Origin: Naegleria gruberi | Lineage: Eukaryota | Assembly: GCA_000004985.1 (NCBI GenBank) | Contig: GG738915.1 | DNA length: 64,000 bases | Reading direction: 5' to 3' (one strand) | Shown here: positions 1 to 64,000 of the stretch, piece after piece | How positions within the stretch are numbered: the stretch's first letter is position 1 | Layout of the letters: each line of letters opens with the position of its first letter | Made by a program: the position numbers and the translations under genes | Notes under the pieces: model-generated | Seen by the model: the letters and a program-made list of their open reading frames with translations, nothing else | Told to the model about the DNA's origin: nothing | The model's database searches: none

Positions 1-320
1 CAGAGAAGAAACCTAACCAAATTTTAGAATGTACAATACCAGTGACGTTTCAACGATCCATTTTAGAAAGATCAATATACACTCACGAAAAGATTAGATT
101 ACCTTGGAGAACTGGTCCATCTAGTTTTGATTCTAATACAACTTTTCAAATAGTTCGATTGGAAAATGTTAGTATTTAATTTATTTAATATTTATTATAT
201 ATTATTTTTTATTAATTATAGAACTGCCTATGTCTGTGTCAACAACAGGCGAAATATTCGAGTAATATTCCTGATAACTTTATTGATGTTGCCATTTTCA
301 TTCTTCATCACAAGAAAAAG

Positions 321-2622
321 ATGCACTTTTCAATTCCTCTACCAGCTGATGGGAAATCTTCAACGAGTCATCCAAGAGTATTCTTTGGTTCGTGCAGAGA
401 TACTGTCATTGTGTACATTCCTGGGTGGTATTTGCAAATTGTGGACTGTTCCAAAGATCATGAACCTTGGCCTCTGATGAATTTCATAGGTTCAGATACT
501 GTACCCTTCCTGGACAATGAATCAACAAGTGTCATTGATAGAAAATCTGAACAGGATGTTGTTTCACTCTTTTCTGGATCTAGCTCTGGTGGATATATTC
601 TCGATTTGAATAGAGGACTACTTTTCAAGTATGATTTCAATTTTGATAACATGTTAAATTGGCTGGTTAACTTGAAAAAAGAACAGAGTTCAATGTACAA
701 TCCTACCAATATGTATTCAGCTCCGAACATTAGGAAAACCACTATTCAATTTTTACATTTGGCCATCACTCATTTCAAGAATAATATATTTACAGAGAGA
801 ACAATACGAGCCTTTTGTGAACCTTTTCCTGTTAATGGTTGTGACAGTCGTTGTAAACATACTACACTGGTCGACGACGAAGTACTCTTTATGGAATATT
901 TAATTGGAGCAGGATATATGGAGTTGGCTTCAAATATTTCAGCTTCCACCTCATACACTGCCTCCATACTAACCAATTCATCTTCATCCAGTATTGCTGA
1001 TAAGGAATTTTTGAGATATATCCCAATTTCACTATTGGAATGTGGAGAAAATAGCCAATATCTTGATGATTACTCATACGATCAGTCATTTGTAACCACT
1101 AAAATTGGAAATACTATGGGAAACAATATTTTCACAAAAACAGTATGTAGCACTTCAAATATTTGAATTTAAATATTATTTAATATTATTTTGAAATATA
1201 CAGTTCGATTCCATTGTAAGAACCATTCCATATCCAAGAGAAAATACCGAATGCTCACTCGATTTAATCAAACAAGTCAAGTCACAACTAGCCAGTTCAC
1301 CAAAGTTTATTCCACTCGCTGTTTATTTGGCCCACCACAAGAATCACATTCTCACTCCACCAAGTCCCTCCGTAGAAAGACAAAGTAACAATATAAATGG
1401 AAAATATTTTGAGGAGAAGAATACCTACTTTCAAAAGAAGTGGTTCAACAGTATATTTAGCTCTCCAAAAAGTTCAGAAAAAGAGGATGACTCTTACTAT
1501 GAAGACACACCAGAAGACTCGGAATTAGATGCCGAAAAACTTAGAGTAAGACAAACGAAAAAGATTGATTTCTACTCTGAAAAATCCAAAACAGATTTTA
1601 TAGATGTTTTAAGTAACTTTCTACTTGTAAATAGTCAACTAATACCAATTGATTTGCAAGAATATACATCAGCAGGACCAACCAAAGCTACCAGAATGAA
1701 AACCATTTTAGATTACACTAGTTCCCTATTCCAACTTTCACAATATTTATTTACTACCCTCACTCAAATCCTCCATACCTTCCATCAAAAACAACGACAT
1801 TTCAATCAGGGAAAATGTACAGAAGTGTATCCAATGTGGTATTTCCATCTCTTGCAAAAATTACACGTTAGTTTGGAGGAAACAAACTTTCCTTCTCCAT
1901 CTGGATTTTTAGAACATTTTGCCACAGTTGGTGTCCATGTTCTTCCTCTCAATAATCTCATTCAATACATCAATAGGGAGATGTTCATTGTGACTGATAA
2001 TGTTATTCATGAAGTTATGAAAAAGTCACAACAACAAACAAGTGAAAAGGAAAAGAAAGCTTGGTGTTCACTAATGAGATCACTCATTCAAAAGCTCAAA
2101 GACAGAGAAAATAGAGACGTATTCCACTATGAAAGAATGCTCTCCTGCATGTTAAATCAACCAAGCTCTGAAAATACCGTACAAAATATTCTAATTAATT
2201 ATTATCACAGTTTATTAGTTGAACAAATTGACACTGTCAAGATACCCAATCCCAAGAATAGTAATGTCACTCCACTTGATTGTATTCAATTCTTAGAAGA
2301 ATTTAAATTACAGAGAGAAGAAAATCCATCAGAATCTCTATTCACATCCTTCCTTCCACTCTCCTATTATTTACTCTCCATAAAATCCCTCAATGGAACT
2401 CTCCTACCAAAACCAACTCTCCTCCGCATGTCACACATGAATAGTTTTGATTCCAGTGATAGTGATGATAACACAACCAATGAAATTTCATCTCCAAGAA
2501 TGAATACCAATTTTTACTCTCTTGTACAGGGAATAGAGTATTGCTTTGAAGGAGATCAAGATGCCTACATTTACTTTTTGAAGAAAAAGACAGAAAAGGT
2601 ATTGAATACCACCTTTTTTTAG
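321..2622 (+). CDS. Hypothetical protein, two exons (321..1142, 1204..2622); the 5' end may lie upstream of 321
   Basis: ORF 321..1166 and ORF 1327..2622 join through a 61-nt intron (GTATGT at 1143 ... ATATACAG ending at 1203). Exon 2 enters the frame of the 1327 ORF at 1204 (FDSIVRTIPYPREN...AHHKNHILTPP). No recognisable domain; Ser-rich. Confidence 0.45.
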
Positions 2623-2783
2623 TAATTTATTTTGTAAAAATTATAAATATTCAATATTTGGCCTCTGCACTAAGGAAAGGTTTTCTTTACAAGTATTTAA
2701 TACTCCGCTTTCCTTGTGAAAATTTCCAATAGTTTAAATTTAGGATATTTGAATATACCTCCAATTTTCAATTTCATAAAAAC

Positions 2784-5069
2784 CTAATTAATGGTATTAC
2801 TTTGAATTGTGTAAGCAATTTTCCAATTTTTAAATTCTCTCGTTGAGGCAAGTCTTAGAAAAGTATCTGATAAATTAGCATAGATTGGGGGATGAATAAT
2901 CTCAACCAATTGTCGAACTTTGGTTTTCTTATTGGAATTATTCGAAATGTTGTCATTTAAGGATTTTTCACATTCGTTCAGTAATTCGTAGAAATTTCTC
3001 CTCACAGTTGATTGAATATTAACTTCGAAAATCGATTGACTTCTCATATATTTACATTCCAAATCTCTCAAATCGTCAATTTCTAAAGATTTATCAATTC
3101 CCTTTTTTGAAATTATTTTTTGTAAATCCATATTTAGCAAGTAGTTTTCAATAGACATTTCTTTAGAAGCATATTCTTTTAGAAGAATTTGAAATTCTGA
3201 ATTTTTCAAATAATTTTCCAATTGATCAAACTGACTAGAATTTGTTTGAATATTAGAATCATTTCCATATTTGGCATTTCTAATAAATTGAATAAACTCG
3301 GAAACTAAAACAGTTCCACCACAAATAAACATGAAACAGACAAACACCAAAAACCTAAAAAATCGACTCATTTCTATAAAAAATTCACTCGTTCCAGATC
3401 CATAAAATATAATTACTAAAATGGTATTCACAATTAAAAATACCAAAAGTAGCAAATCAATTCTAACAAGAAAAGGATCATCAAATAGGAGAAATCTTCT
3501 CAATCCCTTTTCCTTAATAATTTTCCTATTCACAATCATATCAAATACAATAGCTCCAAATCCCAACAAACAACCCAACACACAATACAAGACAATTGTT
3601 GCATTTCCCACAAGTAGATAGGTAAATTCAGCATCGTACAAATCAGTAAAGAAGAATGTCACTCCATGTATCGAAAATATCAAAGCAATCACAAGAGGAA
3701 TTGCCATTGTAAATAACAATCCATATTTCCATTCAGAGAATTTTCTCATTCTATGAATTACCTTATCACTATTCATTCCTTCAGCTTTTGTAATCAAAGT
3801 GTACAAATTTCTCAAATAGTAATAACGTACAACTGTCAAGCTATAGTTCATGACAATGAAACAGACCACAATCATTGAGAAATATCTCAGAAAATAGTAA
3901 CATGCATTATTCATAAAGGTGGAGAAACAAATTTCCAATGGAACGATGAATATTGGAAGGTAGGGAGTGAGTAATCTTCTGGTGAGTGATCGTTTTCTGA
4001 ATGCTTGACTGGCAAATAAGCAGAGAAAGTAACCTATTTCTATGATGGAACATGGAATGAGCCAATAATCTCCATTCGCGAAGGCAAAATCAACACATTG
4101 AGTCGTGACACATTTATGACATGTGGAAGGTAGAAAATTATTCAATAATTCCAGTAGAGTTTCGTTTGAGTTGTTACTATGTGTTGGTATTGAAATATTG
4201 TAAACTTTCAATGTATTCTTTACAATTTCGTCTAAAATCCAATATTGTGGTTTTTGTAAAGTAATTCCACTCACAAAATTAATGAAATTCAAATCAGAAT
4301 TTGACAAATTTCCAAACAGTTTCAATCTGGCCATCACGTTATTCATATCTTTATCTATATATGATGAACAATGTATTGTAAACTCATTGGAATTCGTGGA
4401 ATTGATAGTGGAATAATTATTGAGTGTGAAAAATCCATTCAATTGGTTCAAATTTTGCAAATCACTTAATTGGGTTAATTCTGATTGGGAAATGACGTTC
4501 AAAATTGATGGAACTAGAGGAAGAGGAATAAAATCAGATGGATTAATCAGAACGAAACTATCCGAATCTCTGTATAACCTCAAATAATCATAGAAATATT
4601 GTAATGTAGAAAATAAAACATCGTATTGCAAGAGAACGTTTTTAGGATTTCGACACGCATCTCCTGAAAATGTAAAATAATGAACTTTCAGATTTAAATT
4701 ATGAAACGAAACGAAACTCTGAAACTCTGAATAAAGTCTTTTTTCTACACCAATAGTAAGACGAGAGGATTCTTCCTTCAAAAATTCCACCATTGATTCG
4801 GTAGATTTCACCAGTGAATCGTCCAATTGATTAGTTTGGAATATTTTCCTCCAGACGAAAGCTGTCAAATAATCATTTACACTCACAATTGACTGCGACC
4901 GATCCACATAATAAATAGATTGTTGGGTTAGTGAAATATGTTTAGTAGTATCGAGAATAATTGTTTCCGATAACACGAATTTTGTTATTAAAATTAAAGT
5001 AAACGAAAGCAGAAGAAATAAATGATGAGAATTTCGTATACTTGATGTTGGTGAGTTCGTGACGTGCAT
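2784..5069 (-). CDS. Seven-transmembrane receptor with a C-terminal RGS domain (7TM-RGS, fungal GprK-like); N-terminal signal peptide and a large Cys-containing ectodomain
   Basis: 761-aa ORF. It begins with a hydrophobic signal-like N-terminus (HLFLLLSFTLILITKFVLS) and has about 7 hydrophobic helices in the middle. The C-terminal ~130 aa align to the RGS fold (SEFQILLKEYASKEMSIENYLLNMDLQKI ... YMRSQSIFEVNIQSTVRRNFYELLNE ... IHPPIYANLSDTFLRLASTREFKNW). Confidence 0.6.
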   Translation of the reverse strand: MHVTNSPTSSIRNSHHLFLLLSFTLILITKFVLSETIILDTTKHISLTQQSIYYVDRSQSIVSVNDYLTAFVWRKIFQTNQLDDSLVKSTESMVEFLKEESSRLTIGVEKRLYSEFQSFVSFHNLNLKVHYFTFSGDACRNPKNVLLQYDVLFSTLQYFYDYLRLYRDSDSFVLINPSDFIPLPLVPSILNVISQSELTQLSDLQNLNQLNGFFTLNNYSTINSTNSNEFTIHCSSYIDKDMNNVMARLKLFGNLSNSDLNFINFVSGITLQKPQYWILDEIVKNTLKVYNISIPTHSNNSNETLLELLNNFLPSTCHKCVTTQCVDFAFANGDYWLIPCSIIEIGYFLCLFASQAFRKRSLTRRLLTPYLPIFIVPLEICFSTFMNNACYYFLRYFSMIVVCFIVMNYSLTVVRYYYLRNLYTLITKAEGMNSDKVIHRMRKFSEWKYGLLFTMAIPLVIALIFSIHGVTFFFTDLYDAEFTYLLVGNATIVLYCVLGCLLGFGAIVFDMIVNRKIIKEKGLRRFLLFDDPFLVRIDLLLLVFLIVNTILVIIFYGSGTSEFFIEMSRFFRFLVFVCFMFICGGTVLVSEFIQFIRNAKYGNDSNIQTNSSQFDQLENYLKNSEFQILLKEYASKEMSIENYLLNMDLQKIISKKGIDKSLEIDDLRDLECKYMRSQSIFEVNIQSTVRRNFYELLNECEKSLNDNISNNSNKKTKVRQLVEIIHPPIYANLSDTFLRLASTREFKNWKIAYTIQSNTIN

Positions 5070-5482
5070 TTTTTTCTGTTGTGAAGTTTGTTATCCAAAT
5101 GTCAGAAATTTAGACAGTTAAGGGCCTTAAAGATTTCCAAATTTTGACAATTACCATTTTTGAAGTTTGTTTTGAAAAAAGAAAAAAACAACAGCAAGAA
5201 AATATATTGAATGCACCAATGTGTGAATATTGAAATAATTTATCATTGGAAAGATGTGAACGGTTTCGAATAAACTTTACAATAATTTTTTTCTATTTTT
5301 TCATTAATTTCTTCAGAAAAATTCAATAGTGTGGTGTTGAAATATTGCAATTGTAAAGAGACCAATGCTATTAATAATAATTTACTTGAATTGTTTAAAA
5401 TCTATTTGAAAATTGTTAAGATTTCGGTAAATGACCAAATATAGAAAATCCATAAAAGAAATTTTCCAAAAATTACAAAAAT
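5070..5482. promoter_or_regulatory. Putative bidirectional promoter region between the divergent 7TM-RGS and transketolase genes
   Basis: A 413-bp AT-rich spacer between two divergently transcribed ORFs, with an A-rich tract immediately upstream of ATG 5483. Called from position only; no specific motif was identified. Confidence 0.2.
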
Positions 5483-8400
5483 TTGAATAAAAAAAATATG
5501 AAAAAATCAAACCAATCCATAGAATTGAGTTTATTCCATCCAAACTCTCTTTCTCATGAGAATCGAGTCCAAATTTCTCATGCACTTCGAAATATTTCTC
5601 CAAATATAGTAATTGGACAAAATGAAGGTGAATTTGATTGTTACACAGATGAAATTCTTCTCTCATCTGAATTACCAGATGTGTTTAGTGTAGATTCCAT
5701 GTTTCTTCCTCATCTAATCGATAGAGGACTCATTCAGCCAATTCAAAAAGATTATTTGAATTCTCTTTGTAATCCTGACGAAATGTTTGAGTTTACAAAA
5801 CAATCCTGTCAATTTAATGGCGACTGGTATGGAATACCAATGTTTGTCCATGGATACATTGTCATGCAACGTGAATTTGATAAGGAAATCAAGTCACTTC
5901 AAGCACTTGCTGAAAAACATGGTTATGACTCAATTGTTTTTCCAGATATGGCAGCTTCTAGCTCCATGTTAATAGTCAGATCGTTTGCTTTGGATCAACA
6001 GGGTGCTACTAATTCCAATAGAATTCAAATCACTAGAGAAAACTTTCCACTTTCAAAGATGGACGAAATTTCACCTTCCTATTTGAAGAATTTCAGAACT
6101 GTGCAAAATGCGACCAAGATTGTGAGTGCACAAGAGTTGGTGGATACATGTAGGTTGGGAGAATGCATTCCACATGCTGCCTACGTTGGAAGATTGGAAA
6201 ATGTTTGTGGACTCAAGTCAAAATTCGAGCAGGGAAATTGGACTTTGACAGTTCTTCCTTTTTTGGAAGGTAAGGCAATGACTACGACTGTTAGTGTGTT
6301 GGTATTCAATGCTAATTTGAAAGGAGAGAGATTGAAACAAGCAATGGAATATCTGAAAGGTTTTTTCACTTTGGAAAAAGTGGACGAAATGTTGGAACAT
6401 GGTTTAATGATACCTTGCGATAAATCCAGATTGAGAAGATGGTCTGAAAAGAGTACCATCTATAGAGATGTTCTCTACTCTCTAGAAAATGTAGAAAAAA
6501 AGATTATTAACATTTCATTACATCCAGATTTGGACAATCGAGAAATTGTCAAAATGTCAAATATTCTCAAACCTCATTTACAACACATTGCTGTAGGTAC
6601 ACTTCGTTGCTTAACTGCAGACATGGTAGAGAAAGCCAAAAGTGGACATCCTGGCATGCCAATCGGAATGTCAACCATCGCTTTCGTATTATGGAAATAT
6701 TTCTACAGAGCTTCAGGTAAAGATCCAACATGGATCAATCGAGATCGATTCATACTCAGTAATGGACATGGTTGTGCACTTCAATATGCATTACTTCATT
6801 TAACAGGATATGAATCCATGCCCATGGAACAGTTACAGAAATTAAGAACTTTGGATTCGAATACTCCTGGTCATCCCGAATGGTTCCATACAGATGGAGT
6901 GGATGCTACGACAGGTCCACTTGGACAGGGTATGTGCAATTCTATTGGAATGGCAGTCGCTGAATGTCACTTGTCCAAGAGATTTAACAGAAATGAGTTG
7001 AAATTATTTGATCATTACACGTATGTCTTTTGTGGAGATGGTGATTTGATGGAAGGCATGTCCACAGAGGGTATGTCATTTGCAGGACATCAACAACTCA
7101 ACAAAGTCATTGTTTTTTATGATGACAATAGAATTACCATAGATGGAAGTACGGATCTAACATTCACTCAGGACACAGCCATGGTTGCAAGAGGATTGGG
7201 TTGGCATGTCATTGAAGTTCATGATGCCGACTCTAACTTGCTAAGAATCAAGGAAGCAATCGAAACAGCTCGTCTTGTAACCAACAAACCATCCATGATT
7301 ATATGCAAGACAACCATTGGTTATGGAACTAAACAGGAAGGAACTGCCAAAGCTCATGGAACAGCATTGGGTGAGGATTCTGTTAGAATGTTGAAGAAAT
7401 TCTGTGGATTTAATCCAGACGATCATTTTATTATTCCTTCCATTGTGAGGGAAGAATTTGAAAAGATTTCTGATAGAAATGCCAAATATTTGCAAGAATG
7501 GAATGATATGACACAAAAATATGCAAATTCACACAAATCTGAATGGGAAATGTTGATGAGAATGAGAAGGGGTGAAATAGAGGACTCTCTCGAGAAGTTT
7601 CTTCCAAAATTTGAAGATGAAAAGTCAATGGCCACTAGAATGTGTTCACACGAAGTGTTAAATGGAATATTCAAGATTATTCCAGCAATGGTTGGAGGAT
7701 CAGCTGATTTAACACCATCCAATTTGACAGATATTGAAGGACAGAAGGATTTTCAACCTCATTCCAGAGAGGGAAGATATTTCAGGTTTGGAGTTAGAGA
7801 ACATGGAATGTGCTCCATTTCGAATGGAATTCTCTATCATGGACTGTTGAGAACCTATGTAGGGACTTTCCTTAATTTTGCTTCGTATGGATTGGGAGCT
7901 ATTCGTTTGAGTGCACTAGCTCAATTGCCAAATATTTTTGTGTTGACACATGACAGTATTGGCTTGGGAGAAGATGGACCAACTCATCAACCTATTGAAG
8001 TATTAACAGCTCTGAGAGCTATTCCTAACATGAATGTGATTAGACCAGCAGATGGTAGAGAAACAAGTGGTGCCTATCTATCAGCCATCAAAACTCTCAA
8101 AACTCCAACATGTCTAGCTCTGTCAAGACAAAACGTTCCACCAATCAAGAATTCCAGTATCGAAAAGACACTCAAAGGAGCCTATATCTTGGAGCAAGAT
8201 GAAAACCCTGATGTTATTTTAGTGGCCACAGGCTCAGAAGTTCAACTCATTGTTGAAGCCAAGAAACAATTGAACGAAAGACAAATTAATGTAAGAACTA
8301 TCAGTATGCCAAGTTGGGAACTCTTTGATGCACAGCCACTGGAATATAGACAGGAAATATTCACAGCTGGCATTCCATGTCTGTCAGTTGAAGCTGCTTC

Positions 8401-8602
8401 TATCATTGGATGGAGTAAATACAGTCATCACCAAATTGGAATGCTTAATTTTGGAGCTAGTGGAAAGTATACAGATGTCTATGAAAAGAATCAGATTACA
8501 ACAAGAAATGTTGTTGAATCTTCTATCAAGTTAATCGATAGATATAAGAAATCAGCTCCAAGTTTAATTCTTGCTCCATTGAAGGAAGAAAAAGCGTTAT
8601 AA
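5483..8602 (+). CDS. Transketolase with an in-frame N-terminal ~365-aa MalE-like (bacterial solute-binding protein family 1-like) domain
   Basis: The C-terminal ~670 aa is unmistakably transketolase ([41 protein letters not shown], pyrimidine- and C-terminal domain motifs). The N-terminal part shares several colinear blocks with E. coli MalE ([22 protein letters not shown] vs [75 protein letters not shown] vs [53 protein letters not shown]). An internal Met ([11 protein letters not shown], around 6578) lies exactly where canonical transketolases start. Confidence 0.8.
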   Translation: [1039 protein letters not shown]

Positions 8603-8972
8603 GAATTCAACAAATAAATTGTGTGAGAATCACTGGTAATTAATATCTAATTTTTTTGAATTGTTGGTGAATGAACTCGTATCTCTATCGTTTATTTAAT
8701 GGACATGGTTTTACCTCTTCTGACACAATTCTTAATGAACTCCATTGTAATAAAAATCTATTCAATACAACCAAGCCAGTATTGATTCAGGTACTGTATC
8801 ACAACCGATAATTGGCAGTAATATCGTCTGAAATGGATTCACATTTTACAAAAATAAAACGCTCCAAATTAAATCCTCACAGACATAGTAAAATGAACCA
8901 TTCAACCTTAATCATCCTGTGAGACACAATACACTGTAAATTTTTAAACTGTAATTTGCAATCTTAATTAAG

Positions 8973-10400
8973 CTATCTCCTAGTTGAGGCTCTCGATGAT
9001 GACAAGCTCCTCGATGAAATTGGTGCTTGCACACCAAAATGGTCTGCATGAATCCCAGCTTGTGACTTTCGCAATAAAAAGGGATTTTCCATCATTAGAT
9101 TTTCCTTCTCCACTCTTACACTAGCTAAGGAAGCTGCCTTATAAGCATTGGGATAAAATGAATTCTTATTAAATGTGGATGAAGTGGATCCTCTAGGTGT
9201 TGATCCAGTGTGTCGATCGATTCTTTCTTCACCCTCCTTAAATTCATTGTACAATCTTGCCTTTTCAACTAATTTGTCCTCCTTAACAAACAAGGATTCA
9301 ATCACTTGATTTAGGAAGAGGGGACTAACATTGTCTTTAACACTCTTATGTGAAGGGTCAATATCGTCTGGTAGGAAGAGAGGTACAGATTTGATGGCTT
9401 CAAGTTGAGATTTAAGTGACGGGTTGAGAGCAAAGGATTTCTTTCTTGGTAATCTTCCTGGAGCCATTCGTGGTGTTGGCAATGAAGTTGTTGAAGTGTT
9501 TGGCTTCCATCCAGTCGATCCTGTAGAAGATGATGGTGTGGCTATGGCTGTTGATGTAGTTGAAGATGATGAAGGTGGTCGAATTTGTTTGAATGAAACA
9601 GTTGGAGTGCTTGGCCTTCTGCTGTTCTTTGGATCTGCAGATTGCACTCTCCTTGAAATACCTCGAGCACTATTGATTCGAGGAGACTCTGGAGGAGGTT
9701 GATGTTTCAAATAATCGATGGATTGAGTGGACATGTTGTTATTCTTCTTCTGAAGAACAACACTTCCACTCACACTGTTTCTCCTCTTTTTAGGATCCAC
9801 ATCCTGGGATGAAGATGTTGAAAATAATTGAACATGTTCTTTTGGTTTGATGTCGAGTGGCTTTCTAGCACTCTTCTTTGGTGTGAATCTTCTTCCACCA
9901 ATAGATGATGTTGCACTCTGTGCTCTACTTGGAGTGGTTGAGGCCATTAGAAATTCATCACTAAACGATGAGTCGCCATCTTCACTGGTGGGTGAAGTGA
10001 GAGGAACAATGGGAGTGGTAGGAATGGAGACACATCGTTTCGTATTGCTGTGAAAGGTTCCTGAATTGTTGTTGAATTCAATTGGACTCGGTACTGGTTC
10101 AAAGACAAAACTATTATTCACAGAGCTAATAGTTGTAGTATTATTATTCGTAACAATGTATGAAGAATTATGAGAATAAACAGGTGAAGTTCTTCGAGGA
10201 GTTAATTGAGTGAAGAATTGACCTTCCTCTGGTAACTGACCTGTAAATATTCTCGGTGATATTCCAGCAGTTTCGAATGATGCATTCAAATTAACAATTG
10301 CTAAAGTCCTAGATCCTCTCGAGCTATTCAAATCATATTCGAAAATATCTGCAGTATTGTTGTTTCCCTTTTTTAATCCTTTCAATGATAGACTCTTCAT
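8973..10400 (-). CDS. Hypothetical Ser/Thr/Pro-rich basic protein (low complexity)
   Basis: 475-aa ORF rich in S/T/P/R/K; no recognisable domain. A long ORF in an otherwise stop-rich AT context supports that it is coding. Confidence 0.4.
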   Translation of the reverse strand: MKSLSLKGLKKGNNNTADIFEYDLNSSRGSRTLAIVNLNASFETAGISPRIFTGQLPEEGQFFTQLTPRRTSPVYSHNSSYIVTNNNTTTISSVNNSFVFEPVPSPIEFNNNSGTFHSNTKRCVSIPTTPIVPLTSPTSEDGDSSFSDEFLMASTTPSRAQSATSSIGGRRFTPKKSARKPLDIKPKEHVQLFSTSSSQDVDPKKRRNSVSGSVVLQKKNNNMSTQSIDYLKHQPPPESPRINSARGISRRVQSADPKNSRRPSTPTVSFKQIRPPSSSSTTSTAIATPSSSTGSTGWKPNTSTTSLPTPRMAPGRLPRKKSFALNPSLKSQLEAIKSVPLFLPDDIDPSHKSVKDNVSPLFLNQVIESLFVKEDKLVEKARLYNEFKEGEERIDRHTGSTPRGSTSSTFNKNSFYPNAYKAASLASVRVEKENLMMENPFLLRKSQAGIHADHFGVQAPISSRSLSSSRASTRR

Positions 10401-12744
10401 AATTCTATCAAGAATATTACAGTAAATAGTTGTTCAACTCAAGATGACAGAGAGAGAATATATTGATGGTCGCTTGATTGATTTCGAAAATTGATGATCC
10501 CAACCTAAACTCATATAAGGATGAATTCAATGAGGGCAATCCGATTAAAAAACCTATGCTTACTCTTTCAAGAAGTGATTCCCAAAATCAATATAATGCT
10601 TGTCCTTTGTCCTTGATGGAAATCTATGAACGGCTTTTAAAAAACTGAAAATGATGATCCTATTGATGCCGATATCCTGTCTTTTTTCGATATAATTTAT
10701 CCTCTTCTCCTTTGAGGGAGTGATGATGCAAACAATTGTTGAATGAAAATTTACAATTCTTCTACTACGGTTTTTAAATTGTTTTTCAATTTCCTCAATT
10801 CTTCTTCTTCTTTGCACAGATTATTATTCAGCAAATCAATTTTTAAATTAAAATCCGTATTGCTCTCTCAATATATATATTAAAATTAATTATCAGTTAT
10901 CGGAGCAATGAGGAAACACGATGATGAGGAAAAGTCCTGCAAACTCTCAAACTCTAATCGGATGATGATGAAATTTTTTAGAATGATGAAAAAAACTAAG
11001 GCAAGAACTCTCTTGCCGATATGAAGAGGTTGTGATGTTTATTATCTCTCGAGAGTTTTCATAGAGAATGTACAATCATTGATTTGAATCAGAGCAAGTC
11101 AAATTATTTGATGTTTTATATTCAACGGTGTTTGACAGGTGGCTAGCAAGAGAGATTTAAGGAGAAACCTTTGAAAACTGAATAATGGAGCAAAAGGAGG
11201 AAGAGCGGAATATAGAAATCTTGTCTATTAAGGCACAATTTGTGCTCCTTATCCAAATCAAAAAGGTCAAATAAATTAATTTTACTGTACTTCCAAAAGG
11301 GAGTCAGTATTCTCCCAACCACAAAAAGGTTCCATAGAATGGCATTGAAGCTTTTTCTATCAATACTATATTTCTTAGCAGTAGGAACAGGAGTAAAAGA
11401 TCTTAGCATGCATCCAACGATGCATCCTCCTCATCATACGAAATCTGCCTTGGCAACTAGCTTCCAAATAATATATCGCAGAAGGACCAATTCTATCGAA
11501 CTGACATCCACAATTGAAAATGACAAATATCCATTTGGAACAACATACTGTGGCGGTGTTAGCTTGTGATGCTGTAAAATAATCCACAATTATAAGCATC
11601 GAACAGGTTCATGATGGTGCATACTTGGTGTTGCTGCAGTCTTCTTTTATTTTGTGAATTGTGAGTTTTACATGCATTGTTGAATATTTGATATTAGATA
11701 TTTGAAAGATATAATTGACGTGATTTGATAAGAATAGTTATGCTCTGATATTGTGATATCATTGTTGATTGAATTTAATAACTAACACTTTTTCCTTGCC
11801 TTCATACATCAAACATTCCTTATTAGTAAATGGTGTTATTTGTCATCTTTGTGGTGCAATACAGGAATTTTCAAATTGTGTAACGAGATTTCGTGGCGCC
11901 ACAAAAACCCTCCACAAATCTCTTATTGGGCTTACCTTTCACAATAAAACAATTTAAAAAAAAAACACCAATAACACTAGAGCCAAATTATTTTCTCATC
12001 GTGGAGAGAGAAATTTCGAGAGGCCCATTATCAACACTATTACTCATCATCTTCCGTGCTTGTCTATCACCACGAGCTACCAACTATTGTTGAATATATA
12101 GAGAATATATATCAACAATTACATCTTTATTGTTGATCATCATCAACATTGTCATCAATTGTGTCGAGTGAACCAAATCACCTTCATATTTGAGATCACA
12201 CATTCTTTTGGCAAGATATTGATCTTTGTACTCTATTCATTGGTTCATCAAATCCATTTATAGATTTTTCATTTTCAAATCTCTATTGCTTTACCTATTC
12301 AATAGTGTATTTTGTAATCACTCTCATAATTTTGTCCCTTCACAACACCCACCACACTATTATTCTGCTGTGTATTGCACATTGTGTTTGCTTGACTGAA
12401 AAAAAATTGCAATACACCTTAATTTAACAAATACCCACACAAAGAAGAAGAACACCAAAGAGTACTCTCTTGTTGTGTGTGTATTGACAATCAATTGCTG
12501 AAGCTATCAGACCAACAATTACACTCTAACCCATTACACTCTTTTCCTATACTTTCGAGAGAAGTAATATTCCTGCTAACTATTTGGTTCATTCTCCCAC
12601 ACATACATACTCATCAATTACTCTCCACAAAGAACACCTTTCTACTTCCGGAAGTTTGTCTCTCTGCTATTACATTGAATATCACCACTACCACCACTAC
12701 CAAATTCACAACCCAATATTTCTCTCCATTCATACATACTCAAG

Positions 12745-14665
12745 ATGAATAATAATAATAGAAGGCCAACTACATTCAATCCTTGTGTTGCCAATACAAA
12801 TATCAGACGTGCCAATGATGAAAATACTCTCCTGCAACAACAACAATACAACTCGTACAATTCAAAGTATGAACCATTCCAATCGAGAGAAATCCTCAGA
12901 GATGTTACCAATTCAGCCTCTTCGAATCAGAGAAATGTCATGATGCAACAAGGTGTCTGTTCTCAACAACAGCAACCACTCAAACCAAACACTATTGGTC
13001 AAAACAATTACTATAATTCTCAAAACAATATACCTAAAAAACCATCGAGTGCTAATCTTCCACAACAAACTCAACCATACAAGAATGTTGTGCAACAAAC
13101 AAATAGCAATACTACAACAATATATAACTATGGACAACGACCATTGAATGCTCCAAACACTTATCAATACTCCCAACAACAACAGCAACCAATTACTCTC
13201 CAACAACACCATCCCCAATATAATAATTCCTCCTCAAATAGTCGAGGATTTTTACCACAACATTCTTCCNNNNNNNNNNNNNNNNNNNNNNNNNNNNNNN
13301 NNNNNNNNNNNNNNNNNNNGAGATGAGGATGAAGAAATGGCTTACTTTGAAGATGAAGAAGAATTGACAGAAAATAACACAATTCCAATCGTGCCTTCGA
13401 TTGGTGTTGGTTATTCAGTTACTTCAGCTGCTGTTGCTTCTGGTTACATGTCCGCAACATCTGTATTTGCTAATCCAAGCAGTACCAGCTCTGTTTCTCA
13501 AAGCTCTTCCTATTTTTCACAACAACAACAACATTCTTCCAGTAATAATAATTTTGTTGCAGAAGATCCAGCCAATACATCCTATGAAAGTGATGAAGAA
13601 CCACAAAAAGAACCAACCAATTTACTTCCATCCATGCAACCATTGTACTACTTTAGAGAACATCACACCGGCTCTGGTACAATTAATGCATCAACTTGCA
13701 ATATTTTAGTGCCTCCACCAACTAATCCTGAAGATGCTCGTTGTATGAGATCTGTCATCTTTGCTACTGATGTTGAAGCTGAAGTTTTGGAAAGCATGCG
13801 CTTAACTCAAATGAAAAACAAACCAAATCCAAGATATATGGAAACTGTACAAACTGATATTACCAGTAACATGAGATGTATCCTCGTTGATTGGATGAAT
13901 GAGGTTGCTTCCATGTACACTCTTTCACCAGAAACATTATATTTGGCTGTTAATATTCTGGATAGATCCCTCTCCAAGATGTCTGTCAGAAGAAACAAGT
14001 TGCAAGCATTTGGTGTCGCTTCTCTCTTCATCTCTTCAAAGTTTAACGAGATTACTCCTCCAGAGTTAAATGAATTCATCTATATTGCAGATGACACTTA
14101 TGGAAAGGAAGAAGTTCTCATTATTGAGAGAATAATTTTGAACAACCTCGAGTTTGAACTTGTTACTGTTCAACCTTATGATTTTATTGAAAAGTTTTTG
14201 CAAATTTGTGGTGTTGTCGACAATCCTATTGTCAAATACTTGACTTATTACATTTGTGAAATGCAATTACAGAATATTGAAGTTCTTAACTTTCCACCTT
14301 CTGTTATTGCAGCTTCTGCATTGATGATTTCCTTGTATTTGATTGACTTTAATTATTGGAACTCTGAGTTGGCTTGTTGTTTTGGTTTTTCCAATCAAGC
14401 TTGTCAAGGTAACTCATCACTCACTCCAGAAGACGAACAATTGGTTGGTATTGTCAATGAATGTCTTTCCTCCATGTTTAGATTCTATGTTGGTATGGCC
14501 ACAGGCAGGATTAATTTCTCTGCCGTGAGATCCAAGTACTGTCACATGGTTTTCCAAGGAGTTGGTGAATGCACAAGAAAGGTTGATAAGGAACCACCAT
14601 TCATTCCTTCAGTCAGCAAGGGTAGCAATCCAAGTACCTCAACCACACCAAATTACCATCCTTAA
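12745..14665 (+). CDS. Mitotic (A/B-type) cyclin with an N-terminal destruction box; the model is interrupted by a 50-N assembly gap and the frame changes across it
   Basis: Two cyclin-box folds (MRCILVDWMNEV...FGVASLFISSKFNEITPPELNEFIYIADDTY...EFELVTVQPYDFIEKFL...YLTYYICEMQL). D-box REILRDVTN at 12886..12912 (RxxLxxVxN). The N/Q-rich N-terminal exon (frame 1, 12745..13269) and the post-gap part (frame 2, 13320..14665) are connected only through the N run. Confidence 0.75.
13270..13319. other. Assembly gap (50 N) inside the cyclin coding region
   Basis: Run of n characters; the reading frame of the surrounding ORFs shifts across it. Confidence 0.95.
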
Positions 14666-14810
14666 TAAACAATTCAAAAAGAAACAATTCTATGGAAATG
14701 CAATCAGTCCGTCTTGTAAAATAGTCCGCCAAATGCAAGTCGCTCAATTCTTTCAAAAACATTTCAACAACTGGATCCACAAAAGAACTATTCAAATATA
14801 TGAAAAAAAA

Positions 14811-16625
14811 ATGTTTAGAAATCAAAGATCAAACTTCAAGCGCCTGATGCACCAACCATCATCAATTTACTTGTACTTCATTCTATTACTATGCAGTTGT
14901 GTTGCTTGTATTTGTGCATCTTCTGAAATCTCGGAAGATGATCATCAAACACCTCTCACTCTTCTCATTTCCATAGTTTCACCTCCCCTGATTGGACCCT
15001 TTGGTAATATCATTCGATCACATGCTATTGCAGTGGAGGCAAGGAGAAGAGGCATTCGAGTGGCTTGGATGATGGGCAGGAATTATCAAAAGGCAGTTCA
15101 CAAGGTTCTGGAAACAATGGCCACAAAAAAGACACTTTCAGATAACGAAAGACAATTTCATGATCATTCTCGAGATTTGTTCTATTATTTGGAGACTATT
15201 CCAGTGCTTGGATCGATTTTGCCTGAATGGTTGAGTCATCAATTGACTTTGAATGGAACGAGAAAGATGGACACTGAAATTCCAAGTTTCATTCCACAAT
15301 TGATGGGTGAAAGAACATTTGGCAATTTCTATTTAGTTTTAATGATGGCAGGTTTTGCAAATGGTTCCATTTTAAGAAAATTACTCAAGGAACAATTGGA
15401 AATTATTCAATTGACTAAACCTTTTGCAATTGTTAAGGAACTTGAAGTTTCAAGCTCAGTTTCAAGTTATTTAACTGGAATTCCAATTGTAGAGACAATT
15501 TCCACCCCAATTCTCAATGGAAGACATGCAAATTATTTTTCCTCTTTTGTAAATGGTGCAACATTTGGAGTGTTGAATGAATTTTTGGAGGGAAATGAGA
15601 AATTGTTTCCAACAGTAGCAAGCTATGATGATTTGGCATTCAGAGCTAGGAATTTAAAGGTTGCTTATACTATCCCTGAATTGGAAACTCCATTGGTGAA
15701 TGAGAGACCAAATGTTTCGTATATTGGAATGGCAAATGTTCCATTGTTTTTACAATCGTTTACAACAATTGAGGAGAAATTGGAGGCCATTGAGAGAAGA
15801 AAGCAGGAATTACTCAAATCTTATCCAAATCAAAGAGTTTTATTCTTTTATTTTGGAAAGGGATCCATTCCATTCGAAACTGTTGAAAAGGAAATTCCAC
15901 AATTTTGTAAACTTTTGAATGAAAATGTGAAATCTGTGGATAGTAAGGAATATCACTGCTATATAGTTGCAGATAAAGCTAAAGAACCATACACCATTGA
16001 AAAGTATTCACATTTCAAGTCATGGTTTGATGGTGATGACATGACATTAATTAGTGAGCTGACATTTAATCATGGTGGAGCTAATAGTGTCATGCAGAGT
16101 ATTTATTATGGAGTCCCACAAGTAGTGAGTGCAGGATACATGTTTGAAAGAGTATTCAATGGTTTATCAACAGAAATTGGGAAGTGTGGAATCTTGTTGA
16201 ATCCAGACGAATTTCGTCATGAGATAATCTTTGAGAAACTCTTCTCAGACGACTCTTTTACTTTCAAAAAGCTGAAAGAAGATTCTAAAATCATTCAGAG
16301 AAAACTAATGGAACGTGGAGGTGCCAATCAATTATTCTCAGATATTGAAATTTGGTTGAATAGAAGTTTGACACCTTCTGCCAAGTGGCAGGAAGAATCC
16401 AGACAACGTGATCAATTAATTTCGAAAGTTTTACTTCCAAACATCAATTATATCCTTGAAAGAGATGCTCATTTGGAAAAATCAATTGTTGGTAAATTGA
16501 GTTTGATTTACAGAGATGTTGGCTTGGTGATTCCTTCTATAATTTTCACATTAATTGTCTTTCCAATGATAGTTTCCATTCACATGATCAAAATTATTTC
16601 ATTCCTTTGCTGTTGCAAAAAGTAA
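14811..16625 (+). CDS. UDP-glycosyltransferase (GT1 family) with an N-terminal signal peptide and a C-terminal membrane anchor
   Basis: PSPG/UGT-like signature FNHGGANSVMQSIYYGVPQVVSAGYMFERVFNG near the C-terminus. Signal-like MFRNQRSNFKRLMHQPSSIYLYFILLLCSCVACICASS, and a C-terminal hydrophobic helix (VIPSIIFTLIVFPMIVSIHMI). Start chosen at ATG 14811; the ORF is open from 14562 but overlaps the cyclin 3' end. Confidence 0.55.
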   Translation: MFRNQRSNFKRLMHQPSSIYLYFILLLCSCVACICASSEISEDDHQTPLTLLISIVSPPLIGPFGNIIRSHAIAVEARRRGIRVAWMMGRNYQKAVHKVLETMATKKTLSDNERQFHDHSRDLFYYLETIPVLGSILPEWLSHQLTLNGTRKMDTEIPSFIPQLMGERTFGNFYLVLMMAGFANGSILRKLLKEQLEIIQLTKPFAIVKELEVSSSVSSYLTGIPIVETISTPILNGRHANYFSSFVNGATFGVLNEFLEGNEKLFPTVASYDDLAFRARNLKVAYTIPELETPLVNERPNVSYIGMANVPLFLQSFTTIEEKLEAIERRKQELLKSYPNQRVLFFYFGKGSIPFETVEKEIPQFCKLLNENVKSVDSKEYHCYIVADKAKEPYTIEKYSHFKSWFDGDDMTLISELTFNHGGANSVMQSIYYGVPQVVSAGYMFERVFNGLSTEIGKCGILLNPDEFRHEIIFEKLFSDDSFTFKKLKEDSKIIQRKLMERGGANQLFSDIEIWLNRSLTPSAKWQEESRQRDQLISKVLLPNINYILERDAHLEKSIVGKLSLIYRDVGLVIPSIIFTLIVFPMIVSIHMIKIISFLCCCKK

Positions 16626-16678
16626 TACATTTCACATTCATTGTAAACATTATTAAATATTTTTAAATATTATTAAAC

Positions 16679-18148
16679 TTGTGGCAAATTCACAATTTCA
16701 ATAAAAAAAATTATAAAAAAATGCCAGAACTCGTTAGAGCCCACTCCTATCATCATCCCTCTCCAATTTTTCCTTCCCAAGATGAAAATTCATCACTCTA
16801 CATGTCGTTGGAATTATTTGAATATCATTTGGACTTGAGAAGTGCCTTCGGAACAAGTCATTCTTCAACCACAAGAAGAAAGAATGCTCTCATTAGAATT
16901 TCCATTCATTCTCGTGATGAAAAAATTATATTTGATGGATTTGGTGAATGTGGTTTGCCTCCTAAAAAGGCAAATTGTTATTTGGCTGATTTTAATGATA
17001 TCCAATTTTATTTTGAGCAATTTTGTGAGAATTTAAAGGTGGAATTGCAAAAAAACGAATTTAATTGGAAGGAAATGATCGGAAATGCTTTTAAAAATGT
17101 TGACGAAAAATATTTCACACTCGTAAGAAAATTGGCTGATGAAAATGCAAGTTTGAATGGAAAATTGCAAAGTATTCCATTGATATTGTTAAATGGATTG
17201 GATCAGTATGAATATCTTGATCAGATTGGAGAGAAACATCCAGAATTTGAACATTGTGCTCAGTGTGGAATTGAAATGGCTATTTTCGACTTGTGGGGAA
17301 AGATTCTCGATAAGCCATTGTATAATTTAATTGGGATTGAACCTCCTGTTCAGAAATTTGCATTCTACACAGCTGCTCTCAATGAAGATATTGGAGAAAT
17401 TGTAAAAACAGCTCGATTTGGATTGGAAAAGACCAGACATTTGAAAATGAAACTTGATTCTGACATTGAAAAGGGAATTTTAATATTGAAAAACTTGATT
17501 GAGACCTACGAGAAGGATTATATTCATGAAAATTCCAAACCTCATTGGTCAATCGATGCCAATTCAGCTTGGACTCCAGAAACTTCACTCGAATTTCTCC
17601 AACAATTGAAAGAAAAACTTCCAAACTTTCTTCCATACTTTTACATGTTGGAACAACCATTCCCAATCCTAGTCGAAAGCTCAGAATCATCCAAATGGGA
17701 ACAAGTCAAACAAGCTTACGAAAATGAGGGAATTTTAATTTTTGCCGATGAAAGTGTCAATACTTTTGAAAACATTGCCAACATTCAATCTTTCATTCAT
17801 GGAATTAATATTAAATTGGAGAAATCTGGAGGAATTAGAGGAGCTCTGACAGTTTCAGAGCTAGCCAAGAAACATTACAATTTAAAGTTGTGGTTTGGTT
17901 GCATGGTTTCAAGTCGATTGAGTTGTACTTGTTCTTCACATTTAATGAGTTTGGCAGAAATTGGAGGAGATTTGGATGGTTCATTGCTTGTTGCTGAGCA
18001 TTCTCAAGGATTTGAAGGAGGTTTTGATTGGAGAAACGACCAAGTTTCGAATAGTGAAAGTAGAATCGGAAGGAATCATGGAGAAATTGTCTTGTTGGAA
18101 AAACCAGGTATTGGAGTGGATATCAAGAAGGATACTATCAGAAAGTAA
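16679..18148 (+). CDS. Enolase-superfamily enzyme (mandelate racemase/muconate lactonizing enzyme family; dipeptide epimerase-like)
   Basis: MR/MLE-type N-terminal capping domain (RSAFGTSHSSTTRRKNALIRI...DGFGECGLPP) and C-terminal barrel motifs (IFADESV...INIKLEKSGGIRGALTVSELAKKHYNLKLWFGCMVSSRLS). The true start may be Met 16721 or 16802. Confidence 0.6.
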   Translation: MWQIHNFNKKNYKKMPELVRAHSYHHPSPIFPSQDENSSLYMSLELFEYHLDLRSAFGTSHSSTTRRKNALIRISIHSRDEKIIFDGFGECGLPPKKANCYLADFNDIQFYFEQFCENLKVELQKNEFNWKEMIGNAFKNVDEKYFTLVRKLADENASLNGKLQSIPLILLNGLDQYEYLDQIGEKHPEFEHCAQCGIEMAIFDLWGKILDKPLYNLIGIEPPVQKFAFYTAALNEDIGEIVKTARFGLEKTRHLKMKLDSDIEKGILILKNLIETYEKDYIHENSKPHWSIDANSAWTPETSLEFLQQLKEKLPNFLPYFYMLEQPFPILVESSESSKWEQVKQAYENEGILIFADESVNTFENIANIQSFIHGINIKLEKSGGIRGALTVSELAKKHYNLKLWFGCMVSSRLSCTCSSHLMSLAEIGGDLDGSLLVAEHSQGFEGGFDWRNDQVSNSESRIGRNHGEIVLLEKPGIGVDIKKDTIRK

Positions 18149-18804
18149 TCTTTGCTTTTGTTTAATATTTTTTAAAAGCAAAATAAACATTGTTCACACT
18201 ACAGTTTCCATTACAATTCATTCGAAACTACAGAAACTTTTTATACAATCAACACAGCAGGTTAAAATCATGGAAGGAACCCGTAGTGGAAAATTCTGCA
18301 AGAGGCAACCATTTAATTGAAATAAAGTCATCGAATGTCCAAAGACGGAAATGGGACTGTCAATTGTCATCTTTGCTTAGTGAACTATTTGATAGAAAGT
18401 GAATGACTTTTCCAGACATTTAACACCCTGAAACATGACATTATTTAATGTTTGGCTAATTTTCACATTTGGTCAAACATTAAATCAAGAAACATCCAAT
18501 TTTAAACTCGTCAAAATTTTATTGTTGCTAAAATGAGAACAAGAGCTAATTTGTGAAAAACATATCGAAATGGATTTTGATAAATTGACTTGGATTGAAA
18601 TCTCATCCTTCCATAGAATGAGAAAGTAATAATTCGAAAGGTTTCTCATTCGAAATAGCTCTCTTGAGAGGTTCTCGGCTCTTGTGTGAGATTTTGTTAG
18701 TGTTACATTGGTAAAATATAGATAGGAGTGAAAATAAGTGGTAGTTTCTATGCCTCCAAGGAAAAGAAAGCCACTTTTAGTTTGGGAAATGATTCGTCCA
18801 GTTT

Positions 18805-20481
18805 CTAATTGGTCCATTGTAGCAAATCTTGAATGGAAAGTTCAATTAATTGCTCTGGTTGAGAAATGAATGGTGCAATTGCTGGATAGTACTTGGTAAT
18901 GGTTCTAAAATGTTCTCTATTTCTATTATGATTTTTCAAGCTTAATTGTTCGAAACTTTGCATGGAAACTAAACATCTCTTCATGCAATTGTTGAATTCT
19001 TCAATTTCAATGACCAATGAAGATTGTCCTTGTGTTTCATGATCTTCAACATTGTTTCTCTCAATTCTGGACATTTCTTCAAAGTAAATCTTGAGGAATT
19101 TTCTGATAATCGAAACTGATTTGAAATTCGAATGTGGAGCAAGCATTTGGAAAGCCAATACGAAACAGGATAGAGCAACAAGTGAAGGTCTAAACCACAA
19201 CATGTCATAATTGTGTAATTGAATTTCACATAGATAATTAGAAACCTTTTCCATAAAGTTTACAAAATTATCAGCTTCAACCAAAGATGGAAAAGCTTGT
19301 GTGAAATTTTGATCATTCTTCATGGCATGAATGAACAAGGCAACGTAATCAATCAATAGAATGGATCTCAACTCAAAATCCAAGGTATTCAACACCCAAC
19401 TTTCCATTCTCAGCACTTGTTTCTTCAAATCTTCAATAGACGAATCAGACGAAACTGGTGGTAAAATATCACTCAAGTTGACCGATCTACCATAATACTT
19501 GGTTGATATAAAAAAGCATGCACATCCCAATGCCTGCAAATTATCAACATCTATCAAATAATACTGTTCAATATTAAATCTGTCAAGTGAACGATCAAAA
19601 ATCATTGTTGCATGATAGAGAATTTCCTTTGGAATGTCAAGTTCTGTTTGGAGAATATTAAACCAATCGATAACTGTTCTTCTATATTGTGGTTTGACAT
19701 GTGGATGAGTGGAAAGATAATTAGCTTTTGCACAGTTGATAGTTTCACGTGAAATGTTATCTGAAAGTAATTGAAAACTATCTGAAACTTCAACAGCTTC
19801 TTCTTCGTCAGCTTCTTCTTCGTCATCTTCTTGCATGGAATCAACATCTTGATTAGCACATTCTTCTTGATTACTATTCGAATCATGGTCTTGACTCAAA
19901 ATAATTTCTTCAACACTATCTTCCATAGTTTCGTATTGTTGACTTTCTTTTTCTGGATGAATGGAAAATGAGGTAGCGCTCCAACTGCAGGTAATTTCAT
20001 CTTGGGCAAGTGTCGAAATTGGTTCGGCAGTTTCGGTTTCGTTTAAGGAAGGAGATATATACGAATGACCATTGACAAGCTCTTGCTTTACTTCTCGAGA
20101 TTGAAAAGGTGTTGGTTGGATTGTGTTGAGGGCGGTGGTGGAAACGTCTTCTTCACATTCCCAAGTAATTTCTTCTTGTTTTTCATTCACTTTATGGGCG
20201 AGAGCATGTATACGAATTGAATCGAAAGTGGACGAAACTCGAGTCTTCTTTGTAATCTTGCTCTGAAGAGTTTCTACTGAATCAGATTGTGATGAATAGC
20301 TTGTTGTTAGAGAATTTGTCTTTCTCTTTAAATTATTCGAAACTTTTTGGCGCCAACCTTTCATCACGACTTTCTTACCACCAGAACACATTCTCATAAA
20401 TGTACAAGGTGAAAGTCCACCTAATTGTTGTTGATTTCTTCTCGAATTCATTGTATTTAAAATAAAATTACAATTTTCCAT
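18805..20481 (-). CDS. Cyclin-like protein (cyclin N- and C-terminal folds) with an acidic insert; third cyclin paralog in the window
   Basis: RRTVIDWFNILQTELDIPKEILYHATMIFDRSLDRF...LGCACFFISTKYYG...LDFELRSILLIDYVALFI...NYLCEIQLHNYDML match the cyclin fold. Acidic stretch DSMQEDDEEEADEEEAVEV. No clear D-box found. Confidence 0.6.
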   Translation of the reverse strand: MENCNFILNTMNSRRNQQQLGGLSPCTFMRMCSGGKKVVMKGWRQKVSNNLKRKTNSLTTSYSSQSDSVETLQSKITKKTRVSSTFDSIRIHALAHKVNEKQEEITWECEEDVSTTALNTIQPTPFQSREVKQELVNGHSYISPSLNETETAEPISTLAQDEITCSWSATSFSIHPEKESQQYETMEDSVEEIILSQDHDSNSNQEECANQDVDSMQEDDEEEADEEEAVEVSDSFQLLSDNISRETINCAKANYLSTHPHVKPQYRRTVIDWFNILQTELDIPKEILYHATMIFDRSLDRFNIEQYYLIDVDNLQALGCACFFISTKYYGRSVNLSDILPPVSSDSSIEDLKKQVLRMESWVLNTLDFELRSILLIDYVALFIHAMKNDQNFTQAFPSLVEADNFVNFMEKVSNYLCEIQLHNYDMLWFRPSLVALSCFVLAFQMLAPHSNFKSVSIIRKFLKIYFEEMSRIERNNVEDHETQGQSSLVIEIEEFNNCMKRCLVSMQSFEQLSLKNHNRNREHFRTITKYYPAIAPFISQPEQLIELSIQDLLQWTN

Positions 20482-21699
20482 GTATGGTATATAATAGTTG
20501 AATATTTAAAACAAAACTACTTGATAAAATTAACAACAAGTATGAACCTACTCAAAATTCAATATATCAATATTTGAAAAATTAATGTTCTCTCGGGATC
20601 AACAACACTGATGCCAAATGCCAGCTGTCAAAGTAGTTTTTTTTTCTTCGTCATCTTGATTACTAGCACTCTGCACTCGCCAACTTCAATATTTTGGCCC
20701 TTCGTCTAAAAGCCTATTGGTTTGTTATTGCGTTGACACTTGAAAATTTCACACTCTAGTGGGTTGTCAATAACCCTAATTCGGAAGGCAACTTTTTGGG
20801 AAGATTTGAAATTCCACATCTTAAGGCTATTGCGAATATTAACAATGGACATGGAATTAAACTCCAATACATTATTATTATTGAATGATTACAATTTGTA
20901 ACACATCCTTTGAAAACTTTCCAATAGTTTGAAAATATTGGAAAGTTTTCGAATTGACTTTTCGATGTGTTGATATCAAATAAAGAATGTACATTGAAAC
21001 AAATGAAAAAAAGAGGATGGATGGTCAATGAATGTGTAATCCTTTCTACTGAGATTGAAAACGTGCTCTTCATGGTCGATTTTCGAATAACCTTGATTGT
21101 AATGTTATCCTAAATGGCAAATGGATGAACCATCACATCAAAGATCTGAAGATTTTAAAGCAAGTTGGTGTCTTCGTCAAAATGGGTATTTTACTATTAT
21201 CTTTTTAAAGAATCAACATGTCATGTTTGAAAATGTTGTCATGTGACATTTTGGTGAAGAAAACAATTATTGTACAGTAAATTCTCAAACACCGTTCACA
21301 GTAGGAAAACCACGTCATCTTCTTTAATACTGTAAATTATTATCTTTTCACACTTTACAATAATGCTGCACCAGCCCTACAATCCTTTCGTATAATATTT
21401 GACACACAATCAACAGACCCTATCCAAATCAACTCAGAGCACAAGCCAACTTGGATTTACACTCATTTTATTAGGATCATGCACCGTACTACTTTCGAAT
21501 AGTTTTCTCCTATCAATGAACTTGTTGAGCACATGACTATTACGGATAATTTACTAGTTTCTGTAGAGCACTTATTGTAAAACAGTCATTTTACTGTAGT
21601 GTGGTAATGGTTAGAAAATGACCAAGAAAAGATAATTGGTAGAGTTGAGCACGTTTCGGTGGTGAAATTTTGCATTTTACCTTTTTGGGATGGTGTTCA

Positions 21700-21845
21700 C
21701 TTCCGAGGTGAAAATTTTTGATGTTCGTAGATTTTCAAATACAAATGTGCTCGTCTCGTGGTGTAATGGTAGCATAGTGGACTTTGAATCCATTGACGGA
21801 GGTTCGATTCCTCCCGAGACGGTAAACGTGGCGAGCCATAAGAAT
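21700..21845 (+). repeat. Left arm of an inverted segmental duplication carrying tRNA-Gln plus ~50 nt 5' and ~22 nt 3' flank
   Basis: The flanks tgatgttcgtagattttcaaatacaaatgtgctcg and ggtaaacgtggcgagccataa recur reverse-complemented at 23878..24030. Confidence 0.7.
21752..21822 (+). tRNA. tRNA-Gln (anticodon TTG)
   Basis: Cloverleaf readable by eye: acceptor CGTCTCG/CGAGACG, D-arm GGTGTAATGGTAGCA, anticodon loop CTTTGAA, T-arm GGAGGTTCGATTCCTCC, discriminator G. No encoded CCA. Confidence 0.85.
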
Positions 21846-21928
21846 TTTGCATCGATACTTTTATTTGCTGCTATCAAGGTTTTATGATTACAATTTATTA
21901 TTTGCTCGATTTCCTGTTGCTTATTTAC

Positions 21929-22786
21929 TTATAAACACAATTGATTAGAAAGATGTCTCTTCAATTCACTATTATATCCAAATTGTGTCTTTCTTCTAAT
22001 ACCATACTCTTCAATTCGTTTCTTGAAAGATTCCAATAGACTTGGTACATATTTCTTACCCAACCATTCCTTCATATTGGAACAAACACCTGCCTTAACA
22101 TGAATTCCACTCTGTTGTTGACATAGTGAACTGCCAGCAAGAGATGGATATTCCATATTGACAAAATAAGTTGCCTGAATGTTTCCATTCTTTAAATCTT
22201 TGAGTATCCATTGACCACCATGTTTCTTGAAGGAGGATTCACAATTGATGAGACAGTTGGATGAGGATGAGTTGAATTGGATGTGTTCTGGACTAATGAC
22301 TTTGACTTGGAGTGTATATTCAACGGTGGAAAACATGAATGAACTCTTAAAAGTTACTGTATAGTCTTGTTTCGTCTCCTTTCTATGGACATTGGCTACA
22401 AAGTAACCATCCAAGAATTCAGGATATCTTTCAAAATCTGTGATAATGTCCAAACAATCTTTTAATGTCACATTTTCAAAAATGATGGATTGAGAAGTGG
22501 CATTGACAAGATCACATTCAATGAAATGACGCCATTCTTCACTGAATGAAGGAGCTGTACTGCATGAAGGCACAACAGCTTGAGGTTTCTCTGTTGTTGT
22601 CACTGGAATCAATTTACTGTCAATTGTCGATTCAACAATATCAATGAGTTGAGCTTGATTGCTGGCAGTTGACTGAAACAATGCTGGTGAAGAAGTAGTT
22701 TTACAACGATGAAAATGTTGCATTGCCTTTGGAGAATCAGCTTCAAACAAGTGGGGATGATGTGAGTGATTGATCAATGAAGACAT
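21929..22786 (-). CDS. Hypothetical protein with an SRPBCC (START/Bet v1/COQ10-like) lipid-binding-type domain, tentative
   Basis: 285-aa ORF. The central region (VTLKDCLDIITDFERYPEFLDGYF...YTVTFKSSFMFSTVEYTLQVKV...HGGQWILKDLKNGNIQATYFVNMEYPS) has the beta-grip pattern of polyketide-cyclase/COQ10-type domains. Identified from memory only. Confidence 0.4.
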   Translation of the reverse strand: MSSLINHSHHPHLFEADSPKAMQHFHRCKTTSSPALFQSTASNQAQLIDIVESTIDSKLIPVTTTEKPQAVVPSCSTAPSFSEEWRHFIECDLVNATSQSIIFENVTLKDCLDIITDFERYPEFLDGYFVANVHRKETKQDYTVTFKSSFMFSTVEYTLQVKVISPEHIQFNSSSSNCLINCESSFKKHGGQWILKDLKNGNIQATYFVNMEYPSLAGSSLCQQQSGIHVKAGVCSNMKEWLGKKYVPSLLESFKKRIEEYGIRRKTQFGYNSELKRHLSNQLCL

Positions 22787-23704
22787 TTTGTTTCGTTTAG
22801 TTTCTTGTATTGACGATAATGTGGATGCTCAATTTATAGTAATTGGAAAGCTCACTGTGATGTTGTAGTGCAATCCAAATAAGAGTTTTTTAATATGAGT
22901 TGTGTGTTTACAATGTAGATGATATGAAATCCAATCTTCTACTTTTCCAAATATATTAAATTATCTAATTTTATATAAAAGTATAACTGGATTATATTTT
23001 CTCTCACTTTTATAAACAATGTAACAGTTCTCTATCTAATTGAATCTATTAATTACTCTAGTCCAATTGAACAGAAAGTTTTCGTTTTGTTGATTTTTTC
23101 TGAAAAAGTTGCACAAGATCTAGAAGCACTGCAAACAAAGCAATGAAATTGTTGTATTAACTGTTTGGAAGAAGTATGAGTGCTGTGGTGATGGCGTTGA
23201 TGATCTTTTTTGATGAAATTCCAAAAGAGGACAAGATAAAAAGTTTGGTTGGATATCAAGTTGGAGCAATTTGCAATTTTGTTCTTCAGGAAGGTGTGAG
23301 AATAAGGAACATTTATGGTTTTCAGAGAATGGTAAGGTTTGGAGAATTGTGTAAATTTGCAAGAGTTTGAAAAAACTGTAAATTGGAGAAATTGTAGTGG
23401 AGGAGTTTTTGTAAAAGAAGAGAATATCGATATTGGTAACTAGTACAACTATTAGAAGAACAATACTTAGATTGGAGAGATGACAATGAATGCGATCAAT
23501 TTCATGATCATCTCAGTTTTGGTAGGTCCTATTGATTAAATGAGACGATAGGTTTGATAATGGTAAGTAAATTAAAGTGGAATACGCACTAATGTGTTGC
23601 AAAAAATCGACATTGGTTGACAAATTGACGGTTATAATAAGCGAGGGTGAAAAGGTATCTTTGTTTGTGATGATTGTTCGTGGGTGTAAAAATTCCTGCT
23701 TACT

Positions 23705-23775
23705 TGCGTCGACCGGGAATTGAACCCGGGTCACGGCGATGGCAACGCCGTATTCTACCACTAAACCATCGACGC
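23705..23775 (-). tRNA. tRNA-Gly (anticodon GCC)
   Basis: The reverse complement reads GCGTCGATGGTTTAGTGGTAGAATACGGCGTTGCCATCGCCGTGACCCGGGTTCAATTCCCGGTCGACGCA: acceptor GCGTCGA/TCGACGC, anticodon stem CGGCG/CGCCG with loop TTGCCAT, T-loop GGTTCAATTCC. Confidence 0.85.
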
Positions 23776-23877
23776 TTCTCATGTCCTTCTATAATAATAC
23801 ATAACTGAATATAAATGGTATTTGAGCTAGGTCAAATTTAATTTCTTGAAGAAATCCACAAACAAAAAATTTAAAAA

Positions 23878-24030
23878 TTGTTATGGCTCGCCACGTTTAC
23901 CGTCTCGGGAGGAATCGAACCTCCGTCAATGGATTCAAAGTCCACTATGCTACCATTACACCACGAGACGAGCACATTAACTGTTCAAAATCTTCGAATA
24001 TCATTGATTTTCAATGATAATCTTAGAAAA
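23878..24030 (-). repeat. Right arm of the inverted tRNA-Gln duplication
   Basis: ttatggctcgccacgtttacc ... cacgagacgagcacattaactgttcaaaatcttcgaatatca is the reverse complement of the 21700..21845 region with a few substitutions. Confidence 0.7.
23900..23970 (-). tRNA. tRNA-Gln (anticodon TTG), inverted duplicate of the copy at 21752..21822
   Basis: Exact reverse complement of the + strand tRNA-Gln, including shared flanks (ggtaaacgtggcgagccataa and the upstream aatgtgctcg). Confidence 0.85.
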
Positions 24031-25594
24031 CCTCCAATGTGCAAAATTTCTTATTAACCACATTTCCAATCAAACTCAAATTATACAACCAATATCGTTT
24101 TGTCCAAATATGCCCCTTCTCTTTTTTTTTACATCTTTCTAAGAAAGCTGCCTTAATAACCTAGAACTGCTTATTTGACCTCCAAATTTGAGCCACTGTA
24201 CATCTTTTACTGTATCGTAAGATAGTTTCCTTATTCGATAAGCTTCACAGGCCGAAATCAATAGACAATAAGCGTTCTTTCTTATTAAAAACAATACAAT
24301 TACTTTTTTTCAAACTGTAGATGAAGGCATTACAACAATTTATGGAGAATTTTGAATGAATTTATTCACAGCTGTAGTAGAATCTATCAGTAGGCATGTG
24401 GTTGTATTCGCATCCAATTTGGGACTCTTGCAGTTTTCAATATTGAACAAGATCCAATTTAAATTATTAAATGGTCGTGAGTCATCATACAAAGCACTCA
24501 TCCATGCAGTGTGAACATGAATTTTCACATCTTCAATATATTTGTTTCCAATATAAATATTTAATAGGAGATAGAATGTAGAGCGAATTAAACCAGTTGA
24601 GGCAGTGAATTGCATATGATAAATATCTGAATAATGATCCAATATTGGATTGATTAAATACTTTCTGAGGTTTGTTTATTTCCTCATTCGAATAAGTGAC
24701 TTGATTCGACGATAATGATCTGAATCATCGATTCTTTACAAAATATTAAATAATCCAAAACTAATAAATGAGTATTTAATCGCTACTACACTATTTCTCG
24801 AAACATTGATAGAGTTCCTTATAGGCCTTGTTGAAATATTTAGGCTTTCATATCCACAATATTGGTAATCGAATAACCTTCTCAAAATATTGAACAAACT
24901 TCATGGACACAATAAAAGTCATAATGACCTGTCAAGAAACTGCCAACTACAACATGTCAACCCAGCTTTCAAATTATGATAATGGTCGCCTCGTGTTCGC
25001 GCCATTAATTTTAATCATTTTCTGATAACATGCTCCAATTATTACAATACGGAAATTCCTCAATCATCATCATTCAGATTCAAATGACAAGAAGCGCACC
25101 AGCCATTTTCTTCCTCTCATCCATCATGCTCTTAAATTGGATGTTATTCTCTTTCCGTTTAATCGACAAACAAAAGAGAGAAAATCGCAAGAAGCGTTTT
25201 GTTTGTGCTAAGCAACGCGTTGTTGTGTAGGTGTGCACAAAGGTGGTAAGGCAAAAAACCTTTAAATTGGACGCTTCCCATTGCACCTGAGTCAATAGTC
25301 CACACAAAAAGAAAATTCCAATTCAATCACAAGCAAAAAGTGTAAAAAGAAAGAAGCACAGTCACCCTCTCTGATTCTATTCTTTTCCACACAACAAACA
25401 CCAATATATAATTTATATAGCCGAGCGAGTAATTCACAAATTTATTGATGATTGCATAATACATATTACCATTTCAACATCAATATTGAATTTCTACATA
25501 CATTTAGTCGAGTCCTATTATCTATTAACCTTTCGGAATCTTTGATCTCCAATTACTTACCTATTATTACTATTATTACTATCTTTGAGACAAT

Positions 25595-27265
25595 ATGTTC
25601 AACAATAATTCGAGTGTTTCCACAATGATGACCACAACCACAAGTAGTACTACCTCTACTACTACTACAAGAAAGCCTCCTGTTGGTAAACCAATTCTCT
25701 CCAATACTTCCCTTGCCTATACAAATGTTGAAGAATCTATTGATACGAGGACACCACCTTCTCTTGTATGTAACTCACCTTCTTCAGTGTTTCATCATCA
25801 TGGAGGAGCAAAGAGACAACCACACAGAGAAGCCTTGGCCAATATTACCAATTCTCATGAGGTTCAACATACCTCCTCTACAAATGATTTGAATAAGAGA
25901 GTAGCACAAGCCAATAATTATTCAAATCTGAAAGTGAATACTCATTCTAGTTCTACTTTCACTACATTATCCACTGCTAGTACTAATACTCAATGTTCTA
26001 AGAGTTTTTTGAATCCATACTCCTCTGCCAATGGTAAGACAAACGCAGCAGCAGTAGCAGTATCAGTACACTCAATGATTCATTCGAATAGTGCTAGCAA
26101 TAACACTCAACAATTTAACACTTCGAGCCAACACCATACCCAACAATATACAGAGGATCAACAAACATTCGAGCAACAAGTTGAATCCTCATCATCACCA
26201 CTCAGTTCTGAACAAGATCCAAATGCCTTTAATGAGTTCTCAATGGAGGCCTCTGATGAAAACTACTCTTCTGACGAAGAGATGGATGAATCAGAAGATG
26301 ATGGTGAACAACAAGCACCACCAATCGATCCAGATATCTTCAACTCTGTCGATAAGAACAGGCTTCAAGCTATTATGGATTTGAATATCAGAAATCCAGC
26401 TAACCTCCTTCCAAAAAGTTCTTTGAGAACTTTAACACAAACTCATCTTCCAATCGATGTGGAAGATGATATTCTTTCCTATTTATTCAACAATCAAAGT
26501 TACAAGCAAGTTTCTCCTCACGTTTGGCGAACAACTCAAAAGAATGTCAATGCCAAGATGCGTACCATGCTCGTCGAATGGATTGCAGGTGTTGCTGTAA
26601 GTTTCAAACTCTTACCTGAAACACTCTACCTTTCCATTGACATTTTAGATAGATTCTTGTGTAAAGTTTGTGTTAGCAACGTTAAACTTTTACAAGGATA
26701 TGGTTTGGCTTGTCTTTTCATTGCTGCCAAGTATTGTGAAACTGCTCCACCTCCACTCAGACAATTCTTATTTGCTGCTGATAATACTTATACAAGAGGA
26801 TTGATTTTGAGTTTGGAGAGTGAGATTTGCAATGCTTTAGACTTTGAGTTGTGTTCCATTCAATCCTTTGACTTTGTTGAAAAGTTTTTGGAACTCATTG
26901 GACATGTTAACAATGCCAGAATCAAATGTTTGGCCTATTATATCTGCGAATTGCAACTCCAAAACTTTGATGCCCTACAATACAACAAGAGTGGTATTGC
27001 CCTCTCTTCAGTAATTATTGCCTTGTATGTGACTGGTACTGCCTGTACATTGGAGGGCCTCGTTGCATGCTTGGGTGGTAATACTGATCTTGCCAATATC
27101 ACTTATATCAATAATTGTGTCATGGCTGTATACTGTTATTACGTTCAAATGTCAATGGGTGAAATCCAACACAATTTCATTAAGGACAAGTATGCCAGAC
27201 AATCATTTGGTGGTGTGTCCACCATTGGCTTTACCAGTCGAATTTCTCCAAGTATCAGCTTTTAA
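25595..27265 (+). CDS. Mitotic (A/B-type) cyclin with an N-terminal destruction box; paralog of the cyclin at 12745..14665
   Basis: Cyclin boxes MRTMLVEWIAGVAVSFKLLPETLYLSIDILDRFL...YGLACLFIAAKYCETAPPPLRQFLFAADNTY...DFELCSIQSFDFVEKFL...CLAYYICELQLQNFD, colinear with the first cyclin over ~250 aa. D-box REALANITN at 25826..25852. Ser/Thr-rich N-terminus. Confidence 0.7.
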   Translation: MFNNNSSVSTMMTTTTSSTTSTTTTRKPPVGKPILSNTSLAYTNVEESIDTRTPPSLVCNSPSSVFHHHGGAKRQPHREALANITNSHEVQHTSSTNDLNKRVAQANNYSNLKVNTHSSSTFTTLSTASTNTQCSKSFLNPYSSANGKTNAAAVAVSVHSMIHSNSASNNTQQFNTSSQHHTQQYTEDQQTFEQQVESSSSPLSSEQDPNAFNEFSMEASDENYSSDEEMDESEDDGEQQAPPIDPDIFNSVDKNRLQAIMDLNIRNPANLLPKSSLRTLTQTHLPIDVEDDILSYLFNNQSYKQVSPHVWRTTQKNVNAKMRTMLVEWIAGVAVSFKLLPETLYLSIDILDRFLCKVCVSNVKLLQGYGLACLFIAAKYCETAPPPLRQFLFAADNTYTRGLILSLESEICNALDFELCSIQSFDFVEKFLELIGHVNNARIKCLAYYICELQLQNFDALQYNKSGIALSSVIIALYVTGTACTLEGLVACLGGNTDLANITYINNCVMAVYCYYVQMSMGEIQHNFIKDKYARQSFGGVSTIGFTSRISPSISF

Positions 27266-27935
27266 AATAAAGAGCACTCACTGCAACAAAACAATTTTGA
27301 AAAACAAGTCAATTCTTTTATTCAAGTTGTATAATTGAAAATCTTTTCTGGACCTTCAACCACACAGTCGGTGGCAATCTCCAGTTATCTTAATACTGTT
27401 CACCAATTTGATTTCGATTAAAATGTCTCTCGAATAAAGGTGCAGAAATTGACTGAACAATTGAAGAGCCCGATAAGATTCCTTGTAATTAACAGAGATC
27501 ACCTGATCAATTCCCTCTAAGATTCTCAATACTTCTACCGTACGACCTTATAATGAGCTTAATGGGAGAAACAAGCCGACCGCCCGAGTTCGATTCAAAG
27601 ATTCATTTTATAATATAAATCAAACAGGATTGGTCGACCAAGTGAAATGTACTGCTCAATATAATTGAATCATATTAAGCCTCTAACCTCGAAGGCGAGA
27701 CATAGAGAGAGATAAGCTCGTCTAAGGGTTTTAAAATTTCCTTCAATGCAAACATTCATCAAGATACCGTCAGCCAAAATTCAAAACAAGTCATTGGGCA
27801 ATAAAATATCCGAAGATGAATCATCAACTTAGATTCTGGTTGCGTTTGGTAAAAAAGAACACACCATCCTAATAAGGCCGTTATACAACCCTCCTCATAT
27901 TAAAAGAAGGGATCCACATTTACCAACTGCCAAAC

Positions 27936-29885
27936 TTGCATAGTCGAGTTTTTGCTCAGTTAAAAAAAATGGGCAATTCTCGTAGTATTCTACCGCCCAC
28001 TTCCTCAAACAATTTACTTCCCAATATTAAGATTGGCAATAGCAATGCAGATTCATCCATTTCGAACTCAACAATAACCCATGATGAGGATAAGACGGAG
28101 GCTGGGTATCGACAGTCTATTTCCTCACTTCCCTTCTCATCAAAAAGGCCTTCAATACGGCCCACCCATTTGAAATCACCAAAGGGTTCAATTAGCTTTA
28201 CTCAAGGATTAACAAATAATACTCACAATAATACCAATCATCATCATAATTCAAAAAACATGCTTCCTCCCTTAGTAACAAACAAACCAAATAGCCTTTC
28301 CACTCCTCCTTCCCTTGATACTTTGTCAATAGACCAATCATCTTCCAACAACATATTGGGAATTAGACAAGTAATTAGCAATGATTCCTTTCAAACCATT
28401 TCCTCATCAACTTATTCATCCTCTCTCAGTAACAAAACACTCGAAAATAGCTCTATGAATAACACCTTACGAGTCAATGAAACATCATCGACACTTAATA
28501 CAAGAGCAACCTCTCCTATTCAGTTTGGTAGAAGAACATCTTCTACCCAGGCCTTAAACTCTCTCGCTAAATCACGAGGCAAAGGCTCTGCTGTATCACC
28601 TAAGAATATCAATACTCAACAACTTTCCTCATTGAGTAATAATAATAACACCACTAGTATCAAGAATAGAAGTAATGATTCTCCTGAAATTCCTTCATCC
28701 CCAACCAACAATAACAAAACCTCTTCCTTAACAGCTGGTGCTGCATCTTCCTGCCCTTCAAACTCACCAAACGCCAACAATAACAATATTATAGCCTCGA
28801 TTTCGAACTCTGAAAATTACGGGCCAAATTCATCTGCCCTATTCCTGGAACCTCTTCCAAATTTGAACAAATCAAATACCGATGCTTATGAATCAGAAGA
28901 TGAACCATCAACATTCATCATGCCAAATAAGCTAATTTCCACAGATAGTTTTAGTCTTATCAGTTCCCATAAACGAGTAGGAGCCAAGTTAATGTTTGAC
29001 AGAGATGCTGTGAATAATAGTAATGTAAGCAAGCTGGATGATTGTGATACAGGAAGTGAAATATCAAGGCAGGAGGATGAACAACCTCTCATTCTCACTT
29101 CGACCTTAGATGTAGATATGATGATGAACCAAAAGAAGTTGGCTTCCATTTCAACACCTCCTAGGGCTCAAACTTTGACGGCAACAATGGAATCACCAGA
29201 CATTTTCTTTGATACACCACCTCAGAGGGAGACTTCAATGAAGAATATTGCTAGTGCACCAAATTTGCTCTATGACTCTCTTTCTCGTAAAATGGATGAA
29301 AAGGAGAGATCACTGATTGATAGTCTGACCTTAGACAAATCTTCTACTATCAGTCCAAGTTCTAGTATTGATGTAAAGAAAACAAACAAAATGCGACGAA
29401 GTGTTGGTGATAGTGATGATATACTGGATGATATTTTGAGCGAAAAGCCAACATTAAAATCATTGAAAAAGTTAAAGAGTGAAAATTCGGTGAGAAGGAG
29501 AGCAACTAGTCTCAATAATTCAAAAGCAGGAAAAAAAAGCGCCGAGAAGAATTCAACCTACCTTAGAGAAAATGATGGAATTAGTACTAATATTATGGAT
29601 ATTCTGAAGGGATGCGAGGATTTGTTGGGAGATTTAGAACTTGAGCCAAAGTGTCCTTGTACTATTGAGATTACACAACCAGATGCAAATCCAGAGACGT
29701 CTCACTTGCTTCCTCTTCAAAATTCCAGACGATTCAATTTACTAACAGTTCCAGACCTCAAACAAGTGATGAGAGAAAGTAGGTCAGAACAAAAACAACA
29801 CGAAAGAAAACAAAAGAATGTGAAAAAGGAAGTAGCCAATATCATCAAAGATATCAGGTCTTCGTTTTCAGAATTTGATTTTTAA
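27936..29885 (+). CDS. Hypothetical Ser/Asn/Thr-rich low-complexity protein
   Basis: 649-aa uninterrupted ORF; no recognisable domain; many S/T/N runs. Confidence 0.4.
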   Translation: MHSRVFAQLKKMGNSRSILPPTSSNNLLPNIKIGNSNADSSISNSTITHDEDKTEAGYRQSISSLPFSSKRPSIRPTHLKSPKGSISFTQGLTNNTHNNTNHHHNSKNMLPPLVTNKPNSLSTPPSLDTLSIDQSSSNNILGIRQVISNDSFQTISSSTYSSSLSNKTLENSSMNNTLRVNETSSTLNTRATSPIQFGRRTSSTQALNSLAKSRGKGSAVSPKNINTQQLSSLSNNNNTTSIKNRSNDSPEIPSSPTNNNKTSSLTAGAASSCPSNSPNANNNNIIASISNSENYGPNSSALFLEPLPNLNKSNTDAYESEDEPSTFIMPNKLISTDSFSLISSHKRVGAKLMFDRDAVNNSNVSKLDDCDTGSEISRQEDEQPLILTSTLDVDMMMNQKKLASISTPPRAQTLTATMESPDIFFDTPPQRETSMKNIASAPNLLYDSLSRKMDEKERSLIDSLTLDKSSTISPSSSIDVKKTNKMRRSVGDSDDILDDILSEKPTLKSLKKLKSENSVRRRATSLNNSKAGKKSAEKNSTYLRENDGISTNIMDILKGCEDLLGDLELEPKCPCTIEITQPDANPETSHLLPLQNSRRFNLLTVPDLKQVMRESRSEQKQHERKQKNVKKEVANIIKDIRSSFSEFDF

Positions 29886-30041
29886 AATGTTTTATTAAAA
29901 TTAATTTATTATTGATTGCTAGATTTGTAATATGTACACAAAGAAATATTTCCATTGTTAACTAAGCTTGTTAATTAAGGGGAAAATGGGAATATCGAAA
30001 TAAAAATGCCACTCTATTCAATTTTACCAGAAAATAATTTA

Positions 30042-31301
30042 TTAGAAAAAGCAGAGCTCAGATTCGTCAGCAGAGAATGCATTTTGGTTGAACAAGTCAA
30101 TTTCAAAGTCATGAGGTGGATTGTTACAGTCAGTAGATTTGGAAGGAGCAAAATTGCCACAACAGTCAGAAAGTTTAAAATCTTCTTCTGACAAAAATTC
30201 TTCATTACCAAAAAGGGTATCGAATTGATCATTATTATTGGTATTATGATGGGCACAATTTGGACAGTTGTCATCTGTGAGCCAATACATGCAATCACAA
30301 GCCTCCTCCACGAATGGATCACTGAATACAGATGAGGCAGGTTCTGTTTGATTTGCAATATCTTGTGGAATGTCTAAGAGTGAAACGACAGTCTTATTGT
30401 ATGCTTCTAATTGCTCTTCAGGAGAAAGGGCCTTGAATATATGGAGGAGATTTTGCAATTCCTTTTCATAGGTTTGGAGTAAATCTTCTTGATCATTGGA
30501 AGTATTGTCGAGTTTAACTTTCTTTAAACTCATAATTGGTTGTTCACATTCTTGATTGGATGTGGACAAGAGGTGTTGTTTCATTTCCATATATTGTCGT
30601 TTTTTTCTGACTTCTTCGTCTCTTTGTTCTGTAGTCCTTCTTCCATATATCTGAAAAGCAGCACTTACCATACACAAGAGAGGAGTCTTACCTGAATATC
30701 CTTCTAGACTGTATAAACTGACTTTGAAATTAACAAATTCCTTTTGATGATGGTAGGCAACTTCACTGAATTGAAACTTGGAAGTACAACTCAATGTTCT
30801 ACTCTTACCTGTACAGATTTCAGAATCGGAAAGATCTTTTTCATCTTTACGATTCAATCTCTTCTTTGCTATTATTGGCTTTCTCTTCTTCTCTTCAAGG
30901 GATAGGTGAGTTACTCCTTTAAGGAGTTCCTTTTTCTTACCTGATTGTTCACCATTCTTAGATCCCAATAATGAGCTGCCTTGAGAATCAATAATATCAA
31001 TGTCTGCCAATAAGATTTGGCTTTCTGAAAAGGAGGAATTGCCACAAGTTTCTACGTCAATTTTGAACTTGTACTTCAAACTACTGTATAGTTTTTCAGG
31101 CACAAAGTCAATATCAGGGTCAGTTCGACTGGAAATAAGAAACGTTACCTTTGCAATGTTTAATAACATGTCATTCTTGATAGCTTGCTCATCCATATGG
31201 ATCATTTGCCACTCGCGATCCATAGACTCGTTAGCCAACATCATCGAAGAACATGTTACAGAGGAGCTTGTTGATGAACAAGAGGATAATGGGGATTCCA
31301 T
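30042..31301 (-). CDS. Hypothetical protein with a C-terminal Cys/His-rich region
   Basis: ORF open 30042..31580. Proposed start is Met 31301 (MESPLSSCSSTSSS..., A at -3), because the upstream in-frame part (31302..31580) is Phe-rich and junk-like. The C-terminus has CDCMYWLTDDNCPNCAHH, possibly a small zinc-binding module. Confidence 0.4.
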   Translation of the reverse strand: MESPLSSCSSTSSSVTCSSMMLANESMDREWQMIHMDEQAIKNDMLLNIAKVTFLISSRTDPDIDFVPEKLYSSLKYKFKIDVETCGNSSFSESQILLADIDIIDSQGSSLLGSKNGEQSGKKKELLKGVTHLSLEEKKRKPIIAKKRLNRKDEKDLSDSEICTGKSRTLSCTSKFQFSEVAYHHQKEFVNFKVSLYSLEGYSGKTPLLCMVSAAFQIYGRRTTEQRDEEVRKKRQYMEMKQHLLSTSNQECEQPIMSLKKVKLDNTSNDQEDLLQTYEKELQNLLHIFKALSPEEQLEAYNKTVVSLLDIPQDIANQTEPASSVFSDPFVEEACDCMYWLTDDNCPNCAHHNTNNNDQFDTLFGNEEFLSEEDFKLSDCCGNFAPSKSTDCNNPPHDFEIDLFNQNAFSADESELCFF

Positions 31302-31758
31302 TTTGTAAGCTTGACTGAATACGCAGATGTGGAAGTTTAACGGTTTGTATTCGTTAGGGTGCGAGAGGTTGTATCTAGGTCTCGCGTTATTTTTTTGATT
31401 TATTTTTAATCGCAAAGTGTTTTTGAATCTTGCTTTTAGCAAGCGAAAACAAGGTGAAGCAAAAAATTGGGTTTTGGTTGAATCTTTTTTTGGCGCCAAA
31501 AATAAAGTGTTACAATGAAAACATGGGAAATCTTGAGTATTGAAAAGGAAAATAGTCCTTTTTGTTGGAAAGGACAACAATATCTAATCTCAATAACTGC
31601 AAGAAACATTTTCTTATGATCTTATTTGGTCAATTTCTTTTTATTAATTGTAAAATCCATTGAAACTCTTCTTAGTTTGATTTGACGTGTTTATTGTAAA
31701 CCAAGTTCACAATCTCCATCACCAAATGACAATCTTTTAATAGACTTCATCAAAAAAA

Positions 31759-34700
31759 ATGCCAATCATTAAATTCTCCACAGGCTCTCTTCCAATCAAT
31801 TCCAATCTTCAAAGGGTGATTGAAAAGAGTCTCTCCGAAGTGAATGTTAATAATTTATTTAATTATGGAACTCCAAAAGGAGAAGAATTTATTAGACATT
31901 CCATTGCAAATTTGTACAATAATTCAAGGAGTGAAAGTGATGATCAAAAAATTGTGATGAAGAGCGATGATGTTTTCATCACTACATCGGCTCAACAGGG
32001 ATTAAATATTTCATTTGCTACCTTGTTCGGAAGTGAAGTTGAGAGTGGAAAGACAATTGTCTTGTTGCAACAACCTTGCTTTTTTGGAGTGGTGAGATTA
32101 ATTAAAAAGTATTGTTTGGGAAAGAGTTGGATTGATGTCATTACATTTGAGAATATTGATGAATTGTTGGAAAAGTTTAAAAATTTTCAAAGTGCTGCTT
32201 CTGTAAATAGAATTGTAATTTATCTTTGCTCTAATTATCAACCAAATTCGGGAAATATTTTGAGTGAAGGGGAAAAATCTGACCTTTGTAATCTTGTTTC
32301 GAAGAATATAATTGAAACGACCATCATTGAAGATAATCCATATGATTTTCTGTATGGCACCGAGAAGAGGCCTAGTACTCTTTTTGAAATACTTCCAGAG
32401 AAAACAACTTTAATTGGCGGATTTTCCAAGATTCTTGCTCCAGGAATTCGTGTTGGTTATCTGATTACAAGAAATCAATCATTCAGTGGAAGATTGTACA
32501 GAGAGAAGATTGATCAGGACTTGTTTACTTCTACACTGAGTCAGCAAGTTTGTGCCAATGCTTTGCAAGATGTATCGTACCTGTCAGAGTGGAGAGCGTT
32601 CGTTCAAAAGAGGGTTCAATGTACTGTTAAATTATTAGAAGAAATATTTGGTGAGGAAAAGAGGAGTGGAAAGATTGAATGGACTAATATTGAAAGTGGA
32701 ATTTTTGTCTATTTGAGGTTTTTCAATTCCAATCACGAAGGAGTTGCAAGTATCCAAAAATTACTTGAAATCTCCAAGAATGATTTTGAGCTAGAGTTAG
32801 AACCAAGTGGATACTGCTACTTGGATGGATGCTCGAGATTGGAGACTCGCATTAATATTATGCTTTGCGAGAGTGAAGATATTTTAAGAGAGGGCCTGGA
32901 AAGATTAAAGATTGCCTATCACAAGTGGACCATCTCTCCAAATGAAACAACCAGCATTCGTTCTATAAGCACTGAAGAAGAAAAACCTAATAAGCAAATA
33001 CTCAAGGTTGTTATCACCTCTGGAGGAACTGCTGTTCCAATCGATTCAGTCAGATATATCACTAACAGCTCTACAGGCACAACAGGAGCTTTAATTGCCG
33101 AGGAATTTGTAAAGAGGGGCCATTTAGTTTATTACATTCACAGCAAGAATGGAAAAGTTCCTTCGAAGAAATATCCAAACTTGATTTTACTTCCTTACTT
33201 TACCTTTGATGAGTATCTTGAAGTTCTAAAACAAACCACCATTGAATGTAATCCTGACGTCGTCATTTTGAGTGCAGCTGTTAGTGATTATGGTGTACAA
33301 CAAGCTCATGAGGGAAAGATTAGCTCTGATCTCGACACTCAAACCCTTACACTTGTCAAGTTGCCAAAGATTATTTCCTTGGTGAAACACTGGAATCCTA
33401 AAGTATTTCTTGTCGGATTCAAATTGCTTGCTGGAGCCACTACTGAAACACTTATTGATACAGCTTACAAATCTGGTATTAGAAATCATTGTAACCTCAC
33501 TGTTGCTAACACAACCACAAAGGATGACATGTCTAATTTCGGAAAGAGAATTATTACCATCATTACACCAGAGAAGAGCGTCATTTCCACATCAGTGAGA
33601 GATCTACCAAATGCATTGACTACTCATGTCGAAAAGAGAGTCTCCCACAAACACTACAAAACAATTGTTATTCCCTCTGATCACAAGGATTACATTAATT
33701 ATGAAAAAGTTATGGGCGAATCCATTCAGACCATGTTCTCCAACATCCAAAAAGGATATACTTTGGGATTATTTGATAGCTATTTTAAGGATGAAACAAT
33801 TTCAGATATGAATTCACATTTTGGATTTGTAGCAATGCGTGCCCCAGAACCATATAGTGGCTTCTTGATTACTTCCAGAGGAAGTGATAAAAGTCAACCA
33901 AGTATTAAGGATATTACCTACATTTCCAAAGTTGATTTCCAAGCAAGAACTTTGCATGTTCATTCAACTCATAGACAAAAGGCCTCTCTCAATGCTAATG
34001 TTGCTGGATGGTTATTTGAGAATAGACCGTTGGTTAATTTGATTTTACATGCTCACATCTTCCCAAGTTGTGATAACAAGACTGATTTTGACTATTCACC
34101 AGGTACTCAAGAGGATGTCGATGCTGTAGCTAGAAAAATGTCAAACAATGAAAAGATTGTGGAAATACCAGATCATGGTGTCATTTCAGTCTCTAACAGT
34201 TCAAGAATTGAAGAGGCTATTGATGCACTCGGAGAAGGACACGCCTATTTCAAGTTTGCTCACCTCTACGATATGATCTATGCAAGATTCCAAAAGTCTA
34301 CAGATTTAATCGATATCTTGGATAGAGAATTTGAAAATAAGGAAAAGGTCAAGGTCTTGGATTTGGCTTGTGGAACTGGTGAAGTTTCACGACTCATGTA
34401 CGAGAGAGGACTCAAGAATATTACATTCGCCGATCAGAGTGACAAAATGTTGAACTATGCCCACAAAAAATTCATTGATAATTTTGGAGAGGAGATTTCT
34501 AATGGAATTTCAAAACATGTTACTTCCATGCAAGATTTGAAAGTCAATAATGAAAAATTCGACCTGATTGTCATAAGACAGGCCATAAATTATGCAATGA
34601 ATTTGGAAGGATTGGAAATGATTGTTAAGAATTGCTATGAGCATTTAAATGATGGTGGAAAATTAATTTTCAACACTACAAACTTTAAATTGGATCAGGA

Positions 34701-35115
34701 AGGTAAATTTGCCAAGTTGAGGGAATTGAATTATGTTGCCACAGATGGACATGTTGGTATTGCTTCCACTTCAAGAAATGAGCAAGTTCCCTTCGATGTC
34801 TACATTAGGGAAGGTAACTTGTTGTATAGAGTGGATTCTGATAAGGGTGAGAGAAAGGAAATTCGAATGTTGGTTCACGCTCAACATTGCGTTGTCGAGA
34901 GAGTCATTGCAGAAAGTGGTGATAACTTTATATTTGATAGACATGTTCTCTTTGATCTCAACAAATTTGGCATGTTCACTCAACAGGAAATCACCACTGA
35001 ATTACTCAATGCTCAATTCAAACATGTGAAATGTCTTGGAAAGGGTCTAATTGAAATCAATGAGGAAAATTCTAACACCTCACCTTCCCTCTACTTTGTT
35101 GCCACTAAAAATTAA
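31759..35115 (+). CDS. Four-domain fusion protein: class I/II PLP aminotransferase + phosphopantothenoylcysteine synthetase (CoaB/PPCS)-like + uncharacterised ~200-aa region + class I SAM-dependent methyltransferase
   Basis: Single 1118-aa ORF with no stops. (1) Aminotransferase: the motif GFSKILAPGIRVGYLI fits the PLP-lysine motif S-x-S-K-x(3-5)-G-x-R-x-G. (2) CoaB-like: KVVITSGGTAVPIDSVRYITNSSTGTTGALIAEEF ... SAAVSDY ... LVGFKLLAGAT ... TVANTT, colinear with the E. coli Dfp C-terminal half ([25 protein letters not shown] ... CAAVADY ... VVGFAAET ... ICANDVS). (3) An unknown region with an HAH pair (LILHAHIFPSCDN). (4) Methyltransferase motif I VLDLACGTGEV, motif II FDLIVIRQ, and post-II LNDGGKLIF. 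Confidence 0.7.
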   Translation: MPIIKFSTGSLPINSNLQRVIEKSLSEVNVNNLFNYGTPKGEEFIRHSIANLYNNSRSESDDQKIVMKSDDVFITTSAQQGLNISFATLFGSEVESGKTIVLLQQPCFFGVVRLIKKYCLGKSWIDVITFENIDELLEKFKNFQSAASVNRIVIYLCSNYQPNSGNILSEGEKSDLCNLVSKNIIETTIIEDNPYDFLYGTEKRPSTLFEILPEKTTLIGGFSKILAPGIRVGYLITRNQSFSGRLYREKIDQDLFTSTLSQQVCANALQDVSYLSEWRAFVQKRVQCTVKLLEEIFGEEKRSGKIEWTNIESGIFVYLRFFNSNHEGVASIQKLLEISKNDFELELEPSGYCYLDGCSRLETRINIMLCESEDILREGLERLKIAYHKWTISPNETTSIRSISTEEEKPNKQILKVVITSGGTAVPIDSVRYITNSSTGTTGALIAEEFVKRGHLVYYIHSKNGKVPSKKYPNLILLPYFTFDEYLEVLKQTTIECNPDVVILSAAVSDYGVQQAHEGKISSDLDTQTLTLVKLPKIISLVKHWNPKVFLVGFKLLAGATTETLIDTAYKSGIRNHCNLTVANTTTKDDMSNFGKRIITIITPEKSVISTSVRDLPNALTTHVEKRVSHKHYKTIVIPSDHKDYINYEKVMGESIQTMFSNIQKGYTLGLFDSYFKDETISDMNSHFGFVAMRAPEPYSGFLITSRGSDKSQPSIKDITYISKVDFQARTLHVHSTHRQKASLNANVAGWLFENRPLVNLILHAHIFPSCDNKTDFDYSPGTQEDVDAVARKMSNNEKIVEIPDHGVISVSNSSRIEEAIDALGEGHAYFKFAHLYDMIYARFQKSTDLIDILDREFENKEKVKVLDLACGTGEVSRLMYERGLKNITFADQSDKMLNYAHKKFIDNFGEEISNGISKHVTSMQDLKVNNEKFDLIVIRQAINYAMNLEGLEMIVKNCYEHLNDGGKLIFNTTNFKLDQEGKFAKLRELNYVATDGHVGIASTSRNEQVPFDVYIREGNLLYRVDSDKGERKEIRMLVHAQHCVVERVIAESGDNFIFDRHVLFDLNKFGMFTQQEITTELLNAQFKHVKCLGKGLIEINEENSNTSPSLYFVATKN

Positions 35116-35268
35116 GTAAACAAACTCTTCAAATTATTATTAAGGTTAATCTTTCCCGCCATTTCCTTGTTATCGTTTCTCAAATTTCTCAAATCAAAAA
35201 AAAAGAAAATTCTTCCATCGAAGCAATAAAACGTGAATTCACAATCGGTTTGTTAAGGTCAGAGCGAT

Positions 35269-36560
35269 ATGAGTGGAAAATCAATTTATTCGGGAGAAAT
35301 TGAGGATGGCTGTTTTCATGGCAAAGGAACCATGATCTATGCCAATCAAGAGAAATATGAAGTGAGTATATTGTTGTTCTACTCATTCATCATAACTATT
35401 ATAACTATTGATTATTAATATAATTTATCTTAATGCTTGTATTGCTTAGGGAGATTGGGTGAAAGGAAAAAAGCATGGTGTAGGAGCCTTTACCTATTCC
35501 GATGGTTCTTATTATGAAGGTAAGGAAATTTCTTCACCATCATCAATGCTTATTATTACATCAAATTATTATATTAAATAGGCGAATGGATAAATGATCA
35601 AATTAATGGAAAAGGAACATTCCTCTACGCCAATGGAAATCGATATGTTGGAGAGTGGGCCGATTCAGTAATTAGTGGACGAGGCGTTCTGTACTATTCC
35701 GATGGTGATCGATATGATGGAGAATTTAAGGAAGGAAGAATGAATGGTGAGGGAATTTATTGTTATGCTGAGGGAGATCGATATGAAGGATCGTTTGTGG
35801 ATGATCAAAGACATGGAAAGGGAATAATGAGTTATGCTGGAGAGAATGGATCAATCTTTGAACGATATGAAGGTAGAGTAGATGAATTCAATTCATGAAA
35901 CTAACCATGTTGATTTTCTAATAAGGCGATTGGGCATTTGGTAAAATGGAAGGCATTGGAAAGTACCTATATAGTGATGGAAGTATTTACGAGGGAGAGT
36001 GGAAAGATGGCAAAATGAATGGACAGGGTCTATATAAATTTCAAAATGGTAATAGATATGAAGGCGAGTTTGTTAATGATCAAAAGCATGGTAAGGGTAT
36101 TCTGAGGTATGCCAATGGAGAGGTCTATGAAGGAAGCTGGAAAACTGATAAGCCACATGGAATGGGTACACTGACCTACTCTCACGGTGACAAGTATGTT
36201 GGAGAATTTGTCAATGCCAAGAAACATGGAAAGGGATCACTGGTCTATAGAAATGGTGACATTTATGATGGAGAGTGGAAGAATGATCATGCCAATGGTT
36301 ATGGGGTTTTGGAGTATGCCAATGGATCGAGCTACGAGGGAAACTTTGTGGATGATAAGAAACATGGTCAGGCAATTGTTAGAAGTTCAGATGGAAGTAT
36401 TTTTGAGGGAACGTACGAGAATGGAAGAAAGGAAGGAGAAGGTGTTTTAACATTGCAAGATGGATCTGTATATAAGGGTGTTTGGAAAGATGGTCTAATT
36501 GTTGGTATGGGTTATTTTATACCTTCAGCTCAATCAATTTGGAGTAGTCCAGATGTGTAG
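35269..36560 (+). CDS. MORN-repeat protein, 4 exons (35269..35361, 35450..35519, 35582..35872, 35926..36560), about 363 aa with ~14 MORN repeats
   Basis: Tandem YxGxWxxGxxHGxG repeats throughout (YEGEWKDGKMNGQGLYKF, YEGEFVNDQKHGKGILRY, ...). Three introns with GTGAGT/GTAAGG/GTAGAG donors and TAG/AAG acceptors, each placed right after a ...YEG codon. Joining the exons restores a continuous MORN array (MSGKSIYSGEIEDGCFHGKGTMIYANQEKYE|GDWVKGKKHGVGAFTYSDGSYYEG|EWINDQINGKGTF...). Confidence 0.7.
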
Positions 36561-36566
36561 TTTGTG

Positions 36567-37083
36567 GAATTTCCGGGGGGAGATCTAGTGCTGACAAACC
36601 ACTGGAGGTCTGCCTGGCGGGAACACCATTTTTAGTCTCTACAGTGACGCTTTTGTAATTAAAAAAAATAATTTAAAAAATTGGATTGTTGTTGACTACT
36701 CCGCTCACAAACATAATTTCATTTAATTTGTTGATAGTTTTCTTGATACATCACATGAACAATATGTTTAACCACATTTTTACTTTTAAACAATTCTTTT
36801 CAGCTTCGGAAACTTATTTTAATTTCGTTGATAAGAATGACATTATAGTAAGAGAAAGTTTGTTTATTGGTTTAGTGCAGACAATTAGTATATCAGTATT
36901 TGATTCTACCAATTCCATCACATATGTGGGTTGACCATGTAATTAGGTTGTGACATTTTTTTTTAATAAATCTAATAATAATAGGGTTCATATTTAGGTG
37001 GTTAGAAAACTGTAGAGAACTAATATGTTAATAAGGAATAGAGTGGACCATAGACTGGAGATCTCCCCCCCCGGGAATTTCGA
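36567..37083. mobile_element. MITE-like non-autonomous element (~517 bp) bounded by GC-rich imperfect terminal inverted repeats
   Basis: Left end GGAATTTCCGGGGGGAGATCT (36567..36587); right end AGATCTCCCCCCCCGGGAATTTCG (37059..37083). They are reverse complements apart from G/C homopolymer length, and flank an AT-rich interior with no credible ORF, immediately 3' of the MORN gene. Confidence 0.4.
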
Positions 37084-37443
37084 ATATTTTCTAACGAAAG
37101 ATAAAAGAATTGATGTTCACAATATGAGAAATGTTCTATTTTGAGAGATATAATCGCTGTTAGATCCTCAATACCACAAGAGTCAATTGTTTCTGGAGTT
37201 TTTTACTTCTTCAAGTCAGCAATCATCAAGAAAACAACAACACCTCATCGTAATATAATGCCATCTACAGCGAGAGATCCATCTCCCATTATGACACTTA
37301 ATGAACTCTCTGCCGTTGATGATAAAATGTACAACCCTCAACAAGACTACTCAATCTGTCATTTTCCCTCACTTTAAAAAAAAACTACGAAAACAACAAA
37401 ACCATTCAATAATTGGCCACTTAACCAAGAATTCTTTTTCAAA

Positions 37444-38946
37444 ATGGTCCTCAAGAATTTAATACCCTTCTTTAAGAGTGATAATAGCAACAATGATTCA
37501 CCTCCTCCCAACTCACCTACAACAACTATTCCACCAACAACTCAAATCTATCAGCCACCACCAACTCCAGAAAATAGACAACGAGATAATGATCAAATTG
37601 CAGCACTTGCATTGAGTCCAAGAAATCAACAAACTCAAAGACACTTTCGTTCTCCATCAATTTCCATTCCAACCACAAACAGCAACAATCAACAGCAACA
37701 ACCAACAAGTCCAACCAACACTTCTCCAACTACTAACAATACACGAAACAGAGCAATTAGTTCTCCTTTTTCATTCACCAGAAAGAGAGGAACCAGCAAT
37801 GTTTCGAATGGAAGTAATAACGGCAGTACAAGTCCTAGAGGCATTAATGGTGGTGCTTCATCTCCTCGTAATAGCCCTCAACAACCATCATCTCCAAGAA
37901 ACTTGGTGAGAGAACCAACAAGAGAAGAAAGAAGAAAGCAATTATTTAAAGAATTTGAAATGAAGAAAGTTGTCATTTATTCGAATTGTAAACGTTTGAG
38001 AGCTTTACTTGATGTTTTGATTGAAAGAGCTAAACCACATCAAGTTCAGAATGTTTCCTATGTTTTGGCACAAATGTCAGTTGTCGAAACGACTGGTTTA
38101 CCTCCAACCACTGAAAATGATCTTAAAGTTGTAAAGAGCGAATTGAATTCGATTAATCTGGAAATTTTCAGATTATCCTTGTTGATTTCTGAAAGCTACA
38201 AACAAGAAGTTTTACATCTGACAGGTGCCTCAACAATACATGACACGCGTTCACCAACAAGCATTGAAGATGAACAATTATTTGGAAATGTCAGCTGTGA
38301 ATCTGTCATTTTGAAAATAATTGGTAGAGAATTATCAGATCTTGAAAGAGATTTAGAAAGAATGCATCGTAGATGTAGAGGAAATAAGAAGAAACCTATT
38401 GAACAACCTATCCAACCTAAACGAAACAATTCCTTATTTGGAAGAAGAAGAGGAGCTTCTGCAATTGAAAGGCCAAGTAGTATGGTTCTTGGAAATCAAG
38501 ATTCAAAGAGAAGAAACTCTATGGAGTTTTATAGATCTTCAATAATTGATGAACTTGGTCAATCAGTGATGGAAAAAGTTATTGAGCGAGTTCAAAACAG
38601 TCAATTTAGAACTGTCACTAAAGAATTGCATATTGAACAGGGAATTTTAATGTTAATAGAGAAAAGATATGAAGAATTTGTGGATAAAATCAATAGATGT
38701 GACATTGACATTTATAATCCTGTCAGAATGTCAGATTTGAAATCTGAAACATTCTGGACAGATTTCCTCACGAAAAAGATGGCATTCACAGAGAATGAAT
38801 ATCAAAGTGCTCTTCAAAGTTTCTTAATTTCCAAGGAAACTGAAAATAAGAATCAAGAAGGTTCCTCGTCAATGGAAAATCAACTTTCGAATAGTAACTT
38901 TCAGATAGAGAATCGTTCTGAAGAAATTGACTTGTCTGTACAATAA
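37444..38946 (+). CDS. Hypothetical protein with a Ser/Asn/Pro/Gln-rich N-terminus and a conserved C-terminal region; member of a tandem paralog pair
   Basis: 500-aa ORF. The C-terminal half shares colinear blocks with the next gene (FEMKKVVIYSNCKRLRALLDVLIERAK vs FEIRKVLLIGACRMFKDFLLNYKKGK; ILKIIGRELSDLERDLERMH vs IINEIVDNLTKIERDAECLH). Confidence 0.45.
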   Translation: MVLKNLIPFFKSDNSNNDSPPPNSPTTTIPPTTQIYQPPPTPENRQRDNDQIAALALSPRNQQTQRHFRSPSISIPTTNSNNQQQQPTSPTNTSPTTNNTRNRAISSPFSFTRKRGTSNVSNGSNNGSTSPRGINGGASSPRNSPQQPSSPRNLVREPTREERRKQLFKEFEMKKVVIYSNCKRLRALLDVLIERAKPHQVQNVSYVLAQMSVVETTGLPPTTENDLKVVKSELNSINLEIFRLSLLISESYKQEVLHLTGASTIHDTRSPTSIEDEQLFGNVSCESVILKIIGRELSDLERDLERMHRRCRGNKKKPIEQPIQPKRNNSLFGRRRGASAIERPSSMVLGNQDSKRRNSMEFYRSSIIDELGQSVMEKVIERVQNSQFRTVTKELHIEQGILMLIEKRYEEFVDKINRCDIDIYNPVRMSDLKSETFWTDFLTKKMAFTENEYQSALQSFLISKETENKNQEGSSSMENQLSNSNFQIENRSEEIDLSVQ

Positions 38947-39638
38947 AAAATGTAAATTTTCTCTCTGTTTGAAATCAAAACTATTCGAAAAGCTAATATT
39001 TGAATATTTCAGTGCAATCTTTCGAATAGTATTGATCTGTCAATTTCTTACTCGAATATAACTGAAGTTGATTAATAGTAATTTAGTATTGAATCTAAAC
39101 TTATTATCTCTCAAATAACGGTGACATTAAACGCACATCATTATGATTAGTGACATACACCTTTAAAATTTACAAAAAATCACTTCACCCTAATCTCTCA
39201 CAATAAAAAAAATCCAAAAGCAAAACTCTGAAACGATCCTTAAATCAATGATGACACAAGTCAGCATCAATACAAGTCACTTGTCTCTCCCAAAAATTGA
39301 AACCTCCTTAATAAAATGAAATTCAAAATCTCCCGCCCTTTTCCCAAAGTATTCAACCTCACCTAACAATTGATATCTAAGGAATCTCTCTACTGAAAAA
39401 ATTAAAAAAAAAGGTCAACCGCGAAACCTGAAACTCTAGCCGTTCGTTGACGTTAGCTGCATCAAAAAAGAAGAGGCGACACCAAGAAGATTCATAACAT
39501 CGGATGATTGAATTGATTCAAAAACAGACAACCTTCAACAATTCATCCTTATCCGCTTGATCTTCCCAATTATCATCATTTGTAAATAATTTAATAAGAA
39601 AAAAGAATAAGAACAATACATTTAACTTCATCATCCAA

Positions 39639-40661
39639 TTGAAGAAGAACATCAACAACAAGTATTCAATAACGAGTATTATGATCATAATAAGTGGAAC
39701 GCGGGCAGATGATTTCGATCTGATACCCATGAGTCTCTCAGATAGTGGAGACACAACATCAATGAGGAGTTATGTTATTCAGAATCGAGCACTTCGTTCC
39801 AATTCTTTACAACCTTCATCACCCTCATCGTTTAGTCCTCAGTTTCCAAATAATCAAAGCAACTATTCAACTAATAGTACCACTTCGACAATGAGTGGTT
39901 CCAACTCAAATACATCTAAGAGAAATTCCTCACTTTCGCATCTGTGTTATTCGCAAGAGTTTGTGGAGAATCATTTGAAGAGTACAGCAGAGATGGCAAG
40001 TCAGTTTGAAATACGAAAAGTGCTCTTGATAGGTGCTTGTAGAATGTTTAAAGATTTTCTATTGAATTATAAGAAGGGCAAGTCAGATGATGTCACTGGT
40101 TTTATTCGAGTCAAGATTGAGTTTATTAGAACTGAATGTAAAAAGCTGTCCTTATTGGCAGAGACAATATATATAACTACTCCTTCTCATCACAGAAAAA
40201 TGGAGTGCTGTTGTAATGTCATTTCACAAATGGATATTATTAATGAGATTGTTGATAATCTCACTAAGATTGAACGAGATGCAGAGTGTCTTCACTCAAC
40301 CCTGAAACAGGGTGTTTCAAAGTCATTTCGGTCTAATTCTTTGGTATCGTTTTCGTATGATTTCCAAAGAGCTTCCACAGCACTGGAAGCTGTAGATGAA
40401 TTACCCTTAGAAAAAGGAATCACCCTGCTTCTCCTTAGAAGAAATCTCGAGAGGAGAACTAATCGAATGCTCACCAATACTCTCCTAGACCCAATCTCAA
40501 CCAAAGAAGACGAGCAAGCCGACAAGTTGTACCTGCAGGAAGAAATAGGACTCCTTCCCAAAGAATTTCAAACCACTCTTAATCGTTTCTACATGGCTCA
40601 ACGAGGTGGCTCTTTCTGTTCACTCACTGACTTGATTCCAGACGATTCCTTTGAAGATTAA
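39639..40661 (+). CDS. Hypothetical protein, tandem paralog of 37444..38946
   Basis: 340-aa ORF; Ser-rich N-terminus; conserved blocks shared with the upstream gene. The true start may be Met at MSLSDSGD (about 39729). Confidence 0.45.
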   Translation: MKKNINNKYSITSIMIIISGTRADDFDLIPMSLSDSGDTTSMRSYVIQNRALRSNSLQPSSPSSFSPQFPNNQSNYSTNSTTSTMSGSNSNTSKRNSSLSHLCYSQEFVENHLKSTAEMASQFEIRKVLLIGACRMFKDFLLNYKKGKSDDVTGFIRVKIEFIRTECKKLSLLAETIYITTPSHHRKMECCCNVISQMDIINEIVDNLTKIERDAECLHSTLKQGVSKSFRSNSLVSFSYDFQRASTALEAVDELPLEKGITLLLLRRNLERRTNRMLTNTLLDPISTKEDEQADKLYLQEEIGLLPKEFQTTLNRFYMAQRGGSFCSLTDLIPDDSFED

Positions 40662-41391
40662 ATAAATTGCATTGCTCTTCAACTCTAATTAGAATCAAAA
40701 TTGTTAAATATCTAATCAACCCTGCATCATTTGAGGAGCAGCCCCCAAATATTACATGACCATTAGATTATAGTCCAATGAGCTTTGAGCCTTTCGCTCC
40801 ATAATATTGTTTTTACATATTTTTCTAAGGTTCCATTTCCAATTAGAAATCATATAGATACCATTTGGTAGCTTTGTTCTCCAAGCTAGAAATATTATTC
40901 AATTCCATGTGATAAAAAACATCGACAAGCAATACTGTTGGGCAGCAAAAAGAAGAAGAAACGAAGATTTTCTGTGAGAGCAAGTGTGTGCTTTGTGTGA
41001 CCATAATCTTCTCAACAATCTGAGAGAGAATTTTGGGAGTTCTCTTTGAATCATTCCTTTCCCAATTTAAACAAAAACAAAACCAAGAGTCGTGGACAAT
41101 CTTTTCAACAACAACAATACACAACTCCATCACCACAACAACAACAACCTGAGAAAGATTATTTCGGAATTAATTCGACCACAAACAAATAACAACAATT
41201 ACTCTAAGAAGTATAGTTTTATAACACATATACATCATCATTATCAATTTTTTGTACAGAACACAAAACTACATCATCATCACCAACATCATGATATTAT
41301 AAATAATAATAATAATTAAATCATCCGCATCAACCACTACCCAATATTATATACATCATCACATCATCACCAAGTAAATAAACACAACAAC

Positions 41392-44300
41392 ATGAATCAA
41401 CATTCACGTTCAACAAGATCATCATCCACTCCAACCCATAGCAATACCACCACAAGACAACCACAACAACAACAGCAACAACAATCAATTTTGCCACAAT
41501 ATAAAGATGTAATAGACAAGGTCAATGAGCCACTCTCACTCATCTACTTTGAATCGTCATCAGACGCAAAGGCTGCTAAAAGAACATTAAATTGGGGACT
41601 TTACTTTTACGAGCATGGTGAATATATTAAATCGAGAGAGGCTCTAATTAAATGTGGAGAAGTTATTTCGAAAATCAATTCTAAACTTTCTACCATTAAT
41701 AATAATAATGGCTCGACAATTTCATTATCATCAACAACATCTCAGGGAAATACAGAATTAGTACAAGGTAAGAGGAATTTTCAATGATTGCAAGTGTCAA
41801 TCAATTATAATGACAATTTAATTTACTTTAATAGTTGGAAAGGATTTACTTTATCGAATTATTCTACTTGTGGAATGTTTGGATAAGATTATGAAAGCAA
41901 AACATCAACAATCCATTGTAAAGAACCAAGCAACCAATTCACCACCTAAAACAACATCAAAACCAAATTCAACACCAACAAACAGTTCTTCTTCTAGTAG
42001 TAGCAGCACTCAGGGAACACTTTCTAGAATATCGAGTGGCATATTTTCAACAATCACGAGTAACTTTACATCTATCAAGAGTAATCTTCAGAAGGAGGGT
42101 TCCTCTTTGAATAATACTAATGGTAATAATGGTAGTAACTCGAAACTGATTCAATTATTCAACAATGTTGGAAATGTACTGAAAAAACCAAAGGAAGAGG
42201 TTGCAATACCCAATCTAGCAGACTCTTATGTACAGGATCAATATGTGTTTGTGGAATTTATAGATGAGAAGAAACCTAATGAGCAACAACAACATGTACA
42301 CAGCAATTTAACTAATTCTCCGAACGATGGAAACATCCCTCCTCTACAACAGGTCAGCTCCTCTAGGGATTCTCTCTCTAAATTACAAAAACGTTTGCAA
42401 ACTGTAATGAAAGGCTCCTCAACAACAACGAATACATCTTTACAACATCAACAACCACAACAGCAACAACAGGTAAATTTGACAGGTAGTGGTTCCTCCT
42501 TGTCAGCTTCCTCTCTTCCAGGTCCAATCAGATTATCCCTTGATGCCTTGCAAACATCAGCGTCTGCAACATCACCAAATGGAGAAGTGAAAAGAGGTCC
42601 ACAAACATCCAGACTCAAATCTTTTATTCAATACATGGAAGAGAGGAGTGGAACATGGAGTCCTGAAACAATTTCTGAGGAAGAGGTTAGGGAGATGGTG
42701 AGAGTACTCAATGAAAATTTAAAGATTTTGAGTACCTCATCAAATTACAAAACAATGGGAATTCTGGCACAAATGTACGATCAAATACGTCCCTATAAGA
42801 AGCAAGTTCTGAAAGAGCTCTCCAGTCAATCAACCAAAGACAAGAGCAAGAAGATTTTAATGTTAAAGAAAATTATTAGTATTGCATTTTCAACCAAAAT
42901 GGTAAATCACTATATTTCAAAAGAGGAAAATTATACAACACTTCAGGAAAATTTCCTTCAATATTTCGAGTTGGATCTCTTTACATTGCATTTGCTGAAT
43001 ATTTATGCAGCAGCTGAAAACTTTGATCACACAAACTTTTGCCTTTCACATCTAGTTGCTAACATTGAGCTATTTTCACAAGCAATTAATGATGTTAATC
43101 AATACCAAGTTGAGAAGAGACAAATTTACAAACAAGTGGATGAATTAATTTTTGGCCACCTCAGAAATAGAATAATCGAGTTGAAGTGGTGTTTTGGAGT
43201 TGACACGTTTGCATACGTGACTAATGATTTCGACAGTGACGCTCTCGAGTCACTAGAATTACTACTCAAGTGTCTTGATGGTTGGCTTAAAATCAAAACA
43301 CAAATGGGTGACTATAGTGTAAATAATAGACCAACAATAGCAGCCATTTTAACAGAATGTTTGGCTCATTTTGTAAGAAAATTGTACATTCTCAACAGAG
43401 AAATGATATCAAATAATTTGAAACAATCTCCTCATTTGAGAGGTTTCTTTTTGGAAGCATCTTTTGACATGAATCTCTCAACATTTGTTGTAGATGAGAC
43501 GAAACAATTGTGTTCTAGGTTTGCTTCCTACTTTGACAAGTATTTTGAAAATACTGCTCAATTTAAAGATATTGTAGCAGTCGAGTTTTCTAAACATTTA
43601 TCAGTGGAAGTTAAGGCATTCTGTCAGGAAGCTCTCAAATATCAACAGGCATGTATGGAACAAGCAAAGAAAAATAAGTTTTTGAGAGTTTACTTTAACG
43701 ACTTGAATTTGGGTGTTCTGAATAAGTTGGTGTCCCACTTTGTGACCAAGTACAGAATTCTTCAAGAACTGTCGCCATGTGTAAAAGATTTTGAAATTGA
43801 ATCTTTCTATGAAATTGTGAGTATGTGCATTACAGTTGCTACTCCAAACAGACTGAAAGATTTTTACTCAAAGGTCATGAGTATGGACACACTAGATAAA
43901 CCAATCGACAAGACAGTCCTTTATACATTCTCCTGTATAGATATGGCTAATGCAAGTCTCAAACCAATTCACATGATTTACAATTTGGACACTCTTATTA
44001 GAAATGGAAATGACAAGTATTTGAGTTTTTTAACTCTGCATTTTGAAGCTATTAGACCAACCATTTCCGAATATTTACAATTAATGCTCAATAGATGTAA
44101 ATATGAATTATCCAAAGTGCAGGGAAATGTCCATGACAGAATACGTTTAGCATGTATTGCCTTCAACAATGTCAATGGACTTTTCATGTATGCCAAAGAT
44201 ATCCTGCAACAATTTAACAGTTCAGTATGTGATCAACTGTTGGAAGACTATGACAGAAAGGTTAATCCAGAGGAAGAATCTGATCAGTTCAACATTAATA

Positions 44301-45226
44301 TACTCCAAGAAAAGTTGATTCAAGTTTATGATTTTCCAAGCGTAAAATCCATCACAAATGAGATAAGAATGGTCACTACAGATATGGCCTTCTTTATTGC
44401 TGACTGGTTGTATAATATGAATGAACAGAGATTTGAGGCAATTTTTAACATTGCATCCAATGGTTCACCTCAAGAAAAATTGTTCATTTTCCTGTCCTCT
44501 TTGGATAGGTTTTTTATGCATTTGTCAGACAATCTCTACTTGGAATTGTTACACGAGGTTCTACGACACTTATATGTAATCTATGTACAAAAATTAGTAA
44601 GAAACAAACTCTTAGGATACAAGCAAAAGAGTCCACTGAACGCCTCTGAATTACTTTCTCCTATTACTGGTATGGATGGTGCAACACCATTCTCTCCAAA
44701 TACATCACCAGTTCCATCACATTTTCCTACCTTTGAATCATCCCAGAAAGTAACTGTTCAATTATGTTTGGATGGACTCAAGGATTTATTCAATGCTTCA
44801 GGAGAAGGTTTGGATTCAAAATTCCTCGATCAACAATCACGAGAATTGGACATTTTAATATTGATCTATAATGACGAAACAGATATTTTGATTAATTTAT
44901 ATGAGAATCTTATTGGAGAAAGAGTTGATGATAAGTATTTAACAAGTCTCTATCAACGATTGGCACCTCAATCACCAAATTTGAACATGCCATCGTCTGT
45001 CTCAATGCCATCATTGGATGATAGTGATTCTATTTCCATAGCAAGTAGCAGCAGCTCTACAGATTCATTCATCCTGCTTTCACTCCAAGAGGCCATCAGT
45101 AGTAAGAGAAAGAATTCTGATTTCCTTTCTCCAGAACTTATTCTCCTCCTACTCAATCAGAGGAAGAAAGATAGAACAGCTAGATCATATGCAAGAAGGA
45201 GACTGAAAGAATTGAAAGAAAAATAA
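41392..45226 (+). CDS. Large hypothetical protein (~1250 aa), two exons (41392..41779, 41838..45226)
   Basis: ORF 41392..41787 ends at a GTAAGA donor (41780); the acceptor TTTAATAG ends at 41837. Splicing joins ...NTELVQ to VGKDLLYRIILLVECLDKIMKAKHQ..., the frame of the 1118-aa ORF. Q/N/S-rich N-terminal region, then a long alpha-helical-looking body without recognisable motifs. Confidence 0.5.
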
Positions 45227-45281
45227 ACCATTTCCAAGTCTTCCCAGAACTTTCTGATAATTCAATACTTGGAATGTTGGA

Positions 45282-47529
45282 TTATTTGGTGTTTGGAGTA
45301 TCAACAAAATCCCAACGTGAGCAGTCAACAACCAATGACTGTGCCAATAATAATCTCATTTTACAAATCCTATCGTCTGGATCAATGCTAGCAACTTGTT
45401 CTAGTAGTTGCTCTGCAGAAATAGGATCAAACCTATCTCGGCAAAATAAGTGGGAAATAGCTTTCTCAAACATTTCTTTAGTTGACCGTTTCTTACAATT
45501 TTCAAAAGGTATAATTTCCATAATTTCTACGTAATTTCTCTTACCCACTACACAGATTTTCCCAATCGATCGACAACTCCCTCCCTCTCCCAGAAAAATC
45601 GGTGAACAAGAATCAGTTACACTTTTCGATACTAGAATCTTGGCATCGTAATATTTCGTCAGAGATTCTAATCGAGCAGATAAATTGACTGCATCCCCAA
45701 CTATGGTTGGATCCATTCTCTTTGACTCTCCAATCAAGCCAACTGCACATCGTCCTCTGACAATTCCACATCCTATTGAAATAGGACCAACGATTGGTGA
45801 CACACTCTCATTAAAAACCAGAACACAATTTTGAATTTCAATCGATGCTTTCAGTGCATGGCCTGGCTCTGTAAATAGGGCAATAAATCCATCACCTTAA
45901 TAAAGTTCGTTCATAAATTTCTAAATTCTCGAATGAACATACCCATATATTTATCAATATATCCACAATTTCTCCTCACAATCGGACCAACCAAAGCCAA
46001 ATATCGATTCAATAATTTGAACATTTGATCAGTTGGTAGCCTCTCACTCATTGAAGTATAATTTCGAATATCAACAAACATAATATCCAACTCCTTCTCA
46101 AAGAAATCACCATGATGCAAATCTGTCACCTTCTGCTTATTGATAATGGACATGAATTCTCGTGGCACGAATTTGTAAACCATATCCTCTTGGAGACGCA
46201 ACATTTTCTTCCAAGGTCCTAGAATAGTTTTCGAAAATAGCAACGCCACCAATGCTGCCACAAGAACCACAATTACTATAACAATGGTAAATGCAATTAA
46301 TGAATCGGTAGCATTCAAACCAATTTGATTCGAATAGTCTAATAAGACCAATCTCATTCGATCTTCCACAATCCCTAAAAGAATTCATGCACAGAGTCAT
46401 GTTAAAAAACCATTCTTCAAGTGTATACTTTGTTAAATTTTGATAATTATCCAAGACATAATCTTCCATACTCTGACAGATATTTTGCTGAGTATCATTG
46501 AGAATATTTGTAAGGAATTCTGTGTAAATTTCATTGGATGCCTGAAGAGAGAATAAGTGTCGAACCAAGATTCCCTATAATACATTTAAAGATTTTGGTA
46601 AAAGTTGTTTTTCTTACACCACAATATTCAAAATTACTTACTTTAATGACTGCTTCTTTGAATGAATCAATCGAAGCTTGAGACAAACTTCCATTCATAA
46701 ATCCAAATGTTCCATAAATTCTTCTAATTCCTCGATATTCCCTAGCTGCGGAAAGTAAGTTGAATGAATTGTGAATTATTGCAAAAGTTGGATCCAAACT
46801 TTGACTTGTTACAACTCTAATCATATCATTGATCAAAGAATCCCAATCGTTGATGTATTGGATTGTTGGTAAAAAGGTTTCGTTCGTAACATTCTCCACT
46901 TTCATTCTCCACTCTCCAACACCTTTCGAATAACCAATGACCTTTCCCAAATAATCCTCAAACAAATACCACGTCCTTTTCCACTGTTCATTAATCAAAA
47001 TATCGTTTGGGCTTACCGAAAGTGCGAAGAACCTTTCGATAGCATTGTCAGTTCGATTTCTTGCTTCAGCTAATTCAATTGTATACTGCCTCTTATGAGA
47101 ACCTAGATAAAGAGATGTGATTCCTCTTTCATTTTGCAAACAATCACCAAGTTCTGAGAGATGCATTGTCACTCTTGATAGTTTTTTAATCTCATTCGCA
47201 TGGTTCAAGTTGACCGCAGCAGAATTAATCAGTAAGGCACCAAATACTGCCATAGGAATCAAGCAAAATGCAATAATGAGGGCCAATTTAATGATGAGAG
47301 GTATTTTCTCCAAGATTCTTATTGGAAAGAAACTATTAAACAAGGATTTGTTCATTATGGATTGAGAAGTTATTTTGGATTTGTGTCCTTTCTCAGTGAT
47401 TGGAACTGTGGTTGATGGTTCCTCGAAGGTATCTGGTACAGTACCAGATATACGTTTTGCATGCAATGTTCTTTCTGCATTGTGTTCTACTTGTTGTTGT
47501 TGGGGCGTTTCAATATTCGAAACCTCCAT
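45282..47529 (-). CDS. Membrane-bound class III nucleotidyl (adenylyl/guanylyl) cyclase with an extracellular NIT-like sensor domain; at least 4 exons
   Basis: Exon 1 (47529..46642) encodes a cytoplasmic N-terminus, TM1 (LIIKLALIIAFCLIPMAVFGALLI) and a sensor domain with LSELGDCLQNERGITSLYLGS, reminiscent of the NIT domain ELQ-ERG-S-x-x-YL-S signature. A 67-nt intron lies at 46575..46641 (GTAAGT...TATAG). Exon 2 continues the sensor (GILVRHLFSLQASNEIYTEFLTNILNDTQQ...). TM2 (LIAFTIVIVIVVLVAALVALLF) is followed by the cyclase core FEKELDIMFVDIRNYTSM...YIDKYMG | 47-nt intron (45896..45942) | DGFIALFTEPGHALKASIEIQNC...GPISIGCGIVRGRCAVGLIGESKRMDPTIVGDAVNLSARLES. The exon junction near 46370 is unresolved. 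Confidence 0.65.
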
Positions 47530-48440
47530 GTTTTTTTTTGTTGGAAGAGTAGTACAAGGTTGAACGAATCAAGAAGGTTTCCTCGTTTGTGTGAGTATTT
47601 TCCATGTTGTGCTTACAACATCCATGACTGTGAAGTTCCAAAATCGATGTCTGAATCTTGCAAAATGGGAAGAGATTACAACATTAATTTGTGTAGGTTT
47701 GATGAAAAGGAAAAAAACGCTCAATCTAAATGTTAATTTTCACACAAAAAGGGACAAGATGTTACCCAATATTTATCCCAGGGTTTCAAGTTAAATTCAA
47801 TTTATCTGAGAAATGTCAAATAATTCATATGTTTATATTCTCAACAAGGAGAAATGTAATCATCGATAATAGGTTCAATGCATCGAATAAATCACCACCA
47901 TGAATACATTTTAAAAGTTTTCATCAATCAGACACGCAAATCGAGAATAAATTTTGCAAGAGTGTTTTGTATTTTTGTAATGGCAAGCACCTTTTCAAGA
48001 ATATTACCCAATTGATGATCATAGTAATCAATGGTATCTTAATTGATGTGAGCAAACATTAGAGAATGAGTAATTTACCAACATAAAATCAATGCTATTT
48101 GTTCATTGTTTTCAACGTGTTGACTTATCTGACATGTCAAGCTGCTTAATCATCTTTGTATTGAATTTAAATTGATATGCTCATTGGATATAACCTCAAG
48201 AGGACCCGCCTTCTTCCGTTTGCTGGATTCTCCCTTCCATTCAATATTGGCTATTATTTCCATTCGGATTGTACTAAATCTGCCCTTAATATATTTACCC
48301 AAATTTCTTATTTTCAATGCTAATCCTAGCCCGAGGAAGAGGTCAATCTTTTTGTCAGCTGGAACCTCAATCAATAATAGGAGAGGTAGAATATTCATAT
48401 CCTCACAAAGAGGAGAAGGGCAATCTATAATTGTGCTCTC

Positions 48441-49790
48441 ATGAAAAAGAAAATGAATCCATTTGCCTTGCTTGATTTCCATTTGCCTCATAGATTTTCC
48501 TTACATGGTACGGAATCAAAGTATTTTGATCAGGTGCATGTTACCAAGGCCAATGATGAACATACTACTCTACAGGCAGTTGTTGGTGGTGATTCACCAA
48601 CTTGTTTAAAAGAAGAACAATCTTTATGTAATACTAATAATAATAATGGCGGAAATTGCTCCCCTTGTAATACTATGACCAATATTAGAAATAATACATT
48701 AAATAATCAAAGTGATGGATGTTGTCTCACTGAAGAAGACTCTGAAATATTGAATTGTTACTACAGTTCATCCATGTTTCTTCATGTGATCGCAAGGCAA
48801 GAGCTTGAACGTTTCTTACAAGATTCATCATCCAATTCCTCAAAGGCCAACACTCTGGAAATGATAGAAATGATGACCTTGTATTATTCCATCAAGGCAA
48901 CTTGTGAACTCCAGATGGGACGAATGGACAAATATGAAATCTCGGGAATGAAGGCAATGGAGAATCTTGTCAAACTTTCAAGTACAAACTTGGCGATTGC
49001 TGGAAGCTACCTTAATATGTGCTTGCTTGAATTGTGGAATGATAGATTTGATATTGCAAAATTGTATTTTGCAAAGGTTATGACCTTCAAACCATACTTT
49101 GAGAATGCATCGGAAGGACAGTATGAGTACAAATTATTGAAAGATGACCTCAATATCTCAGTCAAGTTATTGGAGTATACTCTATTCAATGCTGATGTTA
49201 ACAATCTTCATCATTTATTGTTTGAAAGGTTTCTTGTAAATTTACCAACTCTCTTTTCGTATTATAGAACTGGGCAAGCGCTCATTAATGAATGGAACCA
49301 CATTCTAAAGAATCCTCACCTTATCAATTCATCAAATTGTATGCAAGTTCATATGCTGATATTGACACTCTTGAGGGATTGTAAAAAGTATGAAGAAGAT
49401 ACAAAGGGACGATCAGAAAATCTCACTTTACTGTACGACTTTTTGGAAAGTGGGATAACATTGGCTCTGTTATCCAAATGCTCTGAAAAAACGCCCATGA
49501 TTGAGTATACCATTGAATCAAGTGCAAAGAGAATTGTCAAGTCAATTAAGAATCCAAATTTTGAATCTGCTCCATTTGAAGTGATCATTTATCTTTCATT
49601 TGCTGCAGAGCATCACTTGAAAAGGATTCTACAAGGTGTTTTATCAAGAGACTCGATGAATTATGTTGAAATGCTTCGAGATACACTCAATGCATACAAA
49701 TCTCTTCAATCCAGATTTAAAATAGCCAATTTTTACTATTATGGGGGAGTATTCCAACAAGTGGATTTATACTTCTGTAATAAAGCGTAA
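48441..49790 (+). CDS. Paralog of the Zn2Cys6 regulator family, with a degenerate or absent zinc cluster
   Basis: 449-aa ORF colinear with 50007..51719 (MNPFALLDFHL vs MNPFLVLDFHL; LYYSIKATCELQMGRMDKYEISGMKAMENL vs LYYSIKATCECQMGQIDKAELSAKQAKEYL; KNPHLINSSNCMQVHMLILTLLRDCKKYEED vs KNPHLIDSTNCVQVNTLLQNLLRECKRYEQN). Cys spacing in the N-terminal region does not fit CX2CX6C. The start is probably Met 48453. Confidence 0.5.
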   Translation: MKKKMNPFALLDFHLPHRFSLHGTESKYFDQVHVTKANDEHTTLQAVVGGDSPTCLKEEQSLCNTNNNNGGNCSPCNTMTNIRNNTLNNQSDGCCLTEEDSEILNCYYSSSMFLHVIARQELERFLQDSSSNSSKANTLEMIEMMTLYYSIKATCELQMGRMDKYEISGMKAMENLVKLSSTNLAIAGSYLNMCLLELWNDRFDIAKLYFAKVMTFKPYFENASEGQYEYKLLKDDLNISVKLLEYTLFNADVNNLHHLLFERFLVNLPTLFSYYRTGQALINEWNHILKNPHLINSSNCMQVHMLILTLLRDCKKYEEDTKGRSENLTLLYDFLESGITLALLSKCSEKTPMIEYTIESSAKRIVKSIKNPNFESAPFEVIIYLSFAAEHHLKRILQGVLSRDSMNYVEMLRDTLNAYKSLQSRFKIANFYYYGGVFQQVDLYFCNKA

Positions 49791-50006
49791 ATTATCCAAT
49801 TGACTACAGTTCCTTAATCTCTATAATAAAAATATAACCATACAACCAATTGAGTTAAGTGTTTTGTTTTGGGGCGAAGGACTTTCCTCCAATTAAAATT
49901 TCATCCTGAAACCTGTACAACCGATCCCTTATCACCATTGATCAATGATTATTTCCAAGATTGAAACTCTTTCATCTGCCTTAATCAAAAGTGTGGAGGC
50001 TTTTAA

Positions 50007-51719
50007 ATGGTTTGTTTACCTTCCTTATTAAATCAACCATTTGAAAAAAAATCAATGAATCCCTTCCTAGTGCTCGATTTCCACTTATCGGATGAGAATT
50101 TGTTCTTCAATCCTAACAATTTTCAGCCGGTAACCTTTGCAAATAACTGTACTTTTATTCCACAATTACAACCTCTTCAGACTCAGCCTCAATATATTAC
50201 TTCAACAACAGCATCAATAACTAATCACAATACTTCTATTAATCAACATCCTAATAATATCCAACAACAACAACTCCATCACAACAAGAATGGTTTCAAC
50301 CAACAACAAATACCTTCCTCATTCCAGAACGACTCTGTCAGTAGTTCCACTTCCTGCGATCCGGCCACTACACATGGAGGAAGCCGAAGCAACCACAACT
50401 CTGTTACAACAAATCAAACTGCTCTTGAGAATGTAGCAGAAAATGGCACATCTCAACCTTCAGAAGAGAACGCTAACTGTGATAATGCAGATGGAACCAT
50501 TGCTCCAATATCTTGTGATGCATGTCGTTCTAACCATCGTCGATGTGATCGTATCAGACCTTCATGTCAAGCTTGTAAAATAAGAGGAATCCCATGTAAC
50601 TATAGTATGAACTTTAAGAGAAGAGCCAAGTTTATTAACAATAACAGATTGAAGGATGAAGATGTTGCAATTTTGGATGTTTATTACACAGAGTCTGGAT
50701 ATCACATGGTTTCAAGGACAGAGTTGGAACAATTCTTGTTAGAATCTTATAAGTGTAACGGCTCTTACACAACACAAGATATGAAAGAGATGATAGCCCT
50801 GTATTATTCAATTAAAGCAACCTGTGAGTGTCAAATGGGTCAAATTGACAAGGCAGAGTTATCCGCAAAGCAGGCAAAGGAGTATCTTTCCAAAGTATTT
50901 GATTGCTATACCAGTATGAAGGTTGCTGGAACCTATCTCAACATGTGCTTTTATGAACTGTGGTTTGAGAGGTTACACACAGCCAAGTTTTACTTTCAAA
51001 CTCTACTCTTCTTTAAAGAAGCTCTTGAGAACTCAAAGGAAGAAACAAAGAATTCCATTAGAGAGCATCTAATAATTACAATCACCTACTTGGAGGAGAC
51101 CATATTTAACATTCAGGATAAGAAGAACCTTCATGAGAGAACCTTCGACAGGTTTTTGCTGACACTCCCAACACTCTTCTCCTATTTGAAAACTTCAGAT
51201 TGTATGTTTGGTAGTGACTGGGATTATTATTTGAAGAATCCACACCTAATTGACTCTACGAATTGTGTACAGGTTAATACACTCCTTCAAAATCTATTGA
51301 GAGAATGTAAGAGGTATGAACAGAATAATTTTGGAGGAAATCCAGTTCTGGATTTGTACTATGATGTCATGGAGAGTGGTTGTACATTGGCACTGTTGTC
51401 AAAAACTAAGGAAATGAATTCAATGATGGATTATGTCTTGGAGAGAAGTGCTACTACTATTGTAAATTCGATTAATAACCCTAAATTTGAATCAATGCCT
51501 TTTGAGATTCTTCTCCACATTTCATTTGCTGCAGAGTATCATTTGAAAAAGGTGAGAGAGGGCATATTTATGGGTAGTATGAATAATTGTGATTATATTG
51601 AAATGTTGAGAACTGAATTAAGAGCCTACCAAACCCTACAATCAAGATACAAGATTGCCAAGACTTACTTTTATGGTGGAATATTCAAGAAATTGGATGA
51701 CTATTTCAATAATCAATAA
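50007..51719 (+). CDS. Zn(II)2Cys6 (Gal4-type) binuclear-cluster transcription factor
   Basis: CDACRSNHRRCDRIRPSCQACKIRGIPCNY matches C-x2-C-x6-C-x6-C-x2-C-x6-C followed by basic residues. The long C-terminal region is shared with the upstream paralog. The start is probably Met 50055 (MNPFLVLDFHL). Confidence 0.65.
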   Translation: MVCLPSLLNQPFEKKSMNPFLVLDFHLSDENLFFNPNNFQPVTFANNCTFIPQLQPLQTQPQYITSTTASITNHNTSINQHPNNIQQQQLHHNKNGFNQQQIPSSFQNDSVSSSTSCDPATTHGGSRSNHNSVTTNQTALENVAENGTSQPSEENANCDNADGTIAPISCDACRSNHRRCDRIRPSCQACKIRGIPCNYSMNFKRRAKFINNNRLKDEDVAILDVYYTESGYHMVSRTELEQFLLESYKCNGSYTTQDMKEMIALYYSIKATCECQMGQIDKAELSAKQAKEYLSKVFDCYTSMKVAGTYLNMCFYELWFERLHTAKFYFQTLLFFKEALENSKEETKNSIREHLIITITYLEETIFNIQDKKNLHERTFDRFLLTLPTLFSYLKTSDCMFGSDWDYYLKNPHLIDSTNCVQVNTLLQNLLRECKRYEQNNFGGNPVLDLYYDVMESGCTLALLSKTKEMNSMMDYVLERSATTIVNSINNPKFESMPFEILLHISFAAEYHLKKVREGIFMGSMNNCDYIEMLRTELRAYQTLQSRYKIAKTYFYGGIFKKLDDYFNNQ

Positions 51720-51913
51720 ATAATCCTTACTATTATACTATTGTATCATGAGGATAAAGCACAAGTGTTCGAATATACAATCCAATTCAAGTTAGGCCGT
51801 ACGATTTGGTTTCCCTTCCTGTTCCGCCCAAAATCAGATGTGCACAATTATAAATTCCATTCCCTTATTACTCCTTCCAGCTCATCAAAAGGAATAAAAT
51901 CATCTTAAAGAAA

Positions 51914-54122
51914 ATGCACAAGGAAGAGGCAGTGTTTGATATTTGTGAAGATAATGTGAGCACACCAACCAGTCCTAAAGCTATTCAGCTTATTGAAACG
52001 TCACCCTCATCAACAGAAGAAGTAAAACAATCCATACCAGTAAAAACAGCCGCGCAATCAAATGAACCAGAGGAAGTTTTAAAAGATCCAAATGGACCTA
52101 CTTTACACTTTTATGATCATTTTCTGATCTTTAAGTGTTTTGGATTTTGGACATGGATATTCATTATTTTGGGAATCTTGGGCTCTATGGGTAATGGTGT
52201 TGTGGCGTTAATATTTCAATTCATATTCGGTGATTTGATCAATATTTTCCAACCTGTGAATGGAGTTATGCCATCAGCTACAATAATGAGAAATGCCATC
52301 TCAGATGTTTGTCTCAAATTTACAGGAGTTGCTATTGGAAGTATGGCTTCCAGTTTCGTATCTCAATTTTTCAATGGGTGGGCCAGTGAAAGAATTGGAA
52401 TCTCTCTCAGACAGGCTTATTTCAATGAATTAACAAGACAAGAGGTTGCATTCTTTGATATTAAGAAAACAGGTGCCCTGACAATTGCACTCAGTGAAGA
52501 TGTTGGAAAGATCCAAGAAGCTTGGACCAGAAAAATTTCTGGTGTCATGCAACACACTAGTACCATTCTCATTGGGTTGATTCTGGCCTTTGTCAGTAGT
52601 TGGCAAATGACTCTCGTTACCATTTCAACCACTCCACTCATGATTTTGATTGGTGTGGTTATGGGAAAATTGACAGAAAAGATTAGTTTTAAATCAGGTG
52701 AAACTATCGCAAAGAGTGCCTCAAAGGCAACCGAAGTTGTCTCCTCATTCAAAACAGGTAAGTTGAAATTCCAATATTTGTTCTAAAAAATTCAACCTAG
52801 TTAAAAGTATGGGGTGCGAAGAAAAGGAACAAGCTCAATTCGCTAACATTTTGAAAAAGCTTCATTTGTATGGCATATTAAAAGCTGGCGCACAAGGTGC
52901 TAGTTTGGGGTCTGAAAGCTTCATCATTTGGGGTACCTGTTCATTGGCCTTTTGGTATGCGTAAGTAGCAGTGTAATTTTAAACCTCAATTTAACAATCA
53001 ACAGAGGTAACCTGGTTGTAGATGGAACTATTGTCATTGGAGATTTGGTAAAAGTTTTTGGTTTGTTAATTTTCAGGTAAGTTAAATTTCCAATATTTGT
53101 ACCTTAGACCTATTCTATAAGTACAGTGTATTTTCAATGGCATTTGTTTTTGAAATGTTACCTGACATTTTCAAGGCCTTGAGCTGTCACAGAGCTCTAC
53201 TTATGGTTATGAAAAGAAAACCAGCCATTCCATTTAAGGGTGGAAAGAGTTTGAGCGATAATGTAGGATTGGTTGAATTTAAAAATGTCAAATTTTCATA
53301 TCCATCTCGTCCAAATGTTACTATTCTTCAAGATTTTACACTTAATGTAAAGACAGGTCAATCAATTGCTATGGTTGGTCCGTCAGGATCAGGAAAATCG
53401 ACCATTGTTGGCTTGTTAGAAAGATTCTATGATCCAGAAGAAGGAGTTGTTTCAATTGACGGTGTAGATATTAAGGAAATTGATCCAAAGTGGTTGCACA
53501 AAAATGGTAAGTATCTTAAAAAATTATTCCTTATCAAGTATTTAAAACTATAGTTGGTATTGTTACACAAGAACCAGTATTGTTCGCTTGTACCATTAAG
53601 GAAAATATTGCTTATGCAGTTGGTTTGGAAAATGTAACTGATAAAGATATTGAACAAGCTGCCAAAGCTGCCAATTGTCATAATTTCATTTTGGATCTTC
53701 CTAATGGATACAATACATTACTCGGTGAAAAAGGTGTTTCTCTTTCAGGTGGCCAAAAGCAACGTGTTGCCATTGCAAGAGCTCTCTTACAAAATCCTAA
53801 AATTTTGCTTTTGGACGAAGCAACTTCAGCTCTCGACACTGAATCTGAAGCTCTTGTTCAAGCTGCTTTGGAAATGTTAATGAAAGGAAGAACCTCCATC
53901 TCCATAGCTCACAGACTTTCAACAGTTCAAAATTGTGATGTCATTTACGTTCTCGTTAAAGGAGACATCAAAGAATCAGGCACTCACAAGGAATTGATTG
54001 GCATTGAGAATGGTATTTACAGAAAATTAGCAGAAAAACAAATGGGAATTGATCAATCTTACGAATCATCCAATGAAAATGTTGGTGATACTTCTTCTCC
54101 AAGTGATTTAAATCAACAATAA
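51914..54122 (+). CDS. ABC transporter, ABCB-type half transporter (TMD-NBD), 5 exons (51914..52757, 52801..52960, 53005..53076, 53127..53506, 53554..54122)
   Basis: N-terminal TM helices, then an NBD with Walker [11 protein letters not shown]-loop VTQEPVLF, signature [15 protein letters not shown], Walker [14 protein letters not shown]-loop IAHRL. Introns of 43, 44, 50 and 47 nt, all GTAAGT donors. The spliced product is continuous (...FKTG|[34 protein letters not shown]...AFWYA|[24 protein letters not shown]|[11 protein letters not shown]...WLHKN|[11 protein letters not shown]...). Confidence 0.75.
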
Positions 54123-54652
54123 ATTATTTCATCTTCTCCTATCATTAATTAATTAAATATTCAATAATGTCCTAATTATTTTCCAATATTTATGATTTTC
54201 CATCATGACTATTCGAACAAAAATCAGTTCCACACCCGAACAGCCACAATCATTACAGTACCATCTCATCATCATGGCTTGAAATCTTCATCACAATCAA
54301 TTGAGCCTGTCCAATAATTTGTAATACTACCTGTGGTGCTTGCTTTTTCTTGATCACAGTTTTAAAAGATTTTAGCGGGAAGAAATCTCAAGCCCTCAAC
54401 TCGCAAAAGGCAACTTGTTTTTTTTTTCAAGTTTAAAAAAAAAGCAGAGAAAAGGCGCAAAGTTTTTTTAGTATCGAATTTATTATTAGTCGCCCACGTA
54501 GTAATTATCATCAAATATATATTGATAGTATTAAACAACAACAACAGTAACAAGAGTAATAGTAACAAGAAAGTGTATTGTTGCGAACATTTAATTGTAT
54601 TTTAGAAAAGAGGAATTAAAAATCGGAATATTTGTAAATAAGAATTATAAAA

Positions 54653-56215
54653 TTGAAAATGGTTAATGTTCATACCTCACCCATTCCAACTGGTAATAAG
54701 AATATTCAACAACAAGAGCAAAAACTTTCTGCTTCAATGGAAAATAGGCAACAACAATATATTACGACCTTTAAACATGACAAGGAAATAATTCAAAAAC
54801 ATCAAGAAGCCTATTACGACTATGAAGACAACGGAGAGGAAGAAGAAGATGAATATTATACTGCTCCAGCTTCTGTTTCATCAAATCAAAGTCAGGCAGC
54901 AGCTAATGATACCAACAATATTTACTCACCTTCAACAGTCTTGGCCTCTATTGTACAACAAAAACCAGATGATTGTTCTCCAAACAACACCTTTTTCTAT
55001 GGACAACAACCAGTCAATCAACAACATGACGATTTAATGAATACTTCTGCTGTCAATAATAGTAGTATGAGAGATGAGGAAGAATTTTACGTTGACACTT
55101 TGGAAAATCATCCTTTGGCCAGTGACTCACCCCAAGTTGAACATTATATTGAAGGTGTTCAATTTTTATTGCCTGTGAGATACGAACCTATTGAATGTGT
55201 CGGTAAAGGTGCATATGGTATTGTTATTAGTGCTGTTGATAAGTTGATGAATAGAAAAGTGGCTATTAAGAAGATTGAAGCTGTTTTCAAGAAGGAAAAG
55301 TTCTTCCAAAAGAGAATTATGAGAGAAATTAAAATTTTAATTCACTGCAAAGGACACCCAAATATAGTAGAAATTTTAGACTTGGTTCCTCCAGAATCTT
55401 TTGATGAATTTGAAGATATTTACATTGTAACTGAATATATGGATTGTAACTTGCAAGAATTATTGAAATCTGGTCAAAAATTCAGTGAACAGAATATTCA
55501 ATACTTTTTATATCAAATGTTGAAGGCTTTAGATGTCTTGCACAATTGTGACATTGTGCATCGTGACATTAAGAGCAGTAATATTCTCGTAAATAATGAT
55601 TATGAAGTTAAATTCTGTGATTTTGGACTTTCTAGAGCCATGATGAATGAAAAAATGTCAACAGACAATGTGGCAACAAGATGGTATAGATCTCCAGAAC
55701 TCTTGTTAAAGTATCACAAGGCAGGTAAACCAATTGATGTTTGGAGTTTGGGATGTGTATTTGCTGAGCTTTTGTCCACTCCAAAACAACATGTTTTATT
55801 CCCAGGTGAAAGTCACCTCAACCAAATTGATAAGATTTTGGATATTTTGGGAACACCTCTCCCTGAAGATGTTTTTGGTTGTTTCAAGGCTCAAGTATAC
55901 ATGAGTAATCAACCATACAGAAAGAGAAAGGACTTTAAGAAGTTATTCCCTGATGCAAACCCAGAAGCTTTAGATCTTTTAGAAAAGATGCTTGAATTCT
56001 CTCCAGAAAAGAGAATTACAGTATCTGATTCTTTGAGACAGCCATATCTCGACAGTATGGCCAATCACATGGATGAAGATGAGGATGCAAACAATGGATT
56101 TGTAACTAGAGACTTTGAATACCGATTTGATGAAAGTTGGGAAGTTCCTGAAATTAAGAGAATGATGTATGAAGAAATTGTTAATTTTCACAACACCTTT
56201 TCGAAAAGATTTTGA
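54653..56215 (+). CDS. CMGC-group MAPK-like protein kinase lacking the canonical T-x-Y activation motif
   Basis: Kinase subdomains GKGAYGIV...VAIKKI, HRDIKSSNILV, DFGLSR, and the MAPK-type P+1/APE region VATRWYRSPELLL. The activation loop reads MSTDNVATRWY (T-D-N in place of T-E-Y). An ~170-aa Q/N-rich N-terminal extension. Confidence 0.7.
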   Translation: MKMVNVHTSPIPTGNKNIQQQEQKLSASMENRQQQYITTFKHDKEIIQKHQEAYYDYEDNGEEEEDEYYTAPASVSSNQSQAAANDTNNIYSPSTVLASIVQQKPDDCSPNNTFFYGQQPVNQQHDDLMNTSAVNNSSMRDEEEFYVDTLENHPLASDSPQVEHYIEGVQFLLPVRYEPIECVGKGAYGIVISAVDKLMNRKVAIKKIEAVFKKEKFFQKRIMREIKILIHCKGHPNIVEILDLVPPESFDEFEDIYIVTEYMDCNLQELLKSGQKFSEQNIQYFLYQMLKALDVLHNCDIVHRDIKSSNILVNNDYEVKFCDFGLSRAMMNEKMSTDNVATRWYRSPELLLKYHKAGKPIDVWSLGCVFAELLSTPKQHVLFPGESHLNQIDKILDILGTPLPEDVFGCFKAQVYMSNQPYRKRKDFKKLFPDANPEALDLLEKMLEFSPEKRITVSDSLRQPYLDSMANHMDEDEDANNGFVTRDFEYRFDESWEVPEIKRMMYEEIVNFHNTFSKRF

Positions 56216-56257
56216 GGTTCACATGTGAATATTTATAAACAACATGGAAATGTATTT

Positions 56258-57874
56258 TTATTCCTCTGTATCGTCATTCAAATAATCGAGATATCTTCTT
56301 GCTGGTTCATGATCTGGTTTAGTTTTCAAAACTCTTTCGAATTGTTTCTTGGCATCCTCAACCTTATCCAAATCGTATAAACACATTGCAACTTCCATCA
56401 TTCCATCTACATCAGTTTCGTCCAATTCACAAACCTTCTCAGCATCAGACAATGCCTTTTCAGGTTTCTTCAAAAATCTTCTGTAAACATTAGCTCTATT
56501 AAAATAGGCATCAACAAATTTGCCATCTTTCTTAATTGCTGAAGTGAAATCATCAATAGCTTCTTGATATTTTTCATCCTTAACAAGTTGAACACCACGT
56601 TCAAAGTAAATGGCACCAATTGATTGATCATTTGGTATGTCGTCCTTATTCACCTTTCCAGCCTCAATCAGTTCAATACTCTTTGTATAGAGAGGAATCA
56701 ATCGTTGTGGATCTTTTTCATCCAACTTGATCAAAACTCTGACAAGCTCACTATATGCCTTGAAGAATTCTGGATTGACTTTGGTTGTCTGATTGAAATC
56801 AATCACTGACTTGGCCAATTCTCCAACAAACTTGTAGCACATGCCTCTATTAAAGAGGGCAGTAAAATCCTTTGGGTCATGTTCAATAACTTTTGTAAAA
56901 CTCTCAATTGCTTGTTCGTATTCTTTCAAGTGATAGAGAACTGCTGCTCTGTGTTGATGGGCATGCAAGTGATTTGGATTATATCTCAATACAAAGTCAT
57001 AGTCAGCAATGCACTTCATGGATGATTCCTTCTTCTCACTCAACAATCCACGATAGTAATAAGTATCAAGTGAACCTGAATGAGCTTTCCATTGCTTTTC
57101 CTTATCCGAAACCTTCCCAAAATGAGAAATTGCCTCTGAATAGGCCTCAAAAGCTTCATCCTCCTTGTCCAACTTCTCCAATCCAATTCCCAAATTATGG
57201 TTGGCTATAAACAATTCCATGTTATTATTTCCCTCCTCTGGACACAACTTGATGAATTTTCTGAAATTCTTTGTGGACTTTTCATAATTCTTCTGATCGT
57301 TAAATATCAAACCACGAGTCATGTAATAGTTGTGAATTGGATGTTTTTGATTTGATTCAGTAACAAGTTTGTTATATTCCTTTCCCAATTTAATTGCCTT
57401 ATCCAAAGATTTGAGTGAATTTTCATGATTTTTCAAGCTTCTCTCACTCACTCCTTTCAAGTACCACGATTTGACTTGGGTGAGGAGGACTGGAAGCTTA
57501 TCAGAGAGATCTTCTAATTGGGAAATGTATTTTTCAGTGAGTGAATCAACTTGTTCGAAATCTTGAATAGCCTCTTGATGTTTTCTTTCATTGACAATTA
57601 GTGATCACAACAACAATAACAATAGCAATACCTACGACAAGTTGGAATAGGCTAATCCACGTGAAAGGTGTGCTTTAACTCCAATAACCATTATATAGTA
57701 CCACTCTTTAATGTGAGAGAGACAAGTGGTAAATGAAGCAATAGCTTGCTCATAATTTCCAGAGGAAAAATTCTTGGCTCCTTCGTTGTAAGTATCGTAT
57801 GCTAAATCTTCTACTTGAATGAAAAGGAGTATATTAGAATCGGATTGAAATTATCAATTACCTTCATCAGACAT
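56258..57874 (-). CDS. TPR-repeat protein, multi-exon; the last exon is the 400-aa ORF 56258..57460, with upstream exons reaching ATG 57874
   Basis: The ORF shows at least 8 TPR-like 34-residue repeats (e.g. AYSELVRVLIKLDEKDPQRLIPLYTKSIELIEAG; AYFNRANVYRRFLKKPEKALSDAEKVCELDE). The minus-strand sequence 57461..57874 continues TPR-like coding (MSDE|intron|VEDLAYDTYNEGAKNFSSGNYEQAIASFTTCL ... NERKHQEAIQDFEQVDSLTEKYISQLEDLSDKLPVLLTQVKSWYLKG) through a 47-nt intron at 57815..57861 and at least one further intron near 57600-57660 whose boundaries I could not fix. Confidence 0.5.
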
Positions 57875-57969
57875 TTTTTATTGTTATTTGATTGTCAATC
57901 ACTTTTCAATATTGATTTATGTTTATGAAGGTGAAGTTAGTGTTGGGAACTATTGAGGAAATGAAAAGA

Positions 57970-60159
57970 TTACTCTTTCATTGAAATGAAAGATATTCCT
58001 CCACAATTTTCAATCATGTTAATAATTTCCTTTGCTCTTTTCTGTTTGTCTTCCTTTTTGAATTCCCTTTCCAATCGAGAAATATTTCCATGTCCTGTGG
58101 TGACAATGAAGAGAGAATTGTTAGAAGCACTTTGGAAGAGCTCTTTGAAATGATTGTCGAGATTGCTTAGTATCGCTCTGATATTTTCATCGTGTTTTTT
58201 TCCTTCAGGATGATCCTTATCTTGAATTGGATCAAAATCATTCTTCTCGTAATAGGTTCCCAAATCTGAAAAGTGTGTAAACACCAAATCATATTCTGAA
58301 TTGGCAACAAACTTTTTAGACTTTTGGAAAACGTCCTCATCACTGTGGCAAGGTATAGCATCTGAGAGGGATCCTGAAACAATACCATTAAGGTTGTAAG
58401 GTCTATCAACCATGACCGACCTCTTTTCTCCATTACTCAAAAATTCAAAAACATTTTCCTGTTGTCCCTTAAAATCGGTTCCTCTCCTTTCTCTCTTATG
58501 TACATATTCGATACCCTCCTTGAGAACTACTTTTACCAAATCTAGAGCTGCTGTGGCATCTTCAGAGCTATCATGTCCAATCTTATCAATGCTATTGACT
58601 TGAATTTCTCGGGAGAGATATTTTCTTGTTAAATGCTTGAGGGATTGCTTATATTTTGTTCCAAGAGTTGAAGCATTAATGAAAATGACTGCTGTATCAA
58701 TAACTCGTTTGTGAGCGATTTTCAGGCAAATTAAATCATTTTCAAGAGAGTGCCCCACAAGAATAGTATCCTCAGATATGAATTCCTGAACCTCTTTGTG
58801 AACATCTTCAAGTCTAGTTTCCACATTTTCCAGCATTTCCTTGGTAATTCCACTGAACATAGTTCTATAGTCAATAATTTGTTCGTGAGGCTTTACCAAT
58901 TTATCGTATACTACAGTTCCTTGCTCATCCACAAATGTTACACGAGTGAGTTCATCTCCCTTCTTGGTCAGACACATTTCACAATCGAGAGCTAGAAGTG
59001 TATACTTTTTAGCAGGAGTCTTCCAATTGGAGGTGCAAACATAACCTGAACTTTCAAGCTCGGTAGGATCTTTAAATATTGGATAATTATTTTCTGATAA
59101 TTCCTCCTGGGAGAGTAATAAATCATTGAGGGTGGTTTCCTTACTCGAACCATTCTTTGGTTGATCATTTTCATTCTCGTTATTATCAACTTGTTCTTCC
59201 TTATCCTCCTGTACAATGTCATCTCTCAGAGTTACCTCTAATTTTTCGGTTATTTCTATTGTTTCCTCTTCAATGCGTATCTTAGTATTCTTTTTTGAAG
59301 AATTTTCCAAAACATTCAAAGTACCTGATACGGTAGCAAAACTGAATGGCTTGTTAGATGAGGTTTGATAAGAACTTGATGTCTTTTTGGTTGTTTTTTC
59401 CTTACAGAAAGAAATTCCTCTCTTAAACAACCTATGAAGGAAGGTCTTTTTCCAATAATTGGCTGTCCTGTGTTCTGTAATCATGAGCATGTTGGCCTGA
59501 TCCTTGGTCCATGGAGGATTGACCAAAAGAAATGGTGTCCTCTTTGAAGGTATTCCATCTGCTAAAATGTATCGTTCCATTGATTTTGCAAGATTTGGCA
59601 TTGATTTTTGATACTTTTCAAAAACTTCCTTACTCATTGAATCCAAATGAACAATTACAACCTTGTCAATTAATCCCATATTCATTATATGAATCCACCT
59701 TGGTGTAAATAATACAGCTTCATAAATTTCATTATCATTATTCTTTTTCTTTGCTGTTGTGCATGAGTGACCCATCAATGACCACAACATTAAAGCTTGT
59801 AAATCATTGAGAGTGAGGAATTTCTTTTTCAAATCCTTCAAATGGAAATTTAAAATAGCCTTTGTGTCACTTCCGAAAACTTTGGTTTGTTTTTCAATTC
59901 GAGAAACTTTCTTCTGAAAAGGAGTCAGTGGTGTAGTTGATTGAACTTTTTCATTGGTTTTTCTCTTTTTGCTTTCTTGAACAATTTCCAGTTGAGTATG
60001 TTCCTCCTCTTCCTTTGAACTATTATCAGAAATATTCTTTCTCTTTTTGTTCTCTTGCTGATTCTCCTTGCTGTTGTTGTTGTTTTGAGTTTCCGATGAT
60101 GAAGTGGAACCCTTCTTGACCAACTCTAGGAAATTTGAAACTCTATCACGTAGGGGCAT
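57970..60159 (-). CDS. REX1/RNH70-type 3'-5' RNA exonuclease (DEDDh family)
   Basis: The exonuclease core LALDCEMCLTKKGDELTRVTFVDEQGTVVYDKLVKP...IIDYRTMFSGIT...ILVGHSLENDLICLKIAHKRVIDTAVIF matches the Exo I/II/III motifs of Rex-family nucleases. Basic, K/E-rich N-terminus with NLS-like stretches. Confidence 0.6.
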   Translation of the reverse strand: MPLRDRVSNFLELVKKGSTSSSETQNNNNSKENQQENKKRKNISDNSSKEEEEHTQLEIVQESKKRKTNEKVQSTTPLTPFQKKVSRIEKQTKVFGSDTKAILNFHLKDLKKKFLTLNDLQALMLWSLMGHSCTTAKKKNNDNEIYEAVLFTPRWIHIMNMGLIDKVVIVHLDSMSKEVFEKYQKSMPNLAKSMERYILADGIPSKRTPFLLVNPPWTKDQANMLMITEHRTANYWKKTFLHRLFKRGISFCKEKTTKKTSSSYQTSSNKPFSFATVSGTLNVLENSSKKNTKIRIEEETIEITEKLEVTLRDDIVQEDKEEQVDNNENENDQPKNGSSKETTLNDLLLSQEELSENNYPIFKDPTELESSGYVCTSNWKTPAKKYTLLALDCEMCLTKKGDELTRVTFVDEQGTVVYDKLVKPHEQIIDYRTMFSGITKEMLENVETRLEDVHKEVQEFISEDTILVGHSLENDLICLKIAHKRVIDTAVIFINASTLGTKYKQSLKHLTRKYLSREIQVNSIDKIGHDSSEDATAALDLVKVVLKEGIEYVHKRERRGTDFKGQQENVFEFLSNGEKRSVMVDRPYNLNGIVSGSLSDAIPCHSDEDVFQKSKKFVANSEYDLVFTHFSDLGTYYEKNDFDPIQDKDHPEGKKHDENIRAILSNLDNHFKELFQSASNNSLFIVTTGHGNISRLEREFKKEDKQKRAKEIINMIENCGGISFISMKE

Positions 60160-60749
60160 TTTTTACTTTTCGCTCTTCTTGTTATTGTTTGAAGTAAGAA
60201 GCCTCTATTTTTATCAATCAGAAGAACGATTAAAAGAGTATTCCTTGGCTACATTCACTACCTCAACGTTAGCTTCATATCATCACAGATATGAAGAAGA
60301 ATTTCAAAGTTTGTATCATGCCCTAGAGACAAAACACAATAACAAAATACAATTTTAATTTTTAAAAAAATCTTATTCTGTCCACAGGTAACCTCTGCGC
60401 GAAGATTACCGCGAAGCCACTCCATCACAATCGTGATAATAATTAATTACTATTTAATAGCATCATCATATCATCAATATTATTGTGGTTGATTATCATC
60501 ATCATAATTTTACTCTTTTCCAACACATATTGATAAGAAATGTTTAAAAAACTCACAGAAGGAAGTACAGATGTTAGCAAGAGTGTAGCATCCTTTGTTC
60601 AAGATAAAAGTAAGTAGATGTATGGGTTCATATCGAGTGCTGACACAAATATATTACTCATTCCTTCAACCATCACATCAATTGTTTGCAACATTTTCCA
60701 TTCTGTCTCTGTGGTATGACTATTTTGGATCGACTGAAATCCACTGAAC

Positions 60750-61208
60750 TTGTGTCCGCTCCAATTCTTCTTCTTTCAACAACACTTGTTATTATTGCCC
60801 TTTCAAAAACAAATGTTTTCCACTGTTGCCTCTCAACAACCTCAAAAACATGCACCTGATCGACGATCGTCGTTATCTTCTGCTTCCTTACATTTTGGCC
60901 TTCGAAAATCAACAGGACAATTCTCTGAAAAGAACATTAGTGAATGGACAAAGGAAGATTTAGTTGAATGGGCTAAATCTTACAAGTATGAGGATGCTCC
61001 AGAAAAGTTTTTACAAAATGATTGGGATGGACAATGTTTAATCTATGTGACAATTCAAGATTTATTGGATATTGGTATTAAAAAAGGAGAAGCTAAATCT
61101 ATTGAAACAAGACTCAAACCACTTCTTCAAAAAGATAGAAATATCCACATCTCATCTACCGATATTTCTTTCACAAGAGACTTGTTGTTTGGACCAAACA
61201 TTCAATAA
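60750..61208 (+). CDS. SAM (sterile alpha motif) domain protein, probably a partial model; upstream exon(s) possible from ATG ~60541
   Basis: WTKEDLVEWAKSYKYEDAPEKFLQNDWDGQCLIYVTIQDLLDIGIKKGEAKSIETRL fits the SAM consensus (W-x-x-x-V-x-x-W-L ... G-x-x-L-L-x-L ... L-G-I). Confidence 0.3.
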   Translation: MCPLQFFFFQQHLLLLPFQKQMFSTVASQQPQKHAPDRRSSLSSASLHFGLRKSTGQFSEKNISEWTKEDLVEWAKSYKYEDAPEKFLQNDWDGQCLIYVTIQDLLDIGIKKGEAKSIETRLKPLLQKDRNIHISSTDISFTRDLLFGPNIQ

Positions 61209-61712
61209 CCACCTAGGTATATTCAACCATTGTGACAAATAACTGTTTCTTGCAGCAGATGAAATTCAACTAATCTACAATATTATTGGCCCATGTGTTC
61301 TTGTGCTGCTCAACATGACATGGGTCAGAAATCAAGATAAAGAGCATCCATGTTCTTTGTTAGTAGTGAGCCCTCATAATAATCCATGGAAGTGACTTTG
61401 TAATTGAATGAGCTGTACAGTGCCTTCAACCTAACTGGAGGAAGCCTTATTCAACAAATTCTTATTCCATTCAAACTAAATAAAACTATGCGATTACAAT
61501 GCTTTATTAAATATTTAAAAAGGTTCAAAGTTGACTTAAAATCCAATAACAGCAACATAACATGACATAATGGTCTTTCATCTCTCTATCTCTTTCGTTT
61601 TTTCGTAATCAGGTGAGAATGCACTGACGCGCTAAAGGTCAACACCAATCACGGATTTCTCTCTAAACCTTAGAAACAACCGTAGTTATGTATTAAACAA
61701 AACAAGAAAAAA

Positions 61713-62961
61713 ATGGCTGATGAAAACCACTTTTTCACTGACGCAAAGACCCACGATATTAAGAAGGACCTTGAATTCGGCAAGGTTTTGGGAAGGTAGG
61801 TTAATTGCTTTTGTATAGGAAGTCTGTAATAAGAACATCTTTTTTCAATACAACAAAACCCTTATCTTCTAATTGATACTACAACAATTCAAAATACAAT
61901 GATCATCAATAATAACAAAATGTTAGTGGTACCTTCTCCATCGTCAGAGAAGCCGCCCAAAAGAATGATGGTAGAAAAGTTGCCGTCAAGATTATCGATA
62001 AAACAAACTTGGAAGTAAATAAGGATTCATTAAAAACAGAAGTTTCAATTTTAAAGAGCGTAAACGATCAAAATATTGTAGAATTAATTGATGTTTATGA
62101 AAACGGTATGAAGGTTTACCTTGTCATGGAATTGTATGTTATAGTTTTGAACCATTTACCTTATCATTTATCTTTAATTTTATACCCAAACAATAATAGG
62201 CTAACAGGAGGTGAGCTTTTCGACAGAATTGTGAATAAGTACCCAGAAGGTTACTCTGAAGATGTTGCTGCTGAATTAATTAGAAAGATAGTTTCCTCAA
62301 TCAAATACTTGCACTCTTGTGGTGTTGTCCACAGAGATTTGAAACCAGAAAATTTAATTTACTCTTCTGATGGAAATGACAGTGATATCAAAATCACTGA
62401 CTTTGGTTTGGCAAAAATTGCCGATGGTGACTTTTTGTTAAAGACTGCTTGTGGTACACCAAACTATGTTGCCCCCGAAGTCCTTCAAAATACTGGTTAT
62501 GATGCCTCTGTAGATATGTGGTCTATTGGTGTTATTTTGTATATACTGTAAGTTTAGTGGGACTTTCAATGAATTCACCCTAATAATAATTCTATCAAAA
62601 TAGTTTGTGTGGTTTCCCACCATTTTACAGTGAAAATACTCCAGAACTGTTCGAACAAATTATTAATGGAGACTATGATTTCCCATCCCCTTACTGGGAC
62701 AAGGTCAGTGACAGTGCTAAGGATTTGATCCGACACTTGTTGGTCGTAAATCCAAAGAAGAGATTTACTCCAGATCAAACATTGAGCCATCCATGGATTA
62801 AGAAATTGTCTACTAATAAGAATCACAGACCAGAAATTATTGATGAATTGAGGAAGTTTAATGCTAGACGTAAATTTAAGATTACTGTAGAAGCTGTTTT
62901 GGCTGCTCAAAAACTCTTAGGAAAGTTAAAGAACAGAAAATCATCTATCAAGAAGCATTAA
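61713..62961 (+). CDS. Ca2+/calmodulin-dependent protein kinase I-like Ser/Thr kinase, 4 exons (61713..~61796, ~61931..62133, 62200..62547, ~62604..62961)
   Basis: Spliced product MADENHFFTDAKTHDIKKDLEFGKVLGSGTFSIVREAAQKNDGRKVAVKIIDKT...YLVMELLTGGELFDRI...HRDLKPENLIY...DFGLAK...GTPNYVAPEVL...[20 protein letters not shown]...HPWI, then a basic/amphipathic tail (CaM-binding-like). Introns have GTAGGT/GTATGT/GTAAGT donors and TTAG/AATAG/AAATAG acceptors. Confidence 0.7.
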
Positions 62962-63084
62962 TTCGTGATCCAATGTAAAATACTACCATTACCATTATTT
63001 CAATAAAAGTTCTAGGTAAAGTGTAATTATCATAGATTATTTCTTATTACAATTTGACTGTCATAATTAAGAGCAGTCAAAATT

Positions 63085-63966
63085 TCAATCATCCTGACCA
63101 AAGAATGTATCCATCAAATCATCCAATTCGTCTTTACACTCCTTAAGATCATCATCTATTGTTTCTAGAGATGATGTTAATTCTGAGAGATCATTTGTAG
63201 ATTCGTTTTCATTATCTTGATTGAGAAATTTCCTCAAATGTTTTGTAAATTCGAGGCGTACACTCCTTTTTAGAGAGTACAACTCTTCTTCATCAACAAG
63301 GTCGGCCACTTCATCTTCATCGAGCTCATATTTCTTTCTGTTGTGTTCTCTTTTTTGTTTGATTGATTCCTTTGTAGGATTTGCACCATGTGCATTAACA
63401 ATTAATCCATTCTTTATACTCAACCCACCATTGTCACCTGATTTACTGTTCACTTTTTCTGCCAATTTCTCAAAATCAGTTCTCACTCTATCGGTATCCA
63501 ATCTAATTCCATTGAATTGAGCAAGACTTTGCACACCCAACATTCTTTGAGTTTGAATGTACAGTTGAGCAAAGTTTTTACCAGGTAAAATTCCAGCTCT
63601 ACCAATTGTACTCCAACTTCCAACTCCAAATTTCATTATACCAAGACGAAGTATTCTATTTTCCTGTTCATTCCAACCAGGAGCTTGTGAAAAATTGAAT
63701 AAACTTTTACTTTGTACGACACCTTTTTTCCTTCCTTCTCCTCGGGATGATGTTGACTTCTTTTTAGATGTTGATGTCGTCGATGTTACAAGAGAATCAG
63801 ATGATGACGCTTTTGAAGTAGTGTGAATATTCTTGTCATGATCTGTTAGTGTTGATGAAGATTGTGTTTTTCGATTTGATTTTTCATCGTCTGTAGATTT
63901 TACTTGACGTTTTCTCTTCATTTTTTTAAAATTAGATTTGGCGCTCGAATTAACTACATTTTTCAT
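63085..63966 (-). CDS. SANT/Myb-like domain protein with a Ser-rich basic N-terminus and an acidic C-terminus
   Basis: 293-aa ORF. WNEQENRILRLGIMKFGVGSWSTIGRAGILPGKNFAQLYIQTQRML resembles a single SANT/Myb repeat (W...E...L..........W..I......GR...Q). Acidic tail DEDEVADLVDEEELY...DDDLKECKDELDDLMD. Confidence 0.4.
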   Translation of the reverse strand: MKNVVNSSAKSNFKKMKRKRQVKSTDDEKSNRKTQSSSTLTDHDKNIHTTSKASSSDSLVTSTTSTSKKKSTSSRGEGRKKGVVQSKSLFNFSQAPGWNEQENRILRLGIMKFGVGSWSTIGRAGILPGKNFAQLYIQTQRMLGVQSLAQFNGIRLDTDRVRTDFEKLAEKVNSKSGDNGGLSIKNGLIVNAHGANPTKESIKQKREHNRKKYELDEDEVADLVDEEELYSLKRSVRLEFTKHLRKFLNQDNENESTNDLSELTSSLETIDDDLKECKDELDDLMDTFFGQDD

Positions 63967-64000
63967 AAAAACAACAACAAGAAAAATGAGAGAAACAAAG

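What the first reader, a model, noticed from the sequence alone, without database searches (positions are those of the whole stretch)
45282..47529. Receptor-type class III nucleotidyl cyclase with an extracellular NIT-like sensor domain between two transmembrane helices
The minus-strand gene encodes TM1, a ~250-aa extracytoplasmic domain containing LQNERGITSLYLGS (very like the ELQ-ERG-S-x-x-YL-S hallmark of nitrate/nitrite-sensing NIT domains), TM2, and a single class III cyclase catalytic domain (FVDIRNYTS ... DKYMGDGFIALF ... RIGIHSG-like GIVRGRCAVGLIG ... GDAVNLSARLES). Fungal adenylate cyclases are normally the large Ras-regulated LRR/PP2C-containing Cyr1 type. A single-domain membrane cyclase with a NIT-type chemosensor is typical of bacterial signalling. 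In a eukaryote it would be an unusual environmental (possibly nitrate/nitrite or other small-anion) sensor coupled directly to cAMP/cGMP synthesis. The cyclase domain would need to dimerise. Substrate-specifying residues could be read to predict ATP versus GTP.
Basis: partly seen in the sequence, partly recalled or inferred. Interest (0 to 1): 0.8.

Follow-up and report, generated by a model that had tools for sequence, protein, structure and literature searches.

The report
Naegleria NIT-sensor adenylate cyclase, frame-broken
This is a gene of the amoeboflagellate Naegleria gruberi, not a fungus, for a membrane receptor that joins an outside nitrate/nitrite-type (NIT) sensor to an inside cAMP-making enzyme; the design is already known, and this copy is interrupted by one extra base.

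Summary
The motifs and coordinates are real. The minus strand at 47529-45282 carries TM1, a full NIT domain (Pfam 77.8 bits; AlphaFold model matches only NasR), TM2 and one class III cyclase domain (45.5 bits). The cyclase has all six catalytic residues, with a Lys/Thr pair that predicts ATP.

Three corrections:
- **Host.** The window is Naegleria gruberi (Heterolobosea), not a fungus.
- **Reading frame.** The parts are not one open frame. A single extra T at 46370, at the NIT/TM2 boundary, shifts the frame. The reference annotation therefore stops at a 441-aa NIT-only protein. A related Naegleria contig and N. lovaniensis read straight through this site. The downstream cyclase shows strong purifying selection (dN/dS 0.12) and no excess change on this lineage. 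The shift is therefore an assembly error, one allele, or very recent.
- **Novelty.** TM-NIT-TM-cyclase is already described in animals. Intact copies occur in an N. gruberi paralogue, N. lovaniensis and Willaertia, plus a damaged gene model in N. fowleri.

The ligand is untested. The pocket arginines are kept, but a His conserved in 98% of NIT domains is Asp here. Verdict: a new member of a known kind, of modest interest.

The parts
46642..47529 (-). Exon 1 (aa 1-296). Contains the N-terminal cytosolic tail (aa 1-75), TM1 (aa 76-101, nt 47304-47227) and the first two thirds of the NIT domain, including LQNERG (R135) and RGIRRIYG (R270).
   Evidence: ORF. It is identical to annotated P0001. Pfam NIT starts at aa 129. 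Hydropathy peak. Indels against L001 are multiples of three only.
46575..46641 (-). Intron 1, 67 nt, GTAAGT...TATAG.
   Evidence: Removing it restores GILVRHLFSLQ, which aligns with N. lovaniensis GILLQRHLKLL and is the splice used in P0001. Against L001 it has 4 gap openings and 78% identity, as expected of an intron.
46371..46574 (-). Exon 2 segment in the upstream frame (aa 297-364). This is the last third of the NIT domain, including W351 and R363.
   Evidence: There are no indels against L001 over these bases, including the 97 nt that could be mistaken for an intron.
46370..46370 (-). Extra T (GAT-T-GTG) that shifts the reading frame by +1 between NIT residue D364 and V365. It is the only coding indel against the related Naegleria contig that is not a multiple of three.
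   Evidence: DNA alignment: window GGGATTGTGG versus L001 GGAA-TGTGG. L001 encodes an uninterrupted 707-aa protein. N. lovaniensis has one ORF across the site, and its tblastn homology to the window switches frame at 46369/46368.
45943..46369 (-). Segment in the downstream frame (aa 365-507). Contains the end of NIT, TM2 (aa 388-409, nt 46300-46235), the juxtamembrane linker LQEDMVYKFVPREFMSIINK, and the first half of the cyclase domain (D464, K504).
   Evidence: 94.5% nt identity to L001 with no gaps.
45896..45942 (-). Intron 3, 47 nt, GTATGT...TTAAG. It splits the codon of G507 inside DKYMG|DGF.
   Evidence: Splicing restores the DKYMGDGFIALF motif. Against L001 there are 10 gap columns. N. 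lovaniensis lacks this intron.
45282..45895 (-). Exon 4 (aa 507-710 plus TAA at 45284-45282). Contains the second half of the cyclase domain (D508, T570, N577, R581; the Pfam match ends at aa 626) and a ~70-aa helical C-terminal tail.
   Evidence: The tail is collinear to the last residues with bacterial 7TMR-DISM class IIIb cyclases.

Best explanation
The locus is a Naegleria gruberi member of a heterolobosean family of receptor-type adenylate cyclases. The layout is a short cytosolic N-terminus, TM1, an extracellular NIT domain of about 285 aa (two four-helix bundles, as in NasR), TM2, a conserved linker of about 45 aa, one class IIIb catalytic domain and a helical C-terminal tail.

**Shown.**
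- Domain identities, the NIT fold and the two-TM hydropathy pattern.
- All six catalytic residues lie in one chain (D464 and D508 for metals, K504 and T570 for substrate, N577 and R581 for the transition state). The enzyme can therefore work as a homodimer with two symmetric sites and should use ATP.
- The residues equivalent to the NasR nitrate-pocket arginines are conserved (R135, R270, R363).
- The whole cytoplasmic module is collinear with bacterial class IIIb cyclases.

**Inferred.** A small oxyanion, most likely nitrate or nitrite, binds at the interface of the two helical bundles outside the cell. The resulting helix movement passes through TM2 and the FVPxEF linker to the catalytic dimer and changes cAMP synthesis.

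**Caveat for this copy.** In the assembly the frame is broken by one extra T at 46370, exactly at the NIT/TM2 junction. Read literally, the locus yields only a 441-aa TM1-NIT protein. The downstream part is intact and still looks selected. I therefore read the break as an assembly error, a single-allele variant or a very recent mutation. It is not an old pseudogene.
For: - **Pfam.** NIT 77.8 bits and Guanylate_cyc 45.5 bits on the frame-corrected 710-aa model. The literal annotated protein has NIT only.
- **Fold.** AlphaFold2 with an 82-sequence alignment gives pLDDT 93.2 and pTM 0.90. Foldseek against the PDB finds only NasR 4AKK as significant (E 2.5e-6, TM 0.80-0.83, rmsd 3.1 A).
- **Cyclase.** Best solved relatives are CyaB (3r5g, E 4e-19), bPAC, OaPAC and Spirulina CyaC, all adenylate cyclases. 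FVDIRNYT, IDKYMGDG and MDPTIVGDAVNLSARLES align with FSDIRGFT, IDKFVGD and MDYTIIGREVNLASRLES. These residues are invariant across the complete gene models in the family alignment.
- **Cytoplasmic module.** 37% identical over 297 aa, to the C-terminus, with a bacterial 7TMR-DISM cyclase.
- **Pocket residues.** Mapped from NasR (PMC9581486, PMC7496416; alignment). In 82 NIT domains Q132, E134, R135, R208, E264 and R270 match columns that are 99-100% conserved.
- **Family.** N. gruberi paralogue NAEGRDRAFT_75632, N. fowleri FDP41_005831, N. lovaniensis C9374_011351/2 and Willaertia magna ABK040_006932.
- **Frame break.**
- **Selection.** dN/dS is 0.12 downstream and 0.49 upstream of the break. 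Lineage-polarised changes downstream are 5 on this lineage and 5 on L001.
- **Topology.** Two hydropathy peaks. There are 8 N-x-S/T sequons in the 286-aa ectodomain against 4 in 376 cytosolic residues.
Against: - The sequence as given does not encode the full protein. No reads or transcripts were available to decide whether the extra T is real.
- Ligand identity is untested. The His three residues before the LQxERG glutamine is His in 98% of 81 other NIT domains, but Asp here and Asn in L001. G146, Q156, E269 and A271 also deviate.
- The NIT domain evolves much faster than the cyclase (dN/dS 0.46 versus 0.11).
- Pfam scores for both domains are moderate, not high.
- No NIT domain from a eukaryote has been shown to bind anything in the papers I could read.
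Confidence: 0.75

Rival explanations
1. The extra T is genuine in strain NEG-M. The locus is then a very recently inactivated sensor gene, or it encodes only the annotated 441-aa TM1-NIT protein with an out-of-frame tail and no TM2 or cyclase.
For: The window and the reference annotation agree on the shifted frame (P0001). The insertion lies in a TT dinucleotide, not a long homopolymer where sequencing errors cluster. Large sensory families commonly carry fresh pseudogenes (general knowledge). TM-NIT proteins without an output domain exist in a pelagophyte alga (PMC9481584).
Against: The 346 codons downstream contain no further stop or indel. Their dN/dS is 0.12, and changes are symmetric between this lineage and L001 at 5:5. 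Any inactivation must therefore be very recent. P0001 probably derives from the same assembly, so the agreement is not independent.
Confidence: 0.4
2. The frame is rescued by splicing a 97-nt intron (46471-46375, GTATGG...TTTTAG). This would give a 678-aa receptor cyclase lacking 32 residues of the NIT domain.
For: It is the best-looking GT-AG pair that restores an open frame. The product still scores for NIT (62.7 bits) and cyclase under the first intron-1 model.
Against: - The removed stretch is coding in relatives. It has no indels and 87% identity to L001, whereas the true introns show gaps.
- The donor GT is GA in L001.
- N. lovaniensis and L001 read through the stretch.
- The deletion removes profile positions 190-235, including W351 (96% conserved) and the R363 pocket residue.
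Confidence: 0.05
3. The protein is a receptor cyclase, but its NIT domain senses something other than nitrate or nitrite, or it serves only as a dimerisation scaffold.
For: H129, which is His in 98% of NIT domains, is Asp here. Four other well-conserved positions also differ. The ectodomain has dN/dS 0.46. Ligand data exist only for a few bacterial NIT domains (PMC12358799, PMC9581486).
Against: The Q-x-E-R-G motif, R208, E264, R270 and R363 are retained. These include the arginines whose mutation abolishes (R50, R176) or reduces (R236) the nitrate response of NasR-based sensors (PMC9581486). The fold is unchanged.
Confidence: 0.35
4. The catalytic domain makes cGMP, as in the animal NIT receptor guanylyl cyclases.
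For: Animal TM-NIT-TM cyclases are assigned to the ANP-receptor guanylyl cyclase group (PMC7400543). Databases name the Naegleria relatives 'Guanylate cyclase domain-containing protein'.
Against: The specificity positions are Lys504 and Thr570, not Glu and Cys/Ser. The closest solved and unsolved relatives are class IIIb adenylate cyclases, and rhodopsin guanylyl cyclases score far lower. The database name is only the generic Pfam label.
Confidence: 0.08
5. One reading: an anomalous bacterial-type sensor cyclase in a fungal genome.
For: The output module is bacterial-like at 37% identity. After the heterolobosean proteins, the nearest NIT domains are bacterial chemoreceptors.
Against: The host is Naegleria. 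The gene has spliceosomal introns conserved in a related Naegleria. It also has eukaryotic paralogues and relatives in four heterolobosean species and on a metagenome contig carrying formin, RasGEF and kinesin genes.
Confidence: 0.02

Closest known systems
Heterolobosean NIT-cyclases: N. gruberi NAEGRDRAFT_75632 (XP_002669413), N. fowleri FDP41_005831, N. lovaniensis C9374_011351/011352, Willaertia magna ABK040_006932
   Same: Same TM1-NIT-TM2-linker-class III cyclase-tail layout and similar length (691-735 aa). Same catalytic residues and the same FSKTIxGPW / LQEDxVxKFVPxEF linker.
   Different: This copy is 43% identical to the N. lovaniensis protein, with no conserved neighbours. It carries Asp at the near-invariant His129 position. 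It is frame-broken in the assembly and annotated as NIT-only.
Animal NIT receptor guanylyl cyclases (insects, sea urchin, placozoans, many bilaterians; PMC1592074, PMC7400543)
   Same: Extracellular NIT domain between two TM helices, followed by one cyclase catalytic domain. Conserved arginines at the bundle interface. Proposed nitrate/nitrite sensing that has not been tested.
   Different: The animal proteins belong to the ANP-receptor guanylyl cyclase lineage and carry a signalling helix. This protein has a bacterial-type class IIIb module with Lys/Thr, predicting cAMP, and a different linker and C-terminal tail. The NIT-cyclase fusion probably arose independently. That inference was not tested by phylogeny.
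Bacterial NIT sensors: NasR (PDB 4AKK) and the NIT chemoreceptors PscN and Dd15070
   Same: Same fold (TM 0.80-0.83) and the same Q-x-E-R-G and E/K-R motifs. The bacterial domains bind nitrate and nitrite with micromolar affinity (PMC12358799, PMC9581486).
   Different: The outputs are ANTAR RNA binding or MCP signalling, not a cyclase. 93 of the 148 nearest NIT representatives are MCPs. Sequence identity is only 16-24%.
Bacterial class IIIb adenylate cyclases (P. aeruginosa CyaB 3r5g; 7TMR-DISM cyclases such as P0005; bPAC/OaPAC)
   Same: Catalytic domain, juxtamembrane FVPREF-type element and C-terminal helical tail are collinear. Identity is 37% over 297 aa, with Lys/Thr specificity.
   Different: The sensor is a 7TM, MASE, CHASE2 or BLUF module instead of a two-TM NIT ectodomain.

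Membership tests
NIT domain (Pfam PF08376) | Profile HMM score above the curated gathering threshold over the full domain | tested here: met
   77.8 bits against a cut-off of 24.9, E=2.1e-21, profile positions 4-235 of 239 on the frame-corrected model. The literal annotated protein scores 70.0 bits.
NIT domain (Pfam PF08376) | All-helical fold of two four-helix bundles, as in NasR | tested here: met
   AlphaFold2 pLDDT 93.2 and pTM 0.90. The only significant PDB matches are 4akk_A and 4akk_B, TM 0.83 and 0.80, rmsd 3.1-3.2 A.
NIT domain (Pfam PF08376) | Conserved pocket residues (NasR E49/R50, E175/R176, R236) | tested here: met
   E134/R135, R269/R270 and R363 align to them (residue roles from PMC9581486 and PMC7496416). 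The E175 equivalent is Arg here and Lys in most heterolobosean relatives.
NIT domain (Pfam PF08376) | Near-invariant His three residues before the LQxERG glutamine | tested here: not met
   It is Asp129 here and Asn in L001, against His in 98% of 81 other NIT domains. The role of this His is not stated in the papers I read.
NIT domain (Pfam PF08376) | Binds nitrate and/or nitrite | not testable with these tools
   Needs ITC or thermal shift on the ectodomain (aa 102-387).
Class III nucleotidyl cyclase (Pfam PF00211), subclass IIIb adenylate cyclase | Profile HMM score above the gathering threshold | tested here: met
   45.5 bits against a cut-off of 21.9, aa 458-626. CyaB 3r5g gives E=4.1e-19.
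Class III nucleotidyl cyclase (Pfam PF00211), subclass IIIb adenylate cyclase | Two metal-binding Asp plus the transition-state Asn and Arg, all in one chain (homodimer-competent) | tested here: met
   D464, D508, N577 and R581 align with the corresponding residues of CyaB, bPAC and OaPAC. They are conserved across the complete gene models in the family alignment.
Class III nucleotidyl cyclase (Pfam PF00211), subclass IIIb adenylate cyclase | Substrate-specifying Lys plus Thr (the IIIb replacement for Asp), as opposed to Glu/Cys in guanylyl cyclases | tested here: met
   K504 in IDKYMGD and T570 in MDPTIVGD. Assigning these positions to specificity rests on established class III cyclase knowledge.
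Class III nucleotidyl cyclase (Pfam PF00211), subclass IIIb adenylate cyclase | Dimerisation and cAMP synthesis | not testable with these tools
   Needs expression and an enzyme assay.
Two-TM receptor topology (ectodomain between two helices) | Exactly two hydrophobic helices flanking the sensor, with the cyclase on the opposite side | tested here: met
   Kyte-Doolittle 19-residue windows exceed 1.6 only at aa 76-99 and 388-408. Lys/Arg cluster after TM2. N-x-S/T sequons run at 2.8 per 100 aa in the ectodomain against 1.1 elsewhere. The orientation itself is inferred.
Animal NIT receptor guanylyl cyclases (ANP-receptor type) | Guanylyl-cyclase specificity residues and closest kinship to animal receptor guanylyl cyclases | tested here: not met
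   The residues are Lys/Thr, not Glu/Cys. The best non-Naegleria matches are bacterial class IIIb adenylate cyclases. The protein therefore shares the architecture but is not a member of that lineage.
Fungal Cyr1-type adenylate cyclase | Ras-association, LRR and PP2C domains; fungal host | tested here: not met
   No such Pfam domains appear at E<=1. The host is Naegleria.

The most novel reading that the evidence does not exclude
This protein, with its heterolobosean relatives, could be a direct extracellular nitrate/nitrite-to-cAMP receptor of a free-living bacterivorous amoeba. It would have arisen by an independent fusion of a NIT ectodomain to a bacterial-type class IIIb cyclase module. 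The fast-evolving ectodomain with His129 replaced by Asp could mark a shift in ligand specificity within the N. gruberi lineage. It would then be the first eukaryotic NIT domain with an assignable ligand and output, and a compact chemically gated adenylate cyclase.
Probability: 0.3. Interest if true: 0.5.

Novelty: new member of a known kind. Interest (0 to 1): 0.3.

Why it matters
Practically, the reference annotation of this N. gruberi locus (a 441-aa 'predicted protein' with NIT only) is probably wrong or describes a broken allele. The locus carries a complete receptor adenylate cyclase apart from one base.

Biologically, no ligand has been shown for any eukaryotic NIT domain in the papers I could read. 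A 710-aa, two-TM, homodimeric protein with a bacterial-like catalytic module is one of the simplest systems in which to test whether eukaryotes sense extracellular nitrate or nitrite through NIT and convert it to cAMP.

It does not change the picture of cyclase or NIT evolution. The architecture is already reported in animals, and intact copies are present in other Naegleria genes.

Tried and rejected
- **First splice model.** Donor at 46428 and acceptor at 46375 gave a frameshifted product. I enumerated all GT-AG pairs that restore the frame. None is credible as an intron, for the reasons given under the 97-nt intron rival.
- **First intron-1 acceptor.** The acceptor giving an intron of 46641-46542 was replaced by the 67-nt intron 46641-46575 after comparison with P0001 and N. 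lovaniensis.
- **NIT-only homology search.** The word-indexed search returned only self, near-self and one fragment. The exhaustive profile search was needed.
- I rebuilt it from allowed substrings.
- **Shallow-alignment AlphaFold.** The 4-sequence run gave pLDDT 43 and was discarded. The 82-sequence run was used.
- **Independent N. gruberi copies.** Exact-protein look-ups for other copies of the locus found nothing, so the extra T could not be checked against other data.
- **phmmer of the NIT region against PDB.** This gave only E=0.23 to NasR. The fold search was needed for a significant link.
- **Synteny.** There is none between the N. lovaniensis locus and the window, so orthology versus paralogy with C9374_011351 stays open.
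- **Literature.** The Naegleria genome paper (Fritz-Laylin 2010) and Monteagudo-Cascales 2023 are not held. My recollection that the former mentions NIT-containing cyclases is unverified.
- **Pfam on all 148 NIT hits.** This exceeded the size limit. I used a local phmmer and motif count instead.
Full report
**1. What is in the sequence**

The window has about 35% G+C throughout.

The gene model, refined against relatives, is as follows:
- Exon 1 is 47529-46642.
- Intron 1 is 46641-46575 (67 nt, GTAAGT..TATAG).
- A coding segment runs 46574-46371.
- One extra base lies at 46370.
- A coding segment in the next frame runs 46369-45943.
- Intron 3 is 45942-45896 (47 nt, GTATGT..TTAAG), inside the codon of G507 in DKYMG|DGF.
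- Exon 4 is 45895-45282, ending in TAA.

Skipping base 46370 gives a 710-aa protein. Its parts are:
- a cytosolic N-terminus (aa 1-75);
- TM1 (aa 76-101);
- an ectodomain (aa 102-387);
- TM2 (aa 388-409);
- a linker;
- a cyclase domain (Pfam aa 458-626);
- a C-terminal tail (to aa 710).

**2.

On the 710-aa model Pfam gives NIT PF08376 at E=2.1e-21 and 77.8 bits (cut-off 24.9), covering profile positions 4-235 of 239. It gives Guanylate_cyc PF00211 at E=8.4e-12 and 45.5 bits (cut-off 21.9). No CHASE, Cache, LRR or PP2C match appears, even at E<=1.

A 19-residue hydropathy scan gives exactly two peaks, at TM1 and TM2. The ectodomain is enriched in N-x-S/T sequons.

An AlphaFold2 model of aa 102-364 was poor with a 4-sequence alignment (pLDDT 43). 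With 82 NIT domains it was confident (pLDDT 93.2, pTM 0.90). Its only significant PDB match is the NasR nitrate sensor 4AKK (E 2.5e-6, TM 0.80-0.83, rmsd 3.1 A).

**3. The host is Naegleria, not a fungus**

The best database hit, P0001 ('predicted protein [Naegleria gruberi]', 441 aa), is identical to the window's own translation through exon 1, exon 2 and the out-of-frame tail.

Other close hits are N. lovaniensis C9374_011351 (714 aa, NIT plus cyclase, 43% identity) and its tandem neighbour C9374_011352.

An exhaustive profile search with the NIT region found 2799 proteins at E<=0.001. The nearest are listed here:
- N. fowleri FDP41_005831;
- the N. gruberi paralogue NAEGRDRAFT_75632 (735 aa, NIT 133 bits plus cyclase 53 bits);
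- N. lovaniensis C9374_009006;
- Willaertia magna ABK040_006932, plus five more W. magna proteins.

After these come bacterial chemoreceptors with one to three NIT domains. Among the 148 best representatives, 6 carry a cyclase like this one and 93 carry an MCP signature. One of the unnamed cyclase-bearing hits lies on a metagenome contig with formin, RasGEF, kinesin and RCC1 genes, so it is eukaryotic.

**4. The frame break**

Read literally, the upstream frame continues past D364 into ...CGRSNEIGLIRLFES... and stops. This is exactly the annotated P0001.

L001 is an ENA metagenome contig from a related Naegleria, 87% identical in protein. At this point it has GGAA-TGTGG where the window has GGGATTGTGG. 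It encodes an uninterrupted 707-aa protein with the same two introns.

N. lovaniensis has a single ORF across the site, reading ...AMRDVENYLRK..., and its tblastn homology to the window changes frame at 46369/46368.

Between the window and L001, this is the only coding indel whose length is not a multiple of three. The introns and flanks show many indels.

The best frame-restoring GT-AG pair (46471-46375, 97 nt) is not an intron:
- It has no indels against L001.
- Its donor GT is GA in L001.
- It would delete W351 and R363.

Nei-Gojobori dN/dS between the window and L001 is 0.49 upstream of the break and 0.12 downstream. For the NIT region it is 0.46 and for the cyclase 0.11. Polarising the amino-acid differences with five outgroups assigns 5 downstream changes to the window lineage and 5 to L001.

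The cyclase half therefore shows no decay. The extra T is an assembly error, one allele, or a very recent mutation, and I could not decide which. No other copy of the locus was retrievable.

**5. How it most likely works**

*Catalytic module.* The closest solved relatives are P. aeruginosa CyaB (3r5g, E 4e-19), bPAC, OaPAC and Spirulina CyaC. The alignments place D464 and D508 at the metal-binding positions, K504 and T570 at the substrate-specifying positions, and N577 and R581 at the transition-state positions. All six are conserved across the complete gene models in the heterolobosean family alignment.

From established class III cyclase knowledge, having all six in one chain means an active homodimer. 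Lys plus Thr is the class IIIb adenylate cyclase signature, whereas guanylyl cyclases have Glu plus Cys or Ser.

The whole cytoplasmic part is collinear with a bacterial 7TMR-DISM cyclase at 37% identity over 297 aa. This runs from the conserved LQEDxVYKFVPREF element just after TM2 to the last residues of the tail. I read that element as the counterpart of the cyclase transducer element described for class IIIa/b cyclases. That comparison rests on my own knowledge and was not tested.

*Sensor.* In NasR, R50 (LQCERG), E175/R176 (AGQERALG) and R236 form the proposed nitrate pocket. R50A and R176A sensors lose the nitrate response (PMC9581486, PMC7496416). These residues align with E134/R135, R269/R270 and R363 here.

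Across 82 NIT domains, Q132, E134, R135, R208, E264 and R270 sit at columns that are 99-100% conserved. W351 is 96% conserved. Bacterial NIT domains bind nitrate and nitrite with KD of 2-47 uM (PMC12358799).

The inferred mechanism is that an oxyanion binds between the two bundles outside the cell. Helix displacement then passes through TM2 and the linker and changes the geometry of the catalytic dimer and the cAMP output.

There are three cautions:
- H129 (His in 98% of the domains) is Asp here and Asn in L001.
- G146, Q156, E269 and A271 also deviate.
- The ectodomain evolves four times faster than the cyclase.

I put nitrate or nitrite as the ligand at roughly 0.35-0.4.

**6. Comparison with what is known**

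- TM-NIT-TM-cyclase was reported in insects and sea urchin in 2006 (PMC1592074). It was reported in placozoans and many bilaterians in 2020 (PMC7400543).
- NIT is listed among the domain compositions of the class III cyclase orthogroup shared by Euglena, Naegleria and Bodo (10.1101/228015).
- NIT with kinase, or alone between two TM helices, occurs in pelagophytes (PMC9481584).
[quoted passage not shown] I could confirm only its citation.

This protein shares the architecture of the animal proteins but not their lineage. Its output module is a bacterial-type class IIIb adenylate cyclase, not an ANP-receptor-type guanylyl cyclase.

**7. Verdict**

The locus is a new, mis-annotated or broken member of a known kind. 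Interest is modest at 0.3. The main value is a corrected gene model and a simple candidate for the first ligand test of a eukaryotic NIT domain.

Noticed in passing
window 41870-45226 (+) and 48441-49790 (+): The two flanking long ORFs (1118 aa and 449 aa) have no Pfam match at E<=0.001. Both have Ser/Asn/Gln-rich low-complexity stretches. The first converges on the cyclase gene, ending 56 nt from its stop codon.
   Followed up: partly
L002 8001-12754 (N. lovaniensis PYSW02000004.1): N. lovaniensis carries two NIT-cyclase genes in tandem. The second gene model (P0004, 558 aa) lacks most of the NIT domain, and it shares an identical TM2-to-mid-cyclase stretch with the first. This suggests recent duplication or gene conversion, or a gene-model error. 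None of the neighbouring genes (cactin, OGFOD2-like, GH39, HAD hydrolase) has a match in the window.
   Followed up: partly
P0058 (N. fowleri FDP41_005831), aa ~590-610: The annotated N. fowleri protein reads SDSKSLTPPLWS where all relatives have SD-VNLSARLES..., and it lacks about 25 residues after that. Pfam covers only cyclase profile positions 10-121. The gene model probably has a mis-called intron or a frameshift there.
   Followed up: no
L001 2510-3377 versus window 45281-45200: Similarity between the related Naegleria contig and the window ends a few bases after the stop codon. L001 continues with a different plus-strand ORF (2762-3376), whereas the window has a convergent gene. Gene order downstream is therefore not conserved.
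   Followed up: no
window 47226-46371 versus 46099-45495: The sensor and the enzyme halves evolve at very different rates between the window and L001. dN/dS is 0.46 for the NIT ectodomain and 0.11 for the cyclase. The Pfam NIT score is 78 bits here, 101 in L001 and 133 in the paralogue.
   Followed up: partly
PMC9581486, methods (primer list): Translated against the NasR motifs LQCERG and AGQERALG, the primers named R49A and R176A change the Glu codons (gaa to gca) and leave the Arg codons intact. Only the R50A primer changes cgg to gcg. I therefore mapped pocket residues by motif and by PMC7496416, not by these construct names.
   Followed up: partly
L003 6001-8094 and L004 6001-8106 (JGI metagenome contigs): Two further intron-free NIT-cyclase genes (697 and 701 aa), labelled 'adenylate cyclase', sit on environmental contigs. 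One contig has clearly eukaryotic neighbours (formin FH2, RasGEF, kinesin, RCC1). The family therefore extends to uncultured eukaryotes.
   Followed up: partly

What the first reader, a model, noticed from the sequence alone, without database searches (positions are those of the whole stretch)
48441..51719. Tandem Zn2Cys6-family paralogs, one with an intact DNA-binding cluster and one without
Both proteins start MNPFxxLDFHL and share a long C-terminal regulatory region. Only the downstream copy retains the canonical CX2CX6CX6CX2CX6C cluster (CDACRSNHRRCDRIRPSCQACKIRGIPCNY); the upstream copy has scattered cysteines that do not fit the spacing. This looks like duplication followed by loss of DNA binding in one copy. 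The cluster-less paralog could act as a dominant-negative or co-regulator partner. The pair also establishes a fungal affinity for this scaffold.
Basis: partly seen in the sequence, partly recalled or inferred. Interest (0 to 1): 0.5.

Follow-up and report, generated by a model that had tools for sequence, protein, structure and literature searches.

The report
Naegleria zinc-cluster regulator and DNA-blind twin
Two neighbouring genes of the amoeba Naegleria gruberi (not a fungus) are duplicates of one Gal4-type zinc-cluster regulator, and one copy has truly lost its DNA-binding module while keeping the rest, so it is probably a partner or brake for its sibling: a neat but fairly ordinary case of gene evolution.

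Summary
ORFs 48441-49790 and 50007-51719 are paralogs (48% identity over 383 aa, E 1e-114). Both begin MNPFxxLDFHL at their likely start codons. Only the downstream copy has a Zn2Cys6 cluster (Pfam Zn_clus, E 2e-7).

The loss in the upstream copy is real. The cluster's place lies inside a continuous ORF, collapsed to 3 of 6 Cys columns, and the basic linker is gone. No cluster is encoded anywhere else in the window in any frame.

The "fungal affinity" is wrong. The window is a Naegleria gruberi scaffold (genes NAEGRDRAFT_74540 and 74541), and Naegleria is already known to carry about 71 zinc-cluster proteins.

- **Timing:** N. lovaniensis and Willaertia have one copy at the syntenic locus, always just upstream of an MDR-type ABC transporter. 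The duplication is therefore probably specific to the N. gruberi lineage.
- **Selection:** the DNA-blind copy evolves faster (96 vs 37 unique changes) but is still constrained.

A modulator role through heterodimerisation is plausible but untested. Novelty is modest.

The parts
48453..49790 (+). Upstream paralog without a cluster, NAEGRDRAFT_74540 (445 aa from MNPF; the ORF opens at 48441).
   Evidence: ORF. 100% identical to N. gruberi EFC37685.1/D2VZM4. No Pfam hit.
48453..48485 (+). N-terminal motif MNPFALLDFHL of the upstream copy.
   Evidence: Aligned with MNPFLVLDFHL (downstream copy) and MNPFMLLDFHF (N. lovaniensis ortholog) at the very N-terminus. This shows the upstream gene's N-terminus is complete.
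48603..48725 (+). Relic of the Zn2Cys6 cluster and linker in the upstream copy (CLKEEQSLCNTNNNNGGNCSPCNTMTNIRNNTLNNQSDGCC).
   Evidence: Only Cys columns 1, 3 and 6 are kept and about 29 residues are missing. K+R is 2 against 13 in the downstream segment. No match to Pfam Zn_clus or to the family cluster HMM.
48726..49787 (+). All-alpha C-terminal domain of the upstream copy, homologous to the downstream domain that models with a Cep3-like fold.
   Evidence: 48% identity to the downstream domain. Against a 99.1% identical strain, the covered last 553 nt show 3 synonymous changes and 2 non-synonymous changes, both in the last 11 codons. That is 5/553 differences against 10/264 in the intergenic spacer, p=0.009.
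49791..50054 (.). Spacer between the two paralogs, presumably holding the promoter of the downstream copy.
   Evidence: 3.8% divergence from the near-identical metagenome contig L002, against about 0.25% in the constrained part of the downstream gene and about 0.9% in the covered part of the upstream gene.
50055..51719 (+). Downstream paralog with an intact cluster, NAEGRDRAFT_74541 (554 aa from MNPF; the ORF opens at 50007).
   Evidence: ORF. Exact match to N. gruberi EFC37686.1/D2VZM5. Positional ortholog of N. lovaniensis C9374_007407 and W. magna ABK040_011218.
50088..50513 (+). Low-complexity, predicted-disordered N-terminal region of the downstream copy. It is much shorter in all relatives.
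   Evidence: pLDDT 24-33. Between near-identical strains it carries 9 non-synonymous changes, 2 synonymous changes and one codon deletion.
50514..50597 (+). Zn2Cys6 binuclear cluster CDACRSNHRRCDRIRPSCQACKIRGIPC.
   Evidence: The only match to the pattern in six frames of the window. Pfam PF00172 E 2e-7. The family profile hits Gal4, Lac9, Hap1, Put3, Leu3, Ppr1 and Cep3 clusters in the PDB.
50598..50651 (+). Short basic linker (NYSMNFKRRAKFINNNRL) with no coiled coil.
   Evidence: Non-helical with pLDDT 65-70 in the model, and followed directly by the first helix of the domain. Its basic character is lost in the upstream copy.
50652..51716 (+). All-alpha Cep3-like (MHD-like) domain of the downstream copy.
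51914..54122 (+). Adjacent multi-exon MDR/ABCB1-like half ABC transporter; a conserved neighbour and candidate target. The 3' end is approximate.
   Evidence: ABC_membrane and ABC_tran. Best PDB matches are ABCB4/ABCB1 at E 2e-43. Orthologs of 66-78% identity lie directly downstream of the regulator in N. lovaniensis and W. magna, while 9 other neighbouring ORFs of the window are not found in those loci.

Best explanation
Shown: the window is Naegleria gruberi (Heterolobosea). The downstream gene (NAEGRDRAFT_74541) encodes a Gal4-type regulator. It has an N-terminal MNPFxxLDFHL motif, a disordered spacer, a canonical Zn2Cys6 cluster, a short basic linker without a coiled coil, and a roughly 355-residue all-alpha domain whose predicted fold is that of yeast Cep3. 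At HMMER sensitivity this domain was found only in Naegleria and Willaertia. The gene sits directly upstream of an MDR/ABCB1-like half ABC transporter, on the same strand, and this pairing is kept in N. lovaniensis and Willaertia magna although the other neighbours differ. The upstream gene (NAEGRDRAFT_74540) is a tandem duplicate. The duplication most likely happened in the N. gruberi lineage. The cluster and basic linker were lost by in-frame deletion and decay, while the N-terminal motif and the alpha domain were kept. The upstream copy evolves about 2.6 times faster than its sibling but is still an intact, constrained ORF.

Inferred: the downstream protein binds DNA, probably as a dimer held by the alpha domain as in Cep3, and the neighbouring ABC transporter is a likely target. 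The upstream protein cannot bind DNA through a zinc cluster. It most likely acts through the retained alpha domain and N-terminal motif. It could form heterodimers with its sibling that carry only one DNA-binding module, which would attenuate or retarget it. Alternatively it could compete for the same ligand or cofactor.

The confidence given (0.5) is for the whole statement including the inferred modulator role. The descriptive part (real paralogs, real loss of the cluster, Naegleria origin, Cep3-like fold of the model) I hold at about 0.9.
For: - **Paralogy and cluster loss:**
- **Organism and gene identities:**
- **Domain family:** 81 relatives among 1.84 billion representatives. 42 of the 83 sequences scanned (the two window proteins plus 81 relatives) carry Zn_clus. 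Every named protein among the 20 looked up, and every named hit of the homolog searches, is Naegleria or Willaertia.
- **Dimerisation precedent:** Cep3 dimerises through this domain (3240 A2 buried, no coiled coil; PMC2246632). The MHR of the fungal factor PnPf2 mediates homodimerisation in yeast two-hybrid (bioRxiv 10.64898/2025.12.09.693112).
- **Single copy elsewhere:** the syntenic locus of N. lovaniensis (+-10 kb) and W. magna (+-8 kb) holds one copy.
- **Tree:** neighbour-joining groups the two N. gruberi copies at 81% bootstrap.
- **Asymmetric rate:** Tajima test gives 96 vs 37 unique changes, p 3e-7. Of 157 columns identical in three cluster-bearing relatives, 47 changed only in the upstream copy and 10 only in the downstream copy.
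- **Constraint:** a 445-codon open frame in 35% GC DNA. Against a 99.1% identical strain the covered part of the upstream ORF has 5/553 differences versus 10/264 in the spacer (p 0.009), with no amino-acid change in the covered part of the domain before the last 11 codons.
- **Conserved regulator-transporter pair:**
Against: - No expression, localisation, interaction or DNA-binding data exist for either protein, so the modulator role is inference only.
- Strain-level evidence for constraint on the upstream copy covers only its last 183 codons and rests on 5 differences.
- The upstream copy has replaced 35 otherwise conserved positions inside the alpha domain, including a run of 8 at downstream residues 300-319. 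This could equally mean loss of the ancestral interaction surface.
- Loss of the basic linker may also have removed a nuclear localisation signal.
- The 81% bootstrap comes from a simple neighbour-joining tree with a long upstream branch.
- The Cep3 similarity rests on a predicted structure, and sequence profiles do not connect the domain to Pfam Fungal_trans.
- A scan for CGG/CCG triplets in the promoters gave nothing conclusive.
Confidence: 0.5

Rival explanations
1. The upstream copy is kept for a function that no longer involves its sibling. For example it could be a cytoplasmic scaffold or sensor built on the alpha-helical domain and N-terminal motif, after losing both DNA binding and, possibly, nuclear targeting.
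For: Strongly accelerated and asymmetric divergence (96 vs 37 unique changes). 35 conserved positions inside the domain are replaced only in this copy, with a run at residues 300-319. The basic KRRAK stretch is lost. The ORF is still intact and constrained.
Against: The N-terminal motif specific to this orthogroup is retained almost unchanged. 86 of the 143 conserved columns that are kept in both copies or changed in only one are still kept in both. Tandem position next to the sibling favours co-regulation. DBD-less paralogs of dimeric factors usually act on their siblings (general knowledge, not tested here).
Confidence: 0.25
2. The upstream copy is a non-functional relic (young pseudogene or dispensable gene) that has not yet acquired a stop codon.
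For: It has lost its DNA-binding domain, evolves much faster than its sibling, and has changed 47 otherwise conserved positions. Its cluster region has turned into an Asn-rich low-complexity stretch.
Against: It has diverged by more than 50% in protein sequence and is still an uninterrupted 445-codon frame in AT-rich DNA. In the strain comparison the covered part diverges significantly less than the neighbouring spacer (p 0.009), and 3 of the 5 differences are synonymous. The near-identical strain also keeps the 3' part of the frame open.
Confidence: 0.1
3. The missing cluster is an annotation or assembly artefact, and the real upstream gene has a cluster-encoding exon or frame that was missed. 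This is the case for most 'MHD-only' fungal proteins.
For: In fungi more than 90% of MHD-only models are such errors (PMC10141177). In this very family the 'cluster-less' N. lovaniensis protein C9374_003211 (P0021) has an intact cluster exon 130-215 nt upstream of its annotated start (L004 3785-3868).
Against: The N-terminus of the upstream copy is homologous to the true N-terminus of cluster-bearing orthologs, so the cluster's place is inside the continuous ORF, where a degenerate relic is seen. No cluster pattern or family-HMM hit occurs in any frame near it or anywhere else in the 64 kb.
Confidence: 0.02
4. The duplication is old, predating the split of N. gruberi from N. lovaniensis, and the cluster-less copy was later lost in the other lineages. 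The grouping of the two N. gruberi copies would then reflect gene conversion or a tree artefact.
For: The downstream copy is more similar to the N. lovaniensis ortholog (60.5%) than to its tandem neighbour (47.0%). Bootstrap is only 81% in a simple NJ tree. Only two other genomes could be inspected.
Against: The upstream copy is closer to its neighbour (47.0%) than to N. lovaniensis (45.2%) or W. magna (37.1%). The syntenic loci in both other species hold one copy. Rate acceleration of the upstream copy explains the identity pattern.
Confidence: 0.15

Closest known systems
Cep3 / 'CeGAL' family (Zn2C6 cluster followed by the middle homology domain, Pfam Fungal_trans) of fungal transcription factors
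   Different: The organism is a heterolobosean amoeba, whereas this domain pair is described as fungal-specific (PMC10141177). No sequence-profile match to Fungal_trans, Fungal_trans_2 or any other Pfam family was found, even at E<=10. Identity to Cep3 is about 10%. The domain family was found only in Naegleria and Willaertia.
Genuine 'MHD-only' fungal proteins (zinc-cluster relatives without a DNA-binding domain)
   Same: The upstream copy is an alpha-domain-only derivative of a zinc-cluster factor.
   Different: In fungi most such models are annotation errors and real cases are rare and debated (PMC10141177). Here the loss can be seen inside one continuous ORF that has a complete N-terminus and a recognisable relic, so it cannot be a missed exon.
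DBD-less paralogs that titrate dimeric transcription factors (Id proteins for bHLH factors, plant microProteins such as LITTLE ZIPPER); from general knowledge
   Same: It arose by duplication of a DNA-binding factor, lost the DNA-binding part, and kept a domain that mediates dimerisation in the structural relative Cep3.
   Different: Interaction with and inhibition of the sibling are not shown. The retained part is a full 350-residue domain plus an N-terminal motif, not a minimal dimerisation peptide.
Fungal zinc-cluster regulators of multidrug ABC transporters (Pdr1/Pdr3 with PDR5, Tac1 with CDR1); from general knowledge
   Same: A zinc-cluster factor with a large helical regulatory domain is linked to an MDR-type ABC transporter. 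Here the link is conserved adjacency across three species.
   Different: Regulation is not shown. The transporter is an ABCB-type half transporter, not a PDR/ABCG full transporter. No binding motif could be identified.
Naegleria gruberi zinc-cluster expansion (71 proteins noted by Scazzocchio 2014, PMC5611559)
   Same: The downstream gene is one of these already catalogued proteins. UniProt labels several family members 'Zn(2)-C6 fungal-type domain-containing'.
   Different: [quoted passage not shown] For this subfamily the predicted fold of the second domain says the whole two-domain architecture resembles the fungal one.

Membership tests
Zn2Cys6 binuclear cluster DNA-binding domain (Pfam PF00172, Gal4 type): downstream copy | Six cysteines spaced CX2CX6CX5-12CX2CX6-8C and a score above the Pfam gathering threshold | tested here: met
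   CDACRSNHRRCDRIRPSCQACKIRGIPC at 50514-50597. PF00172 scores 31.4 bits against a cutoff of 21, E 2e-7. The family profile aligns to Gal4, Lac9, Hap1, Put3, Leu3 and Cep3 clusters.
Zn2Cys6 binuclear cluster DNA-binding domain (Pfam PF00172, Gal4 type): upstream copy | Six cysteines in canonical spacing, and basic residues between Cys2-Cys3 and in the linker | tested here: not met
   No Pfam hit at E<=1. Only 3 of 6 Cys columns are kept and about 29 residues are missing. K+R is 2 versus 13. The family cluster HMM finds nothing in any frame near the gene.
Zn2Cys6 binuclear cluster DNA-binding domain | Zinc-dependent binding to CGG/CCG triplets | not testable with these tools
   CGG/CCG triplets were counted in the promoters of three species, but the result was inconclusive.
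CeGAL / Fungal_trans (Zn2C6 plus middle homology domain) | Sequence match of the second domain to Pfam Fungal_trans PF04082 (or Fungal_trans_2) | tested here: not met
   No such hit for the two proteins at E<=1, for the 83 sequences scanned at E<=1e-3, or for 43 members at E<=10. A PDB profile search matches Cep3 only through the cluster.
CeGAL / Fungal_trans (Zn2C6 plus middle homology domain) | Cep3-type all-alpha fold directly C-terminal to the cluster | tested here: met
CeGAL / Fungal_trans (Zn2C6 plus middle homology domain) | Restricted to fungi (as the family is described) | tested here: not met
   The host is Naegleria gruberi. All named relatives looked up are Naegleria or Willaertia.
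DBD-less modulator paralog (MHD-only / Id-like) | Derived from a DNA-binding factor by loss of the DNA-binding domain, and not a gene-model artefact | tested here: met
   The alignment shows a relic inside a continuous ORF with a complete N-terminus. The tree groups it with its cluster-bearing neighbour. No hidden exon was found. As a positive control, the same kind of scan finds the missed exon of P0021.
DBD-less modulator paralog (MHD-only / Id-like) | The retained interaction domain is under purifying selection | tested here: inconclusive
   The frame is open over 445 codons. There are 5/553 differences versus 10/264 in the spacer (p 0.009), and 3 of the 5 are synonymous. However, only the last 183 codons are covered, and the lineage is accelerated.
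DBD-less modulator paralog (MHD-only / Id-like) | Binds the full-length sibling and alters its activity | not testable with these tools
   No multimer prediction or experiment was available. The only precedents are dimerisation of Cep3 and of PnPf2 through the equivalent domain.
Zinc-cluster regulator of a multidrug ABC transporter (Pdr1-like logic) | The factor controls transcription of an MDR-type ABC transporter | not testable with these tools
   Only conserved adjacency is shown: regulator then ABCB1-like half transporter, same strand, in three species, with no other shared neighbours. Two other family members are not next to ABC transporters.

The most novel reading that the evidence does not exclude
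The complete Gal4/Cep3-type architecture (zinc cluster plus middle-homology-type domain) exists and has expanded in Heterolobosea, although it is held to be fungal-specific. One ancient orthogroup would be wired to an adjacent multidrug-type ABC transporter, much like fungal Pdr1-type xenobiotic regulators. N. gruberi would then have newly evolved a bona fide alpha-domain-only inhibitory partner of that regulator. This would give a concrete, testable function for one of Naegleria's enigmatic zinc-cluster proteins. It would also give a handle on whether the family entered Naegleria by transfer of a whole fungal-type gene or descends from an early eukaryote.
Probability: 0.25. Interest if true: 0.6.

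Novelty: new member of a known kind. Interest (0 to 1): 0.38.

Why it matters
The pair itself is an ordinary outcome of gene duplication, and both genes are already in the N. gruberi annotation as uncharacterised proteins. Three points give it some value.

- **A clean alpha-domain-only case.** It is an unusually clear example of a zinc-cluster relative whose DNA-binding domain was lost inside the reading frame. In fungi more than 90% of such proteins have been shown to be annotation errors, and it is debated whether the domain can act alone (PMC10141177).
- **Architecture outside fungi.** The second domain of this Naegleria subfamily has the Cep3 fold. The two-domain architecture described as fungal-specific therefore seems to occur in a very distant eukaryote. 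This bears on the open question of how zinc clusters reached Naegleria (PMC5611559, PMC5415576).
- **A testable target.** The conserved pairing with an MDR-type ABC transporter offers a first hypothesis for what one of Naegleria's roughly 71 zinc-cluster proteins regulates.

Tried and rejected
- **Hidden exon or frame with a cluster for the upstream copy:** rejected. The regex scan and the family HMM on all six frames of the 64 kb find only the downstream cluster. The same kind of scan did recover a missed exon for the N. lovaniensis protein P0021.
- **Fungal origin of the scaffold:** rejected.
- **Pfam Fungal_trans membership:** no hit at any threshold.
- **Cluster-less family members as a general feature:** not established. 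Many 'cluster-less' representatives are fragments or truncated models. For example, P0009 is a fragment of an 812-aa cluster protein, and P0021 is an annotation error.
- **Exact look-ups of the N. gruberi loci** for P0003, P0005 and the window ORFs: not on record. The other N. gruberi paralog loci could therefore not be inspected.
- **Two metagenome scans for further orthologs:** nothing found.
- **afdb50 fold library:** unavailable.
- **CGG/CCG triplets in the promoters** of the two copies and of the ABC transporter in three species: too few and too variable to call a shared site.
- **Another tandem pair next to W. magna P0018:** the 626-aa neighbour is not a family member.
- **Two ORFs of identical length (1118 aa) at 31759 and 41870:** unrelated. 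The window has no direct DNA repeats of 100 nt or more.
- **First structure model from 6 sequences:** poor (pLDDT 57). It was replaced by a 43-sequence model.


Full report
**1. What is in the sequence**

The window holds two same-strand ORFs at the reported coordinates: 48441..49790 (449 aa) and 50007..51719 (570 aa). They are clear paralogs, with 48% identity and 68% positives over 383 residues, E 1e-114. Both contain MNPFxxLDFHL a few codons after the first ATG. The deposited gene models and the N. lovaniensis ortholog start exactly at this Met, so the likely starts are 48453 and 50055.

The downstream protein has CDACRSNHRRCDRIRPSCQACKIRGIPC (50514-50597). This is the only match to the Zn2Cys6 spacing in all six frames of the 64 kb, and it scores above threshold on Pfam Zn_clus (31.4 bits, E 2e-7). 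The upstream protein matches no Pfam family even at E<=1. Neither protein matches Fungal_trans.

**2. The organism is not a fungus**

- The upstream protein is 100% identical to Naegleria gruberi NAEGRDRAFT_74540 (EFC37685.1, D2VZM4).
- The downstream one is NAEGRDRAFT_74541 (EFC37686.1, D2VZM5).
- Other ORFs of the window are consecutive N. gruberi genes on the same 260,018-bp scaffold.

Zinc clusters outside fungi are documented. Shelest 2017 calls the distribution patchy (PMC5415576). Scazzocchio 2014 counts 71 such proteins in N. gruberi and remarks that they look unlike fungal ones and that their role is unknown (PMC5611559).

**3. Is the loss of the cluster real?**

The check matters, because in fungi more than 90% of "domain-only" zinc-cluster relatives are gene-model errors (PMC10141177). 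I also found such an error in this very family. The "cluster-less" N. lovaniensis protein C9374_003211 has an intact cluster exon 130-215 nt upstream of its annotated start (L004 3785-3868).

For the upstream copy in the window the situation is different.

- Its N-terminus aligns with the true N-terminus of the cluster-bearing orthologs.
- The cluster's place lies inside the continuous ORF. There only Cys columns 1, 3 and 6 survive, about 29 residues are missing, an Asn-rich stretch has appeared, and the basic KRRAK linker reads IRNNT.
- K+R in the segment falls from 13 to 2.
- A cluster HMM built from 38 family members and run on the six-frame translation of the window hits only the downstream ORF (E 7e-18). 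Every other hit has E>0.5, and none lies between 46 and 50 kb.

**4. What the shared C-terminal region is**

A profile of this region searched against 1.84 billion representative proteins finds only 81 relatives. Of the 83 sequences scanned (the two window proteins plus 81 relatives), 42 carry Zn_clus, and no Pfam family covers the region. Every named protein among the 20 relatives looked up, and every named hit of the homolog searches, is from N. gruberi, N. fowleri, N. lovaniensis or Willaertia magna.

An AlphaFold2 model of downstream residues 150-554, built from a 43-sequence alignment, is confident (pLDDT 90.6, pTM 0.83). It shows the cluster, a short non-helical linker, and an all-alpha domain of about 17 helices.

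- The six best Foldseek hits are all Cep3.

Cep3 is the only solved example of the "middle homology domain" of Gal4-type factors (PMC10141177). By fold and domain order this Naegleria subfamily therefore has the full Gal4/Cep3 architecture. By sequence profile it is not a member of Fungal_trans.

**5. History of the pair**

In N. lovaniensis the ortholog (C9374_007407, 55% identical to the downstream copy) is single within +-10 kb. In W. magna the ortholog (ABK040_011218) is single within +-8 kb.

A neighbour-joining tree on 372 gap-free columns groups the two N. gruberi copies at 81% bootstrap, with an upstream branch about 2.7 times longer. Tajima's relative-rate test gives 96 changes unique to the upstream copy against 37 unique to the downstream copy (p 3e-7). 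Of 157 columns identical in three cluster-bearing relatives:

- 86 are kept in both copies;
- 47 are changed only in the upstream copy (12 in the cluster and linker, and a run of 8 at downstream residues 300-319);
- 10 are changed only in the downstream copy.

The most likely history is a tandem duplication in the N. gruberi lineage, followed by loss of the cluster and accelerated change in the upstream copy. An older duplication with losses elsewhere is not excluded.

**6. Is the upstream copy still functional?**

It is an uninterrupted 445-codon frame in 35% GC DNA despite more than 50% protein divergence from its sibling.

A metagenome contig (L002) that is 99.1% identical to window 49238-53678 offers a strain-level comparison.

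| Region compared | Differences |
|---|---|
| Last 553 nt of the upstream ORF | 3 synonymous, 2 non-synonymous (both in the last 11 codons) |
| 264-nt spacer between the copies | 10 |
| Downstream cluster plus alpha domain | 3 synonymous, 0 non-synonymous |
| Downstream low-complexity N-terminal region | 9 non-synonymous, 2 synonymous, 1 codon deletion |

The upstream ORF diverges less than the spacer (Fisher p 0.009). The data are few, but they point to purifying selection on the alpha domain of both copies.

**7. Context**

In all three species the cluster-bearing gene is followed directly, on the same strand, by an orthologous half ABC transporter (66-78% identity). Its closest solved relatives are ABCB4 and ABCB1/P-glycoprotein (E 2e-43).

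None of nine other neighbouring ORFs of the window is found in the flanks of the other two loci. Two other family members are not next to ABC transporters. The regulator-transporter pair is thus a conserved two-gene block, which makes the transporter a candidate target. This is inference from synteny only; a triplet scan of the promoters was inconclusive.

**8. Mechanism**

Shown:
- one copy has a canonical DNA-binding cluster and the other cannot have one;
- both keep the N-terminal motif and a homologous C-terminal alpha domain, which has a Cep3-like fold in the model of the downstream copy.

Inferred:
- Cep3 dimerises through this domain with 3240 A2 buried and no coiled coil (PMC2246632).
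- The equivalent region of the fungal factor PnPf2 drives homodimerisation (bioRxiv 10.64898/2025.12.09.693112).
- The Naegleria proteins lack a coiled coil after the cluster.

The downstream factor therefore probably dimerises through the alpha domain, and the upstream protein could join it in a heterodimer with a single DNA-binding module. It might instead compete for the same ligand or cofactor. I rate this partner/modulator reading as the most likely single mechanism, at about 0.4-0.5. An independent new function comes next at about 0.25, and a decaying relic at about 0.1.

**9. Verdict**

The duplication-and-loss interpretation is supported and survives its own refutation test. The taxonomic inference is wrong. 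The functional proposal remains untested.

The genes are already annotated, zinc clusters in Naegleria are known, and DBD-less paralogs are a known kind of regulator, so novelty is modest. The added points are the Cep3-like fold outside fungi, a demonstrably genuine domain-only derivative, and the conserved link to an MDR-type transporter. They make the locus a reasonable entry point for asking what Naegleria's zinc-cluster proteins do.

Noticed in passing
window 50055-54122; L001 10001-13949; L003 8001-12044: The cluster-bearing regulator is always followed directly, on the same strand, by an orthologous ABCB1/ABCB4-like half ABC transporter in N. gruberi, N. lovaniensis and Willaertia magna. 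None of nine other window neighbours is shared. This suggests a conserved regulator-target pair.
   Followed up: partly
L004 3785-3868 (N. lovaniensis PYSW02000017.1): The N. lovaniensis family member C9374_003211 (P0021) is annotated without a cluster, but an intact Zn2Cys6 exon (CIHCRRLHKKCDKMLPSCSKCISRGVKC) lies 130-215 nt upstream of its start. This is a gene-model error of the kind described for fungi.
   Followed up: yes
window 50259-50436: The low-complexity N-terminal spacer of the downstream copy is a hotspot of change between near-identical strains: 9 amino-acid changes and one codon deletion within residues 85-143. The rest of the protein has none. Relatives have a much shorter spacer.
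   Followed up: partly
L002 (ENA ERZ929261, contig k127_290713) = window 49238-53678: A 4.4-kb metagenome contig is 99.1% identical to this N. gruberi region and keeps both paralogs and the ABC transporter. A very close relative of N. gruberi NEG-M was therefore present in that sample.
   Followed up: partly
window 46531-47529 (-): The ORF upstream of the pair carries a NIT (nitrate/nitrite sensing) domain, E 2e-15. It appears to be one exon of a larger gene. A NIT+PAS+RGS gene also lies near another family member in W. magna (L005 1-968).
   Followed up: no
L003 6071-6538 and 17267-17539 (W. magna): Two genes with Barstar (PF01337) hits flank the W. magna ortholog. Barstar is a bacterial RNase-inhibitor domain, which is unexpected in a eukaryotic genome.
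   Followed up: no
L001 6431-7501 (N. lovaniensis): A DDE_3 transposase-like gene lies about 2.5 kb upstream of the single-copy N. lovaniensis ortholog, in the position where N. gruberi has the extra paralog. The upstream flank of this locus seems to be a site of rearrangement.
   Followed up: no
window 37444-38946, 39639-40661, 41870-45226 (+): Three long ORFs (500, 340 and 1118 aa) have no Pfam match. The 1118-aa ORF has exactly the same length as the methyltransferase-domain ORF at 31759-35115 but is unrelated to it.
   Followed up: partly
window 50952-51011 (downstream residues 300-319) and the aligned stretch of the upstream copy: Eight positions that are identical in all cluster-bearing relatives (YELWFERL...LLFF) are replaced only in the cluster-less copy. 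This may mark a surface whose role was tied to the DNA-binding module.
   Followed up: no

What the first reader, a model, noticed from the sequence alone, without database searches (positions are those of the whole stretch)
52758..53126. Two introns in the ABC transporter gene with near-identical 5' halves (introner-like)
Intron 1 (52758..52800: gtaagttgaaattccaatatttgttctaaaaaattcaacctag) and intron 3 (53077..53126: gtaagttaaatttccaatatttgtaccttagacctattctataagtacag) share 22 of their first 24 nt (gtaagttRaaWttccaatatttgt). This is well beyond the splice-donor consensus. Such similarity between different introns of one gene suggests recent intron gain by duplication or transposition (introner-like elements), or a shared intronic regulatory/structural element. 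The introns in between (gtaagtagcagtgtaattttaaacc…; gtaagtatcttaaaaaattattcc…) do not share it.
Basis: seen in the sequence. Interest (0 to 1): 0.55.

Follow-up and report, generated by a model that had tools for sequence, protein, structure and literature searches.

The report
Young intron copied from neighbouring intron
In an ABC-transporter gene of the amoeba Naegleria gruberi, one tiny intron is absent from every relative examined and starts with a near-exact copy of the first 24 bases of an older intron 319 bases downstream, so it is most likely a recent intron gain whose source can be named, which is uncommon but belongs to a known kind.

Summary
Introns 52758..52800 and 53077..53126 share 22 of their first 24 nt, or 25/27 counting the exonic CAG. 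Beyond GTAAGT they share 16/18, whereas unrelated donor-site pairs reach at most 13/18 (binomial about 1e-7).

The window is Naegleria gruberi, and the gene is the annotated ABCB half-transporter NAEGRDRAFT_74542. My four-intron model gives exactly the annotated protein.

- **Intron 3 is old.** Its position is shared with both N. lovaniensis co-orthologs, whose intron sequences there are unrelated.
- **Intron 1 is lineage-specific.** Its position is absent from all eight homologous genes whose DNA I could read.
- **The copy is partial.** Similarity stops abruptly after nt 24, and the 3' halves are unrelated.
- **There is a repeat at the insertion site.** The last 11 nt of intron 1 (ATTCAACCTAG) resemble the last 11 nt of exon 1 (ATTCAAAACAG).

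Intron 1 is therefore most likely a recent gain that copied intron 3's 5' end. I favour a DNA break-repair origin over reverse splicing, but this is inferred.

No evidence supports a dispersed introner family. However, the N. gruberi genome outside this window could not be searched.

A second, full-length same-gene intron duplicate turned up in the Willaertia magna homolog. This is a new member of a known kind (same-gene intron duplication), of moderate interest.

The parts
51914..54122 (+). ABCB half-transporter gene NAEGRDRAFT_74542. It has five exons (51914-52757, 52801-52960, 53005-53076, 53127-53506, 53554-54122) and four introns, and encodes 674 aa.
   Evidence: The spliced translation is identical to the annotated protein P0129 / EFC37687.1. 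Pfam finds ABC_membrane and ABC_tran.
52758..52800 (+). Intron 1 (43 nt, phase 1, within the Val codon of ...SSFKT|VKSMG...). This is the lineage-specific, presumably newly gained intron.
   Evidence: The position is uninterrupted in L001, L002, L003, L004, L005 and L006. The Acrasis and ENA homologs are intronless. The intron is present and identical in a second N. gruberi-like haplotype, L087.
52755..52781 (+). Copied segment in intron 1: exonic CAG plus the first 24 intron nt (CAG|GTAAGTTGAAATTCCAATATTTGT).
   Evidence: the repeat finder family D2 scores 25/27. The pattern search finds only these two sites.
52782..52800 (+). The 3' part of intron 1 (TCTAAAAAATTCAACCTAG). It is unrelated to intron 3. 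Its last 11 nt, ATTCAACCTAG, resemble the exon-1 end ATTCAAAACAG (52747-52757), which is a candidate target-site duplication.
   Evidence: The 3' halves are not similar (shuffle P=0.65). No significant local source was found for this part (P=0.17). The exon-end versus intron-end match of 8/11 is the highest of 26 introns, and 0.8% of cross-pairs reach 8.
52747..52757 (+). Last 11 nt of exon 1 (ATTCAAAACAG). This is the proto-splice site and the left copy of the candidate direct repeat.
   Evidence: The intron-less homologs read tttaaaacaGTGaaaag (L002) and tttaaaactgtgaaaag (L001) here.
53077..53126 (+). Intron 3 (50 nt, phase 2, ...GLLIF|S...). This is the older intron and the presumed source of the copied 5' segment.
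   Evidence: An intron at the same codon and phase is present in N. lovaniensis P0001 (L001 11162-11229) and P0004 (L002), with unrelated sequence.
53074..53100 (+). Source segment: exonic CAG plus the first 24 nt of intron 3 (CAG|GTAAGTTAAATTTCCAATATTTGT).
52961..53004 (+). Intron 2 (44 nt, phase 2). It does not share the motif.
   Evidence: The position is shared with N. lovaniensis.
53507..53553 (+). Intron 4 (47 nt, phase 1). It does not share the motif.
   Evidence: The position is shared with N. lovaniensis.

Best explanation
Intron 1 (52758..52800) is a recently gained spliceosomal intron of the N. gruberi ABCB gene NAEGRDRAFT_74542. Its 5' splice site and the next 18 nt were copied from the pre-existing intron 3 of the same gene, 319 bp downstream.

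Shown:
- Both are true introns.
- Their 5' 24 nt are 92% identical, far beyond chance.
- Intron 3's position is ancestral, being shared with N. lovaniensis.
- Intron 1's position occurs in no other homolog examined.
- The flanking exons are not duplicated.
- Similarity ends abruptly after nt 24.

Inferred (favoured sub-mechanism):
- A DNA break occurred in exon 1 at ...TTCAAAACAG^TTAAAAG.
- It was repaired with a templated insertion. The broken end ...CAG annealed by microhomology to the ...TTTTCAG just before intron 3.
- About 24 nt of that intron's start were copied.
- The end then dissociated and was rejoined with extra filler and a fill-in duplicate of the break-adjacent ATTCAA..AG.
- The copied GTAAGT supplies the donor site, and the AG of the duplicated exon end supplies the acceptor site. 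The 43-nt insert is therefore spliced out exactly and the protein is unchanged.

The alternative route to the same outcome is reverse splicing of excised intron 3 into its own transcript, followed by reverse transcription, recombination and later remodelling of the 3' half.
For: - Confirmed repeat and its rarity.
- Gene model equals the published annotation.
- Intron maps: N. lovaniensis P0001 and P0004 carry introns at the positions of window introns 2, 3 and 4 but not 1.
- N. fowleri P0009 and P0025, N. lovaniensis P0059 and Willaertia P0087 lack an intron at both the intron-1 and intron-3 positions.
- Acrasis P0068 and ENA P0021 are intronless.
- The DNA at the intron-1 site is continuous in all six loci with introns elsewhere.
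- The tree places the window gene with P0002, P0001 and P0004 in a 100%-bootstrap clade, with outgroups lacking intron 1. One gain is therefore more parsimonious than a gain plus a loss.
- The orthologous intron-3 sequences in N. lovaniensis share only GTAAGT with the N. gruberi intron 3, so the similarity between introns 1 and 3 post-dates that split.
- Evidence for a partial copy: the 3' halves are no more similar than shuffles (P=0.65).
- A CAG microhomology lies at the junction.
- Direct repeat of the exon end at the intron's 3' end: 8/11, the top of 26 introns, with a cross-null of 0.8%. This is the footprint described for staggered-break neointrons in Daphnia (PMC4202315).
- The flanking exons show no similarity beyond CAG (read directly), and the protein aligns without repeats or gaps. 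This is therefore not a segmental duplication.
Against: - The N. gruberi paralog P0002 (74-76% identical) could not be examined at the DNA level. The clade's internal branching is unresolved (63% versus 36% bootstrap). A loss in the N. lovaniensis lineage is therefore not formally excluded.
- The direct-repeat evidence is one 11-nt comparison with 3 mismatches (P about 0.008). It is more diverged than the 24-mer.
- No source was found for the middle of the insert.
- No presence/absence polymorphism was seen, because the second haplotype also carries intron 1.
- The direction of copying (3 to 1) rests on positional age only.
- No transcript data were available to me to confirm splicing. That rests on reading-frame conservation and the public annotation.
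Confidence: 0.72

Rival explanations
1. Reverse splicing (classical intron transposition). The excised intron 3 reverse-spliced into the ACAG|TT site of its own transcript. The product was reverse-transcribed and recombined into the gene. The 3' half was later remodelled by indels and substitutions. This shares the main conclusion, that intron 1 is a copy of intron 3, and differs only in route.
For: - The insertion is exact at a proto-splice site (CAG|), with no change to the coding sequence.
- The source is an intron of the same gene, as expected if the lariat acts on its own transcript (PMC3443670).
- The Willaertia magna homolog holds a pair of introns similar at both ends, which fits whole-intron copying.
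Against: - Only the 5' 24 nt are shared, with 2 differences. The remaining 19 to 26 nt are no more similar than shuffles. Uniform decay of a full copy does not predict this sharp boundary.
- Reverse splicing does not predict the exon-end direct repeat.
Confidence: 0.25
2. Introner-like element. Both introns carry a short mobile or repeated intron-generating element that is dispersed across the N. gruberi genome.
For: - The 12-mer TTTCCAATATTT recurs once more in the gene's 3' UTR at 54180-54191 (shuffle P=0.02).
- A third intron in the window (1143..1203) has TTCAAATATTTG at the same offset, +12.
- The genome outside the window was not searchable.
Against: - There is no further match to the 24-mer with up to 3 mismatches in 64 kb.
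- There is none in the other loci.
- There is none in the metagenome collection.
- Intron 3 occupies an ancestral position, so it is not a fresh insertion.
- The shared part is only 24 nt, whereas described introners are whole, longer introns in tens to thousands of copies (PMC3609843).
- The 1143 match (16/24) lies within the chance tail, because an unrelated cross-species pair also reaches 16.
- No paper in the library links introners to Naegleria.
Confidence: 0.06
3. A conserved functional element or gene conversion. Intron 1 arose independently. Its 5' end either converged on, or was overwritten by, intron 3's sequence because the 24-mer serves a purpose such as a splicing-enhancer or protein-binding site.
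For: - In the N. lovaniensis paralog pair, the 5' ends of homologous introns stay identical for 11 to 16 nt while the rest diverges. Intron 5' regions may therefore be under some constraint.
- The 24-mers are unchanged in a haplotype 0.9% diverged.
Against: - The motif is absent from the orthologous N. lovaniensis intron 3 and from all 22 other family introns.
- There is no RNA family hit and no folding signal.
- Convergence to 16/18 has a binomial probability of about 1e-7.
- Conversion would need flanking homology, and there is none beyond CAG GTAAGT.
Confidence: 0.07
4. Chance resemblance of two AT-rich intron starts.
For: The introns are 74% A+T and share the GTAAGT consensus.
Against: The pair scores 16/18 beyond the consensus, against an unrelated maximum of 13/18 in 6,441 pairs. 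The binomial probability is 1e-7 to 6e-7. None of 100 shuffles of the window gives any match.
Confidence: 0.01

Closest known systems
Same-gene intron duplications (SGD) described in fungi (Collemare, van der Burgt and de Wit 2013, PMC3609843). The same paper notes three SGD introns in C. elegans and near-identical introns in Oikopleura.
   Same: - These are near-identical introns found only within one gene, in low copy number.
- They are not part of a high-copy family.
- About half of the fungal cases lack duplicated flanking exons and were attributed to transposition within the same transcript.
- The present pair also lacks duplicated exons.
   Different: - Here only the 5' half (24 nt) is copied, whereas SGDs were detected as near-identical whole introns.
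- The host is a heterolobosean amoeba (Discoba). I found no such report for that group.
- The introns are much shorter (43 and 50 nt).
Neointrons formed during repair of staggered double-strand breaks in Daphnia pulex (Li et al. 2014, PMC4202315; reviewed in PMC3443670)
   Same: - These are short, AT-rich, lineage-specific introns inserted without disturbing the coding sequence.
[quoted passage not shown] Here the repeat is ATTCAAAACAG / ATTCAACCTAG.
   Different: - In the passages I read, no Daphnia insert is traced to another intron of the same gene. Here 24 of the 32 non-duplicated nt are traceable to a neighbouring intron.
- The repeat here is imperfect (8/11).
- No presence/absence polymorphism was observed here.
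Intron transposition by reverse splicing (reviewed in PMC3443670, which counts 14 unambiguous events, in Mycosphaerella and Oikopleura)
   Same: The new intron is homologous to another intron, lies at a proto-splice site, and the source may be the same transcript.
   Different: That model predicts a whole-intron copy. Here the 3' half is unrelated. The Willaertia pair noted in passing fits the model better.
Introners and introner-like elements (Micromonas, Aureococcus, Dothideomycete fungi; described in PMC3609843)
   Same: These are introns that resemble each other in sequence and mark recent gains.
   Different: - Those families have hundreds to thousands of copies in unrelated genes.
- Their introns are longer than regular introns and have stable predicted structures.
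- Here there are two copies in one gene, 24 nt shared, and no structure signal.

Membership tests
Same-gene intron duplication (SGD) | Two introns of one gene are significantly similar in sequence beyond the splice-site consensus. | tested here: met
   22/24 overall and 16/18 beyond GTAAGT, against an unrelated maximum of 13/18. Binomial probability about 1e-7.
Same-gene intron duplication (SGD) | The similarity spans the whole intron (near-identical introns). | tested here: not met
   The 3' halves are no more similar than shuffles (P=0.65). Only the 5' 24 nt plus the exonic CAG are shared. The Willaertia pair (L004) does meet this feature.
Same-gene intron duplication (SGD) | There are no similar copies in unrelated genes (otherwise the pair would be a low-copy intron or an introner-like element). 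| tested here: inconclusive
   No copy was found in the 64-kb window, 89 loci or the metagenomes. The remainder of the roughly 41-Mb N. gruberi genome (size from memory) could not be searched.
Recent intron gain | The intron position is absent in orthologs and outgroups. | tested here: met
   The position is absent in 8 homologous genes from 5 sources. The N. gruberi paralog P0002 was not testable.
Introner / introner-like element family | Many (tens to thousands of) near-identical introns lie in unrelated genes of one genome. | not testable with these tools
Within the window there are only the two copies.
Introner / introner-like element family | The copies sit at lineage-specific (newly gained) positions. 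| tested here: not met
   Intron 3's position is shared with N. lovaniensis P0001 and P0004. Only intron 1 is lineage-specific.
Introner / introner-like element family | The introns are longer than regular introns and have stable predicted secondary structure (fungal ILEs, PMC3609843). | tested here: not met
   Introns 1 and 3 are 43 and 50 nt, the same size class as introns 2 and 4. Folding z-scores are -0.5 and -1.3.
Break-repair neointron (Daphnia type) | [quoted passage not shown] | tested here: inconclusive
   ATTCAAAACAG versus ATTCAACCTAG matches 8/11. This is the highest of 26 introns, and 0.8% of cross-pairs reach it. It is suggestive, but it is a single imperfect repeat.
Segmental (exon plus intron) duplication | The flanking exon sequence is duplicated together with the intron. 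| tested here: not met
   The flanks share only CAG upstream, and about 5/16 matches on either side (read). The protein alignment shows no internal repeat.
ABCB half-transporter (host gene) | One ABC_membrane transmembrane domain is followed by one ABC_tran ATPase domain. | tested here: met
   PF00664 covers residues 84-363 and PF00005 covers 426-577. The best hits are Naegleria ABC B-family proteins.

The most novel reading that the evidence does not exclude
Heterolobosean amoebae (Naegleria, Willaertia) may have an ongoing local process that seeds new introns from existing introns of the same gene, within tens to hundreds of bases.

Three observations from this one gene family would fit such a process:
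- the partial copy in N. gruberi;
- the full-length duplicate 17 nt away in Willaertia magna;
- five different intron positions packed into about ten codons (AFWYGGGLVADM) across the family, including a 6-nt micro-exon in N. lovaniensis.

If this were general, these culturable, intron-poor organisms would offer a system in which intron birth with an identifiable source could be studied experimentally.
Probability: 0.2. Interest if true: 0.7.

Novelty: new member of a known kind. Interest (0 to 1): 0.4.

Why it matters
How new spliceosomal introns arise is still argued over. Cases in which both the new intron and its sequence source can be named are few. A 2012 review counted 14 transposition-type events and 5 break-repair events (PMC3443670).

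This case gives a dated event: it post-dates the split between N. gruberi and N. lovaniensis. The source is a named intron 319 bp away in the same gene. The event lies in Discoba, a deep eukaryotic lineage for which I found no comparable report.

The copy is truncated and there is a possible target-site repeat. Both features point to DNA repair rather than reverse splicing, and this can be tested on the available Naegleria genomes.

On its own it is one small event, not a new principle.

Tried and rejected
1. **Genome-wide search for the motif.** The metagenome scan for GTAAGTTNAANTTCCAATATTTGT gave 0 hits. A protein-based metagenome scan returned only matches of 30% identity or less, with no Naegleria-like relative.
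2. **Intron map of the N. gruberi paralog P0002.** It is not on record. A search for open-reading-frame fragments of it in ENA assemblies found none.
3. **RNA element hypothesis.** There is no Rfam hit at E<=1. Folding energies of the introns and their contexts are ordinary (z from -0.2 to -1.3).
4. **Homology of the 3' halves of introns 1 and 3.** Rejected, shuffle P=0.65.
5. **Local template for intron 1's 3' 19 nt.** The best matches were a 10-mer on the opposite strand of exon 4 and a 9-mer in intron 4. Neither is significant (P=0.17).
6. **A positional 'TTCNAATATTTG' or AATATT motif in N. gruberi introns.** Intron 1143..1203 has it at the same offset. However, its score of 16/24 is matched by an unrelated cross-species pair, and by eye AATATT also occurs in several of the other AT-rich family introns listed. 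This was dropped as evidence.
7. **Origin of intron 3's 24-mer from the start of exon 4** (ATTTTCAATGGCATTTGT). It did not emerge as the best local match and was dropped.
8. **The N. fowleri pair of similar donor regions** (L003 minus strand, 10942 and 8664). These lie in tandemly duplicated P450 genes with 90-99% identity over hundreds of nt. This is ordinary gene duplication, not intron copying.
9. **Provenance of the second haplotype.** A literature search for PRJEB11402, to identify the ENA sample, found nothing.
Full report
**1. What is there**

The window is AT-rich (about 35% G+C), gene-dense and intron-poor. It holds only 14 GTAAGT sites in 64 kb. Three intron-less ORFs translate to proteins identical to annotated Naegleria gruberi proteins on a 260,018-bp scaffold. 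The window is therefore N. gruberi.

The finding lies in a gene with five exons:
- 51914-52757
- 52801-52960
- 53005-53076
- 53127-53506
- 53554-54122

The four introns are 43, 44, 50 and 47 nt long, in phases 1, 2, 2 and 1. The spliced product is 674 aa. It is identical to the public annotation EFC37687.1 / NAEGRDRAFT_74542.

**2.

Intron 1 (52758..52800) and intron 3 (53077..53126) agree at 22 of their first 24 nt. Counting the exonic CAG they agree at 25 of 27. The degenerate 24-mer, with up to 3 mismatches allowed, is found nowhere else in the window and in no shuffle.

As an empirical null I took all 114 GTAAGT/GTATGT sites in the window and six related loci, giving 6,441 pairs. At positions +7..+24 the mean identity is 5.1/18 and unrelated pairs never exceed 13/18. 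This pair scores 16/18 (binomial 1.4e-7 to 5.8e-7).

Only two other pairs stand out in that comparison:
- One lies in tandemly duplicated P450 genes of N. fowleri and reflects whole-gene duplication.
- The other is discussed in section 6.

The similarity ends sharply. The remaining 19 and 26 nt of the two introns are no more alike than shuffled sequences (P=0.65). The flanking exons share nothing beyond CAG, and the protein has no internal repeat. This is not a segmental duplication.

**3. Which intron is old and which is new**

I derived exon-intron maps for every homolog whose DNA I could fetch, by threading the annotated protein through the locus.

| Gene | Intron at window intron 1 site | Intron at window intron 3 site | Other notes |
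|---|---|---|---|
| N. lovaniensis P0001 and P0004 | No | Yes | 91% identical to each other; also have introns at the window intron 2 and 4 positions, plus one extra intron |
| N. fowleri P0009 and P0025 | No | No | Introns elsewhere |
| N. lovaniensis P0059 | No | No | Introns elsewhere |
| Willaertia magna P0087 | No | No | Five introns elsewhere |
| Acrasis kona P0068 | No | No | Intronless |
| Environmental gene P0021 | No | No | Intronless |

P0001 and P0004 sit in a 100%-bootstrap clade with the window gene and the N. gruberi paralog P0002. In both, the DNA at the intron-1 site reads straight through (…tttaaaacagtgaaaagtatg…).

Intron 3's position therefore predates the gruberi-lovaniensis split. 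Intron 1's position is known only from this gene. One gain is more parsimonious than a gain followed by a loss.

Sequence gives an independent argument. At the shared intron-3 position, the N. gruberi and N. lovaniensis introns share only GTAAGT. Even the two N. lovaniensis paralogs differ greatly there. A 92%-identical 24-mer shared by introns 1 and 3 inside N. gruberi must therefore be much younger than that split.

An ENA metagenome contig (L087) is 99.1% identical to window 49238..53678. It carries intron 1 unchanged and both 24-mers intact, with single changes only in the 3' parts of introns 2 and 3. Intron 1 is thus present in two slightly diverged haplotypes or strains.

**4. How it most likely arose**

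Intron 1 was built by copying the start of intron 3. That much I hold with fair confidence (about 0.7). The route is inferred, and I favour a DNA-level break-repair origin for three reasons.

- **The copy is truncated.** It comprises 24 of intron 3's 50 nt and has a sharp boundary.
- **There is microhomology at the junction.** The copy starts within a 3-nt microhomology (…AAAACAG at the target, …TTTTCAG before intron 3). This is what one expects if a broken 3' end annealed nearby and was extended.
- **There is an exon-end repeat.** The last 11 nt of intron 1 (ATTCAACCTAG) repeat the last 11 nt of exon 1 (ATTCAAAACAG) at 8/11. This is the best such match among 26 introns, and only 0.8% of mismatched exon/intron pairs reach it.

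A direct repeat of the adjacent exon's terminal bases at the far end of a new intron is the footprint reported for neointrons formed at staggered breaks in Daphnia (4-12 bp; PMC4202315).

In this reading the insert was GTAAGTT…TCTAAAAA plus a fill-in copy of ATTCAAAACAG. The copied GTAAGT became the donor and the AG of the duplicated exon end became the acceptor. This explains why a 43-nt insertion is removed precisely.

The classical alternative is reverse splicing of intron 3 into its own transcript, followed by reverse transcription and recombination (PMC3443670). It explains the exact placement at a proto-splice site. It does not explain the truncated homology or the repeat. I give it about 0.25.

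**5. What it is not, or not shown to be**

- **Introner family.** Nothing supports a dispersed introner family. There is no further copy in the window, in the fetched loci (other than the near-identical N. gruberi contig L087) or in the metagenome collection. One copy is at an ancestral position, and the shared segment is short and unstructured.
- **Weak hints of extra copies.** A 12-mer (TTTCCAATATTT) recurs in the 3' UTR (P=0.02). Another intron (1143..1203) has TTCAAATATTTG at the same offset. Both are within what AT-rich introns give by chance.
- **Functional RNA.** No RNA family matches.

**6. Comparison with what is known**

The closest described class is the 'same gene duplications' of introns catalogued in fungi. 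That set has 82 members. Half lack duplicated exons and were ascribed to transposition within one transcript (PMC3609843).

The present case differs in three ways. The copy is partial, the introns are very short, and the host lineage is Discoba. I found no paper linking Naegleria with introners, and none of the 15 listed of the 29 papers mentioning both Naegleria and intron gain has recent gain in Naegleria as its subject. I therefore class it as a new member of a known kind.

While mapping homologs I met a second, cleaner case. In the Willaertia magna gene, introns L004:4088-4176 (89 nt) and L004:4194-4242 (49 nt) are separated by a 17-nt exon. They match at both ends, and the shorter one aligns to the longer at all 49 positions once three gaps are allowed. 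Neither position occurs in any other homolog.

Across this family, five different intron positions fall within about ten codons around AFWYGGGLVADM. They include a 6-nt micro-exon (GTATGC) in both N. lovaniensis genes.

These observations raise the possibility that local intron copying is recurrent in Heterolobosea. That would be more interesting than the single event, but I could not test it.

**7. Verdict**

- The 'recent gain by duplication' interpretation is supported.
- The 'introner-like' label is unsupported.
- The mechanism is probably break repair templated from the neighbouring intron. This is inferred, not shown.
- Interest is moderate (0.4).

Noticed in passing
L004:4088-4176 and L004:4194-4242 (Willaertia magna, GCA_041937235.1 contig JBEGDK010000065.1, ABCB gene P0087): Two neighbouring introns (89 and 49 nt) are separated by a 17-nt exon. 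They are near-identical at both ends, and the shorter equals the longer minus about 40 internal nt. Neither position occurs in any other homolog, and the flanking exons are not duplicated. This is a full-length same-gene intron duplication in the same gene family in another genus.
   Followed up: partly
L001:10963-11089 and L002:10942-11073 (N. lovaniensis P0001 and P0004): A 6-nt micro-exon (GTATGC, completing the Trp codon, encoding Tyr and starting the Ala codon of the conserved AFWYAG motif) is flanked by two introns. The public model of P0004 also skips the following 72-nt exon, which is present in the DNA, and so appears mis-annotated.
   Followed up: partly
Window 52950-53010, and the homologous region of L001-L006: Five distinct intron positions fall within about ten codons (AFWYGGGLVADM) across the Naegleria and Willaertia paralogs. 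They are phase 2 in the W codon, phase 0 between W and Y, phase 2 in the A/G codon, phase 1 after WYGG, and phase 0 after ADM. This looks like a local hot spot of intron turnover.
   Followed up: no
Window 1143-1203 (+): A 61-nt intron (GTATGTAGCACTTCAAATATTTGAATTT...ATACAG) joins ORFs 321..1166 and 1327..2622. It carries TTCAAATATTTG at the same offset (+12) as TTCCAATATTTG in introns 1 and 3. It matches intron 1 at 16/24, which is within the chance tail.
   Followed up: partly
Window 54180-54191 (+), 3' UTR of the ABC gene: A third exact copy of the 12-mer TTTCCAATATTT lies 58 nt after the stop codon (shuffle P=0.02). It sits in an imperfect inverted repeat with 54154-54168.
   Followed up: partly
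Window 20912-20950: An inverted repeat of about 15 nt per arm with a short loop (GAAAACTTTCCAATAgtttgaaaaTATTGGAAAGTTTTC) contains the same TTCCAATA core.
   Followed up: no
L087 (ENA ERZ929261, contig k127_290713), equal to window 49238-53678: A metagenome assembly holds an N. gruberi-like haplotype 99.1% identical to the window (35 mismatches, 2 gaps). Differences are concentrated upstream of the ABC gene, in the stretch 49238..50006 (14) and in the ORF 50007..51719 (18, including a 3-nt and a 1-nt deletion). Exons 1 to 3 of the ABC gene are identical.
   Followed up: partly
Window 35450-36500 (+): Coding tandem repeats with a period of about 69/138 nt (YEGEF..G.KHGKG, MORN-like) lie in ORF 35946..36560 and upstream of it. 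They are the strongest local direct repeats in the window.
   Followed up: no
L003:8431-11925 (-) (N. fowleri): Two tandem cytochrome P450 genes are 90-99% identical over hundreds of nt, introns included. This is a recent tandem gene duplication.
   Followed up: no
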